Source: Takakia lepidozioides (Eukaryota > Plantae > Bryophyta). Taken from it: a DNA stretch of 64,000 nucleotides. Below the pieces are notes generated by a model, which worked only from the letters and a program-made list of their open reading frames with translations, searched no databases and had not been told where the DNA came from. The stretch is from positions 9,796,001 to 9,860,000 of the forward strand of contig CM060733.1 of NCBI GenBank assembly GCA_030704615.1, written 5' to 3'. The translations under genes and the position numbers were made by a program. Numbering within the stretch: the first letter of the stretch is position 1; each line of letters starts with the position of its first letter. Shown here in pieces: positions 1 through 64,000 of this stretch.

Positions 1-678
1 TCCCTTGTCTCCAGAAGCGCAAAGGAGCCCAGCCCGCGCACACATGTCCACGACAAAGCCTAACAAATCTACTCTCTCGGAATTGTAGCACCCGTCAACT
101 GAGAAGCAACCTTGTCCAGCATGTGCTACCACTGCCCTCGCCCACGCCCCTTCCCACTTAGTCACCCCCTCTTCATGTAAGCCTCTACCTTCACCCCATT
201 CCCTTCTTGGTGTTCTCTCCCTCCTCAACCTAGCAGAATAGGTGTAAAATTCTGTGTCTTAAATCTGAGGCCAACTCAACAAGCAAAGTCTTACCATCTA
301 TAGCGGTCCCTGACAATCTCGTCGACTTAGCTTTAGAAATGTCTGTTGGTACCCTCTCTCCAGAAACGCCAACTTCCCTTGCCCTTATCCTCCTTTCCGA
401 GTTCTTCCTCCAACTCACGGAGGCACCCACGAAAATCTATACAGACTCAGTATCCTCGGCTCGTTTCTTGCCCCTTCCCCATGTCTGCCACCATCACCAA
501 CCGCTCAACCCTTGCACCCAAGTCCTGTTCATACAGCTTAGTAACCCCGCACCCGTAGCACCTGTCAACTACAAATGGGTCTCATCCCCTCTTCCCTCCG
601 ACAAAAGAACTAAGTTCCAATACTCTCACACCAGGCCATCAATTGAGAAATACCCTCTCAGCCTGTCTATACCTCAAG

Positions 679-3600
679 ATGCAGGTTAGTATTCACTCGT
701 GGAACATTAGGGGGATTGGCTCTGACCAGGCAAACACAAAAAAAATCAAGCTACACGCCTGGTTGGCACCACTCCAACGAACGGAGACTATCGTGTTCAT
801 CCAAGAACACAAGCTCTGCCAGCAAAAAATCTCTAACCTCTCTGACCAACTCTGACCAGCATCTGCTGCCCTCTGGAAACCTTCCCATGCCGGCTCAAGG
901 GGGGGGGGGGTACTGCCATCCTCCTTGCACCCTCCTTAGTTCAGTTCATCATCAGGGAGGAAGTTTGGGAGCCAGGTTGAGTCCAATTCTGCTCTCTCAA
1001 ACTTCCCAACCAACCTGACCCTCTTGGCTTTGTTAACATTTACGCTCCGAACTCCTACGTAGAACGTGCTGAACTCTGGGCTCTCATCAACCATAAAATG
1101 TCCTCGCAACCAACAGCCCACTCCTGGATTCTGGCAGGAGATTTCAATATGGTAGACATCAACCAAGATAGACGAGGTTTGGCATCTCATCATCTTAACC
1201 CTGATGAGGAGGTCTCTTGGCTCTCTCTCATCCAAACACATAGCCTTTCGGAAATTGACTCAAATCCTAGCCCCCCGAGAAGGAATAACCCTTTCTTCAA
1301 TTGGACAAACAACCGCACCCTCCAAGACCTCTGCATGGCCAGATTGGATAGAATATATATCTCAATCTCAATCTCTAATGGAGCAAGCTGTCACCCGCAA
1401 GAACCCATTGCTCATGGGCTCGATCATGCCATTGTTTCAGCCTCTCTCTCCATGCCCTGCAAAAGTAGGAGAGGTAGAGGTATCTATAAGCTCAACACTT
1501 CACATCTCCGCATCCCCTCTTTCAAGTTAGGCCTGGAACTAGCATGGAAACAGACAGCCAACGACATATCTTGCCCTATTACCAAATTTACCCTCAAGCT
1601 TCAAGCAGCAGGTAAGGCAAGCCAAGATATGAGTAAAGATATATCTGTTGCCCAGAAGGAACGCATTCAGGCCCTCAAAAAATGCCTGAATGTATGTTAG
1701 AAACAAATAGAAAACAACACATGCGATGACCATACCTTCCAAACCTACCTGGAAGCCCGCCAAAACCTTGACATGTTCCATCTCAAGCAAGAGCAAAAAA
1801 TGCGTATGCAAGCAGGCATCAACTGGTCTGCAAAAGGTGAAAAGATGTCTAAATACTTCTTCGAGAAAGTCAAACTTAAAAGATCTCTCCAGAGGGTTCA
1901 CGAGCTCTACTTGGACAACCAGGGCACTAAATCCACCGACCCTAAGATTATGAGTGAGGCAGCGTTCAACCACTTTGCCAAACTCTTCCAAGCGGATCCG
2001 AAGGAACCCCAGCATCGTGATTATTTGGATGAAGTGCTCTCGGCTGTGCCCTGTAAACTTCAGCCTCACCTGTCTCAAGATCTGGAAGCAAACTTCACTC
2101 TTCTTGAGCTCGAGAAGGCCTTAGACAAAATGAATAACAAAAAGGCTCCAGGTATTGACGGTATGCCAGTGGAGTTCTACAAGGCAATGTGGCCTCACAT
2201 TTCCCAGGACTTCTGCTCTTTGACCAATAGGATTAAATCCGACGGGATCATGCCTTCCTCTATGGCCCAAGGGGTAATAACTCTGTTGTTCAAAAAGGGA
2301 GACAGGGCAGACATTAACAACTATAGACCAATCACTCTTTTAAATGTGGCCTATAAAATAATAGCTAAGGCTCTAGCACTCCGTCTGCAGCCTCTCCTTC
2401 CAGCACTGATTAGAACGGGTCAGACAGGTTTCATTAAGGGGAGATACATCCTAGATAATGTACTGCTGGCTCATGAAGCTGGTTACTTTGCAACGGCATC
2501 AGGACAGGCTCTGGCACTCTAGTTATTGGATTTTGAAAAGGCATTCGATAAAGTAGATTGGGGCTTTCTTCTTGACATTCTGGCTAAGGTTGGGATGCCC
2601 CAGGCATTCCGTAATTGGGTCATGATTCTACTGCAACACTCAACCAGCAGGGTAATAGTTAACGGTCATCTCTCCAAGCCCTTTCAGCTTTGCCGATCAG
2701 TGAGACAAGGTTGTCCACTTGCACCATTCATGTTCCTCTTCGTAGCAGACGCCCTGGGTTACCTGTTTGATAGAAACTTGTCCATTCAAGGGTTGCACAT
2801 ACGGAACCCCGTGGCACAAATCTCAATCCAAGTCAAGGACTCAATGTTTGTTGACGACACCTTCCTGCTATCGGATGCCACTCCATCTACACTTAAGGCT
2901 GCAGAAGAAACACTGGGGCAATTTTGCAAAGTTTCTGGCTTCAAAGTGAATTGGTCTAAGACCAAAGCCCTTCTGGTTGGGGATATATCCAAATCCACCA
3001 TAGGCTCGGTACCCACATGGGGAATGACTCTGGACTGTTCTGGCTGAAGGAGGGTGAACCCACAACTCTCTTGGGCCACACTTTCGGAATCAACCTCACA
3101 GACAAGCAGAGAATGGGCCCTATGCTGACAGCTCTTAAGAGACAGCTGGCATACTGGGGCTCACGTTTTCTAACCATAACAGGTAGGGCTCTCATCGCAA
3201 ATCAGATCCTCCAGGCAGGGATCTGGTATTTCGTAGCCATTTGGAAGCCTGACCCTGATTTTCTAGGAGAGGTTAAGAGATGCATCCAGAACTTCATTTG
3301 GGGTGCCCAAATGACCACCCAGAACAAGAGGCCACAGGTCTCATGGAAGCAAATCTGCCTTCCAAAGAAAAAAGGAGGACTGGGTGTGCTCGATCCAGCA
3401 ACTCAAATCCTGGCACTCTTGGGAAAATGGTTACCAAGGTTCCTAGGGCCGGAGGGGGGTTGGTGGAAATTACTGGTTGGACAGGCTATCTCACTCAGCT
3501 CCCCACTAAGTCTCACCCAATGGAGACCCTCTATGAGGTGGATAACTCAAGGGTTTATACACAAATCCATTGGTTCGCCCCTTTGGGTATCAATCTGGGA

Positions 3601-4951
3601 AGCATGGAATAAATTTAGACCCTTCCTACTCAAATCAGAACCTGCATCTTTCCAAGAGACAATGAGGCAACACCTCTTTCTCAATGAGGCTACTCCATCC
3701 CCCTTGTAGCGCACTCAGGCCAGGAGGTGGGCAAAGTGGGAAACTAGAGGATACTCTCAGATTGCCCACCTGTGGGAAAGCTCCATTGAATCCCTTCAAG
3801 CGGTCCTGGGTACAAGAAGGCTGGCATCCGACATCGACTCCATTGTCACGAATATCCCAGACTCCTGGAAATTGATCATGCGAAATGGTCAACCCCTGCA
3901 TTCTCCTCATAACTGGGTTGTGGCTTCTGGAAAACCCTACTCGATAATGTACATTACAGAGGTGCAACATGGCATACTAACTGGCTATGCATTCAAAGCG
4001 GATACCTTTTCTGGGTTCTTGACACTCTTCTCAAACACTACCCAAAGTCTCTGTTGCATAGATGCCTTGCCGGCAAGAATCTGCCTGTGGTCCTCCCCTG
4101 CCAAATATTTCAACCCTTCTGCCCCAGTGGGAACACCCTTTTTTCCTTGGCTTCTCTTTGCCTCCTTTGCCTGGATTGGTGGCATGCCTCTCCAGGATCT
4201 GCAAATAGACCCTGGAGAGTGGCAGTGGAAATTTGGGGACACCAAAATAGGATTCTTCTCCTACTCGGCCAAGAAGGCATATAGGGCCCTTGCAAATGCC
4301 AAATCCCTTCCGGGCAAATGGAATGCAAGATGGCAGCATGAATGCTTCCACGAGGAAAAATGGGGAGACATCTGGAAACTTATTTGGGAAAAATCTAAGC
4401 CCGCAAAAATTAGCGCCTTCTTCTGGCAGGTAGCAAATAGGGTGCTCAAGGTCGGGCACTTTCTCAATTTCCCGGAGGCCCTGCTTTGCTCATGTTGTCA
4501 ATCAGGGACCATCGAGACACTGGAACACTGCCTCATTCATTGTCAGGCACCCCGTCTGTTATGGCCATTTGTTGACTCGTATAGTGCCTCTTGGGAAGTG
4601 TTCCCCTCCAACCAGGTGATAATACTTCTCAACTATGACAGGACTACCAAATCCATAGCAAATGACTGTCCGGTTTATGAAGCCTTGAGGGGATACACTC
4701 TATGGCATCTATGGAAAGCCAGATGTTCCTGGTCCTTGACAAACATATTTTTTGATCTTACCATAGCAGCTAAACTTGCTTGGGAAAAAGTGTGTGCAGA
4801 GCGGCATCATGCCCTCATCAGTTCCTTCAGGAGCACTTGGGGCCGGAACGACGTCATCTGCACATGCACGGGAGCGGGAGATTGTGTCTGGCCTGGAGAA
4901 ATCCCCCCTCAATGGCAACACCACAGGGCCCTCCTCTTCCGCTTCTCCTGA
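679..4951 (+). pseudogene. LINE ORF2 (endonuclease-reverse transcriptase), disrupted
   Basis: ATG at 679; fragments 643-855, 1098-1700, 1773-2522, 2526-3047, 3017-3709, 3872-4951 separated by in-frame stops (853, 1698, 2520) and frameshifts. Confidence 0.9.
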
Positions 4952-5409
4952 GTTTGATAAGGATATCAACTGGAAGCATGTGAAGACCGGCAAAAGGACC
5001 AAGCTGCTCTATAGATAGATCTCCCCTCCTCTCCACTTTTGCACTTAGATTTTCTTTGCTCTCTACAATGGTTCTTTGCAAAGGAAATCCTCATCATGGA
5101 CAAATTGATCCCCCTTGCTTATCTACTATGCACTAAGTAGCACCAGAGCATCTTCAAGGCTACAAGCATCGGGCTGGTCCCTCGTCATTTCTGCTTTCTC
5201 GAAACTAGTTTCAGTCATCGGTTTGGGTAATCGGTCCTGCAGAAAGGTTCTGCCGTACAGTTAAAGTTCATCGGGTAATCCGTCACGCCCTGTCGTGTGT
5301 TAAGCCTTATGGCAGCCTTCGGGCATAAAAGGGTTTTAATTTTTTTTCCCTTCAATAATTCAAATAAAGCTCTGAGGCTAAGCCCTCTTCTCGTAAAAAA
5401 AAAAAAAAA
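679..5409 (+). mobile_element. L1-clade non-LTR retrotransposon (LINE), degenerate ORF2 + 3' UTR + poly(A); 5' part probably extends upstream of 679
   Basis: APE endonuclease motifs (SWNIRG, FIQEHK, ILAGDFN, ARLDRIY, DH), RT motifs (KAPGIDG, NYRPITLLN, DFEKAFDKV, VRQGCPLAP, FVDD), C-terminal zinc-finger-like CxCC...ETLEHCLIHC; A15 tail at 5395-5409. Confidence 0.95.
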
Positions 5410-6208
5410 CTCGCTTGGAATTATGCTAAACTATGACAAATCCTCAAAAAGCCGAGCCAGTGATTGTCCAGTCTTCGACACTCTTAGATGTGTCACCCTC
5501 TGGCACTTGTGGAAAGCGAGATGTAAACGAACCTTCTCTGGAACCACCTGCTCAGTATCAGCACTTCTTTCAGCAATATACTATGACTTACAAATTGAAT
5601 CCAGGAGAGCCTGGATCAAACTAGCAGCTGACATGAAAAAGAAACCACGGATTGCAGGCCAACTGCACTCTGCCTTCATCTCTACCTGGGCACATCAAGG
5701 CATTATCTGCAGAAGCGTCTCCAGCGATCACTGCGAATGGAACAAGCTGCCTCCGCCTAGCTGGAGCAACATCAATACCACCATCCACCGCCTCGCTGGA
5801 GTTTGACAGGGACATAAACTGGAAGCACGTCAAGGAGAAATCCAAACAGTCGAGACTCCACTTTCGCTGATGTTTCGTAAATCTGAAGTATGGCCGAGCT
5901 GTAATCACTCAATCGCCTCTAGGATACACCCACGTTCTGTGATGCAGCTACTCAACAATAAATCCCCAGGCGTTTTGCCCTGGGGATGCTTTGATATTTA
6001 CAAAGCAATTACTAGCAAGATTTTTACTCAATCAGAGTAGTATGGCTCGCTTATACTCGACCAAGAGTAGGAAAGTTCGTATTTCACTGACATCGGTGTG
6101 TGTGCCTTATGGTGTTCCGGAGGGTTTAATTTTTTCCCTCTAAATAATTCCAAATAAAGTAATAACAGGGCCACTGCCCCCTGTTAAATAAATAAATAAA
6201 TAAATAAA
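5410..6208 (+). mobile_element. 3' fragment of a second, related LINE with (TAAA)n tail
   Basis: Translation LNYD...DCPVFDTLRCVTLWHLWKARC...STW aligns with the C-terminus of the first LINE ORF2; 3' UTR motifs are shared; (TAAA)n at about 6185-6208. Confidence 0.88.
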
Positions 6209-7365
6209 CACTTCAAATTCTTTTTTAGTGTGACTTATGGTTTTTTATATTCCCTTGAACATCTCATTGAAGTTCTACGTGTATAAATTGTTCTCAACGA
6301 TTTGTGTGTTGCCATTATTCAGAATGATACTACCAAAGTGAACAAGAAGATGAGAGATTATAGATTTCGAAAACGTGATCACATATCCAAGGTTGAAACT
6401 AGTAGTGATGATTGGGTATAAGAAAAGAGCAAAGTGAACCATTGAACCACCAATAAAGCTAGAAAAACAATTGCATCATTTTGATCTCTGAATAGTGTTC
6501 TATTTGTGCATTCCAAAAATGTTTTATATCCATAAATATATCAAACGTAGAAGAAAATAGTGCAAATGATTGTGTGCACATTCAGTCTCCGATGCAATGC
6601 AAGACAAACGCCTATAACCACCTATATTGTAAGCATAGACAGACCCCCACCACCCAACAAGAACCCAGAGATGCGGCTAAGTCCTGGAGACCAACACCAC
6701 CAATCACGGAGCCCTACATCCCCCCTTTGGGCTTTTCGTTTGAAGCGCAACACTTTGCTGGAACACCTTGTTTTATGTTGTATTTCTCCACTTGTTGGTC
6801 CATAGAATGTTCCACTTTTATGTCTGTCCTAGAATAAAAACTCAGATGTGTCATCCTATATTAATGGGACACTTGTGTCATAGCTTATATGAGATAATTT
6901 TTTGGGTTGCCCTCATCTTGTTTTAAAGTATCCACGGTGTTCAACCTCGCGTCTCTAGCATAATCCGTATTAGGCAAAAAATGCCAGATTTTGCCACATT
7001 CATCCAATCTTGACATGGAAAATCATGCAAATTTTCCATGAATTTGCATGTTTTTTCAATGACATCCAAATTTGATGTAGCTTGAAAGGGTATGGTAGTC
7101 CTTTGAATCATATTAAAAGAAAGCAAGGAAAAATGTGTCATTTGTCGAACTACTAAGGGTGGGAAAAGCTGACGTTTCACCATGGAAAAATCTCAAAACA
7201 CTCAACAGATCAAGTTTTTCTCACTCGTTAAAACTTACTTATACACTAAATCTAGTGCATTCCTTTGGCCCGGGGCATGGTTTGTAATACAATCATTATC
7301 TTGTCAGAGTACATCTACAATCCAAAACGTTCAGTTTTCACCTGAGGTAAAGTCTTTGCAACTTA

Positions 7366-7791
7366 GGGCGGTACCACACTAGCGGCAAGAGGGGCAACGG
7401 CACTCAATTTCGGACCCTACTATTGGTTTAAGGGAGGACAGAGTGCCGCTCTGCCTACCACACTAGCGGCTGCTCCGGCGGAGAGGCGTTGCCATGCCTA
7501 CATGTCACGTTACCGTGAAATAGGGAATTCCAGGCAGTGCCCCCTTGGAATCCACAATTTTAGGAAGACATTTTGTCGTGACTTGATTCTCCCACCATCA
7601 CGAAGCTTCTCTCCGACTCCGTCGTGCGATGGTCTCTCCTACCGATCTTTTTTAGCCGCTGGGCTTCTGCTATAGTGTGGTAGCCGATTCATTGCCGCTT
7701 GGTGACATAGACCTATATTGTCCAACAAATCCTAGCCTACAACGTCCGCGTCGGTGCTGTTGGTGTGCCGCTATGTAGTGTGGTAGGACCC
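7366..7791. mobile_element. Tourist/PIF-Harbinger-like MITE
   Basis: Imperfect TIRs GGGnnnTACCACACTA...GCGGCA; TTA on both sides (7363-7365, 7792-7794); internal copy of the TIR core near 7455. Confidence 0.7.
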
Positions 7792-8866
7792 TTATATCTT
7801 CCTTGGAAAGCCATAGGCCTTATTAATCAAAATGGAGGAATCATATGAGGAGTTGAAGGATTGAATTGAACCCACGTCACAAAGGCTACTTGCTCGAGTG
7901 AAAAGCGAAGAAATAAGAAAGAAGAAGAAAGAGAGAGTGCGACAAGCGAGGATGCGGCCTCGGACGCGTGAGCTCGCAGAGTGCCCACGACGGATAAGGC
8001 GCTGTGCTCGCTGCTGCCTGCTCACCGCGCCTTTCTTCCGTGTCCGACCTGTTCTTGCACAGGTATACTTCTAGGTGAAGGACATCTGCTGCTTGAGGAA
8101 GAGAGTTGGCCGGATCCCGTGCGATCTGCCTCTTCTGCTGGTGTGTGTGTCTGGATCCTCAGTCTAGAAGTAGGTTGGGAATTTTAGGTTACAGCGTGGT
8201 AAACTGGATACTGAGGCTGCTATTCGGATTTGTACACTGGAGTTTTGCGTGCTGAAATCTGTGCGAGAAGTTTAGGTTGGTGGATGTGCAGCTTACACAA
8301 CTCAGAAGTATCCTGAGCATCGAGTTGGATTGGAGGCAGGATCATCGTTGCAGGTTATATTCGCAGCTGAAGAGACTCTGGTAATGAAATCTGTGACACA
8401 TCTGCAAGCCTATTAAGCTGTATGGGATGGGTTGTTTCTTACGCGATGTCTACGGCAGTATCGGAGTGCTAAAATGTGACAGGTTTGTCGGAAGTGCTGC
8501 AGCTTGAAGTGGAGACGCACTGAGATGTTTCGGCTGATTGCAAGGGGGTGCAGGGGACAACCCCCATTGTTAAGACATCCTATTTGTTTGTTACAACACC
8601 CTGTAATTACTAGCACGAGGAGACAATGTTTACTTCCGGACGCTCCAGAGGACCCTTGTGTGGGAGATAAGAAGGCTGATGCGGAGTTTCAGCTATTGCA
8701 TGAGGAAAAATCTTAGTTTCATAGCTTCGGGGTTAGGTCCGTGGCTGTCGCGGTTCTCATATGACGGGCATCTAGACCTACAGTGACACGATGATTTGTA
8801 GCTGCGACCTTGTTCAATCGAGTGTATAATCTTTACAGACGTTTGGTCTTTGAGGAAGGGGGAAGG

Positions 8867-9295
8867 ATGAGGCGCATCTCAAGCTTGAATGTGCAGCAAC
8901 GGTCTCCACTTCGAGACCGAGAAATGGGGACTACCAGGATTTCCCTAGACTATGAGCGGTCAGCCACAGACCACTATCAATTCTATTCCGTACTGAAATC
9001 GGCCTCCATGTCAACATTTCTTGCATTTTGTGTGATGATTGTAATTGCCATATCGTCCGAGGTTGCATTTGAGGCAAGTGTGCAGCTTACGGAGGAGGGA
9101 AGCTCCGGGCTCAGTCCTCTATGGGTGAGACTCCCAATCGACAGGCCTGGTGAAGGATTCGTGTCTATTCCCCTTCAGCTTTTCAGGACGACTTTGATTG
9201 ATCGGGTTGCGATGCCCTTGTTATTTGCAGTAATGGTCATTCTGGCTTCTGCTCTCTTTGTCCAAAGTATGGACCTAGGGTCGCACAGTTCATGA
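8867..9295 (+). CDS. Uncharacterised small membrane protein (~142 aa, two hydrophobic segments)
   Basis: ORF from ATG 8867; hydrophobic stretches FLAFCVMIVIAISS and VAMPLLFAVMVILASALFV; probable 5' UTR intron (donor near 8063). Confidence 0.6.
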   Translation: MRRISSLNVQQRSPLRDREMGTTRISLDYERSATDHYQFYSVLKSASMSTFLAFCVMIVIAISSEVAFEASVQLTEEGSSGLSPLWVRLPIDRPGEGFVSIPLQLFRTTLIDRVAMPLLFAVMVILASALFVQSMDLGSHSS

Positions 9296-10382
9296 TGCAT
9301 AGATGTCTCTACACAATGTTTTGAACAATAGATCTGGGACCTTAGACTTGCGAAGATTTTGCAAAGTCGAACTAGTCAGACTTTGCAGAATTCTCAAGGA
9401 TGGATCATGGACAGTTCACTCTCTGTGTGATCTAGTGACAAGTGATCCTCTGTATCATAGTAACCACCTGTATACAGCCTACTCTGGACTGGGTGATCTT
9501 CTGTGCAATCATTTTGTAAAACACATTGGAACATTTGACATGAAATTAGAATATTTCCAGTTTGGAAATGATGGGCATTCCTATGAGTGAAAGCATTGCT
9601 GTGATCAAATGCAAATCTTCTCAATGTATCTGTCTGCACCCCTAGTCTACCTAGTACAGTTCAATGGATTCAGCTGTTTGTGTAGATAGGAACTCTATTT
9701 CCAAGCATGCATAGTGTCTACGACCTTACACAAGTTAATGAGACAACTCGTTGCAAAACAAGCAGTTTGCTGCCATGAATGCAGCACCTCAAGCTCCCCT
9801 ATCCTGTGCTTCCAGGTGCCACATCAACAGCTGTAAGTTCAGTGGAACCTACTGAGGTGAAACTTGAAACACCCACAATGCAAGTTAGAAGAACGACGAG
9901 TCTACTTGGGAAGGGCTACAAACTTCCTGTAAAGGTCGTGTGTGGGATTGGGTGAATTTCCCATAGCTCAACATGGAAGTTCTGAGTTTGTGCTCTTCAC
10001 TCGAGTTGTGACTGGCATGCCAGTTGGAAGCCATGAATGACACTCACGGAGCCCCACTGTTCAATCAAAATATGATGATGCGTGTAGACAATTTTGGCTC
10101 CTCAGTCATCTTTCCCTCTATCACTTTGGGGTATGTGAGGCTCCACAAAAATCTGGAAGGCCAAACGGAACACAATCTACAAAGATATACTGATCCTTCC
10201 CAGTTATTATTGCCACTCTAATCGTGACCCTGCACCTCCCTCCAGTCTCCCTTGCTGCTCCGTCCAATGTGGATGCCCGGTCAGTGACTACAAGGCTTGG
10301 GCAAGAAATACTTTATCAATTGATTCTCTCTCTCTGATCAAAATGTTTCTGTTATTGTTCGAAGCCTATGGAAAGACTTCAG

Positions 10383-12188
10383 CTAACTACAGACATAATT
10401 GTTAACATACCACTTGTAGGTCTCAACCAACCCTTCTCGCAGGGGAACCTTTGCCTTCCACCCCATATCTGCAAGCTTCGAACTGTCCATGAGCTTGCGA
10501 GGGGTGCCATCTGGCTTCGTTGAATCCCACTTCAGTTGACCTTCAAACCCCACAACTTCCTTCACCATTTCTGCTAGTTCTTTGATTGTGACCTCCTTTC
10601 CGCTGCCGATGTTCACATGAGACAGGTCACTGTAATTGTCCATCAGAAAAAGTACTGCATCAGCAAGGTCATGAACATGTAAAAATTCGCGGAGCGGGGA
10701 GCCTGAGCCCCAGACAACAACCTCACTTGCACCAGTAACTTTGGCTTCATGAAATCTTCGGATCAGGGCTGGGAGCACATGGGAATTTTCTGGGTGGAAG
10801 TTGTCGTGGGGACCATACAAGTTTGTGGGCATGCCTGATATTGCATCAAACTTGTATTGCAATCTGTGTGCCTGCAGCAAGAACAGCTTAGTTCTCAGCA
10901 CTGATCAGTAGAAAAAAATATTCCAGGTACCTTTCATGCTGGAGATCCGCTTTGAAACAGGTGTCCTTATCACGTACCTTTGCGAGCATAGAAATCATGC
11001 ACAAATATGCTATGGGTTTTGGAGCTGGTCATGGGGTTTCAATCCACCTAAGTATGAAACTTCAGCTTAAATTTGCCAGTGCTCACACAGAGGCAACAAT
11101 GTCTAATCACAGGGGGCTTGAGTGATGATGACTGAGGGGCCTACATCATACTAGAAAGCATATGATCATATAGAAGGACTATGGCACTCTAAAAGAGAGA
11201 ACGTTACACTCATGATTTACACCTTGTGGCAAGCCCCAACACACATTGACAGACGAGATGTTGCCCATGAGAATAGCATTGCCATTGAAGAGATAAGAAG
11301 TTCAGATTGGGTGAGGCGTTGGGATTATTTCAGGTTAACATGCGGTTTGGGGAAGACACTAACCTGGCACATCTTGATCCCTGCGATTTTTGCCACAGCA
11401 TACCACTCGTTTGTGGGCTCCAACGGGCCTGTAAGAAGCGATTCTTCCGTGATCGGCTGTGGGGCAAACTTGGGATAAATGCAAGACGACCCAAGGAACA
11501 GGAGCTTTTTTACTCCAGACCTGTAGGCAGCGTCGATGACGTTCGTCTGGATTTGCAGATTTACTGTGATGAACTCAGCTGGGTATGTGTTGTTGGCATG
11601 AATTCCCCCGACTTTCGCTGCAGCGACGATCACATAATCCGGCTTTTCGTCCTCAAAAAAATTCTCAACGGCTCCTTGTCGGGTTAGATCCAGCTCCTTG
11701 TGGGTTTTCACCACCAGATTATTGAACCCTTCCTTCTTGAGAGCTCGTAAGATGGCTGCCCCTACGAGCCCTCCATGGCCCGCCACATATATCTTCGCTC
11801 CCTTCTCCATTACAAAGTTTTCCGTTAACTGTCCTGGCAACATCCAGCACACGGAGTTTCATACAAAAATCAAAGCCCCTTTTGCGACCTGCTGGAAATA
11901 GTTTCTTTCACGTCGTGCAAGATTTGCAGATGACAAAACGAGATGATGAGATAGAATTCGGCATGCACCCTTCAGAAACAAAAATGTAGCTTATAGTAGA
12001 ATTTTTCAACCTTCCATGCTGGGAAGATCCCAAGCAGTAAGGCGCTAAATCATCTGAATCTTTTCAATAGCAAGCTCCAGTTCCTTCCCAGATCTACATT
12101 GCCTATGCAGATTTACATGGTTCTTCAGATCTACATTGTCTGTGCACTGTGCAATGATCCCACCCACTTCAGCAGCAGAAGAACCCAT
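10383..12188 (-). CDS. GER1: GDP-L-fucose synthase (GDP-4-keto-6-deoxymannose epimerase/reductase)
   Basis: [49 protein letters not shown]; GT-AG intron 11363-10872; probable short first exon MGSSAAE from ATG 12188 (alternative start 11810). Confidence 0.93.
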
Positions 12189-13598
12189 CACTGCCTCACA
12201 GACATACCGTAGTGCCGATAGAGTTGTCCGAGAGAACACAGTCAGTCCCCACAGAGCAGCGCGCGCCTCTCCACCCACGACCTCGAGCAAGAAAGACGAG
12301 CCTTTTAGTGGGCTCTCTGTGTATTATTATGCACTCTAGCACATGACACCTGGCCCAATGGTTGGCGGCTCAAGGGAACACAGTGCGGGGTTTTAAGAGA
12401 GCCCCAATTTTAGCGGGGATCAAATAAAGCTTCTTTCGTCTTGGAGCTCGTGTGAAGTGTGAACGCAGGGTCACAGTGCTCGCGTTTTGGAGACTGGCGT
12501 CCTTCGTGGGGATCGTTGGAGGATCTGCGATCTGATGATGTGAAGCAGTTTTGAGTTCCTCGACCGTTAATTTGGTGTCTCGACATCGCTGCAGAGATGT
12601 GCACCCACATTTCTGGAAGAGTTTCGGCAACCCCACACACGAATTTCTTAGTGTGCCGCTGGGATGGCCCTTTGCATGACTTCAGCTAGTGTGAGTGGAT
12701 AGGGTCAGTCTGTTTAGAAGCTAAACAAGGAGAAAGCGATGGTGTTGGTGGCATTGGATCGAGCGGCGCAAGCACTCATAGGCTTCCCGGCTGCTAGGCT
12801 TTTCCGGTTTGCCTCCCGCAACATGTTTGCAGGTACAGAAGCAAGGAAGAGTGAATTTTTTTCTCAGAATGCTGAATTTTCACGTTATGGGCCTGTTATA
12901 TTTAGTCGTTGAAACTTCATTTGCAGCATGTCGTGTACATAGAACTTTTTGCCTTGTACTTCGAACGTGTTTTTGGCAATGTGACCGTTTTGATTCTTAC
13001 AGTGTGCTTCACAATGATTATCTAGTTGTGGGTGTGGTAGCAGTGTACCCCAACTTTTACTTTGTGTGATCTCCTACACCCTGCGCACTGTGCCCACAGC
13101 AGACAGAAATATAGAAATGCAGAAATTAACGAAGCAACTGTTCTGGCCACTGAAATATATGAAGGATCGAAAGCCCCAACGTAGATTTCCAAACACCAAA
13201 CAACCCCACAGGAACTGAAGCTCTGGTGGTGTCGCTTTAAGTTCCTTTCTACCAATGTTTGGAGATGGTGTGCCTGGTGCAACACACAAAGGGTACGACT
13301 GTCTTGATGAAGTACTGCGTGATACTATTCCCGAGCAATTCGGGTTTGGTTTCTTGCACAGGTAATGAAGACGTGATTGAATACTGATTTACGCTCTGGT
13401 ACTGACATCATACCAGAAAGAATGACCCCCATGTCAATACTAGCAATGCAGGCCCCCTTAAGGTGCGGCAGAAATTGTCGGAGAGATCAGGAGAGAGCGG
13501 GAGGGGAATCTGTTCTGTAATTTAATTTGGCATTGTACCAAATTGCTGTTGCTCATGATGGATCAGCTGTTCTCTTGTTCTTCTATGATGCAGGAGAA

Positions 13599-15907
13599 AT
13601 GTCAGGGGAAATACTGGGAGGTAAGATGATTACTATGCCGTTGAGGCCTTCTAGGAGGCCCCTTGTGCGGCACCTATGTGCGATATCCACCAAACACCCC
13701 TCTTGCCCCCCTCTGCAACCTGTCGTGGCTTCCAAGTTATACCCTACAGGTATTTGTCTTCCTCAGTCTTATCGTGTGTTCTTAAATAAACCTTCTCTCC
13801 ACATAAGTTCGTTCAAAGCATTGATTAGTTGGTTTGTGCTAAGGTTTGCACTCTTGAGAAGAAGATCCATCTCAACCTCTTGGCCCATTCCTTTGCTGTC
13901 GTAACAGTGGTAGTCATCATGTTCAACCAGTAATATGATTTGAGACTAATCTTGACTTATTGTCTGTTTTCGAGAGTGAATCAAGTTGTTGCGAAATCTC
14001 ATGCATGCTTGCAGTGGGTGGGCAGGGGTCAGTGGATTTGGCAGTAGACTGGAAGAAGGTAGCGTGTGAGAGAGAGGAAGCCAAGGCAGTGCTGGTTGAC
14101 TTTTTGAGAGGGCGAGGTGTCAGCCCCCCACTTGCTGCCAGGACTGTGAACAAAGCACCCCGCTTCATTGCACATCTGCTCTCACTTCTACACTCGCACT
14201 ATCGCATGCGATATCTCTCTGGTTTTTTTCTGTACCTTTATCAATTCAAATACAAACTAGTTTTGGAGAGCTGTATTGCTGGGCTCCCTTTATCACCAAG
14301 CGCTGTCCTTGTAAGCAAGGGTAAGGTAATACTTGGTTGGATGATATGTAACCAGACCTGGCAAGGTAGACTAATGCCATGAGATGCAGCAAGGCACCGG
14401 AGGTTGATATAAAACAGAGATTATGTATATTCTCCACTTAACACGATGGGTTTTCATTAACTGAAAATGACAGAGTTGAGAGTGACCATCAGCCACCTGC
14501 CTTTCTTCAGAGTGTTTGCAGAAGAAGGGTGACTAGTCTCTTGTGTGGTCCTTGAAAGGCAGTGCTTTGTTTTTTTGGTAGGAAAAGAGAGGACACTTGT
14601 TGCAACTCCATAACAGAGCTCTCTATTGGTTTCCAATTATAAGCCGAGAAAAATGTGAATATAGCAGTAGCCACTGGTTGCGGGGAATTTCCAAAAACTT
14701 TTTCTTGCCAATGTCTCTCAGGAACTCAAAAGAGATCATTTTAGCATCCTGTGGTTTCTTGGCAGGAAGGGAGCTGACAACAACTGAAATCAGGAGCACG
14801 TTGCTGCCATACTTAGAGGGCATGGGGACAAAGCACAAGCAGGGATTAGTTGATGTCTTTGTGAGCTTCCCGGATCCGCCCCCACCCAGGGCAGAGGTTA
14901 TTGGCCCTGGTCAAATAAAGGGTGATCCAGCGACGATGAACTATCCCGAGGTCAACATGGAAGACTATCCAGAGATCAACGTAGCAGACTATCCACAGCT
15001 ACGTGTGCATGTGGTTGATGGGAAGTTTCGGCCAGCACTTGTGTATTTCCTCAAATTGGGTTTCCCACCTGAACAAGTGGAACGTCTTGTGTCCCGCTTT
15101 CCGAGTATACTGAGCTATAGTGTAGATGGCAAGATACAGCCTGTGGTTGATTTCCTTTTGGGCATGGGTGTCTCGCTCGACCAAATTCCCAAGATCCTCC
15201 TGAAGAGACCACAATTGTTTGGGTGCAGCGTGGAGGAGAATCTGAAGCCCAGTGTGTTGTTGTTGGAGGGGCTGGGGGTAGAAAGAGAGAAATGGGCTAG
15301 AATTCTCGTTGCATTTCCCCATATGCTAACATACAGCAATTTGAAACTGCAGAATGTTGTTGTAGTTTTATCAGAGATTGGGTTGTCCCCGCCAGATGCA
15401 GGAAAGGTCCTCACCAAATTTCCACATGTTGTTGGTTACAGTGTGGAAGCAAAGCTGAAACCAATGGCGGAGTACTTCTTTAGCATTGGTGTGTCAGATG
15501 TGAGAGCTTTGATTCGGCGTTCCCCTCAGATGCTAGGGCTAAGCCTAGAACTGAACATCAAGCCCACAGCTCAGTTCTTCTTAGAACTGGGGTTCACGAA
15601 GGAGGAGTTCACTACACTGGTCATCCGATTTCCACAGATTCTAGGACTGAATGTAGAGAATAATATACGCCCCAAGTGGAATTATTTCAGGAGTATGGAA
15701 CGTTCCAAGTCTGAAGTAGTAGATTTTCCTCAGTATTTTGGGTACAGTTTAGAGAAGAGGATACAGTCTAGGTATGAAGCAGTAGTGTCACACAGGCTAG
15801 CATGGAATTTGAATCGAATGCTTAGTATGACCGATATTGCCTTTCAGCGACAACTAGAGAGCAGCAAGCTTAGGGCTGGCAATCACGTTGTGGGACTGTC
15901 AGAGTGA
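13599..15907 (+). CDS. MTERF5: mTERF protein, mTERF5/MDA1-like, 3 exons (13599-13749, 14015-14221, 14766-15907)
   Basis: Multiple mTERF repeats (FPSILSYSV, RPQLFGCSV, SPQMLGLSL, FPQYFGYSLEKRI); GRELTTxEIR motif; phase-consistent GT-AG junctions; transit-peptide-like N-terminus. Confidence 0.85.
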
Positions 15908-16918
15908 TTCTTCAGTGAGAAAACATTCCTTAGTGATTTCTCTATTCAAACTTTGATTGAACACCAGCTAACTCACCGTTCATTTCTTCAGGAATCTCTT
16001 TTGTGAAGTGCTTGGTTTGCTCCATGCACAACAGACAATGACCTCTGAGAGGCTGGTTGTTTTATGTCTTTGAACCCTCTCTTCCCCCGCACCCTCCCTA
16101 CTCTTTTTAGCCGCAATATGTTGGACTTGGAATTTGCCCTTTTCTTTTTGTGGATGTGATAAACTCATCCGTCAGCAGCATTCAACGGCATATTCACTTG
16201 CCTCATCTTTGTAATACAAGAAATGAAATGAAATGAAATGGTGGTTTATAACGAAAGAAAGGAGGAGAGAATTGCAGTCAGATTCTGCTTGCAACAGACA
16301 GTGCAGCTTTTACAGAAGTGTGCATTGCTTGCCAGGGGCTGCCCGGGTCTAACACTCCTTTCCTTCGAAAGAATTGCTTATGAAAGGGATTGGACGATCC
16401 AGCAGGACCATAAGACTCTGCATATGCGCAACAAACAGTAGCACAGTGCTTCTTTGGCGCAACAGCTGAATAAGCCTCGGCAAATCAAATAGGTGTAGCA
16501 CCGCCCATATGTAAACTTAAATCTGTGTCGAAAGGTTCATCTTGTCATGGGGTGGGGGTTTACCATTTCGCAGTGTTCCACCGATGCCCACAGTTTACAT
16601 GTGGATACAGAATATGGAGAGGTTTTCGAGTGTAGTGTGAGTCTTCGATGTTCTGAAAAATTTCCAGCAAAGATCACTTTCCTCCGGTCAGGTTGTACCT
16701 GGTTGAACCTTACCGGTTTATTTTTTTAGAGTAACATCCTTTACCGGGGTTCTACACACCTATCCTTCCTGGCTTCAATATCCGAACGGGGGACATTTCT
16801 TCCGGAGTCTTTGAGGTACATCATGATCTAGATTACCGAATTCTCAGGTTTCGCTTTGTGGGTGGTCCATTGTGGAGGCCAAGTATGGAGCGGTGGTAGC
16901 CTGCGCAATCTCTCCATC

Positions 16919-19900
16919 ATGACCATGGGCACCCGTGTCTTTCTGCTGCTATGCGTGGGCGCAACGATCTTGCCCGTTGCCTTACTCTTCAATCACATCG
17001 TTCCCCATCCATACATGGTTCTCTCTCTGACTCTGTTTCTCTCTCTCTCACACACACACTAACACGCAACACATCTTACTGTCTCATCTGTTGCAGTCAT
17101 TGCCCAGCTCAGTGGTAGCCTGGGTGTCCATATTGATGTACGTTAAAGTTCTCACTAAATGCTGTTATGAAGTAGATCCATAGATGATTCCAATGTTTTT
17201 TCTCCTACCTTCGATTGCAATTGAGATGATGGCTTTTTGAAGGTGTTCTGTAGCAGGGAAATGTATCTGCATCTGCATCTGCATCTGGTAAGTGAACAAG
17301 GTCAAGTCAATGGATGTCTCATAAGTGCCAAACCTAAGCCCCTGTTAGATCTTTACCTCATCGGGTATCCACAATGTAGTAACAGCACCAAACATTGACA
17401 ACCCTGACACTCATCCCTTGATCCTGCATAACCCATAATAAACTGACACTGTACCCTTTCCTCCTTAGAATGGATCCTCTTTGACGGCAAACTGGGAGGT
17501 GTTGCAGGAGACACTCCTGTCATCTCCTTCGTGTTACGTTGTTGAAGCACTCTTGTGCCTTACTAGGATACTCCGTGTCAGAGGTCTCATCACAATGTTG
17601 TTAATGTGGAAGGAGAGGGGCTAGCAATCTGGATTGGGGTAGTATTGGCAAGTAAAGAACCATACATACCTGAACAGGTCATGCAACTCCAAGTCTTGGT
17701 TATGTGAAAGTAAGGGTTTAAGACAGAGCCTACAGGTGGACTTGTGTTTTCTTATGGCCTTGGAAATGAGAGCTTGAGCTTTTTTCATAAGTTTTCCTTC
17801 ATACAAAGCAACACAGTTAAGACCTTTGAGTTGCCCCCCTGGGTGCGCCCTCCATTGCCCTTTCCCTCTTCTGTGATTCAGTGTGGGTCTACTGCACTTT
17901 CAGCCACGTATACTGAGGCAGATATTCTAATCTGGGTGTGCAATGTTTGCTGTGGGGATGGATGGCGTGGGTGCAAAAAGGACGAGATATTCCACATACC
18001 GCAGGCACAGCAGTTCTGCTATGGCAACCTGGGCAAATGGGATCCCATGATCACCACCTTCCCTGGCTTGTATGCTCTCTAATATTTTTTACTTATCTCC
18101 TTCTCTTGTTTTTGGGTTATGGGAAACTGAATCATTCTATTTGATCTCCGCTCACGTTGTTCTCTTTTTCCAAATACCTGTGTCTCAGGATATGTGGGTA
18201 TGGGGAACTATCAGTCATGTGTTTCACTCGAAAGAAGGAAAGAATAGATCGTATAGCACACCATGGGTTCATTATTTGGATATTCAAGATGCCAGTGGAA
18301 ACTTACAAACTTAGATGATTATGTGGTACCCTTGACACTTGATTTTCTTTCCCGAAACATGCTGTCCTCTGATAGTTTGTGGTATTTCCATGGTCAAAGA
18401 TCTCTAGATCCCTAAACCAAAAGTTGCATTTGCAGGTATTTTGTGTCGCTTGCCTACACAGGGATACTGCTGCCACTGGCAGGCTTCCTCGGGTTGGCCT
18501 CCTCACTGCCAGATCTATGCACCCCAGCCATATTACGATCTGTAAACGTGGCTCTCTCTCTCTTGTGCTCTCTTCTGTTCTGGGGGATTGGACGGCACCT
18601 AGAGCCCAAGAAAACTCTGAAAAGGGTCACTGCAAAAGCAATGTTGCTGGCACTGTACCCACTCCATTGGTTTTTTACATTTCTTTATTACACAGATGTG
18701 GGGTCCACGACTGCCGTTATGGCTATGCATCTGGCGGGTTTAAAGCGAGCCTATTGGATCAGTGCGCTGGTGCGTTAGTGGCCTGCCATGCTTCTTCTCA
18801 GCCCTGTGGGCTTTCTAGAGGTTCGTTGAATGTTTGCACAAAGATTGTGTGTGTTGGGGGTGGGGGAAATGAGGCTCCCAGCTACATCATTGGTAGTTGT
18901 AATTGTGCAGTTGTGAACTTTACTGCTTCAGGGGTAATGTGTTATTCTGCCTCCTCTTTTCTTCAATACGTCAAAGTAAATCTGCTTTGTGTCTTCCCCT
19001 TCTTTGATTTTCCAATCTTCATATTAAGGTCTCTATTTGGACGATAATGGGTGGCATTGTTTTGACACAGTTTGCAGCAGTCTCTATCTTGTTTCGGCAA
19101 ACGAATGTTGTGTGGGCGATTTTTGTGACAGTGGTGGGATTGCTTGACTTTCTAAAAGTCCCTGTAGACTTAAATGGTGAGACTCAAGCTAGAGATGTCC
19201 CATGGAAAGCTGTGGGAGATGAATCACTGTGGAGGTTTCCCCCAGAAGGCCTTGGGGGGCAAATAGCTAAGAATGTAAGGAGGCGAGTTGGCGTGCATTC
19301 CGATAATGATGTGACAACCGTGGATTCAGCATATGTTCCTCCCGTCAGGAAGCCTAATAAAAGTGTCAAGGATGAAGGTGACCTCTCTCTCTATCTCTCT
19401 CTTAGGAAAGGGAAGCCACAGGGCTACAGGCCACAAGGCTATGGAAAACAAGTCTTATGAGTACATCTTAGGAAAGGGAAGCCACAAGGCTATGGCAAAC
19501 AACATCTTTTGAGTACATTCTTAGGAAATGGAATACCCTGCTGATTAAATGCACCATCAACCGAGAACCTTGATCACAACCTTGGCGTATCCAGAGATGC
19601 CAATGTGGCCTGGCAAGTGGCAAACTTGAATCAAGACGAATAGGGAAGAAGAGATAGAAGCTGTAAGAGACTGGTTGTCAGCCTGCAATACACAAGAAGA
19701 CCTTGAGATAAAAAACATGCCCTTTTCAACCGTTGTAAGGCCACCTGAGAGAAAGCTTTCAACACATAGGAAGTTGCTAACTGGGATTGCAAGTACCCAG
19801 CGGAAACCAGTGCATGTGAAGTGCAGCAATTGCCAACAGAGAAACTCTCCAGTCGCATCCTGCCAATCATGGGCGCAGTGTACCACTGAGGACACTCTTT

Positions 19901-22333
19901 TAAAGTAAACAAGCAAGCCCTCAGGTCTTTACCCTCAGAAGAGCTTTGGTGGAAGATAGTCCATGCTGTTCTGCACCGAATGCTGCCCATGACAGGTCAC
20001 AGTATGAGCTGCTGATCTAGCTTTCCTGATGTGCCAAAGAGTAAACTGCTTATGGAATTCCAAATTACACACCTATCCATCCCAGTCTACTGTTTGCCGG
20101 CCTATGGTCTGATATATCCTTCTTTTTTTGTCCTCCCTCCGCTTTCTTCTTTTTCCAAGGAGAAGGCTTTACAATTCGGAACCAACTTTTATAAACCTAA
20201 GACCTCACTCTATCTGTCTACCACCTTCATCCTGTAACATTTGTGTATGCATCAGTTAGAGTAAATCAATCTTGCAAATGGAATGCCATTCGTTGAGAGC
20301 GTTGCTGCAACTAAGGGGTACTTCTTTGCATCTCTGTGATGTTAGTTACTTTGCAAGAAGCACAAACGAGTACATCATCTCTAATGCTATGGCAAGGAAA
20401 CTTCGGTAAGTACACTTTTTCTGTCTCCTAAGGTTGTGCTACCAACTTGTACCTAACTTATCTCAGAAATCTGCACAATAACAGGCATGATCGCGCACTT
20501 TTTGAGCTTGGCCCAACAGGCGTGGATGAGAAGAACCCAGGTGGCTTGGAGCTTTGGCCCGCTGTTGTCAGTGATTCTAGCCTTTGGTGGCTTCGTCTAC
20601 TACAATGGCAGTATTGTTGTTGGTAAGCACAGGTCTATGTGAGTCATATTTGTCCTTGGGAGTCATATCTAATCTCCCCAGTGTGGAACCCATTTTCAGT
20701 CTGAGGAGACAGCATCATTTGCAGGTAACTAATCAGAGGCAAGCAGAAAGGTGGAAAGAAAGGTGGCAGATAAGGCGTAAGAGGTTTGATCTGGTAATCT
20801 TATCCCGGTGGTGTGTGCAGGGGCAAAAGATGCGCACAAGGTCTCTCCTCATTTTCCTCAGCTCTTATACTTTGGGGTCGTTGCTTCAATGGCCATGGCG
20901 CCTCTTCACTACAGCCCTGGCAGACATGCCTTGTTGTTTCGTGTTTTCCGGAGACCATTGGCATGGGCGTTAGTACAGATCGGATTTTCAGTGGCATTTG
21001 TGTTTGTCCACTATTTCAGGTCAAGCTCCTCATCTCTGTTAGTTCCTGATTTAGGTTGTGTTGATGGGTGGGAAACGTAGACCTGGTTCTGGGGCCCTAC
21101 TTAGGTGACTCTTTTGAAGCCTCCTTAGGTGGGGCGGTGTTATTTTTAAGCAAAATAACCCCCTTAAAGGTGTATTGATGAGCACACTTGCATGATCATA
21201 TCTTTCGTTCCATCCTGGCTGAACTTGGGTGCAGAAGGAGAGGGAGGGACATCCAGGAGAGTTAGGCATACTTACAGAAACTCTATGCTTGTACTGTGGA
21301 CAGTTTGGAGCATCCATATTTGCTGGCAGACAACCGGCACTATCCCTTTTACTTATGGAAGAATATAATGCATGCACACTGGAGTGCCAAGTACTGGCTT
21401 ATCCCTCTTTACTTGTACTCGTGGTGGTCTCTCCTACATTCTTTGGGTGAGTCTCCTTTGTCCTAAAATACTCCAAATGTGATATATTCTGATCTCTGGT
21501 TCTTCTATCCGTCTTTGCTTTAATTCCACTTCGGAAATAATACCCAGCTTGCTGAGTTTTAAACAGAGAAGCAAGTATTGAGCTCCGGTTCCTGGTGACG
21601 AGTTCTGTCGTCAGAGCTGGGCTTTGTCCCTCACAAACTTTTGCAGCCCTGTCCTCCAGTTTTCACATTCCACATTGGAGACAGAATGGAGGACCTCTCA
21701 GCCTCAACGACCTGCAGTGATACATCTTCATATAAACACAGATGTAGATCATACATGTTGTCATGCTTGGTGGTGTGCATTTGAAATGGTGCTGTATGAG
21801 CTAATTTGTCTGAATGTTGACGCAAGGGGGGATCCTAGGACCAGAAAATCGGATTCTAAACAACTAGAAAGTCATATTTTACAGGGTCATGACGTAAATT
21901 ATTTACGAAGCAAGTGTGGCATCTTGGCTGTGTAAAGACTTCAAAAATCTACCTTTAGTGTCTCTATAAAAAATGAACAGGATCTAGCAACCTTCCTACT
22001 CGTCCTGGAAGGGATTGGATCTCTTAGGTGCACATGACCCAGATTTTGCTTCATTGATTGGCAGGTAAAAGACAGGACTGGCTCTGGATCCTAGTTTTCT
22101 GTGTAGGAGTTGCCGGGGTGTTGGTACCTGCTCCTTTAGTGGAGTTTCGGTACTACACTGTTCCCTTTTACCTTATTGCACTACACACTCATATCCCAAA
22201 GGATGAAGAAGTGGGTGTGCTGTTACTCTTGGCTGCTGCGTACGTAGGAGTCAATTTGATAACTGTGTATCTTTTCTTGTACCGCCCATTTCACTGGGAC
22301 CATGAATCAGGAATACAGAGATTTTTATGGTGA
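16919..22333 (+). CDS. ALG10: Dol-P-Glc:Glc2Man9GlcNAc2-PP-Dol alpha-1,2-glucosyltransferase, 8 exons (16919-17017, 17981-18069, 18436-18769, 19071-19377, 20485-20622, 20821-21019, 21304-21446, 22065-22333)
   Basis: PYM|DEIFHIPQAQ, WDPMITTFPGL, FLYYTDVGST, FRQTNVVW, HPYLLADNRHYPFY, PAPLVEFRYY, QRFLW; GT-AG junctions. Confidence 0.93.
19401..19530. repeat. Short imperfect tandem duplications in ALG10 intron 4
   Basis: CTTAGGAAAGGGAAGCCACA(A/G)GGCTA repeated twice plus a partial third copy. Confidence 0.7.
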
Positions 22334-24706
22334 AAACTTATGTTTATGAATCAAATGCAAATTTTCCATTAGCACTAAATCAAGGATAAGTCCCTTGTTG
22401 CATTTAGCATGGATCACTGGCTCAGTGTTAGGCATTTTTCCTTGCAAGTTGTCCCTGATTGTTACATTGAAGTGGTTCGCTGCCTTTACGAATGTATCAT
22501 AAAGTCTTATTTTCGTGTAAATTGAGATTTGCATAGTTGATTGATGAACTTTGCACATTTCTCAAAGCAGCACAATGTGAGCACCACGGATTTGGAAATG
22601 TGCAACATTGAACCCCCATATGGTCTCATGCTCAAGCCTGACTGAGGTTGTTGATCTTCTAACTGACGAGAGAGAGAATGGAAACAAAGAATGAAAGAGC
22701 TGTGGTGGGGTCTGGAAATCAAGACCCACTTTTGATTATGCCAAAGCAGTGGGCTTGAGAAGCCTAGGGAAGAGAGAATGTCGACAAGGTGCAGCACTCA
22801 GGGAATCCTCCCCAAAGTGAAGTCAAGTCAGAAGCTGTTGAAATCCTTGGTCTGAGAACTGATTTGACCACTGTTTGCTTGTGCAAATAGGCCTTTAACT
22901 TGGACAGCTGGCAACACTGTTTGCCAGGTGTTGGAGGTGCTTCCTGAAGAAACGTCACTAGCCAGGTTGGCTTTAAAATGGGATCTGTAACTTTTGAAGA
23001 CTAAATTTGAGAAGAAGCGAAATAGTCGGGGTCAAATGAGAGTGTCATTTGGGTGACTGGACTATCACAAAATCTACAGGGTTCCGTCCCTGTGGCTGCA
23101 AAGACACTGTGGACTACTTTAGAGCCTGTACAGCTGACTTTCCTGCAAATGTAGTTCTTGCCCGCACGGCATGATCTATTCAAATCATCTTTCCAGTTCC
23201 CCCGAAGAAGATTCATTCCATTTCTAGTAACGTCTTTGTTTGTATATGCTTCCATGCAAATGAAGGGCGTGTTGGATGTAAGGTAGCATTATACGTTGCC
23301 AGCAATAAAGTCCGTGAAGCCGGACAGCGGAAAATATAAGCTGTCCCTTGAAGATGCCACACTTGCCAAGATGGCAAAAGATGGCATCCTCAGCTAAACC
23401 AAGATGCCATCTTCAGCTAAACACAAAGCTTTGGGTCTCATTCAATTTATCCACTGTAGAGGGATAAATACTGTTAAAAAGACCATGCTTTGCAACGTTA
23501 TGATGCCTACTTGGAGTACACATCTGAGGGCAACTCCAATCATGCTAAATCCATTCAGCTTTTCGTGCTCAAAGAGAGCTTGTACTCAGCGTGCTCTAGA
23601 ACTGCTAACGTGGCTGTTCGGAGTTTGGCGTGCTCTCGACGTAATGTTAGATTTTAAGGTCGGACATTGAATTGCATGCAGAAGCACTGGAGCCAAACCG
23701 CACCATATGTACCAGTTGTAAGCTGCAATCAATCCTTGAGAAACATTACACACCTCACATTTACCTCCATAGTCAAGTTGCTGGAATTGGGGATATAGAC
23801 AGTTTGTGCGTGTCGATCACAAGTGCAACAACTTCACAATACAACCATGTGAGAGAGGGAGAATCAGAGAAAAACCAACTCAGACAGCAACCACCCTTTC
23901 AATTCAGCTTTTAGCCTGGAGAAGTTTACCGTCAGGACAAACAAATAGAGTCAACAAGGAACATACCCATGGGCCAGAAATCAAGGAGTTGAGCAGTCAA
24001 GGAAGAATCTTGGAACGATTGAAGCTTAGAACTACTAAATGTATAAGCTCAGAGAGAGAGAGAGCACTGCAGTTGCCTTCGGTACATACCAAGGGCCCTC
24101 ATCTGATCTGATGTGCCAACATCATTCTAAACTGCCTCATCTCTGTTTGGCAGCCCAATTTCACAAAACAGTGGGATTCACCACAGGGTGAGGTGACATC
24201 TTTTTTGTTCACAACCTGGCTAGCCAGAGCGTGGCCCAAATACTTCATTAAAATCGCTCTGTGATATATCCTTTGTGCACAAATATAAACACTTTGCAGC
24301 ATTTAAAGCATATTAACAACTATACTTGGAGGACATTGTCCTAAGGGAATCTGCATTATGCTGGTTATCAGTGATGTGAGTCCTGACAACTCCTCTGACA
24401 AGGAAACAAACAAAATTTCTTCTTTCAGTGAGAAGCTTTACTTCACATGCAAAAAAGATCAATCAGCTCCAACTATGCAGTTGTGGTATTGAGATGGTGT
24501 ACAGTGAAATGAGTCTTATGTTTCCCTACTTCAGACAACTTGGGAAACTCACCAAAGTGAGAGTCATAACATTCAAAGCATGTGTAGTGTCTACTTCTTG
24601 AGATCTAGCAGACATCTAAACCTGCAAATTGCAGCAGGTTGCAACTCAAATCTTCCTTAAACTTGAAGGAAACTTGATCAGGAAGCTGTATGAATATATT
24701 ATACTG

Positions 24707-25903
24707 TCAAGGAGCAGCAGTCAAACTCGGTGCAAAATTGGCGTTGGGAAGGTAGCGGAGCTTGAGCGAGTGAGATGGATCAGACACGCCAATATTATGT
24801 ATGATAGGCTGCTCCCCCTTAGTATCATTCGTGACGTTGTACCAGAGGAGAGAATCTCCACAGGTCACCCAGATACACTCATCTCTTGCTGCGCATTGCC
24901 AGTTGTCTTCGAAAGCTTCTAGGGTAACGAGATCCGTCTTACCGACATCATGCGACAGCTGGGTTAATGGAAAAGATCTATAGTTTCCTCCTTGCAGCTG
25001 AATCCGGGTGATGCGAAAATTCACAATCAATTCTGAAAAATCAGGCTGCAGGCCCGCCCATGAAACTCCTATAAGGTAGAGAGTATCCTTGCACGCCACA
25101 AGCCGTGGCTTGCTCATATCTTTACAATAGTTCTTGAACAAACTTTGAAGAAAGATAAATGTCAACTCTCCTTTTTCCATGTCAAATGCGTTCAACGTGA
25201 TTAGGTCTCTTCGACCGTGACTTAGCTCCTGCAGGAAATAGAAGATCCCATTGCATACCACAGAATCATGCGGTGCGCGTACCTTAGCTGGAAATCTACG
25301 TAGCATCCATGTTTGTGTTGCAGAATTGTAAACTTGGAGGAAACACCGACCAAAGACAAAAACGTTGTATGTCCCAGAGAGGTGATCAACGTACATGGTT
25401 GCACAGCCTCTTCCATCGACCGCTCGATCAGGCAACTGCTTCCAACTCCTGGTCACCGGATTACAAACATACAATTGCTGGGTTTTCGGGTCAATGCTTC
25501 GACGACATAATACTAGGCCCCCAGCTGCAGTAAGAACGGTACTCTTGACTCCATTCGGAAGGAACGACAAAGAAGGCAGAGCTATTTGCCATTCCTTTGA
25601 TGCGTGATGCACTCCCCAACCCAATTTACTCTCCCGACGAGAAATCGCGCCGTGCTCTCGCCCAAAACAAAGGGGAAAGAACCAATCTGTTAATTCCACG
25701 CCCATCTTCACACGCATTTGCAGAAAGGAAGGTCGCGCGAGGTTGAAGCGACTCCATGTAGTGCACACTGCTTGGGATGTAAGAAGATCGCGCACCGGGA
25801 GATTCGCAAGAACAATCTCTACAATCTCTTCGGGTAGACGCCTGCAATCCCCGTCTTCACCTTCGATTTGTTCTCTCTTCGCAACTTTCCGACTCTTGCC
25901 CAT
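24707..25903 (-). CDS. F-box protein with kelch-like/FBA-type C-terminal domain, intronless, 398 aa
   Basis: LPEEIVEIVLANLPVRDLLTSQAVCTTW F-box; AAGGLV, LYVCNPVTRSWKQLP, VYNSATQTW. Confidence 0.9.
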   Translation of the reverse strand: MGKSRKVAKREQIEGEDGDCRRLPEEIVEIVLANLPVRDLLTSQAVCTTWSRFNLARPSFLQMRVKMGVELTDWFFPLCFGREHGAISRRESKLGWGVHHASKEWQIALPSLSFLPNGVKSTVLTAAGGLVLCRRSIDPKTQQLYVCNPVTRSWKQLPDRAVDGRGCATMYVDHLSGTYNVFVFGRCFLQVYNSATQTWMLRRFPAKVRAPHDSVVCNGIFYFLQELSHGRRDLITLNAFDMEKGELTFIFLQSLFKNYCKDMSKPRLVACKDTLYLIGVSWAGLQPDFSELIVNFRITRIQLQGGNYRSFPLTQLSHDVGKTDLVTLEAFEDNWQCAARDECIWVTCGDSLLWYNVTNDTKGEQPIIHNIGVSDPSHSLKLRYLPNANFAPSLTAAP

Positions 25904-26420
25904 TTCTCACTGGGATTCTCTAAAGCTAAGCTGTTAAAAGCTCTGGAGACAAACAATTTTCGACTCCAGAGAGATGAAAGAGATACGAGTATGTGCAAGT
26001 GAGCGAGGCAACTTGAGATATATACTGTGCAGTGAACTTCGCGCAGACTGCCAAGAGGTGAAAAGAGGGCGGACTTATCTTTTCCGGAAATAGCAAAAGC
26101 GAATAGCAAAGCAAAAAGTTTCCTTTGTATTCAAGATAGTCTTTCGACGCGCAGTAGGCCCGCCACGCCTTCTCCCTAATAATCTGTAAGGAAAGGAAGT
26201 TCTGAAGTTCAGCAATTTCCAGAGCGAATCCTTTTTATCCAGTCTTGGAATCGGATGTTGCCACTGAGTCTCCTGAAGAAAGTCGTGACGCCCTTTCATG
26301 AGCCTTTCATGCAGGTGCCCCTGTATGCAAGAGTCTCTTACAACCTTAGCTTATTGCATCAAAATCTATCACTCATATTATAAACACTAACATGGTGTAG
26401 ATACTAGATACTTCCACTTT

Positions 26421-26677
26421 CAGAATGCACAATACTGCCCCAGGAAGATGTACATAATATATGCTTGCCTTTCAACACCTGCCAGCCGAGTTTCAACAAT
26501 CAAAATACTGTTCTCACTGTTTCTTCCCAAGTGAGGTCCCCCTTTCTGCTGTCTTACCTAAATGGGTCAGAATGCACAATATTGCCTCAGGAAGATGTAC
26601 ATAATATATGCTTGCCAGCCGAGTTTCAACAGTCAAACACTGTTCTCACTGTTTCTTCCCAGGCGAGGTCCCCCTTT
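26421..26677. repeat. Tandem duplication of ~110-125 bp (26421-26545 / 26568-26677)
   Basis: CAGAATGCACAAT...GGAAGATGTACATAATATATGCTTGCC...CTGTTCTCACTGTTTCTTCCCA...GAGGTCCCCCTTT present twice. Confidence 0.9.
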
Positions 26678-26919
26678 AGAACTGCTGGCTTGCCAAGCGC
26701 ACGAAGCGCACGCCTGAGAGTGGCAATGTCATGAGGACCTCCTCTATGAAGAATCTTTTCTTTAGAATCAGTTGATTTCACATATCTTCGTCGCCTTACA
26801 GGATCTGGAAGTTCTAAAATATTCAATATCAAATTTTAAAAAACAATTTGTAATAGTTTGTTAATGTTGTCGACATTCCCGCAGGTGATCGCCTGTCTGC
26901 CGGGCCTACTCTCAAGGTA

Positions 26920-27438
26920 CCGTAGTCGGGCAGGCTGCTCCGGCACTAAATTATAATTAGAAATGAATCTGCCTAATAGGTAATTAGGTGAAAATTTAGG
27001 AAAAACTGCCAAAATTCCAGAAAGTTTATAAAAAAATGCCTAAAATCTCAAACAAACTCCAAATATCAAATCTCCAAATGCGTGTTTCAAGGCATAAAGC
27101 TCTAGGAAAATATTTTCCTTAACTCTGAGAGATCCTAGATTATTGGCTGAACAATCACTGCATCCATCAGTAGCAAGATTTGACCCCAGAATCATCTGGG
27201 TGGCACTCAGTGCTCTTAACCATCTAAGCTACTGACTGTTGGTACATAATTCTTTTACCACATCTGGTACAGTAGATAGAGCAAGTTCAAGAGCAAGTTC
27301 ATGCAGGGAGTCACCCCCGAATTACTTAAAATCTCCTGGCGGCATTGCCATGAAATCTAGAAATTTCCTTAAGTTGTGCCGGTTGGAAAGAAAATAAATA
27401 TTCGACACTTCACTGCCGGATCAGCCTGCCGAGTACGG
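26920..27438. mobile_element. Tc1/mariner-pogo-type MITE
   Basis: ~25-bp TIRs CCGTA(G/C)TCGG(G)CAGGCTG(C/A)TCCGGCA; TA on both sides (26918-26919, 27439-27440). Confidence 0.8.
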
Positions 27439-29514
27439 TACGCAGCATCCGACCGCGACATAGATATATTCCCCAGCAATAAATTATCGGGGCTTCATCC
27501 CCTTGACTATATATATATGATTCTAATTAAGATACATGGCTCAAACCAGGAATTGAAGGCAAGACTTCTTAATAACCTTTCAAGGTTATTAACCGACATA
27601 TTACTCGCTACCTTCTGAAAAGCTTTGACACTTATAATGTTTTTATCTGGTTAAAGACTAGTCATGGCCCCTGATCCCTACCACCGCGGGAGTGGACCAA
27701 GGGCAGGGTTGGAAGCCCTGCCACCCTGCCGTGTGTGGGCCCCACCACATGACCCCATAGTCCCGGCCAAGTTATCCAAAATTAGACCAAGCTTCCATGT
27801 GTTAATTTTTGCCGTCGCCCCCATATCAGTGACCAACATCCGTGAGCGCAATACTTGGGAATTTGGCGCCAGAGTTCATGGCCGATAATTAGTAATCGCT
27901 TTTGACTTATTGTACTGGGTTACCATGGCTCTTCTACCTGCTGTGAAGGTCACCTTTGTACACATTGCTTGTAGGGACCCACCACCTCACCAGACATGCC
28001 ACCCGCGGGACCCACCCTTTGCCAAGTAACTGGCTCAATTGGTCCGGCCCTTGGAGAGCAAGGCAGACCTACTGCCAGATTACTTTTGAACCCTATGCAC
28101 ATAAAAGCAACCATCCATGCCACTAGTCGGCCATGCTCCACTGTCGCGATACATGGAAGTTGGCCATGCAGGAAAGGAGGATGAGCGTACTAAACTACGA
28201 GAGGTGAATCAACGCGCAGAGGGCTAACACAATCTGACACATCAAAGCTTGGAAACACCTTCAATATGCCTTTGAATTTTGTGTGGCCTCGTCGCAATGT
28301 AATGGGGTTACACATTTGTGAAGACTACACCCCTACAAAAAATCCGAGCTCTGCGAGGTAAAAATAAAAGATGAAATAAATTTTAAGGCCTAGATGGATG
28401 AAATCACCCTCCAGGTGCTAGATGAAAAACCTACCAAGGAAAAACCTGGCGTTTGCAAATTGGGCCGAGGACAAAACCCTTGGGTAGGAAAACTCGCGTG
28501 ACAGTGAAGAATGCAAAGGAGAAATACAAGAGCGGCCATACGGCAATCAAAAGGAGACTGTCTTCTTGGTGCTAGCATGCACGGCGGTGCGATAAACAAA
28601 GAGAAGAGGGGGAAGAAAGGTATACCACCCCCTGGTGAGTCACTGCAACTCTACCGGACACTATAGGAGATACTGAGGTTTTCACAAAATTTGTTGGTCA
28701 TGGCTTCGCCATTTGAATGGACACCACATGCACCTACTCCTCCATATTGGGCAATGCAATAGCTTCTGACAAGCTCCACTTCATTTTCCCTCTCTTCCCT
28801 AGGCTTCTCAAGCCCACTGCCTTGGCATATTCAAACATGGGTCTTGATTTCCGAGGCTTTCCAGAGCGCACAAACCCCACCACTGCTCTTTCATTCTCTA
28901 ATTTGTTTCCATTCTCTCCCTCATCAGTTGGAGATCAACAACCTCAGTTAGGGTTGCTCGTGGGACCACATACGTCCTCTCTCGACAATTGATGGAGCTT
29001 CAATATCTGTAAGGCACACCCCCAAATTATTATCAATTTCAGAGTCAAGTCCCAATAAGAATGGTTTTTTCCTTAAAAAGGACACAGAAAACTCAAGACC
29101 TTGTTAGAACTAGTTGCTGCAAGTAGCCTGCTGAAACATGCAAGAAAATCGTGATTTCTAGTAGAAAACCAGTGTTGGTCGGTTATCAAAATTTTCAAAG
29201 CTTCTGAGGTTCAGGTTATACAAGCTGACTCACGCAGTAATAACCTCCGGTTCTAGGTAAAATATGCACCTTGAATGAAGGTTATTTGCAGGTTACGGTT
29301 ATGAAATTTTCAGTAATATGTGGGGTCAGGTTATTTGCCGGTTCATAAACAAATAATAACCTGAGGTGATATTTCAAGTCGGGTCTTTGTTATAACCGGA
29401 ATATAACCAAAATATAACCAAAATATAACCTACGATACAACTGAAGTACTCTAAGCAGGCAGATCGCAGCACGCAACACGATCACAGATGATCTGGGAGC
29501 ATGTATTATTCTCG

Positions 29515-30540
29515 CTAAATCTCTTCGTCAAATTCTTCTTCCAAAATCTCTTCAACATCCTCTTCAATCTCCTGACATTGTTCTAAAGTGGATCTCTCAC
29601 ATCCCTCTCGCGGATCATCTGGCCAATTTCTTGCAACAAATATTATTTTGTCCAGGTTCTTGATTTGAAGCCTGCGTCGTCGTAGTGAAGTAAGTAAACC
29701 TGCAAGAGAAAAGATCCTTTCAGTTTCAATCTGGCTGCCAACGATGCCTAGAATTTGTCGAGCTAAATAAGCCACAGTAGGAAATGTGACTTCATTGGAC
29801 TTCCACCACATTAAAGGCTCCTTGCACCTCTCCAAGTCCACTGTAAAGCGTCGGAATGATGACAATTCCTTGGTCACAAACTCTTTGTTTGTCTCTGATG
29901 CCATCACTGACATTTGGAAAAGGTCAAGTGTGTTGAACCGTGCTGGATCAATTTGTGACTCTTCATGACCATCGAACCTAGCAATGCGACGGTGACAATC
30001 GGTGAGCAGAGGTATGAGAGATTGCTGGTCATACTCCTGAACAATACGAAGAGTTGCATCTCTTCCTATGAACTCACTGACTAGGGCCTTTGAAGTGAGG
30101 ATCGAGCATTAAAGCAAGCATGTTATGACATTTTCTTTTGTCAAATTTGTGCATGAATGACAAAAAATGAGTCGAGACACCAATCACTTCTTTCTACATG
30201 TTGATCCTGAAGTCTTCGAGTTCCCTGTCAAACTCGTTTAGCTGCGACATACCCCAAGTTGTCCTCCACAATTCTTGCATTCATGTCCCTTTGACATTTA
30301 ACAACCAAGGCTATGGCTGATTGCAAAGCATCTGATAATAACCAGTGTCCTCTACTTTGGTTTAGGACACAATTTGTGACTATAGGTGACAAAGTCTTGA
30401 CAACGGCATCAACCACAGCCCATGTCCTCGCACCAGGGACTCGAGATTGCAGATCATAACTGTCTGCATGGCTGTAGCAGTGATTGATGGCTGCTCGAAA
30501 CCGAAGAATATCTTGAAATAATAGAATACGGGTTGAAAAT
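29515..30540 (-). pseudogene. hAT transposase, 3' remnant with C-terminal dimerisation domain
   Basis: PLMWWK...FPTVAYLARQILGIVGSQIETERIFSLAG; LMLDPHF; frameshifted. Confidence 0.9.
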
Positions 30541-30697
30541 CTAAGCATCCCACAAGAAAGTTAACACCAATTAGAAATTAATACAACTCAGATGCACAAT
30601 CCCATTTACATACACAAGGCAACACAAAGCCACATTTGAATTATTCAGCCCCATCAACACAAAAATGATGCAATCTAGAAATTTTTGAAATTTTATG

Positions 30698-30885
30698 TGT
30701 CGTGCGCATACATATCGCTACACAACTACATCGCTGTCCAAAACCACACAACACATGTGCACACCACACACTAGTATACCACTAGTCTACCACTAGTCCA
30801 GCCACTAGTCCAACCACTAGGCTACAACTAGTCAGTCACTAGGCTGCCACTACGCTGCCCACTATGGCAGTCACTAGTCCACACA
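30698..30885 (-). repeat. Terminal repeat A2 (188 bp)
   Basis: Matches 31216-31407 apart from a 4-bp ACAT indel; contains a CACTAG array. Confidence 0.95.
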
Positions 30886-30886
30886 A

Positions 30887-31213
30887 TGATAAAGAAGAAG
30901 AATACAAGCACAAGCTCATGCGAGCTCACAAAGCTGAAGCATAAACTCATGCATATATAACCTCATCACTCAAATACAAGTCAAGCCAAGTGCACCCCAC
31001 GCCATGGGGAATCCACACTACGGCGCCATAGCTAGGCGCGGTGAGGCTCAACTCGAGAAAGATGAGCCTCCCGCGCTTGCCGTGAAGATAACCACTCCAG
31101 GGCCTAAATCTGCCTTGACCCCTGGATTGACACTTGGGCCAATCCCAAATGTCAATATGTAAAAGCTAGCTATTTCCTAGCTAGTTTCACACTAGTGGTA
31201 AAATAACTTGACA
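30887..31213 (-). repeat. Terminal repeat B2 (327 bp)
   Basis: Matches 41319-41645; one substitution seen (AAAAGCTAGC vs AAAAGATAGC). Confidence 0.95.
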
Positions 31214-31215
31214 GC

Positions 31216-31407
31216 TGTCGTGCGCATACATATCGCTACACAACTACATACATCGCTGTCCAAAACCACACAACACATGTGCACACCACACACTAGTATA
31301 CCACTAGTCTACCACTAGTCCAGCCACTAGTCCAACCACTAGGCTACAACTAGTCAGTCACTAGGCTGCCACTACGCTGCCCACTATGGCAGTCACTAGT
31401 CCACACA
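31216..31407 (-). repeat. Terminal repeat A1 (192 bp), directly after the PPT
   Basis: Copy of 30698-30885. Confidence 0.95.
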
Positions 31408-31409
31408 AT

Positions 31410-31420
31410 CGCCCCCCTAG
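31410..31420 (-). other. Polypurine tract
   Basis: Minus strand reads CTAGGGGGGCG-AT-TGTGTGG into repeat A1, downstream of the integrase ORF. Confidence 0.75.
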
Positions 31421-31669
31421 CTGGTGCTTAGGTCCCTCTAAGTCCAGGTAGCCACAAGATGTGATAGTGACCATAGCCTCACTAAGTCCTCCACCACTAT
31501 CCCTACTACACACTCAAACTCGATAGATCAAGAGGCCGGGTGCAAGAGTTGCCCCATCGTTAGTCGCCGTCTTGCAACCTGTGAACTTGAGCTTGGGATC
31601 TCATGTATTGACTCCTATGAGCTTGGCCTCCCATGTCTTGTTAGCTGCCTCCAGTCATGTCCACTGCCA

Positions 31670-33119
31670 CTATCCCAAGCAGTGTGGACACAACCAATCT
31701 CCGTCAGGAACCTTCTCAAGAGGTGGTGTCAAGCATCCCATATGCCAACCCCTTGAGCACCGATCACACACCAGCATGGTGGCTGCCCCTTTGGCAGACC
31801 CACAGAGCATGCACCTCAAACCTGCAGGTACCACTGCCAAGTTTGGGTCAACTCTGCCATCGACATTGGGAAGGTGACATGGCGCACAATTACGCACATG
31901 GTCTTTCCAAGTCATGCCATCCCGACCCTCTAAGATCAGGACCCCTGAGGGCAACACCTCTCGAACCCTCAGAATAACACGCCCTGCAGTAACATCCAGA
32001 GTCGTAGGAGCAGTCTGCTGCAAATAAACATAGTCACCAGGGCTAAACCTCCGAACCCCAGGACGATATCCTCCACCACGTATAGTGGCATACCTCAACG
32101 TATCACGGTGCTGTGCAATGGCAAGGTTCTCAAAAGCCATGGGCATGACTTTCTTGAACAACTCTGCACGCTGATCACATGCACGTACCCACACGTCCGG
32201 ATCGTCAAGGTTAAGGACTTGAGCAGTGTCCCTACGAATGGCTGCAGGCAAATCCGGCTCTCGGCCAAAGAGAAGGAAATATGGTGAGAAGGAGGCAAGT
32301 GATGCTTGTTTGCTGAACCTGTAGCCCATGGCTAACCAAGGAACCTGAAGATCCCAATCTCCTAGGTGTCCCTTCTGCAAGCCATACTTGCGCAAACCCC
32401 TCTTCACCGTCTGAACAACTCTCTCTGCTAAGCCATCGGCCTCAGGATGATCCCGAAGTGGTGCGGTGGTCTATCAAGGCTTTATCACACAAAGCCTGAA
32501 ACTCCCCCAAGAACTCTCTCCCTTGGTCCGTGAGTACCTCAGCTGGAGCACCAAATCGGCTAAGCACACGATCCAAATGCATACGCAGCCCCCTCACTAG
32601 CCTTGTCAGGCAATGGAACCAACTCAATCCACTTGGAGAAGTGCTCCACCATCACCAACACATATCTGTGGTGGCGCATAGTCAGTGGCAACGGTCCTGC
32701 GAAGTCAAGACTCCACCTGTAGCCCAATCCCATGATAGGTAAAGGATGCAACTGTGGTGTAGGGGCGTTGAATGAAGCACGCACCCTGTCACACACCATG
32801 CACCTAGCCACAACTGTTGCACCTCTGTATGCATACCACGCCACCAATACTGCCCCTGCAGTAAACTGTGAGTGCGTCGCACTCCAAAATGCCCCAACTC
32901 CTCATGGGCATGCCGCACTAACCGTGCACGCTGTGTGGGGTGAGGCACAATCCTCACCCGACCATCCTCCCACACTCGAAGTAGGTGTATCCCCTCCCAC
33001 TTGAACCTCTTGGCTCGTTGCAGGATCCGATCCCTCTCCCTGGCAGTCACAATGGCTGCCGTGTCTCCCGTGCGGAGGTAGTCCAACACAGCCGAATCCT
33101 CATGTATATCTCTGGCCAC
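31670..33119 (-). pseudogene. Integrase (HHCC zinc domain, DDE core) with C-terminal PHD finger (31679-31813); frameshifted
   Basis: HAHEELGHFG...CMVC; WSLDFAGP; VLTDQGREF; CMLC...VCDRC...WHMGC...WLCPHC (C4HC3). Confidence 0.92.
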
Positions 33120-33299
33120 CTAGCTCATCACTAGCCTCAGGGTCCTCAGACACTCCGTCTACAGTCATCCCTGTTGTAGGTCCAATCTGACCTCCCGATG
33201 CCAAGATACACAAAAATGCAGATGCGTGCCATCCCGGCACCATCTCCTCGTCCGTCTCACCATGCCACCGAGCTCCAGTGTCATCCTGCTGGCTCATGC

Positions 33300-34610
33300 A
33301 TGGATTGCGACTCAATCCATCCGCATGCACAACCTGAAAGTCATACTCCTGGAGTATAAGTGCCCACCGTGCAAGCTTCCCCGTAAGCTTGTCTGACTCC
33401 ATCAACCACTTGAGTGGCTGGTGATCCGTGACAAGGGTGAAAAGATTGCCGTATAGATAGCACCTGAAGTGTGCCACGGCCCACACTGCAGCTAAGCACT
33501 CTCCCTCATATGAGCTGTACTTAGCCTCTGCAGCGTTGTTCGAGCGGCTAGCGTAAGCCACTACGAACTCTCTTCCCTCATCATCCTGTGTGAGCACCGC
33601 TCCAAGCCCCAGCATGCTCCAATCCGTATGCAGCTGAAAGGGACGCCCCCTGATAGGTCGTCTCAAGATAGGCGCCGAGGTCAACCTCGCCTTGAGCTCT
33701 TGAAAAGCTCGTTCCTGCTCATCTTCCCACTGCCACTCCTGGTCCACCTTGGTCAGCTTGGTTAGAGCCTTTGCAATGGTACTAAATCCCTTGACAAACC
33801 GTCTATAATAGTTTGCCAACCCCATGAAAGCTCGAACTCGGCTCACATCCGTGGGGCGTGGAATTTGTGCAATGGCCTCTACCTTAGTCTGCTGTACCCC
33901 CAATCCTCCAGGATATATCATGTGACCCAGATACTCAATCTGGTTGTGGAAAACTTGCACTTCCCCGGATGCAACTTCAATCCGTGCGCTCTCAAGCGCT
34001 CCAATACCACCTGAAGGTGTCTCTCATGCTCCTCCATCGTAACACTAAAGATGATGATGTCATCTATGTAGCACCGAGCAAAGTCCACCCCTGCTAGAAT
34101 CCTATCCATGACTCTCTGAAACTCTGCAGGAGCATTCTTAAGCCCAAATGGTAAGAACCGCCACTGATATAGGCAATCCTTGCCGTGCTCATTGATCCCC
34201 CAGAATGCCGTCTTCTGCTTGTCCGCCTCCTTGATTGGCAACTGGTGATATCCGGATCGTAAATCCAAAGTGCTAAAGGCCTTAGCATGCCCGATGGCAT
34301 CAAAGATCTCCTCTGGTGTTGGCATGGCATACTTATCGGACTTGGTCTGACGATTTACAGGCCGGTAATCACCGCACATACGTCTCTCCGTCCAATTGCC
34401 ATAGACATCCTTCTTGGCTGGCATCACTGTGGCTGAAGCATACTCTCCACCAGAGAGCTCCACCAAACCTGCCTCCCAGAGATCTTGAGTCCTCATCTGA
34501 ATCAAAGACCTCTCCATGTCACTGTATCTATAGGGTCTCCGAAAGATTGGCGTGTCAGTGGCCAACTCAATACGGATCTCTTGACCCTTCAGTGCTCCCA
34601 AGTCCTTCAA
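33300..34610 (-). pseudogene. Reverse transcriptase and RNase H (Ty3/gypsy); frameshifted
   Basis: RMCGDYRPVN, LDLRSGYHQ, PFGLKNAP, YIDDII; LHTDWS, YEGECLA, VTDHQPL. Confidence 0.95.
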
Positions 34611-35049
34611 ACTGAAGGCAAAGCAATTCCTGTAAGCCCTCAGGAACCGCCGTATACGTCGTCTCTCTCCTCCGGTGACAATGGGTCCAATGTCAGGCTC
34701 CCAATTGTCCTCCGTAACTACAACCTTAAGTCCAGTGGGCTTAGAGGTAGAGGACGCGTCCGTGGTTGCTATGCTGCAACCTCTTGAGCAGTACTCCCTA
34801 CCTGCTCAGTCAATGACAAGGCCTCATCCTGCCCCATCATCTCATCCTTGAGGACCTCCTCAACCGAGAAGAATCCCCAACCTCATCCATCACAGCCGCC
34901 TTGGCTGCCAACTCCCTCTGAACCTCGAGCACCTCCCACGTGTGCCATGGATGCATGCACCCCGTGGTCCTCATATGCTCGCCCCCACTCACTGCCTGTA
35001 CCGTCTCGGTAGGCAGAGAGACCATTGAGGGAAGTGTATTCCGCACTCT

Positions 35050-36015
35050 GCGTTGCTCAGCTAGAGCCAAGCTGATAATCCAGGTCAAGCAATTGAGATC
35101 CATTGCTTGCCCCAACACTTGACGACGTGATGCCTCAGAAAGAGACGACACCGCCGTGGTACCAGTGGTAAAACCCATTGCCCGCTCACGCTCGTCAGCA
35201 TTAGGCTCCACTAACTGCTGCAACTGAGCATCCCACAGGAGGCCAGGTCCACTATCCCGGAAAGCATGCGATCCTGGGAAGCTGAGCAGTGTAGGTAATG
35301 CTGCTCGTGGTTGACCCACCTTGTTGACCACTGCCAAAGGCGAACGGTCATCGTGTCTCACACGTTGAGACTGCCTCCCTGTGTCCAGAATGTTATCCAC
35401 TGTGAGATGTGCTGGCCGCTGCACCCCATCAAATGCACGCTTGAGCAGTGCGGGTGGCATCAAGTTAGTCCACCATAGCCGTGGACGATGAGCCCGTGAC
35501 CCCACTGTAGCTGCATCTAGCAACACTGCTGACCCAAGCCACGACCGGACTTGATGCACACTGGCCATCACCCTGGCCCGAGAATCGCCCATCAGTGGCA
35601 CATTCTCCAAGATGTATGCTGGAGATACAGCTTGATGAAGCTGCAAGTGGCGCAAAACCCGCACCATCTCCCAAAAGACCCGACCTCGAGTCTCGCAATC
35701 CATTGCCATGCCCGGCTGATGAATGCCCTTGGCAGGGCCAACCTGCCACTACCAGATCAATGGAGCCAACCCGCTCCAAATCCTGCGCCCCCAGCAACGA
35801 AATGTCTGCTGGCAAGGCCTGCTGATATCCACGAATTGCAGACACCGACAACAACTCAGGGTACCGCTGCACAACTGAGCAACATGGCGAAGTGAAACGC
35901 GTCGTGCAGTCTCATCCCTCTCCACATACAGGTAACGCCGAACTCGTACACCTGCCTGTAACACAGCAGCCAATCCGGTGCTGATCCCGCCAAACAAGTC
36001 CAGAAGACAAATGCC
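35050..36015 (-). pseudogene. C5-cytosine DNA methyltransferase domain, DNMT3-like, within the polyprotein; frameshifted
   Basis: Motif I LDLFGG, II YVERD, IV GWPCQ, VI ILENV, VIII HRPRLWWTN, IX ERERAMGF, X LGQAMD, in canonical order across three frames. Confidence 0.9.
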
Positions 36016-36370
36016 TTCATCCGGATACTGCCACACAATAGGTGTGGTGTCCAATGGAGACATTGAGGTGGTCCTGGTGCAATCCCACACTCTCTCCTCT
36101 CCTGACGGTACAAAAGCCTCCACCCAGGCTTGTTGCACCCGTCGATCAGCATCCCGCTGCAAATCCTTGCTCGTGCCCCACATGGAGTCTGAGCAACCAT
36201 GGTAGGCAACTCCGCCATACCATACATGTCATCCTGCTCTCCCGGAGGTGGTACATCCTCTGAATGAGCATTGCCCTCAAGCAACTCTCTAGGCCAACTC
36301 ACTGCCGCTGTGAATGCTGCTAGTGTCGGCATCTTGCCTCGCTGGGCAACCGCAACTCCTCCTATGAACG

Positions 36371-36763
36371 TCACAGGAGCTGCACACGCCGGCCCTCCCC
36401 TGACTGCCATGCAGGCCTATAGGAAGCTGACTCCTCCCAAAAATCCAGGGTGAAGCCCATGGGGTACAACACTGCCCCACCAACCAGGACATCGTATGAG
36501 ACTGCGTCTGTCACAATGGCCTTGGCTCGCATCACTGAGCCATCTGTAGGGTGATCCGGCCGTAGTCTGATAGCCAACTCATGCCGTGTCATGCCCCGAG
36601 CCTGCTCCGATCCTCCCAGAGACGTCTGTATCTGGAAAGGACAAGGCTCCATATCCGCCTCCGTGAGGCCCAAGCCTGCAATAGCAGCTCTGCCCAGCAT
36701 CAGTGGCTGAGCTCCCGAGTCCAACAAGACCGCAGTGGCCGGTACCTTTGCCTGCCGGTCCAC
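36371..36763 (-). pseudogene. Retroviral-type aspartic protease
   Basis: VLLDSGAQ; YDVLVGGAVL. Confidence 0.85.
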
Positions 36764-37189
36764 TCAAACAGAAAATGCCATCCTGGTTGTCTAACATGAC
36801 AACTCCAGGTGTCACCATGGCGCGCTCAATGGCTGGCCTAGCTGGCAGCTCCATCAACCTGGCAGCTGCAGCTTGCCATGGCGCCGCCGTGGCAGTCTTG
36901 ACCCTCAAATCCGAGGATCCCTCCGGCACTACACCTCCCACTATCTCCGCAGAAGATGAAGTAACCTCCCCACTCTCACAGAGTGTAGCTGCCAGCCTGA
37001 ACACCTCAGCTGGTCTTACCCCGGCGTCGCAATCATGGTAGCCGAGAACAATGGAGCCTGGCACACAGATGTGGCCGCTCCTAGCAGCACACTAGCTGCC
37101 GTAGCCTTGGCAACACTAGGTAGTGTGCTACCCGTGTAGCTCTCCCCAATGGCATAGTAACCTCCGCCTCGGTAACAGTCGGGCGAGAA

Positions 37190-38922
37190 CTAGGTGCCAT
37201 GGATGGCGTCGACACTGTCTCCCGCCAATGTGAATGACTGAGGAAGCCTAGCCTGACGGCTTGCCTCCCCACGCTGTGGATCCAACTCCACCTCTGCACC
37301 TCGTGGCTCAGGAACTCGTGCTGCTCCTCGAGTCACGGCTGCAGCAGACTCCACCTGCACTAGTGGTAGTGCTGCTCCACACATGAATCCCATGCCTCCC
37401 ATATCTCCTCCCTCAGGAGCAGGAGGTGGACCATCCGGCCTTAGAGCCGGTACCACCTGAGCTGTAGCCATGGCAGCGAGCCTCTGCTCTAGCTGCTGAA
37501 GCCGGTTGGCCATGCCTTGGTCAACACCCTGACCTCCGCGTCCTTGGCCACGTTGAGCTTGCCCTTGGCCTGCACCTCGTGGCTGGCCACCTCGTCCTCT
37601 CTGGGCTGCTCCACCTCGCCCCCGGCCACCATTGTTCCCTTGGAACTGGCCTGGGCGCAACTCAGGATGCAAACCATAACACTGGGCCTCTCCATGCCCG
37701 TGCTTGCCACAATGCCCACACTGCAACTGTGCAGGCTGTGCATGTGCCGGCCCTTTGCCTCCCTCTGGGCAATCCTTCTTGACATGGGGTCCTCCACATG
37801 TCCAGCACACCACATCCGCCCGTTGTTGGCCAGCAAATGAAGGGAGAGACCCCTGCATCTGAGGTCCTCTCTGCCCTTCCCTGAGCTTCACCTGAGCCCC
37901 CTTGTTGCCTTGAGCACGTTGAGGTAGTGGTTGGCTAGGAGCACCACTACCCCGTGGTGTCTCCTTAGCAAATCCCACCATGACCACTCGTTCCTCCACC
38001 ATGTTGAGCTCTATCCGCTCTGCCAGCAAAAACACATTTGCTAAGGTGGGTTGGGCCGCTTGTAGGAGAGTTGCATCCCGCACCCTTCTCCTCAGCTCCT
38101 TGTCCAATATCCCATACCAGAATTGGACTGCCTGAGCTTCCGTAACCCCTTGGGTTACATTTATCAAGCGCCTCATGCGAGTGAAAGCCTCCCTCAAGCT
38201 CTCGGTCGGCTTCCGTTGGAACTCTTGCAAGCTCCGCAACTTCTCTGTCCTCACCCCTTGGTAGTTCCCTCTCAACTCTTCGAAGAACTCCACAACAGGG
38301 TTGAAGGCAGGCACGGGTGCTAGTGCTGGTGCGGTAGTGGCTTGGGTGGACGTCGTAGCTACTGTACCACCAGTCCCACTGCTACTTGCTGAAGCTGCCG
38401 GTGCAGCGGCAGGTGTAGCCACTGCCCTCGTGGCTCTAGTGCCCCTAGTGATGGAGACATAGTCGGGTGACCAGTACATCCTCCACTCCTCGATCTCAAC
38501 CTCATGCCCCCGCCTGAACTCATGGTAATCATCCATAGGCGGCCCCTCAAGGTGCTGAAACAGCCCTTTCCATGCCATGAACGGCGTAAATAGTTGTGGA
38601 TTGCGCATTTGCTGCAAATCACACCAACTATCAAACTCTTGGATAAAATCATCCAACTCGATGGTGCCCACCGCCCCAGAGTACCTTCGTGGCCCCTTGG
38701 TAGCTCCATACATCTCCATTGTGTCCCAACAATGGCAAAGAAACAACTTGCACCGCCGGTATGAGCCCCTGATTCACAATCCGAATCAGAACCTTCCGTG
38801 GAAGACACAGGAGGTGAAGGTGGCCTAAACCGCACACCTCGTCTCGTGTACCCACTAGTATCGCTAGTGCTCGAACCGGCACTGTCCCCAGCAACTAGTG
38901 GCACCTCCGTGTTGACACTCAA
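37190..38922 (-). pseudogene. Gag with two zinc knuckles
   Basis: FQRKPTESLREAFTRM; CWTCGGPHVKKDC and CGHCGKHGHGEAQC; RGG-rich tract. Confidence 0.85.
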
Positions 38923-39169
38923 CCGGTCATGAATGTCCCTAACCCCCTCTCCACAAGGTAACCGGGTAGAGAACCTGTTGCGGCTTATGGTTTGGAATAC
39001 TAAGTTCCTAACATAGCCTACACCTGAACTTGCATGACCATGGGAATATCATGAAGATACTCCTCAAACCGCCCTCCACAGCTTCAAAATTCGGCCTTCC
39101 AGACCACATGCCAGTCCTTCCACCAGTGCCTCCACAGTCAGCACAGGCCATCCACAGGTCAACACGGGC

Positions 39170-39800
39170 CACCACAGACCAGCACAGGCCCACACAGCTC
39201 ACTGGTCACAGCCGTCCCACAGGCCAGGGCACAGCCTGTCACAGCCCCTCACAGGGCCTCAGGCCGCCTCACTCAGGCACGGCCTGTCACAGCCGTCACA
39301 GCCCCCTCACAGCCCGCCCGGGCAACAGGCGGGCCTCAGGCACACAGGGGGCCCACAGCCCGCCTTGTCAGGCCTCATGTCACAGCCCCACTCACACACA
39401 GCCCCTCACAGCCCGTCACAGGGCCGACAACAGCCCTCACAGCCCACAGCCTGGGCACAGCCTGTCACAGCCTTGCCCGTCACAGCCCTGTCACAGCCGG
39501 CCCGGGGCCCAGGCCTTCACAACAGCCCGGTGGTCACAGCCTTACCTTCAGGCCCGCCTTTGTTTTCAGTTGGGTCAGGCCTCACAGGGTGGGGGTGGGG
39601 CCCGGGTTGGGGCTAACAGGGTCACACAGCCCCTTTTATCTCACACAGCTCACAGGGTGGGGCCTTCTTTTGCTTGCCTTACAGCCACAGCCCGGCCTTT
39701 GATGTGCCCGTCACAGCCTTTGTCACAGCCCCTCACAACAGCATTTGTCACAGCGCCCGTTGTCACAGCCTTTTGTTCACAGCTTTCACAGGACAGCCTT
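39170..39800. repeat. Degenerate (T)CACAGCC array in the element leader
   Basis: Dozens of CACAG(C/G)C units. Confidence 0.85.
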
Positions 39801-40269
39801 GGCCGCTCTGGCAGTTTAGCCATTTCTCCAAGGGGTTTAGCCACGCCAAGCTAGGGTTTGTGTCTCTTGGACTCTAGGCTTCTTTCCACCGAGCTATGGT
39901 GGCTGTGAGGAAATCAGCAAGGTATCCTTGCTCTTTCGGCTCCCACACACCACCATAGTAGCCCTAAGCATGAGGTGGTTGCCACAAACCAAGCCTTCTT
40001 TCTCACTTAGCCTCCCCAAACACGCCACTAAACTCAATGGCAAACAACCAAGCCCTGCTGGTTCCCAGCCCTTGTGAGCACTCATTCAAGCACTCTCATT
40101 GGCCATAGCATCTGTCTTAGAGCCTATTCCAGCCCCTACACCTGTTGCTTCAAGAGTTGCGCTCCCTTCAAGCTTGAAGTTGAAACCCCAACTCACATAG
40201 GCCCTACAAGTGCTTTTCTTTCACTCCAAGTGGAAACCAGCCCTAGACCTTCCGTTCTAGCTCTCTAAG

Positions 40270-40660
40270 GCTTGAAAACAAGCCTCAATGGGCTGAAGGC
40301 ATGCTCCACACATGCCCCACTCTCACCATAAGAGAATCAGCTCCTTTGCTTCATTTCTTGCACCCACAAACCTGAAATACAAGCTTCAGCAGGCTGAAAG
40401 CATGCTCTACATGCCCTACAGGGAAACCAGCCCCTTCCTTCCTTTCTTGCACTCCCACACCTAAAGTGCAAGCCTTCACCAGGCTGATAGCATGCTCCAC
40501 ACATACATTGCCCTCACATAAGGGAAGTCAGCCCTTCCCTCTTCCTTGCTTGCCCTCCAAGCTTGAAGATGGAAGCTTCAATGAGCTGAATACATGCTCC
40601 ACACATGCAACCTCTTCACACAAGAGATATCAGCCCCCTATCTTGGCTCCTTGGCTCCTT
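40270..40660. repeat. Four degenerate ~90-100-bp tandem units in the element leader
   Basis: Recurrent GCTGAnnnCATGCTC(C/T)ACA...CAGC(C/T)CC. Confidence 0.7.
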
Positions 40661-41306
40661 GATGCTCTCTAACAAGACTAAGCACTCCAGCCTTTGCCAA
40701 GCTCCTGAAACCCTAAGGCTTACATTTCCAGCCACAAGACACTTCTCTTGTGGTGCAAGAGCTCTTCTCCAAGCTCTGAAACCCTAGGTGCACATTCCAT
40801 GGCCTTGCCGCACCTCTTAGCTCCTGTTCCAGCCCTGCTCTTGCCATGACAAGAGCCCTCTCAATGCTGAAGCTCGAGATTGAAACCCAATCTCACCATA
40901 CTCCACAAAGTGCACTGATTTGCCCCAAGCCAAATCAGCCCTTTCGCTTGGTCTTGCAATCCTTCACACAATGAAAGCTCGCATTCCCAAGTCCAGTTCT
41001 CAGCTTTGCCACCAAAGCCACTATAACCTGCTCTTGACTGGTCCTCTTCCCAATCGTGCTTGCTCATGCATGTACACAATCTGAAACCATCAAGGTGCTC
41101 TGGAATTACCTGCAGCATGGTGCTTTCATCTCTGAAGCTGAAGATCGAATGCCAAGGTCTACCACCTCGTAACCCACATCGCCTCCGCTTCTAACAACCA
41201 AGAGCTCCACGGTGCTCCTTGCATAACAACTTGGTTTCTCTCATTCTCAAGCAAAAACCACAAGTGCTACAACTAACTCGTATCTGGCACTCACAGATAC
41301 GAGCTG

Positions 41307-41319
41307 ATCTTTCTCGAGT
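41307..41319 (-). other. Putative self-priming primer-binding site
   Basis: 13 nt perfectly complementary to 41483-41495 inside repeat B; no TGG-type tRNA PBS. Confidence 0.7.
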
Positions 41320-41645
41320 GATAAAGAAGAAGAATACAAGCACAAGCTCATGCGAGCTCACAAAGCTGAAGCATAAACTCATGCATATATAACCTCATCA
41401 CTCAAATACAAGTCAAGCCAAGTGCACCCCACGCCATGGGGAATCCACACTACGGCGCCATAGCTAGGCGCGGTGAGGCTCAACTCGAGAAAGATGAGCC
41501 TCCCGCGCTTGCCGTGAAGATAACCACTCCAGGGCCTAAATCTGCCTTGACCCCTGGATTGACACTTGGGCCAATCCCAAATGTCAATATGTAAAAGATA
41601 GCTATTTCCTAGCTAGTTTCACACTAGTGGTAAAATAACTTGACA
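41319..41645 (-). repeat. Terminal repeat B1 (327 bp), 5' end of the element
   Basis: Copy of 30887-31213. Confidence 0.95.
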
Positions 41646-41661
41646 TATGAAACTACTGTAC

Positions 41662-42200
41662 CTGGTTTTCACAGGAGTGTTGAGCTTTCTTGGACGGAGC
41701 CCCTTAGCGATACAAGTTGCATCCCATGCTTTTCGGCCTTTCCCGGATTTCTTAGGCTAGGTGATACATTTCTGTATGTCACTTTGAGCAACTTCGATGG
41801 ACACATAAGAGAACCCTCGACAGACTTTCTCATCAGTGCTTGCATACTGACAAACCTTAGACATGGCATGTGCGAAGCAATTTCCTGAGAAAGGCTCTTG
41901 CAAGCCCAATGGTTCACAACTCACGATGGATCTTATATTACTTAAGCATGAGTGCTCCGTCTCAACATGTTTTCTCATGGCACTAATAGCATTGGCCTTG
42001 AAGTAAGTAATCAAGCCTTTTCTGCTACGAGTGCAAAGAACTTAAAGATCTGAACCCACAGATGCACCATGACAGATTATACACCTCATCACTTGTGGTT
42101 TGTCAACGTCAATAGCTCTGCCATCGTTGACTGCAAAGAATGACCAGCAAAGGGAAGAACGCGCATAAGGTTTCCAGAAACGTGCTTGGGCATGCAAACT
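41662..42200 (-). pseudogene. hAT transposase, 5' remnant (BED-finger-like region, CxxH motif, TPVKTR)
   Basis: WSFF...MRCIIC...MRKHVETEH fused by deletion to NCFAHAMSK; ends at splice donor CAG|GTACAG. Confidence 0.8.
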
Positions 42201-43717
42201 ATTTAGTTGCACCTATAAAACACCCTCTGCAACATTGATACCCTCAGATGGTGCAACAACATCTATCTGTCTCTCAAGTTCAATCTCACTGACAATTTGC
42301 TCACTAAAGCTAGCCGATCCTGAACTTTCAACGAGGTGGAGCAGACAAATTAGAAACTCATTCCTCCTGTACAGCTTGACCTGAACTTGAACTAGCCATA
42401 CTCATAACGTGCATGAACAAGATAACTGTTTGAAATGTTGACAATGTGGAAGAAGAGAGCAAATATATCATGAGGAAGAAAGATGATTTGCATCAATGCA
42501 AAGCGATAGCAGATCTTCACATGAATGCAAGTAGCCGACACAGCGCGGCCGCCACCCTGCCCTCAAGTTCAATGTGCCGTTTCAAATGCAAGTAGCCATC
42601 ACACAGCCGCCACCACTCAGAGGTTCAACTCAGTGCCGTTTCAACTTCAATGTACAGTAAGCTTATAGACCCTTGGACACAAAAAGAAAACTACTATTTG
42701 CCTCGAAACCATAGCAGCTATCATAACCGCTTCTGTCAACTTAAGAGATATCTGGGTTGGTTCTGTCTTCAGATGCTATTCGTTCACAGGTTCAGGATGT
42801 TTCACCGGGTATTTCAGCTATACAGTACCAGCGGTGTTTAGGGTCCCTGGATCTCTCTTATGCTCATAACCTTCGACTATGGTTACCCTTACCCGGCAAA
42901 TAACCTGTAATTAACCGGGTGGGTCCTTGATAACCGATCAACACTGTAGAAAACCCTTGGCCTTATGAGGTCATGGAGTTAATAAATACCAAAGTGGGTC
43001 CCAGCCTCATCCTTGTTGTCACTCACTACTACCACCAATTTATCCCGCAAATACAACACAGGACTGCGAAGAACATTTTCAAGACGGATTTTGGAGCCTA
43101 AAGAGTGTCTGGAATTGTTTTGGCATCATATTGCCAGAGACATTTCAATGTAGGTCAACCTTATTACCATGTTCCAAAAACAACATTCCGATTGTAGGTA
43201 AATGATGGGCAAAACGAAGAAATTAACGTGACATCAATATGAAAATTAAGTTTTTACCGTTATTTCTTACTGGATTGGACCTCGAGTAAATGACCAACCC
43301 TAGACATGAAGGTCTACTACATTAATCTGACATTGTAAGGTTTGATGTACTTCAGGGCAGATGTGGGATGGTGAAACATCATGAAAAAATGCCATAGCAT
43401 CTCTTGAGTGATGATACTACCCCTTCAACCTCCGGAGAAGAAAAGTCGAGACAGTCCCCAAAGTTTAACATGATCTTTCACCATCACTAGTAATCCCCAT
43501 ACGGACACACCCTAATGTGAGCATATAAAAGGCTCGTAAGAAGGAAGAAACCCGCATCGGTATGCCTCTTCAGCAAAAAAATTGCGAGCTTGGACATCAA
43601 ACGGGCTGCAAGATGCATGATATGAAATGCATCAATACTCAATTCACAAACGCGAGGTTTCATTAGATATAGTACTTTTAATTGGGGACTACGTGAGAAG
43701 ATATATGGACGACTTAC

Positions 43718-44059
43718 CTTTGCTGCATCAGCAATCTCGTACTTGGCGTAATGTTTTTGCACAACATGGGGTCGCCGCATCATCAGTGTGGTCCTCCCAA
43801 CCGGTAGTCGTGCCCAACTCCAACTGCACCAACACTCAATCTTGGGGAGGCGGTCCCGGCGGGGTCTCCCCAGGGCTCGTGCCTCTGGACTTGGCGGCCT
43901 ACGACCTCGGGGTGGTGGCCGTGGGGGCAAAGCTGTGCGGACATGGCGATGCCTCCTAACTCGTAGACCAGGCGAACGTGCTGTCTCGCCCTCAGCGGGT
44001 GGTTGTGGCACAGCCGGCAACGAATCCTCAAGCGTGACACGTCGATAAACACGCGGCAT
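43718..44059 (-). pseudogene. Probable first coding exon of a decayed DNA-transposon gene (CACTA transposase-associated-domain-like)
   Basis: Acceptor just before the ATG, AAG|GTAAGT donor; IECWCSWS...VVQKHY loosely resembles the CxCxxC...H pattern; flanked by AAACCCTA-rich and repetitive DNA. Confidence 0.35.
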
Positions 44060-44599
44060 GACCTAGCATGAGAGAGAGGTAGAGTACCGTATTGTGACCC
44101 ACTGTAACCTCCGGAGGAGTTACACTCCCAACCCTTGGAAAAACTTGAAAAAAAAACCCTACAAACGTAAAGCCATATGTCCCCACCCCACCAAAAAACA
44201 AAACCCTAAAAACAAAACTATATTGCAGCTAATCCTAAACTAACTATATTATAACTAACCCTAAACTAAACTATGAAACTAAACCCTAAACTAAACTATG
44301 TAACCCTTAAAACCCTAAGAGCCAAAGACCCAAAAACCCAAATGATCCTTGCAAAACCCCATAACCCAAAAAACCAATAAAAAAAAATAAAAAATGAGAG
44401 GCCTCTTCAACTCACCTCTGCGCCAGATCTGCGACTGTCGTGCGACGTCCCCCTGAGGCAGCGACACTCGTGCAATTCCCCAACGTCGCAGCGGATCCTC
44501 CTCCTGCCAAGGTGGCTGCCCTTCTCCCCCTTCACTCTCCCCCCTTCGCGAAGGCGCCTGATCGCCGCCGAGGTTTTCCGGTGGGTCACCACACTGGCG

Positions 44600-46100
44600 C
44601 GCCGCGGCTGCACCGACCGCCTCTCACTCCCCCTCTCAATCTCTCTATCTGATCTCTCTCTCCCTCACCCTCCTGCTCTCACTCTTCTCCCTCCCCTCCC
44701 TCCATCCCTCCTTTGTTTTTTTTCGCTCTCGAGCTCTTCCGAGCGCAAGTACCCCCGCGCAGCGTTTTCCAGCGGCGGTGACGCAACACTGACGCGCCAC
44801 AGTGTTCAAACCCGCGCGCCCTCTCTCCCACTCTCCCTCTCGCCCTAATCCCTCTCCCTCACTCTCTCTCTCCCTCTTCTATGTCGTTTTGTTTTTTTGT
44901 TGTTTGAGCGAGCTGGGAGCGTGCCCCTGTGACCTGCTAGTGGAGCGCCAGCCGAACGCCAGCGCCGCGGGAGGGACCGCCAGCGTGAAGGAGCTGCCAT
45001 GTGAGGGAGCTGCCCTCCCTCTCCTTCTCTCTCTCTCATTCTCCCTCTTAGCCCTCACTCTCCCTCTCGCCCTTATCCCTCTCCCTCTTCTCCCTTTTTT
45101 GTTGTTTGAGCGAGGGAGTGTGCCCACGTGACCTGGTGGCGGAGCGCCAGCGGAACGCCAGCGTGAAGGAGCTGCTGCGTGAGACGCCCAACTGCAGGTA
45201 AGCAGCCATGCATTTCTGATCTTCATAGTGAGAGATTTCAGTGAGAGTTTGGGTTCCACGGAGTAGACAGTGGAATCCCCACGGATCTCATAGTATATAG
45301 GACAATAGAAGAAGTGTTCTTCAGTTTCAATTTCATGGAGAGAGAGGGAGAGAGAAAAAGAGAGGGAGAGATTTCCCTTTTTTTTTGGGGACCTGCAGAA
45401 AGGAGAAGGAGAGAGAGGGAGAACGAGGGAGAGAGAGGGACAGGGACAGATGGGAGAGAGGGAGGGAGAGGGATAGAGGGGCCAAGAAAATAAAAAAGAA
45501 GTAGGGGGGGGGGGGGGGGGGGGTGACTGAGCAGCAGCAGCTCAGCCCCTCTCTGGTTTTTTTCTTTTGTGAGCAGCAGAGGGACAGGGACAGATGGAGG
45601 AGAGAGACGGAGAAGTGAGGAAAAAGAAAAAAAAAAATGTGGGGGGGGGGGTGACTGAGCAGTTGCTGCTCAGATGCTCTCTCTCCCTCTCTCTCCACAT
45701 CTTCATGGGACAGAGGGAGAGATGAGGGAAAAGAGAGAGAGAGAGGGGGAAATGAGGGAAAAGAGGGAGAGAGGGAGAGGAAAAAGAAAAAAAGAAAAAA
45801 GGGGGGGTGACTGAGTAGCAGCAGCTGCTGCTTAGTCACTCCCCCCCCTCCACTTGTTTTTTTTTTTGTTTTTTTCCTTCATCACTCCCTCTCTCTCTCT
45901 CTCTCCACATCCTGATGGGACAAAGGGAGAGATGCGGGAAAAGAGGGAGAGAGAGGGAGAGAAGGAGAGAGGGACTGTTGAAGAAAAACAAAAGGCCCCC
46001 ACCTTTTTTTTTTTCCCCCCCTCAACAGTCCCTCTCTCTCCACATCTTCATGGGACAGAGGGAGAGAGAGGGAGAGAGGGAGAGAGGGATTCCATGGACA
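44600..46100. repeat. Low-complexity CT/GA region with local direct and inverted repeats
   Basis: Two copies of TTGTTGTTTGAGCGAG...GGAGCGCCAGC...GTGAAGGAGCTGC; three copies of CTCTCCACATC(T/C)T(C/G)ATGGGACA; hairpin near 45803-45846. Confidence 0.75.
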
Positions 46101-46326
46101 CCTTTCCATTCACCCCTCTAGAAGTCTTTGGCACCAATTGTTGGCAGGTGGGAGGCTAGGCAGCCCGACACTAAATTATTCCCTCATAGTGTCTGTGACA
46201 GTGCGTTGAGGCAGGCCCACGTTGGTGTTCGGTTCCTACTACCTCGGACTACTCCCCTCACACCGTGGTACGCCAACGGTTGGGGGACTAAGGGCCTTAC
46301 CACACAAGCGACAATGAGCTCGAGTC

Positions 46327-46496
46327 AAAAAAAAGTATGACGCCTCTCCAAGGGAGCGTAACTTATGGTCTCTCTTCACCACAAGGGCTACTGCCTTCCA
46401 GCTGAAAGATGGACACCTTCATGACACACCAGACCGTGGGTTGAACCCACAACCACATCCAACGTCGTATGTGCCTATTACCACTGGGCTACATCC
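46327..46496 (-). mobile_element. tRNA-derived SINE-like Pol III unit
   Basis: A box TAGCCCAGTGG (46491-46481), B box GGTTCAACCC (46447-46438), T8 run at 46334-46327. Confidence 0.5.
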
Positions 46497-46780
46497 ATAT
46501 ACTCGTGAAAAGATTCACTTATCACTCTCTGAAAGGTTGCTGGTGCATTACAAAGTCCAAAAGGCATGACTTTGTATGCATAAGCACCCCAGTCTGTGAT
46601 GAAAGCTGTCTTTCCCTGGTCTTCTTCTGCCACTTGCACTTGATTATAACCACCGAATGTTAAAGGACTGTCTGGGACTTAGACACTTATACGGGATCTG
46701 TGGGGTACCCTTAATTTTTGCACAGACTGAGACCAACAGGAGCCTTAGGGGTGACAGCAGCGCACTTTAGAAGGGGGTTA

Positions 46781-46919
46781 CACAGTCTGTCACAGCCCGT
46801 CACAGTCCGACACAGCCCGACACAGCCGACACAGCCACACAGCCAGTCACAGCCCAACACAACCGGTCACAGCCGGTCACAGTTTCACACAGCCAGTCAC
46901 AGCTTGACACAGCTGTCAC
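46781..46919. repeat. 10-bp-period CACAGYnnnn array
   Basis: CACAGTCTGT CACAGCCCGT CACAGTCCGA CACAGCCCGA ... Confidence 0.85.
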
Positions 46920-47591
46920 GACCATAGGGAACGGATAGCAGGACAGGGAACGACTGTGGGGAACAACACCTGCGAATGGAACATGTTAGTTCACGGATGA
47001 CGGTTAGTGAGGGAAACGGTTAGAACAACGGGTAGGAAGATAAAGCCAGGAGCAAGGACTGGAAAACGATTCTTGGGGGATCACTGCTGGAAGGAGGGGA
47101 GGATCACTTCTGGGGGGGGACGGACATCACTGGGGGAAATGAGGAGAGAGCGTATCTCTGAGCAGAAAGAGGGAGAGCACGGAGTAGGAGGAGGATCTGT
47201 TGATGCTTAATGAATGCAGCAGTAGAATTGTAATGTAGAGCAGATTAGAGACTCCATGGCTTCAGCCTGATACTTGATAGATATTAATCTGATACACACT
47301 TCATACTCACACTGTGTAGAGAGATCTGAGTGAAGCTGTGGAATGAATGGATGAGTTGATGGAATCCGATAGATTGATGAAGCAAACTGATACTTAATTA
47401 CCAACAGTAAGGTAACTAGCTAACATGAATGCGGGAAGGAAAACAAATAGGAAACACCCCCATGATACACTAGCTGTAGGTCATGACTGATTGTTCTGAG
47501 CGGGCTGAGTACTTAGAGATTTCCAACTCTTCTATCTTGGAGTTTCCGCCTCGGATAGCGAAGGGATGGGTGAGTAAAGCCGCGCGACATT

Positions 47592-47609
47592 TGGCGACCA
47601 TACTGGGGA
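47592..47609 (+). other. tRNA primer-binding site (tRNA-Arg-like)
   Basis: CA-TT-TGGCGACCATACTGGGGA, resembling the complement of a plant tRNA-Arg 3' end. Confidence 0.7.
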
Positions 47610-47631
47610 ACTGGGTCATGAACAACCAGAT

Positions 47632-50600
47632 GTGACAGGCATCTGGTGGGATCATGGTGGTTGGAGAATTAAAGAATTTGATGTGAATCAAATTCCTTGT
47701 GAAACTGAGAAGGAAAGATTGTCCAAACGATTCTTTCAGAGGTTTTTGGAATTGCCAGACGGTTGTAAAGAAAACATTCTTAAGAGAGTGCATGATGCTG
47801 ACCCTGTGGGGTCTGGAGAAAGGAGTGATAAAGATTTATCAGGTGGCCTGTAGAGGAAGAGCACGTTGGTTACCAACATTGGTTTATGTGATAGCATTGC
47901 TATCCATTAAGCGAGTAGAGTTTGAAGGCTGGGAGGAAAGAAAGGTGAATGTTTATACTCATATGCATGAAGAGCTTGTACTGGTAAAGAATTGGATTCC
48001 AAAGGATATTTTGTGGATCAAACTCACACCAAGAACAACTTTCCAGACTTGTTTGCCATATGGTTATATGGTAACGGAGACTTCAAGTATAGCCAAGGGT
48101 GCATTGAAGCTTGAAAGAAACCCAGGCATATACGAGAGATATTACAGAAGAGAGTTTTGGTTATTGCCACATTAAAAAAATGAAAGACATGGGACATGAG
48201 TGATGAAAGAGAAGCTAGACGCCAGAGATATTCAGCAAAAAGAGAAAGCTATCTGAAAGCTAATTATCCATATCTTTGGGAGAGAGGAATAGACATAGGG
48301 GAATCATCTGGACCTCTCACACCATTAAGATCAGAGAGTACATCACCCATACCGGAAGAACTAGAGTTGGATGCCACTCCTTCTGTTTCTTTGCAAGAAA
48401 GATTAAGGGAATTGGTACGGGAAGAAGATCAATCACGAGGTGAAAGATCTGAGGTACATCCCTGGATAAAAGATTTGACAGAAATCTTTGATAAGAGTTG
48501 GCATGGAACACCAAAAGCAGGAACTCCAGTTTCTGAAGCGGAAGGTGAAGAAGGAGGAGAGGATGTGGCAGAGCCAACGGAGAGTTCAGACTCTCCAACA
48601 CCATTGCAGTTGAGTTACATGAGTGAAGAAGAAACCCAAGGGCAGAACTTGGAGGATGAAAACAGAGAGAAGAAATTGGAAGAGGAAGAGTATGAAGAAG
48701 TAGACCCAACAGCTGAGGTTGAGACTACAACCAGGACATCCCAACCCGTTGGACCTGGATCAAGTGGAGCACTTGGATCACAGGCCAACGAAGGTGTCGG
48801 CTCAGGGGGATCAGGCGGGCTGCCTGGATCTGGCTCTGGGGGGACAGGGAGTGTGGGAAGTAGTGCAACTGAAGCTGGGAATACTGTGAATATCGTGGGG
48901 CCAGTAGCAGGGAGTGCTCAAGGGCCACCACTTGGTGGAAGATCCACCACAACAACAACAGGTCCAGAAGGACCAGCACCAGCAAGGGTGCCAGCACCTG
49001 TCAGTGGGCAGAAGGTAGGGCCACATGGCGTTACAACCAACACGGGCAAAACCACCTTTTCCAATATATTCAGGAAAAGGGGATCCCGATGTACACATTA
49101 GCCAATTTGAGCACATGTGTATAGTGAACAATGAGAATGGCGATGATGCCAAGATGAGATTGTTTCCTTGTTCACTTATCAAGAAAGCAAGTGAATGGTA
49201 TGCAAGATTCCCTGATAATCATTTCCTAACCTGGAATGGCTTGAATACAGCATTCCGAAATAGGTTCAGGACAAGTAAAACTGAGGATGAAGTGTATGGA
49301 AGTTTACAACAGTTAAAGCAAAAGAAGCATGAAACTGTTGAGGAGTATATGGAAAAGATGGAATTGATGATGAAAAAGCTGGCTGCTGTACCAGCACCAG
49401 GTTTACAGAAGACTTGGTTTGTGAGTGGACTAAGACCAGAGTTGCAAAAGAAAGTGGATATGTTACCCCATAATACAGTGGAGGAGGCATTTGAAACTGC
49501 AAACAGAATTGAGCAATTGGGAATGCTCAGGAGAGAGAAAAGGATGATGAGGACTCTGAGGATGAGTCAGATGAAGAAGAAGAGCAAGAACTAAAAGGAA
49601 GAGTAAGAGAAAGGAGAAGTTGAAGAGGGATAACTATGAGAAAAGATTGGAAGAAATCTTGAAGAAGTATGCCACAGAGGCTGCAACACATTGGAGGAAA
49701 GGTGTATGGTGTGCAAAGTGCCAGAATGAAGGCCATACCACCACAGAATGCCACATGAAGGAGAAACACTGTACTATCTGTAAAATGGATAACCATTCTA
49801 CTGAGAATTGTTACTACAACAGAAGGACAGTTGCAAGAACCTAGGCAAGTAAGGGTGCATCAGGTGCAGCCCCAGCCAAGAAGAAACAATGATCAGGACC
49901 ACTATGGTAGGTCTGGTGGTTATAACAATGGCATGGAAGGGAGAGGTAATTCAAGAGGGAATTACCAAGGAAATTCCAGAGGCAACTATCAGGGTAATCC
50001 AAGGGGGAATTACCAGCCCGGGAATCAGGATTACAGAAATAATCCAAGAGCAGACCAAGGGCGAGGACCCAATGGTGAAGAACTATGTTACTATTGTAAT
50101 CAGCCAGGACATCGCAAGGCAGCCTGTTCATTCTGGATTAGACACCAGAATGAGATGAGAGCTCCTGTGAATGAGGGCCCAGTGGTGGCAGCTCACATGG
50201 TTAGGCCATGTGTTGTACCAGAAGTAAGTACAATGATAGTAACAAGAAGTAAAGCCAAACTAATACCTCCAGTAGTAGAGGAAGAGGATGATAATGAAGG
50301 TGGCAGTGATATGCCTGAAGATGATGAGGCTTGGAGAGATGAGAAGGAACTGCACAAGGAAGTGGCAGATACCATAAGGGAAATGCAGAAGAGTACTGAT
50401 ATTCCTGTGGCAGATTCCTCTGATTCTGATGGAGAAGAAGAAGTGAGTGAGGATGAAAGGAAGAAAAAAATGCAGACATGCAAAGTAATGAAGAGACTTT
50501 GGCTGAAGTAATATGCCAGACCAAAGCAGAGATTACCATTGGACAGCTATTGGCTGTGGCACCTTATTGTAGGCACAGGCTGTATCAAGCAATCAATCGA

Positions 50601-53600
50601 ATTGCCCAGGAGACAGGAAACACAGACCTGAACAGCAAGGTGACCAGTTAAATGTGAAGCCGGAAGGGCGAGAAACAGTCATGGACTTTGATGATTCTAT
50701 GCCAGTAATCCAATTGAGAATTGGAAGCACAGAACTAACTGATGTACTGATAGATGGAGGTTCTGGAGTAAATATCATGACAGACCAATTAAGAAAGAAG
50801 CTTGGTCTAAGTAACATGAAACCAGCCCCATTTACAGTAACAATGGCAGATCAAAGAAGTGTACAGCCATTGGGATTAATAAGAGGAGTTAAGATACAGA
50901 TACAGAAGATGATCTTTATGATCACAGTAACTGTGTTGAAGATGGATGAAGTCATGGAGGCTTACTCCTTATTATTGGGACGTCCGTGGCTGAAACAGGC
51001 CAGGGTATTCCATGACTGGAATTCTCAGTTACTAACCGTGCATAATGGGATACACGAGATACAAATTACCACAAAGAAATCTAGTAGATTACCTGCTACG
51101 AGAAGACCTCGAGGAGTCAGAGAGTATGACTGGAGAGGAGGACTGGATGAGGAGCAGGAAGCTACCCTGTTTTGCTGCACACCCAGAGTGGGAGCAGGTT
51201 GCAGAGATGCGGCTGGAAGGCCTAAGTTGTTTAAGGGGTATCTGCTGTGGTGTAGTGTCAACAACACCGATTGAAGAGGAAACCAGCAGTTACCCATCAC
51301 ATTTCTATGAAAAAAAGGAGAAATGGAAATCCTAGAGGAACCAGCCACTGTGAGTTTACAGGATGAAGTGGTGACTGGTTGGACAATCACAGCTGATGAG
51401 CAAGTGAGGGAAGTGAATGTGGGAACTAAAGAGGAACCGAGGATGGTGAAGGTAGGAGCTGATTTGGAGCCGAATTCTTTGAAGAAGCTAAGAGTTTGTT
51501 CATCAAATACAGAGATGTATTTGCTTGGAGCTATGAGGATTAAAAGGGATACCACCTGAAATCTGTCAGCATAAGATTGAACTGGAACCGGGGTCAGTAC
51601 CAATCAAGCAAGGTAAGGAATGAATCCCAACTACGCACAGAAGGTTGGAGAAGAGATCAAGAAGTTGGCTGAGGCTAAGTTTATATACCCAATAGAGTAT
51701 ACAACTTGGTTGTCACCCATTGTGATAGTTCCCAAGAAGAATGGTAAACTAAGAGTTTGTGTGAACTACAAGAAGCTGAATGCTTGTACGAAGAAAGATC
51801 CTTTCCCTTTGCCATTCACAGAAGCAGTATTAGACACTGTGGCAGGCCATGAGATGTACTCATTCATGGATGGCTTCAGTGGTTATAATCAAGTGCAAGT
51901 GGCAGAAGAAGACCAAGGAAAAACAGCTTTCATCACAGACTGGGGTGCTTATGCATACAAAGTCATGCCCTTTGGACTTTGTAATGCACCAGCGACCTTT
52001 CAGAGAGTGATAAGTGAATCTTTTCATGAGTATCTGGATGATTTCATGCAGGTTTCTTGGATGATTTCAGTGTGTACAGCTCTAAGAATGAGCACTTGCA
52101 TAAATTGGAGTTATGTCTGGCCAGATGCAGGATGAGAGGTCTGGGCCTGAATCCAGAGAAGTGTACTTTCTGTGTGAACTCAGGGGTGCTTCTGGGACAC
52201 ATTGTGTGTAAGAGGGGACTTCTTGTGGATCCCAGGAAAACAGAGGCCATTAAAGCCTCTCCACCACCAGTGAATGTTAAGAGTCTAAGGAGATTCCTTG
52301 GACAAACCAGCTATTACAGAAGATTTGTCAGACGGTATGCACAGATAGCAGCACCATTGAGCAAACTTCTGAAGAAAGATGCAGTGTTTGCATGGACACC
52401 TGAATGTCAACAGGCTTTTGAGGAACTTACATTGTCAGTAACAACTACACCTGTGCTGATTAGTCCTCACTGGCAGAAATATATTTCATGTTCACTGTGA
52501 TGCTTCTGGAGAAGCACTAGGAGCAGTGTTAGCCCAAAATGTACAGGAAGGATAGATTCACCTGTGTACTATGCTAGCCGATTGATGAACAATGCCGAAA
52601 GAAATTATAGCACAACGGAAAGAGAAGCATTGGCAATGATCTATGCAGTGAAGAAATTCAGGCATTACCTGTTGGCAAGAAGTTTATGTTCTATGTGGAT
52701 CACCAGGCTCTGATATACCTGGTAAACAAACCTCTGATAAGCGGAAGAATAGCAAGATGGTTAATAATCTTGCACGAGTTTGAGTTCGAGGTTGTTTACA
52801 AGCCTGGGAGACTGCATCTTGTGGCGGATCACTTGTCACGGTTATCAACAGGAGAACCAGCCACGGGAGTAGATGATCAATTACCATGCGAGTCTATTTA
52901 CAGTGGAGGTGCAGGGAAGTGCAGATGACTGGTTAGATTGGCAGTGGCCAATCAGATACTACCTTGCTCATGGTCAGTGCCCACCAAGTTATGGAAAGGA
53001 GCAGAGAAAGAGAATTGCTATCAAGGCTTACCTTACACTATGGTAGGGAGCAGAATGTATAAGCTAGGACCAGATGGAGTGCTGAAGCGATGCTTATACC
53101 ACCATGAAGTTAATAAAGTTTTGGAGGAAGTTCATAAAGGAGTGGCAGGAGGTCATTTTGGAGAAGAGACTACCAGCAGGAAAATACTACATGCAGGTTA
53201 CTGGTGGCCTACTTTGTTCAAAGATGTACACAAGTATTGTCAGAGTTGTGATGAATGTCAGAGGCTAGGACCTTTGCAGAGATCTGGGAAAATGTCTTTG
53301 CATCCTACAATGCCTACCATTACAACATGGGTACAGGCAGAGGCTACCAACAAAATACTATGTACTATCTTGGCTAAGATAGTCAATGCAAACAGAACGG
53401 ATTGGGATACAAAGCTGCTGACAGCTTTGTGGTCATACAAGACTTCATATAAAGTCACCACTAAGTATACACCATTCCAATTAGTTTATGGTATGGAAGC
53501 CTTACTTCCAGTGGAATTCCTGTTACCTACCATGAGAACGGAATGGGGAAAGAGAATGGAATTGCAAGATTCCATTAAGGTCAGGAAACATGAATTATAC

Positions 53601-53880
53601 CATGTGGAAGAAGTACGTGCTGATGCAGCTGATAATATGACCAGAATTCAGATGAAGAGAAGGAACAGTTTGATGAAGGCAAGTTAAAGACTTTTAAGAC
53701 GGGAGATTTGGTTCTATGGTTGCAGAAGAAAGAAAGATTAAAGCTTCTAAGCTTAAATCACCATGGAAAGGACCTTATGTCATACAAAAGATGTATGATA
53801 ACAACACCGCCATGTTACAAACCATTAACAAAGAGATGCTGGGAAGAGTCAATGCTAATAAGTTGAAGGGGTACAGTGGT
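47632..53880 (+). pseudogene. 5' extension + gag-pol, many frameshifts, integrase core deleted
   Basis: YSGKGDPDVH; three CCHC knuckles; VLIDGGSGVN; FMDGFSGYNQ, MPFGLCNAPATFQR, DDF; HCDAS, EREALA; GHFG...CDEC; SPWKGPY. Confidence 0.92.
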
Positions 53881-54015
53881 ATCCATGACAAACCATTGCA
53901 GCATGATTTGCATGTTGAAACGCAAAAGCAGTCACGGGCTGCACCAGTGTACCAACGGAGTATGGAGCACTTGTCGCTAGGCCGAGCATATATGACCAGG
54001 GCGGCAGAACAAGCG

Positions 54016-54198
54016 CGACACAGCCTATCACAGCCCATCACGGTACGACACAGCATATCACAGCCCAGCACGAGCAATACAGCCTATCACAACCTACCAC
54101 AACGTGTCACAGCCTATCACAGCTTACCACAGTGCAACACAGCCTATCACGGCGTACCACAGTATAACACAGCCTGTCACAGCTCAACACAGCCTACT
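54016..54198. repeat. 10-bp-period CACAGCnnnn array between pol and the extra ORF
   Basis: CACAGCCTAT CACAGCCCAT CACGGTACGA CACAGCATAT ... about 18 units. Confidence 0.85.
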
Positions 54199-54904
54199 AG
54201 GGTTACACAATCCATAGAATCAGTGACAGGTGGACGCAGGATAACTTCAGTGAAATGGCCGGCGGAAGAAAGGACGGAAGCCAGTTTAGAAAGGGACACG
54301 TGGAAGTCAGGGCGCAACACACAGCTGAGAAGGAAGTGCAAGAACGGATGTCATCAAGAAAGAGGACAAGAATGGCCGTCAAAATACCTAATTAGCACGT
54401 CAATTCGGATGAATGGCGGGCCCATTAATGAATACAGAAAAGGGCAACAGAACAAACGGCAAGTACAGAAAAGCGAAATTCTTGTCACATGTGTTATCCT
54501 AGTGGACAGTCCAGCAGGGAAAGTCCACTAAAGAAAATTAAATCTAAAATCCAGTCACAGCGGTTACAGCCAATCGAAAGCCAGAGAAGGGATCAAGAAA
54601 TTGGAGGGAAATTAAGCGCAAGAGTCGGCGTCGTTCTAAGTAACGGGCGTCTCGACGGGACAAACCATCAATGCTATAGCTTTGAAGCTATGGAGGAACT
54701 AACAGACTATACGCTCGCAATATTACTTACGCAGTGGCATAGGGACGAAAGAACAGAGCGGATCTTTTCTCTTGATCGATGCTTGCAAGCCCCGCAGGCT
54801 TACAAGAAATTACCCATAGCTTTTTGTGGCAACCATACGTTTATGCTTTGTGCCTGCAGGCATTTCTTCAATTGTTACAGCCAAAACATTTCTGTGGGTC
54901 TAGA

Positions 54905-57900
54905 ATGAAGAGAGTGAGAGGAATGGAAGAAATCAGGGTGAAGAGCACCACAATCCTGCAGAAACAAACGATTGCTACTCCACAGGCGGTACAGTTACTG
55001 AAGGAGCTGCGATTGCAAGGATTGCAAAGCAAAGATTGGACATTGCACCATAGACAGTACATGTTACAATTCTTGCAGAACTTTGAGCCAAGGACAGGAG
55101 CAACAACGGTGAAGGGAGTTGAATTAGTAATTACTCCCCTATACCTACAGCAATTGTTTCGATTGCCAGCAGGTCAGGTGCATGTGGAGGAGCACATGGC
55201 AAGACTGCAAATAAGGGACTTATTCCAAGAAGGGAGTTTCTTTAAAACTCAGGGTTATGCTTGTACCAAGGCCGTGTACCCAGGGCTAAGGGAGGTAGGC
55301 CAGGTATTGAACGTTCTGTTTGCCATGAAACAGAACCAACAGTATTTGAGCAGATCCTTCACAGAAGAAATACTCAAAGCCCTGAGAGGAGAAGAGGTAG
55401 AATGGGCGGACATAATGTACAACGCATTGGTAGACGAGATGAAAAGATTACAGGGTACTGCCCCAAAGTCTCCTATCATAGTGTCTGGCCCAATCATTGC
55501 TCAAATAATTCTTGATTCTGGCATACTTGATGCGCGAGAAAGAAAGGAGATGAGAGTGTTTGAGCCAGAAACCACTGCAATGGAAGAGCAAGGTTCTTCA
55601 CACAGTGAGGGTGGCCTGGCAGGGCAACCCGAGAATAAGAGACAGAGGCGGGGAAAGACTGTAGTGGCGGATCCACTGGCTTCACGGAATCCGCATGATA
55701 ATGTTTCCCAAGTTTTTGTGCAGGAAGGGGCACAGCAGCACAGAGAACTGCTATTACTGGAAGCAGGACCTTCAGAGAGGGAAGAGGAAGTTATTTCAGT
55801 ATCACAGCCATCACAGCCAGAGGATCGGCTTGTCACAAGGTTACCACAAGTTGTCTATGCAGTTCAACCAGAAATAATTGATTTAGAAAAAGAAGGGTTA
55901 GATATTCCCACTACAGAACAGGTGGTGGCAGAAATTGAGAAGGGGGACCTTCTCTATGAATATTCTGGTATGGTCAAGGACACAGTGATTCCGGAGGTGC
56001 AACAATTGTCCAGGGGAAACCCTGCAGTGCATATAATACACACACCTGTGACGGAGGTACCACAGGTAGAATGTCAAGACACTGCAGCACCGGTGACGAA
56101 TGAAGTGGTTCAGGAAGAAAATCTAGTGGGGCAATGGCCTGAATGGTTTGTAAGGCATCACACTGTTGAGGATCAGGGAGAACAGCAGCAAGCTCAGCAA
56201 GATGACCCTCAACAGGCTATGCTTATGAGTTCCATAAGCAGGACACTGAATTTGTTGGGTACTTATGTCAAATCCCATGTTCCCACTACTCAATTGGCAG
56301 CTTTGAGGGAGGAACTCAGGAAAGAGTTTGAGGCTCGACTTGCCACAGAGTGTGCAAACAAGGTCGATGAAGATGTCACTCTCAAAATGCAGCAAGACTT
56401 GGAGAGTACAGAAGCGGCTTTGCAATTGGCCAAGGAACAATTGATTGAGGCAGGCCTCGCACAAAACCACTTGCACGAAGCACATAAGCAACAACTATAC
56501 CAAATGCAGGTGAAGCATGAAAGCAAGTTGCAAGAAGTGAATGCACTACATATGGAGTTGCAAACAGTGCATGACAAGATGGCCATACAATGTGCTACAC
56601 TCACAACTATGCTTGACCAATCTACAAAAGAAATAAACAGTCAAGCGGAAAAATGTACGAAGGCAGAGGAAGAGAATGTTGAGCAAATGAAACTCATTGT
56701 CGATATGAAGAATACAATCTGTCGCAATGAGGATACTTTCAAGCAATACAGGGAGGTTGAAGCTGACCAAGAGAGGCACATCCTGGAGTTGCAACAAACG
56801 GTCATGGCCAATAGAAATGAAATCTCGGTCACTAACAAGGCTTGGAAGGAAGCCAATAATCTGCTTGCTGCCTATGCGAATTTGGTTAAACCTCATGCGA
56901 AGCGCATGGAGGCTTTACAACAGCAGTTAGATGTGTACAAACTCAGAGAGGAGCACACTCTCAGAGGAACCACAAGCAACTTGGTGGATAACCACCTTAT
57001 GCAGGTCTGGTTAGTACAAGGGCCAGTGGAGGGCAAAGCACCACGAAAGCTCACCCAAAGCGAGATGAATGAGCTCAGGCTGCAAGTGCAGAACATTGCC
57101 ACAACTACTATAGACAATGTCTATAGTAGGATAGCAGAGTTACAGGAGGATGTAGATGGCCTGCAGACTCAAGTGGAGGACCTCACTTCAAATATCGACA
57201 AAAGAGTCTATATACCTGAGGAACAGCTAATGGCTTCTTATTTACAAGCCAGAACTTTGGCTTTTCAGTCTTCTTCACAGGAGGTGCAGGAGATGCCAAT
57301 GGTACAAGAGCCAGTACCACCAACACCACAACAAGTCACTGTACCTGATCCTGTTGTTACTACAACCACACCACAGCCACCACAGCCTGAGGTATGGGGC
57401 AATGCTGCTTTTAACCCACCTAAAACTCCAGCTGCAAAGGAGTACAGTAGGGCTATGATTATGCCCTTCAACCAAATTCCCATTATATTAGATTTGGCTT
57501 GGAAAGAAATTAGTCCTCCGCAGTCATTGGCACATTACTATCAAATCATGCACATTTGGATGCCAGTGGCAACTAGGACTCAAGTTCTTCCGAACAATCG
57601 ACCAATTGAGGATCATCACTTTGCACAGTACTGGCATGAGGCAGGTACCATGTTGAAGGAATTAATTGCCTTCCAAGTTGTACATGGATTCATTTATACC
57701 AAGACCAAGGAGGTAGCAAGTATTGTCATGGGATGCGGGTTATACTACGCTTGTTTTCTGGTACGTTATCACATTGAGCAGCACAAGATGCAATCGCGCT
57801 TTCTGAGTTATTCCAGTGGGGATCATTGGGTCTTACCTTCAGTGCCACCTCATATGTACCTATATGAGGCAAAAGTTATGATACAAAAGGATTCTCAAAT

Positions 57901-58048
57901 TCGTTCATGGTTTCATGCGGCCTGGAACAATTTGTCAACCGCAGGACGTCACCAATGGCGACGTGCTTTTTGGGCGGGGGTCGCAAGCCGCGACGGCTGG
58001 GCGTCGCAAAACCCATTTGCGGGCGGCAACGCCCAACAACCCCTGTGA
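54905..58048 (+). CDS. Retrotransposon extra ORF (~1047 aa): plant-transposon-protein-like N-terminus, long coiled coil, unknown C-terminal domain
   Basis: Uninterrupted ORF; FLQNF...TVKGVELVITPLYLQQLFRLP motif; E/Q/L heptad-rich middle; last ~35 codons probably derive from the adjoining insertion. Confidence 0.75.
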   Translation: MKRVRGMEEIRVKSTTILQKQTIATPQAVQLLKELRLQGLQSKDWTLHHRQYMLQFLQNFEPRTGATTVKGVELVITPLYLQQLFRLPAGQVHVEEHMARLQIRDLFQEGSFFKTQGYACTKAVYPGLREVGQVLNVLFAMKQNQQYLSRSFTEEILKALRGEEVEWADIMYNALVDEMKRLQGTAPKSPIIVSGPIIAQIILDSGILDARERKEMRVFEPETTAMEEQGSSHSEGGLAGQPENKRQRRGKTVVADPLASRNPHDNVSQVFVQEGAQQHRELLLLEAGPSEREEEVISVSQPSQPEDRLVTRLPQVVYAVQPEIIDLEKEGLDIPTTEQVVAEIEKGDLLYEYSGMVKDTVIPEVQQLSRGNPAVHIIHTPVTEVPQVECQDTAAPVTNEVVQEENLVGQWPEWFVRHHTVEDQGEQQQAQQDDPQQAMLMSSISRTLNLLGTYVKSHVPTTQLAALREELRKEFEARLATECANKVDEDVTLKMQQDLESTEAALQLAKEQLIEAGLAQNHLHEAHKQQLYQMQVKHESKLQEVNALHMELQTVHDKMAIQCATLTTMLDQSTKEINSQAEKCTKAEEENVEQMKLIVDMKNTICRNEDTFKQYREVEADQERHILELQQTVMANRNEISVTNKAWKEANNLLAAYANLVKPHAKRMEALQQQLDVYKLREEHTLRGTTSNLVDNHLMQVWLVQGPVEGKAPRKLTQSEMNELRLQVQNIATTTIDNVYSRIAELQEDVDGLQTQVEDLTSNIDKRVYIPEEQLMASYLQARTLAFQSSSQEVQEMPMVQEPVPPTPQQVTVPDPVVTTTTPQPPQPEVWGNAAFNPPKTPAAKEYSRAMIMPFNQIPIILDLAWKEISPPQSLAHYYQIMHIWMPVATRTQVLPNNRPIEDHHFAQYWHEAGTMLKELIAFQVVHGFIYTKTKEVASIVMGCGLYYACFLVRYHIEQHKMQSRFLSYSSGDHWVLPSVPPHMYLYEAKVMIQKDSQIRSWFHAAWNNLSTAGRHQWRRAFWAGVASRDGWASQNPFAGGNAQQPL

Positions 58049-58820
58049 CGTGTTTTTTTGGACCGGGGGTTGCAAGCCACGACGCCAGAGCCCGCCACCC
58101 TGCCTGCACCACATTTAAAAAAACGACGCCAGAGCGTCGTGAAAACCCACGCCCGGGCGTGGTGGAGCCCGACTCCCGTGCAGTGCCATGTATTTTTCAA
58201 ATGATGAAGAGGCTCGTATCAATATGTCCGAACTATGGTTGGATAGGTTGATCTTGAAATTTGGATTAACACATGCTGAAAGTGATGCAAGTAGGGCTGA
58301 GTTGCTTGAGTTTGTAAAAACCTTGATGTATGAATGTGAAAACAAATCATTGTTTGAGCGTGACAATTGTGTGGAGGCACCAATGAGTGACATACTTATT
58401 GGCCATACCTCACGCGTCTTTGGCAAATGACACTTGTGATTCATATAAGTACTGCAATTTGTGAGATGGGTTTCTCAAAACAAAATGCTATCAAAAGCCA
58501 TTTGCAATCTTGCTTGAAGTTGGATACGTTGGACGCTTCGATGCCAGTGTCATGCGGGATCAAGTTGGATATTGGATTGGATGGCGATGTTCAAAGTTCA
58601 CACTTTCACTATCATTTTCTATTTTTAATTTCATATGATATGGTTGTGTAAAAGGTAAATTTTTTGTCAATATGTCATGCGAAAGGCATTTTCTTGAAGT
58701 TGTCTATCATCGCTGAAGGCAAAAAAAAAACAACATATCACAAAAACAGTAGGCATGACTGTTAAAAACACCCTATGGAATGCCCCCAGATGCCATTATG
58801 GCCGTGTGGGTGGCAACTCT
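57942..58820 (+). mobile_element. hAT transposon remnant (C-terminal dimerisation domain)
   Basis: STAICEMGFSKQNAIKSHLQSCLKLDTLD; GC-rich repetitive left end starting CAGG; no convincing TIR pair or TSD. Confidence 0.6.
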
Positions 58821-61058
58821 GCCTCGCCACCACCTTGCCCACCACAATGGCATGTGGGGCCACTCCATAGTACGTTTAGGGCAGGGCAGCAGGAATACGT
58901 TTGAATACATACTTTTCAATATATCACTTGTATGCACATATAAATATTATATACAGCAATAACTTATCACCTAACCCACATCAATTGAACGGTCCATTTC
59001 CAACTGGGAATTCCGTTGAACTCTACTCTACAAATCAAGTAGATTGCGCAGTATATTTTTCTTTTTTTACTTTATTTTTATTTCGTATAAACAGGGTACT
59101 GTGTACTGTGGCCCTGGGAGAACTTTACTGGTATTTGGGGAAAAAACTTAAAACCCCGATTACACCATAAGGCACACACACCATAGCAGCAATGAGCGTT
59201 TCCAATTGAATTGCACAGTAAAATTGAGTTCAGGGTGTTTTTGGCAATACAATTATATAGCGAGGACAATTCAATTGATTTGTACGTTTTGGTATGTGAC
59301 TGACTGAATTGCAACCTTGCTTTTCTGGTATTCTCCCGCGCCTTTGCTGCCCAGGCCAAAGAGCTCAAACCAGGAAATTCCAATGAAGGGATCGCAATTG
59401 TTATGGTTCAAATCTACTGCTTATCGGGCTTGGACCCTGGAGATGTGTGAGGTCATGTAGGTAGAGGCTTAGACGAATCATGGAGTCCTACAACACGATT
59501 TCTTACAGTTGCTGTTTTGAAATCTGAAAAAGCTGTGGGTTCAATCCACACACTTTCAGTTCCTTTAAAGTCTCATATGATCACCTTACCCTTTACGTTT
59601 TGTGAATCTTCCCCTCCAAAACACATAAAGAATAAACTGCTTTCTAATGAGAGACATACAAACTGCCAGAAACAGTGCACTTGGAAAAGTCATAGCAACA
59701 GACGACAACAGGCATTACTGTTGACTAGAAAGATCATGGAAACTACATCCTTCCACTGAATCCAAACTGTGGTGGCAAGACCAATAAAAGCCCCACTTTA
59801 AAGTGAATACATGGAGCACTTGGTTACATTTGTGGTGGTGGGTCCATTGTATGCAGGCAGGTTTACCAGGAGCTTGAAGTTGCCATCCCTTGAAGCAATG
59901 TTTGGTTCTCCACCTCAGTCCACTTTGTGTAGTCATGTGGGCACCTGCGATGATCTCCGAAAGGGCCTGGTGCCCTTTTCTTTAAGCGCATCTTGTCAGT
60001 TCCTAAAACTGTGCATCCACCTTGATCTCATTTGTTAGGACTTTGCAAAAGCAATGATACACACAGTTGTATGTCCTTGTAAAGAAACATTGGTACACGC
60101 TCAGGTGGTAGAGGGCATGTCACAATCATCTTCCCCCTCATCCCTCCCCTGGATATGGTCTAGAATATGGAAAACATGCTCATGTTGTAAATATGTGCCG
60201 TATTATGTCGACTCAAGAGGAAAACTGATAGCATATCATGCTGACAATTGCCTCCTCTCATTTCTCTTCTTTCCTTCCACTAGGCATTAATAACACAATC
60301 CCGACAAATCCACCACGTCTACAAAATCTTGCTTGCTGTGAAAAGCTCCAATCCACTTTGTATGATCAGGGGTGCTGTATATGCAGCCAAAGCACTTGTT
60401 GAGTCAAAACATGTCAATATGCAAGCATACGTACCTTACATTAGGTCAATACAAAAAGGGAGGATAGACAATTTTGGAAGTAATCTACTTGGTGGTTTTG
60501 CAAACAGTATCCCATGTCTCGCACTTCAAATCAATCTTCCTACGTTCTGTGAACCCTCACCCCAAGTAACAAAGGCATCTCTGCAAGATGTTCTCACCTC
60601 AGCACTCTGAATGCGCATCCCTCGGACCCTCAAACCCCTAATAGAAAACCAACAATCCCATCTCCCTTCTACCGACACAACCCAATTCCCAAAACTTATC
60701 CCTGATATACTCTGTGGCAGAAGCTTTCTGTGTTCGAGAAAAATACACATCCGCCCGCCAAGAGAAAGGCCTCAAACTTGCTTGTAGATACTTCAAATTT
60801 TAAAGGATTTAAATGGCCGTTTGCAGACCTCCGAAGATCAAGCCAAGCAGCGACATCCCGGGGACTCTATGCCGTGTTGCCTTTCGACACCATCTGTCCT
60901 CGCGTGCCCCTCGACTCTCATAAGAACCTTCCCACAGTAAGAGCAACGTGTCGGAATCAGAGGCTCAATGGGACAATGCAATTAGACAAGGCCGCGTGGC
61001 AAAACACAAGGAGGCCCCCCTGGGCTATTTTGCAGGCAAAGCGACAGGGAGGAAGATC

Positions 61059-64000
61059 ATGGCTGCTGGTGGATCCATGCCATTTCCGAGCATCATGAAT
61101 CCATCCACGAAAAGCAAGAAGTTCTCTTGGAAAGGATCGCACAAAGGGTTTGATAATGGGTCTCAGCGGGATTCGGACAACCCAGTATCCTCCAAGACCA
61201 AGATTTCAGAAAATTCGAATTCTGCAAAGTGGAAATCGTTCAAAAGTAAGAAATTTTCTTGGAGAAGGGGATCGTCTGAGGGCTTTGGGGAAGGAGTCCT
61301 GAACGTCCCAATGGAGGCGGAAAACTCGAATTCCTTCACTCTTGGTGCCAGTGAAGAAGTCCGGCCCGAGCATCTCGTCATCCTGGTCAATGGCATCGTT
61401 GGCAGGTGATTTTCATAAGAAGATGTACAAGGGAATAATTGGGTTGAATGGGAGGGTGTGGGAAATCTTAGATGTATGCTACAAAGGGAGATAGAAACTG
61501 GGCGAGAATGTTGGATCGATCGCATCCAGCGCGAGGGTATATAGATGGATAGATAGATAGAGAGACAGCCAACGGTACTTCCGAAAACAATTCCAAAACC
61601 AAAAACCCTTCTCGAATCGTCAATCTCTGACGGGACTGTGTAAGTTCCCGCGTTAAAATTATCGGAGGTAGACAGTCTCGTGTACTAATCACTTTTAGTC
61701 TGCATAATTGGAGGCCAGACGAGCTGCTTCTGAAAAGATTATGTTATACTGGGCGGGAGAAAAAGAAGTGGGGTTCCTTCTGCGCCTCATTCATGTTGCA
61801 TGTTGGATAAATCGTGTGCGCCCGAATCTGCAGATTGCGTAAGCCGGCTCAGGAACGCCCCCATGCCCTCGTAAGGGATGTGGAATACGAAGCAGGCATA
61901 GTAGGCCATCAGACTGACGTCTGATATCAACGAAAATGTCTATGTCAAAAGCTTTGGGGCGAGCTGGCGTTCTGGGCTCCATCTCCTCTAAGCATGTAAA
62001 GTCTTAATCAGCTGATCCTGCCTTGCTTGTTGAGGATATTCCCTCAGGCAGCAGCAAAGTTGCAGTAGATAGACATCTATTAGAAGGAATTCTGCAATTC
62101 TCTGAAACCAATATATTATAAACCCCCAGTTGCTGGCAGCCAATCATTTGATAATGACCAGAGAGAGAGAGAGAGAGAGAGGAATTTGCTTGGAGGCCGC
62201 ATACAATGGAAAACAACTGCAGCCAAAGATTCATAATCTTGATGGCCTTCTTAATCTTATTGACCTCCATCCAATCATGTTTCTATCATTTTTCCCAGGA
62301 GCACTCAATCACTTGGCATGTGCCTGTGGATGCAGCGCCGAAAATTGGAGGTTTGCTGCAGAGCAATTCAAATTGAAGCTTGCTGACAGAGTTGTCGTTC
62401 ATTGTGTGTAACCATCATCCTGTCCCACTTGATTGTTTTCATTGAGTTGAAGAAAACCTTAATACAAGAGCTCTCTCTTTCAGTGCTGGGTATAGTTGTA
62501 TGCTCTACTGTTCAAACTCTCTGTAGTTGCAGCTGCTGGGTGTGTGCCAATAATTTTGAAACCCTGCAATTGTCTCTGTAAGGGATATATCCTGCAGTGA
62601 GTATGCCCATGGTCAGATCGATTGGTCATTGTGGCCAACTTTACTTTGCTCTGTTACACAGACTCTGGGTCATGTGCAGATTTTGCAAGTATGTCTATTG
62701 GAAATTTTTATAATGCACAGGGGGCTTTCTTAGAATCTTTGCTTATTGTGTTGTTTTAAGCTGATACCAGTTCTTGACTAATAGATAGTCATCTTAACAT
62801 AACTGGGAGTAATATGTGCTTTAGACTATGGATCATTGCAGGCAGTGCATCCAACTCTGCTTTACGGACCTTCAATGGCGTTGATGTCATGGGACATCGA
62901 CTTGCTGAAGAGGTTGGATTCCTCATCCCTCCCCCACTCCCCGCTTTAAGAATAGTTACAGGCCTGGTGTCTCTCACTAAGGAGTTATTTGCATTCGGCA
63001 GGTGCAAGCTGTTATAAAGGCCACTCCTGGTGTAACAAAAATCTCCTTTGTGGCTCATTCGCTTGGTGGCTTAGTTGCTCGGTATGCAATTGGTCAGTTG
63101 TACGCTCCTCCTGGTGGTCAAGATTTACTGCAGGAGAGGCAGGATTGCAACTCAGCAGATGGAGAAGTCCCAGTTGATGATAGTGAAGAAGGTGATGCTG
63201 TGGATGTCAGTGAATCAGCAGCTGTCGCTGCCTTGCATGGGAGTATGGCAGGACTGGAACCTGTCAATTTTATCACGGTTGCTACACCTCATTTGGGCTC
63301 CAAAGGGAATCAACAGGTATGATATTCTTGCACACTTCATATCATCTAGAAAAAATAGCTCCATATGTAAGACGTTCTACGCATGAAAGATTAGCAGGGT
63401 CTCAATGTATCGGCTTTTAACTCCATTGGAATGGACTTACTATGTCCATGTGCTTGTCACTGGGTTCCTACGTAATTTCCAGGGTTTAGCCCCATTGTCA
63501 CCTCTTTGTAACTGGTGAAGTCAGGGTCTGTGGCTGGCAGTATACCACTGCTGCAACATGTTGTTTTCGGATGGCAAATGGGAGTGGTTGACCCATGTCT
63601 AAAAAGACAGATCACTCCAATGTATATAAAGGAATAATAATATGCAAGTCATCGTTGTGTGCTCCATGAAGGGTTTCTGAAGTTTAACTGCTGGTCTTCG
63701 CAAGGTCCAGCTGTTGTGCAGTTGTCTCATGGTACATGGAATAACCTTGATTTAGAAGGGTCCTTAAAGCAAGCATAGTCACATCTGTTAAGGAGATGCA
63801 GAAGGTTTGTTGTCCTTGTCTACTGTTAAGTTGATGATGTGTCTGTGTGCGTGTCTCTCTCACTAAGGGGAGACTTTGTTGATTTTGCAGTTGCCTTTCC
63901 TGTTTGGGTTTTCGGCATTAGAGAAAATGGCACCCCTAATGGCTCATTGGTTCGTTGGAAGAACCGGCCGACATTTGTTTTTGTCTGATGGAGACAGTAG
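61059..64000 (+). CDS. DUF676 putative serine esterase/lipase (alpha/beta hydrolase), exons 61059-61405, 62336-62403, 62842-62912, 63002-63316, 63891-end; continues beyond the window
   Basis: PEHLVILVNGIVGS, TFNGVDVMGHRLAEEV, KISFVAHSLGGLVARYAIG, NFITVATPHLG, GRTGRHLFL; GT-AG junctions. Confidence 0.92.

What the first reader, a model, noticed from the sequence alone, without database searches (positions are those of the whole stretch)
35050..36015. DNMT3-like cytosine methyltransferase embedded in the gypsy polyprotein between protease and RT
Seen: the catalytic motifs (LDLFGG, GWPCQ, ENV, HRPRLWWTN, ERAMGF, LGQ) are present in non-permuted order, unlike plant DRM. The motif VIII-X wording resembles DNMT3. 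Known: DNMT-carrying retrotransposons were reported in dinoflagellates and the charophyte Klebsormidium (de Mendoza et al. 2018). Inference: a land-plant lineage packages its own methyltransferase, possibly to methylate its cDNA or new insertion sites.
Basis: partly seen in the sequence, partly recalled or inferred. Interest (0 to 1): 0.88.

Follow-up and report, generated by a model that had tools for sequence, protein, structure and literature searches.

The report
Moss retrotransposon carrying its own methyltransferase
An abundant moss jumping gene carries a conserved DNMT3-type DNA methyltransferase next to its capsid and protease genes; its family reaches from green algae to liverworts, likely methylates its own new DNA copies, and likely inserts from a circle cut at a short palindrome.

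Summary
Confirmed. All six motifs lie at 36003-35098 (minus strand) in normal order between protease and RT of a Ty3/gypsy element, 41645-30698. This copy has two frame breaks inside the domain that near-identical contigs from three studies lack. The domain is DNMT3-family (profile versus PDB 2e-25; Foldseek), under purifying selection, and its catalytic Cys, Glu and Arg are kept in 67 of 67 sequences. The host groups with mosses. The element matches KnitGypsy-Dnmt3 of Klebsormidium (de Mendoza 2018), including A...B-A-B split repeats. This scan noted a peat-moss copy before (e1-7304403).

Not found in my searches:
(1) Relatives occur in liverworts, Sphagnum, Closterium, Scenedesmus and Cymbomonas, with the domain in two positions.
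(2) A conserved leaky-type UAG-CAR follows the domain, so it is likely made at Gag level.
(3) The B|A junction is a conserved palindrome, the ends are its halves, and target duplications are 4 bp. This points to integrase opening a two-LTR circle.
(4) Priming likely uses the element's own RNA.

Activity and substrate are untested; the Klebsormidium enzyme was inactive in yeast.

The parts
41646..41649 (-). Left target-site duplication, 4 bp
   Evidence: Same 4 bases flank the right end at 30694-30697
41319..41645 (-). Terminal repeat A1, 327 bp, starts TGTC
   Evidence: 326 of 327 identical to A2
41483..41495 (-). Likely self-primer: 13 nt inside A1 complementary to the primer-binding site
   Evidence: 1 of 200 shuffles as good; z -5.7
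41307..41318 (-). Primer-binding-site position, complementary to A1 (not compared with a tRNA set)
37190..38773 (-). Gag ORF with Retrotrans_gag-like region and two Cys/His knuckles (37807-37694)
   Evidence: (E 0.002, below cut-off)
36437..36781 (-). Aspartic protease (LLDSGA), with frame breaks in this copy
   Evidence: relatives hit Asp_protease_2
35068..36015 (-). DNMT3-family C5 cytosine methyltransferase domain, about 315 aa; frame breaks near 35871 and 35675-35690 in this copy
34763..34771 (-). Conserved in-frame UAG followed by CAA-CCA, likely readthrough signal between Gag-PR-DNMT and RT-RH-IN-PHD
   Evidence: plant readthrough context in PMC2754532
33945..34540 (-). Reverse transcriptase (YIDD), Ty3 type
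   Evidence: Pfam RVT_1 3e-30; best PDB hit Ty3 RT 2e-35
33307..33639 (-). RNase H
   Evidence: Pfam RT_RNaseH 5e-36
32255..32721 (-). DDE integrase core (LDFAGP, LTDQG, AERVVQT), frame breaks in this copy
   Evidence: relatives hit rve and Integrase_H2C2
31679..31813 (-). PHD finger at the integrase C-terminus
   Evidence: Pfam PHD 4e-11
31410..31419 (-). Polypurine tract just before B1
31216..31409 (-). Repeat B1, 194 bp
   Evidence: Identical to B2 but for one 4-bp indel
31209..31220 (-). B1|A2 junction palindrome GACA-GC-TGTC, likely integrase cutting site
   Evidence: kept in both architectures
30887..31213 (-). Repeat A2
30698..30887 (-). Repeat B2, ends GACA = right end of the element
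   Evidence: contig depth rises from the 30694 bin

Best explanation
This is a young copy of an abundant moss Ty3/gypsy family whose conserved DNMT3-type methyltransferase is likely made at capsid level and packaged, and likely methylates the element's own new DNA before it inserts. SHOWN: domain order Gag-protease-DNMT | RT-RNase H-integrase-PHD; A...B-A-B repeats; TGTC...GACA ends; 4-bp target duplication; conserved catalytic residues; purifying selection; frame intact in other copies. INFERRED: (a) most ribosomes stop at UAG-CAR after the DNMT and a minority read through to make RT and integrase, so the DNMT is abundant in particles; (b) reverse transcription self-primes from the RNA 5' end, as in Tf1; (c) the true LTR is B+A, the linear cDNA is joined end to end, and integrase opens the internal B|A palindrome, giving A...B-A-B with a 4-bp duplication and keeping one intact palindrome for the next cycle; (d) the PHD finger steers insertion by histone marks; (e) the DNMT methylates cDNA so that it enters a methylated plant genome already marked.
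For: DNMT3 identity: DNMT3A 2e-25, DRM-type 4e-12 to 1e-9, M.HhaI 8e-8; all 35 listed Foldseek rows DNMT3, best E 1e-15; model of natural relative P0022, pLDDT 77. Cys, Glu and second motif-VIII Arg in 67 of 67 sequences. Family variants in the domain: 14 synonymous, 7 not, pN/pS 0.17, P 1e-4 (21 in-domain rows of 40 shown, 71 found). dN/dS 0.12 for the intact pair L006/L017. Stop+CAR+Y in 25 of 28 subfamily-A loci, and the only stop between DNMT and RT in L002, L006 and L017. A...B-A-B in 7 independent related insertions. Exact 4-bp duplications in 5 of 7 checked, window included. Palindrome also in RNaseH-DNMT-integrase elements L065 and L100; L099 ends inside it. In L022/L026/L040 a TATAAA lies about 33 nt before the stretch that pairs with the PBS. 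Precedents: SymbioDIRS-Dnmt3 methylates CG de novo (PMC5890265); foamy-virus integrase cuts a palindromic two-LTR junction (PMC1180852 abstract).
Against: No activity, packaging or methylome data. KnitGypsy-Dnmt3, the closest tested enzyme, gave no methylation in yeast; the authors call this inconclusive. The element is less CpG-depleted (o/e 0.53; domain 0.65) than the DNMT-less LINE (0.34) and second gypsy-like element (0.20) in the window, which does not fit heavy CpG self-methylation every cycle. The Pro of the PC motif is replaced in 34 of 67 sequences, by Glu in 28. A second subfamily has no stop after the DNMT (0 of 44), and chlorophyte-type elements carry it inside Pol, so Gag-level expression is not universal. 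Self-primer pairing beat shuffles in 5 of 9 elements only. A plain two-LTR circle has two palindromes, yet A-B-A...B was never seen; the model needs an unexplained asymmetry.
Confidence: 0.5

Rival explanations
1. The enzyme is active but works on chromatin after nuclear entry. It methylates the new insertion, its flanks or older copies, guided by the PHD finger, and so damps the family's own transcription and limits harm to the host.
For: Same conservation data. A PHD finger is part of both architectures. de Mendoza et al. raise host-benefit and insertion-site effects. Repeat pairs show CG and CHG decay of about 18-19% per copy against 6% at CHH, so copies are methylated.
Against: Host MET1/CMT would explain that decay (established knowledge). 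The family's contig depth is orders of magnitude above the flanks, so any damping is weak.
Confidence: 0.2
2. The DNMT is the modification half of a restriction-modification-like pair with integrase. It methylates the B|A palindrome that is made first and the chromosomal copies, so integrase cuts only the newest one.
For: The palindrome is kept across both DNMT positions and holds CHG and flanking CG sites. Only A...B-A-B was seen, never A-B-A...B, which needs a discriminator. Its two central cytosines are changed at 8 of 22 sites against 19% CHG background (P 0.04).
Against: The excess is weak, copies are not fully independent, and host CHG methylation or free variation of the two central bases explains it. 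DNMT3 enzymes tested so far prefer CG. No DNMT-less element with these repeats was available to test the link.
Confidence: 0.13
3. The domain is kept for binding or structure (DNA, RNA or a host DNMT3 decoy), not for methyl transfer.
For: KnitGypsy-Dnmt3 was inactive in yeast. Motif IV Pro is often replaced. There is no extra CpG loss.
Against: Catalytic Cys, Glu and Arg are invariant in 67 of 67 sequences that are often only 35-50% identical, which is hard to explain without catalysis.
Confidence: 0.12
4. The domain is a captured host gene fragment or nested insertion in this one dead copy, or an assembly chimera.
For: The copy has many frame breaks.
Against: The same position recurs in dozens of loci and proteins from many species. 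Contig depth over the domain is of the same order as over RT in four runs. Selection is purifying.
Confidence: 0.02

Closest known systems
KnitGypsy-Dnmt3 of Klebsormidium nitens (de Mendoza et al. 2018, PMC5890265; text parts 1, 3, 4 of 7 and passages read, 3 supplement files searched, figures not seen)
   Same: Non-permuted intronless DNMT3 in a Gypsy element; DIRS-like A-B-A-B repeats; purifying selection. K. nitens GAQ93235 (P0198) has protease then DNMT and falls among these sequences.
   Different: Host is a moss. The paper calls it an acquisition in the K. nitens lineage, whereas relatives span bryophytes, Zygnematophyceae and chlorophytes. I saw no mention of a leaky stop, junction palindrome, target duplication, self-priming or second DNMT position in the parts read; PHD has 0 hits in its main text.
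SymbioDIRS-Dnmt3 of Symbiodinium (same paper)
   Same: DNMT3 in a retroelement polyprotein, two domain orders, A-B-A-B repeats; shown to methylate CG de novo.
   Different: DIRS class with tyrosine recombinase; this element has Ty3 RT, DDE integrase and 4-bp duplications.
EpiLTRs of Cymbomonas and Euglena (bioRxiv 10.64898/2026.05.21.726589; passages read, supplements closed)
   Same: Ty3 elements with a cytosine methyltransferase and a chromatin reader.
   Different: Their DNMT is sister to DNMT4, at the 3' end of pol, with DAM and chromodomain. The paper treats 'streptophytes (Gypsy-DNMT3)' as distinct.
Tf1/Sushi and plant Tcn1 self-priming gypsy elements (PMC6317226, PMC4600332; passages read)
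   Same: PBS complementary to the LTR rather than to a tRNA; Tcn1 occurs in mosses.
   Different: Those have ordinary LTRs and chromodomains; here split repeats, PHD and DNMT. Clade placement was not tested (no REXdb profiles).
PAT/Ngaro split-direct-repeat elements (recalled) and foamy-virus circle-junction cleavage (PMC1180852, abstract read)
   Same: A...B-A-B layout; an integrase cutting a palindromic junction.
   Different: Here a DDE integrase appears to use a palindrome inside the LTR, not the LTR-LTR joint.
Host plant DNMT3 and animal DNMT3A/B
   Same: Best sequence and fold matches in PDB.
   Different: About 21% identity; no PWWP/ADD.

Membership tests
C5 cytosine methyltransferase | Motifs I, IV (PC), VI (ENV), VIII (RxR), IX, X in order | tested here: met
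C5 cytosine methyltransferase | SAM-dependent methyl transfer to DNA cytosine | not testable with these tools
   No assay; Klebsormidium relative negative in yeast
DNMT3 clade | Closer to DNMT3A/B than to DRM, DNMT2 or bacterial enzymes by sequence and fold | tested here: met
   phage enzymes at most 60 bits
DNMT3 clade | Placement in a tree with host DNMT3, DRM, CMT, MET1 | not testable with these tools
   No host sequences retrievable; tree has only element and phage sequences
DRM | Circularly permuted motif order | tested here: not met
Ty3/gypsy | PR-RT-RH-IN order, Ty3-type RT, DDE integrase, target duplication | tested here: met
Ty3/gypsy (canonical) | Two full LTRs as the element's ends | tested here: not met
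   Split A...B-A-B layout
KnitGypsy-Dnmt3 type | Non-permuted intronless DNMT3 in a Gypsy polyprotein region | tested here: met
KnitGypsy-Dnmt3 type | DIRS-like A-B-A-B repeats | tested here: met
   against Fig. 4 legend
KnitGypsy-Dnmt3 type | Purifying selection on the DNMT | tested here: met
KnitGypsy-Dnmt3 type | One clade with the K. nitens elements | tested here: inconclusive
   P0198 is among the 67 element sequences set apart from 4 phage outgroups, but on an unresolved basal branch, best identity 40%; no host DNMT3 and no K. nitens RT in hand
DIRS/Ngaro | Tyrosine recombinase, no DDE integrase | tested here: not met
   DDE integrase and 4-bp duplications
Named plant gypsy clades (Tcn1, Chlamyvir, Phygy, Selgy) | RT-RH-IN placement with reference elements | not testable with these tools
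   No reference set; viral-contig scan with the RT found nothing

The most novel reading that the evidence does not exclude
An ancient green-lineage clade of Ty3 elements integrates by having its DDE integrase cut a palindrome inside the LTR of a circular cDNA. It carries DNMT3 as the matching modification enzyme, which shields the older palindrome and thousands of chromosomal ones: restriction-modification logic inside a eukaryotic retrotransposon.
Probability: 0.13. Interest if true: 0.92.

Novelty: new variant of a known kind. Interest (0 to 1): 0.62.

Why it matters
The role of retrotransposon-borne DNMTs is open, and the one tested Gypsy enzyme was inactive in yeast. Finding the family in Marchantia (several annotated loci), Sphagnum and Scenedesmus puts the question into tractable plants with methylation mutants. 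The distribution suggests capture of DNMT3 before or across the chlorophyte-streptophyte split, not a Klebsormidium oddity, and means DNMT3 gene counts in bryophytes include element copies. The split repeats plus junction palindrome would be a natural case of DDE integration from a circle. Standard LTR finders likely miss or mis-trim such elements.

Tried and rejected
No whole genome was held, so there is no copy count and no host DNMT tree.

Pfam on the stop-to-stop ORFs missed the DNMT because of the breaks.

A prokaryotic or phage donor is not supported. Best phage hits reach 60 bits. IMG/VR gave 8 weak loci. GTDB gave 3 contigs, all whole retroelements in MAGs and likely misbinned. The ESM Atlas listed phage clusters at the same feature score, 0.96, as a streptophyte cluster; this does not rank relatives.

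RT search of viral contigs: nothing. No RNA holder listed. X8 laid nothing.

A...B copies (6 insertions) first looked like one-LTR-circle products. L046 (A...B) has the same flanks as L042 (A...B-A-B), so collapse in assembly or B1/B2 recombination explains at least that one; not used as evidence.

The A2|B2 joint lacks AT in L049 and L078, which are not sisters (AU p 4e-16). This fits a joint made afresh, but slippage in ATAT could do it too, so it is weak.

CpG depletion gave no sign of self-methylation.

The RT profile was built from one seed; it was rebuilt from three. The window RT was read in a wrong frame and corrected before the RT tree. The careful host tree did not finish; the quick tree was used. 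No complex prediction was run.

Literature searches without a land-plant or chlorophyte report: (open-access library only; listings seen).

Full report
OBSERVATION. Six-frame translation and motif mapping place all six motifs on the minus strand from 36003 to 35098 in canonical order, between a protease (36727) and an RT (YIDD 34070). Alignment to Marchantia P0003 gives 62% identity over 663 columns from protease to past the DNMT, and shows six frame breaks, two inside the DNMT. The middle piece passes Pfam DNA_methylase. The C-terminal piece hits DNMT3A first in PDB. A profile of 20 natural relatives scores DNMT3A 2e-25, DNMT3B/C 1e-18 to 4e-23, DRM-type 4e-12 to 1e-9 and M.HhaI 8e-8. An AlphaFold model of relative P0022 (54% identical to the window piece; pLDDT 77) returns only DNMT3 chains in the 35 Foldseek rows listed.

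THE ELEMENT AND ITS HOST. The element runs 41645 to 30698: A1, PBS, leader, Gag, protease, DNMT, stop, RT, RNase H, integrase, PHD, PPT, B1, A2, B2. A1/A2 differ at 1 of 327 bases and B1/B2 by one 4-bp indel, so the insertion is young. The RT is Ty3-type. A flanking mTERF gene is 65% identical to Sphagnum, 56-57% to other named mosses and 48-53% to liverworts. It falls in the moss clade (SH-aLRT 97) on an unresolved basal branch with Sphagnum (quick tree, one gene).

IS THE DOMAIN A FAMILY TRAIT? Thirteen runs from six studies hold the stretch. Summed contig depth over the element is orders of magnitude above the flanks in four runs, and of the same order over DNMT and RT; the tool warns this is no copy number. 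At both breaks in the DNMT, contigs from three studies differ from the window only by small length differences (e.g. 328 letters, 0 other letters, 2 gaps; 202, 0, 2; 128, 0, 1), so the family frame is open there. Many indels with almost no substitutions, in a copy with near-identical repeats, look like long-read consensus error (inference); real private breaks are not excluded. Of 40 variant rows shown (71 found), 21 fall in the domain: 14 synonymous, 7 not, pN/pS 0.17, P 1e-4 (7e-4 with transition bias), none in the catalytic motifs. Pairwise dN/dS for the DNMT is 0.12 (L006/L017; RT 0.04, protease 0.14), about 0.07 for window versus L003 and L018 (dS near saturation), and 0.20-0.56 for four other pairs, mostly decayed copies. 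Among 67 near-full domains, chosen by similarity and length, Cys, Glu and the second motif-VIII Arg are invariant; the motif IV Pro is kept in only 33.

RANGE. Named relatives: Marchantia (many loci), Calypogeia, three Sphagnum species, Closterium and a EukProt model SM000012 (recalled as Spirogloea); Riccia; Klebsormidium GAQ93235; Scenedesmus KAF8056149 and Cymbomonas KAK3250090. No vascular plant was among the named hits, but searches were capped and most hits are unnamed. A profile search found 1005 clusters at E 0.001, of which 150 were listed. There are two architectures: Gag-PR-DNMT before RT (bryophytes, Closterium, Klebsormidium) and RT-RH-DNMT-IN-PHD (36 of 248 proteins in full; Scenedesmus). 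The second type forms one branch in both the DNMT tree (99; Cymbomonas inside) and the RT-RH tree (99). Both types share the PHD and the junction palindrome. One capture followed by a move of the domain is the simplest reading. Two captures or horizontal spread are not excluded, since no host DNMT3 or DNMT-less relatives were in the trees.

EXPRESSION. In intact loci L002, L006 and L017 the DNMT and RT share a frame with exactly one stop between them. It is UAG followed by CAA or CAG and a pyrimidine, in six lineages with different flanking sequence, window included; 25 of 28 subfamily-A loci show it, some as UAA (many are near copies). L006 matches the CAA-UYA context that drives readthrough in plants (PMC2754532, passages); the broader CARYYA consensus that the window fits is recalled. 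Gag-PR-DNMT would thus be the major product. A second subfamily has no such stop (0 of 44).

REPLICATION. A...B-A-B recurs in 7 independent insertions (L022, L026, L040, L042, L057, L075, L078/L080), and 3' B-A-B ends in more. Ends are TGTC...GACA with exact 4-bp duplications in 5 of 7 checked. The B1|A2 joint is GACA-NN-TGTC, ancestrally GC. B1 starts right after the PPT and A1 ends right at the PBS, as expected if the LTR is B+A and the inserted form is a circular permutation of an end-joined two-LTR molecule. A staggered cut of the palindrome would leave CA-3'OH ends with 2-nt overhangs, the normal integrase substrate (established knowledge); foamy-virus integrase cuts such a junction (abstract). 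Open problem: A-B-A...B, the other permutation, was never seen. The PBS pairs with a 13-15 nt stretch in mid-A, different in sequence between subfamilies, about 33 nt below a TATA box in one of them, as in Tf1-type self-priming. The pairing beat shuffles (at most 2 of 200) in 5 of 9 elements.

WHAT THE DNMT DOES. Conservation argues for catalysis, and the position argues for a particle-stage role, so cDNA methylation is my best reading (0.5). Against it: the Klebsormidium enzyme was inactive in yeast, and this element is less CpG-depleted than DNMT-less elements beside it. Rivals are chromatin-stage self-silencing (0.2), palindrome shielding (0.13) and a non-catalytic role (0.12).

KNOWN OR NEW. 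de Mendoza et al. 2018 describe the same kind, with DIRS-like repeats, in K. nitens (figures and figure supplements not seen, supplement text search). Later papers speak of 'streptophytes' (passages; one supplement file searched without hits; preprint supplements closed), so bryophyte copies may already be known to those authors. Seven searches listed no report for land plants or chlorophytes, or of the stop, palindrome or self-priming. This scan noted a peat-moss copy with split repeats earlier (e1-7304403), read after I had found the repeats. Verdict: new variant of a known kind, interest 0.62.

Noticed in passing
window 54776-58048 (+): A 1090-codon open frame with no Pfam hit and only a 0.76 Atlas score to an unnamed streptophyte cluster. 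It lies just after a decayed gypsy-like element and a TCACAGCC-type repeat array; possibly an extra ORF of that element.
   Followed up: partly
window 48184-53687 (+) and 46492-46657: A second, decayed gypsy-like element (zinc knuckle, RT, RNase H, integrase pieces) with no DNMT hit and strong CpG loss (o/e 0.20). A 166-bp RT piece is duplicated in inverted orientation.
   Followed up: partly
window 39100-39800, 46774-46910, 54012-54210: Similar 10-bp-period CACAGCC tandem arrays sit in the leader of this element and near the other element.
   Followed up: no
window 981-4951 (+); 29515-30108 (-): A fragmented LINE (endonuclease, RT, zf-RVT) and an hAT dimerisation-domain fragment.
   Followed up: no
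window 14582-15907 (+); 24707-25906 (-): Host genes without stops over 441 and 399 codons: an mTERF5-like gene and an F-box/beta-propeller gene.
   Followed up: partly
L089/L101, L090/L099, L091/L100; P0027: Whole DNMT-gypsy elements are binned into bacterial MAGs in GTDB, and P0027 is named as a bacterial methyltransferase: likely eukaryotic contamination that could be mistaken for gene transfer.
   Followed up: partly
Trees: L003/L018/L023, close to the Sphagnum proteins, group with Marchantia to the exclusion of the window's moss copy, and moss-liverwort RT-RH identity is 82%: old paralogous lineages or ancient horizontal transfer.
   Followed up: no
L042 and L046: The same insertion site appears as A...B-A-B in one contig and A...B in another: assembly collapse or B1/B2 recombination.
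   Followed up: partly
L056 9282-9967: A second B-A-B end in the opposite orientation about 3.8 kb from the first, i.e. two family copies tail to tail.
   Followed up: no
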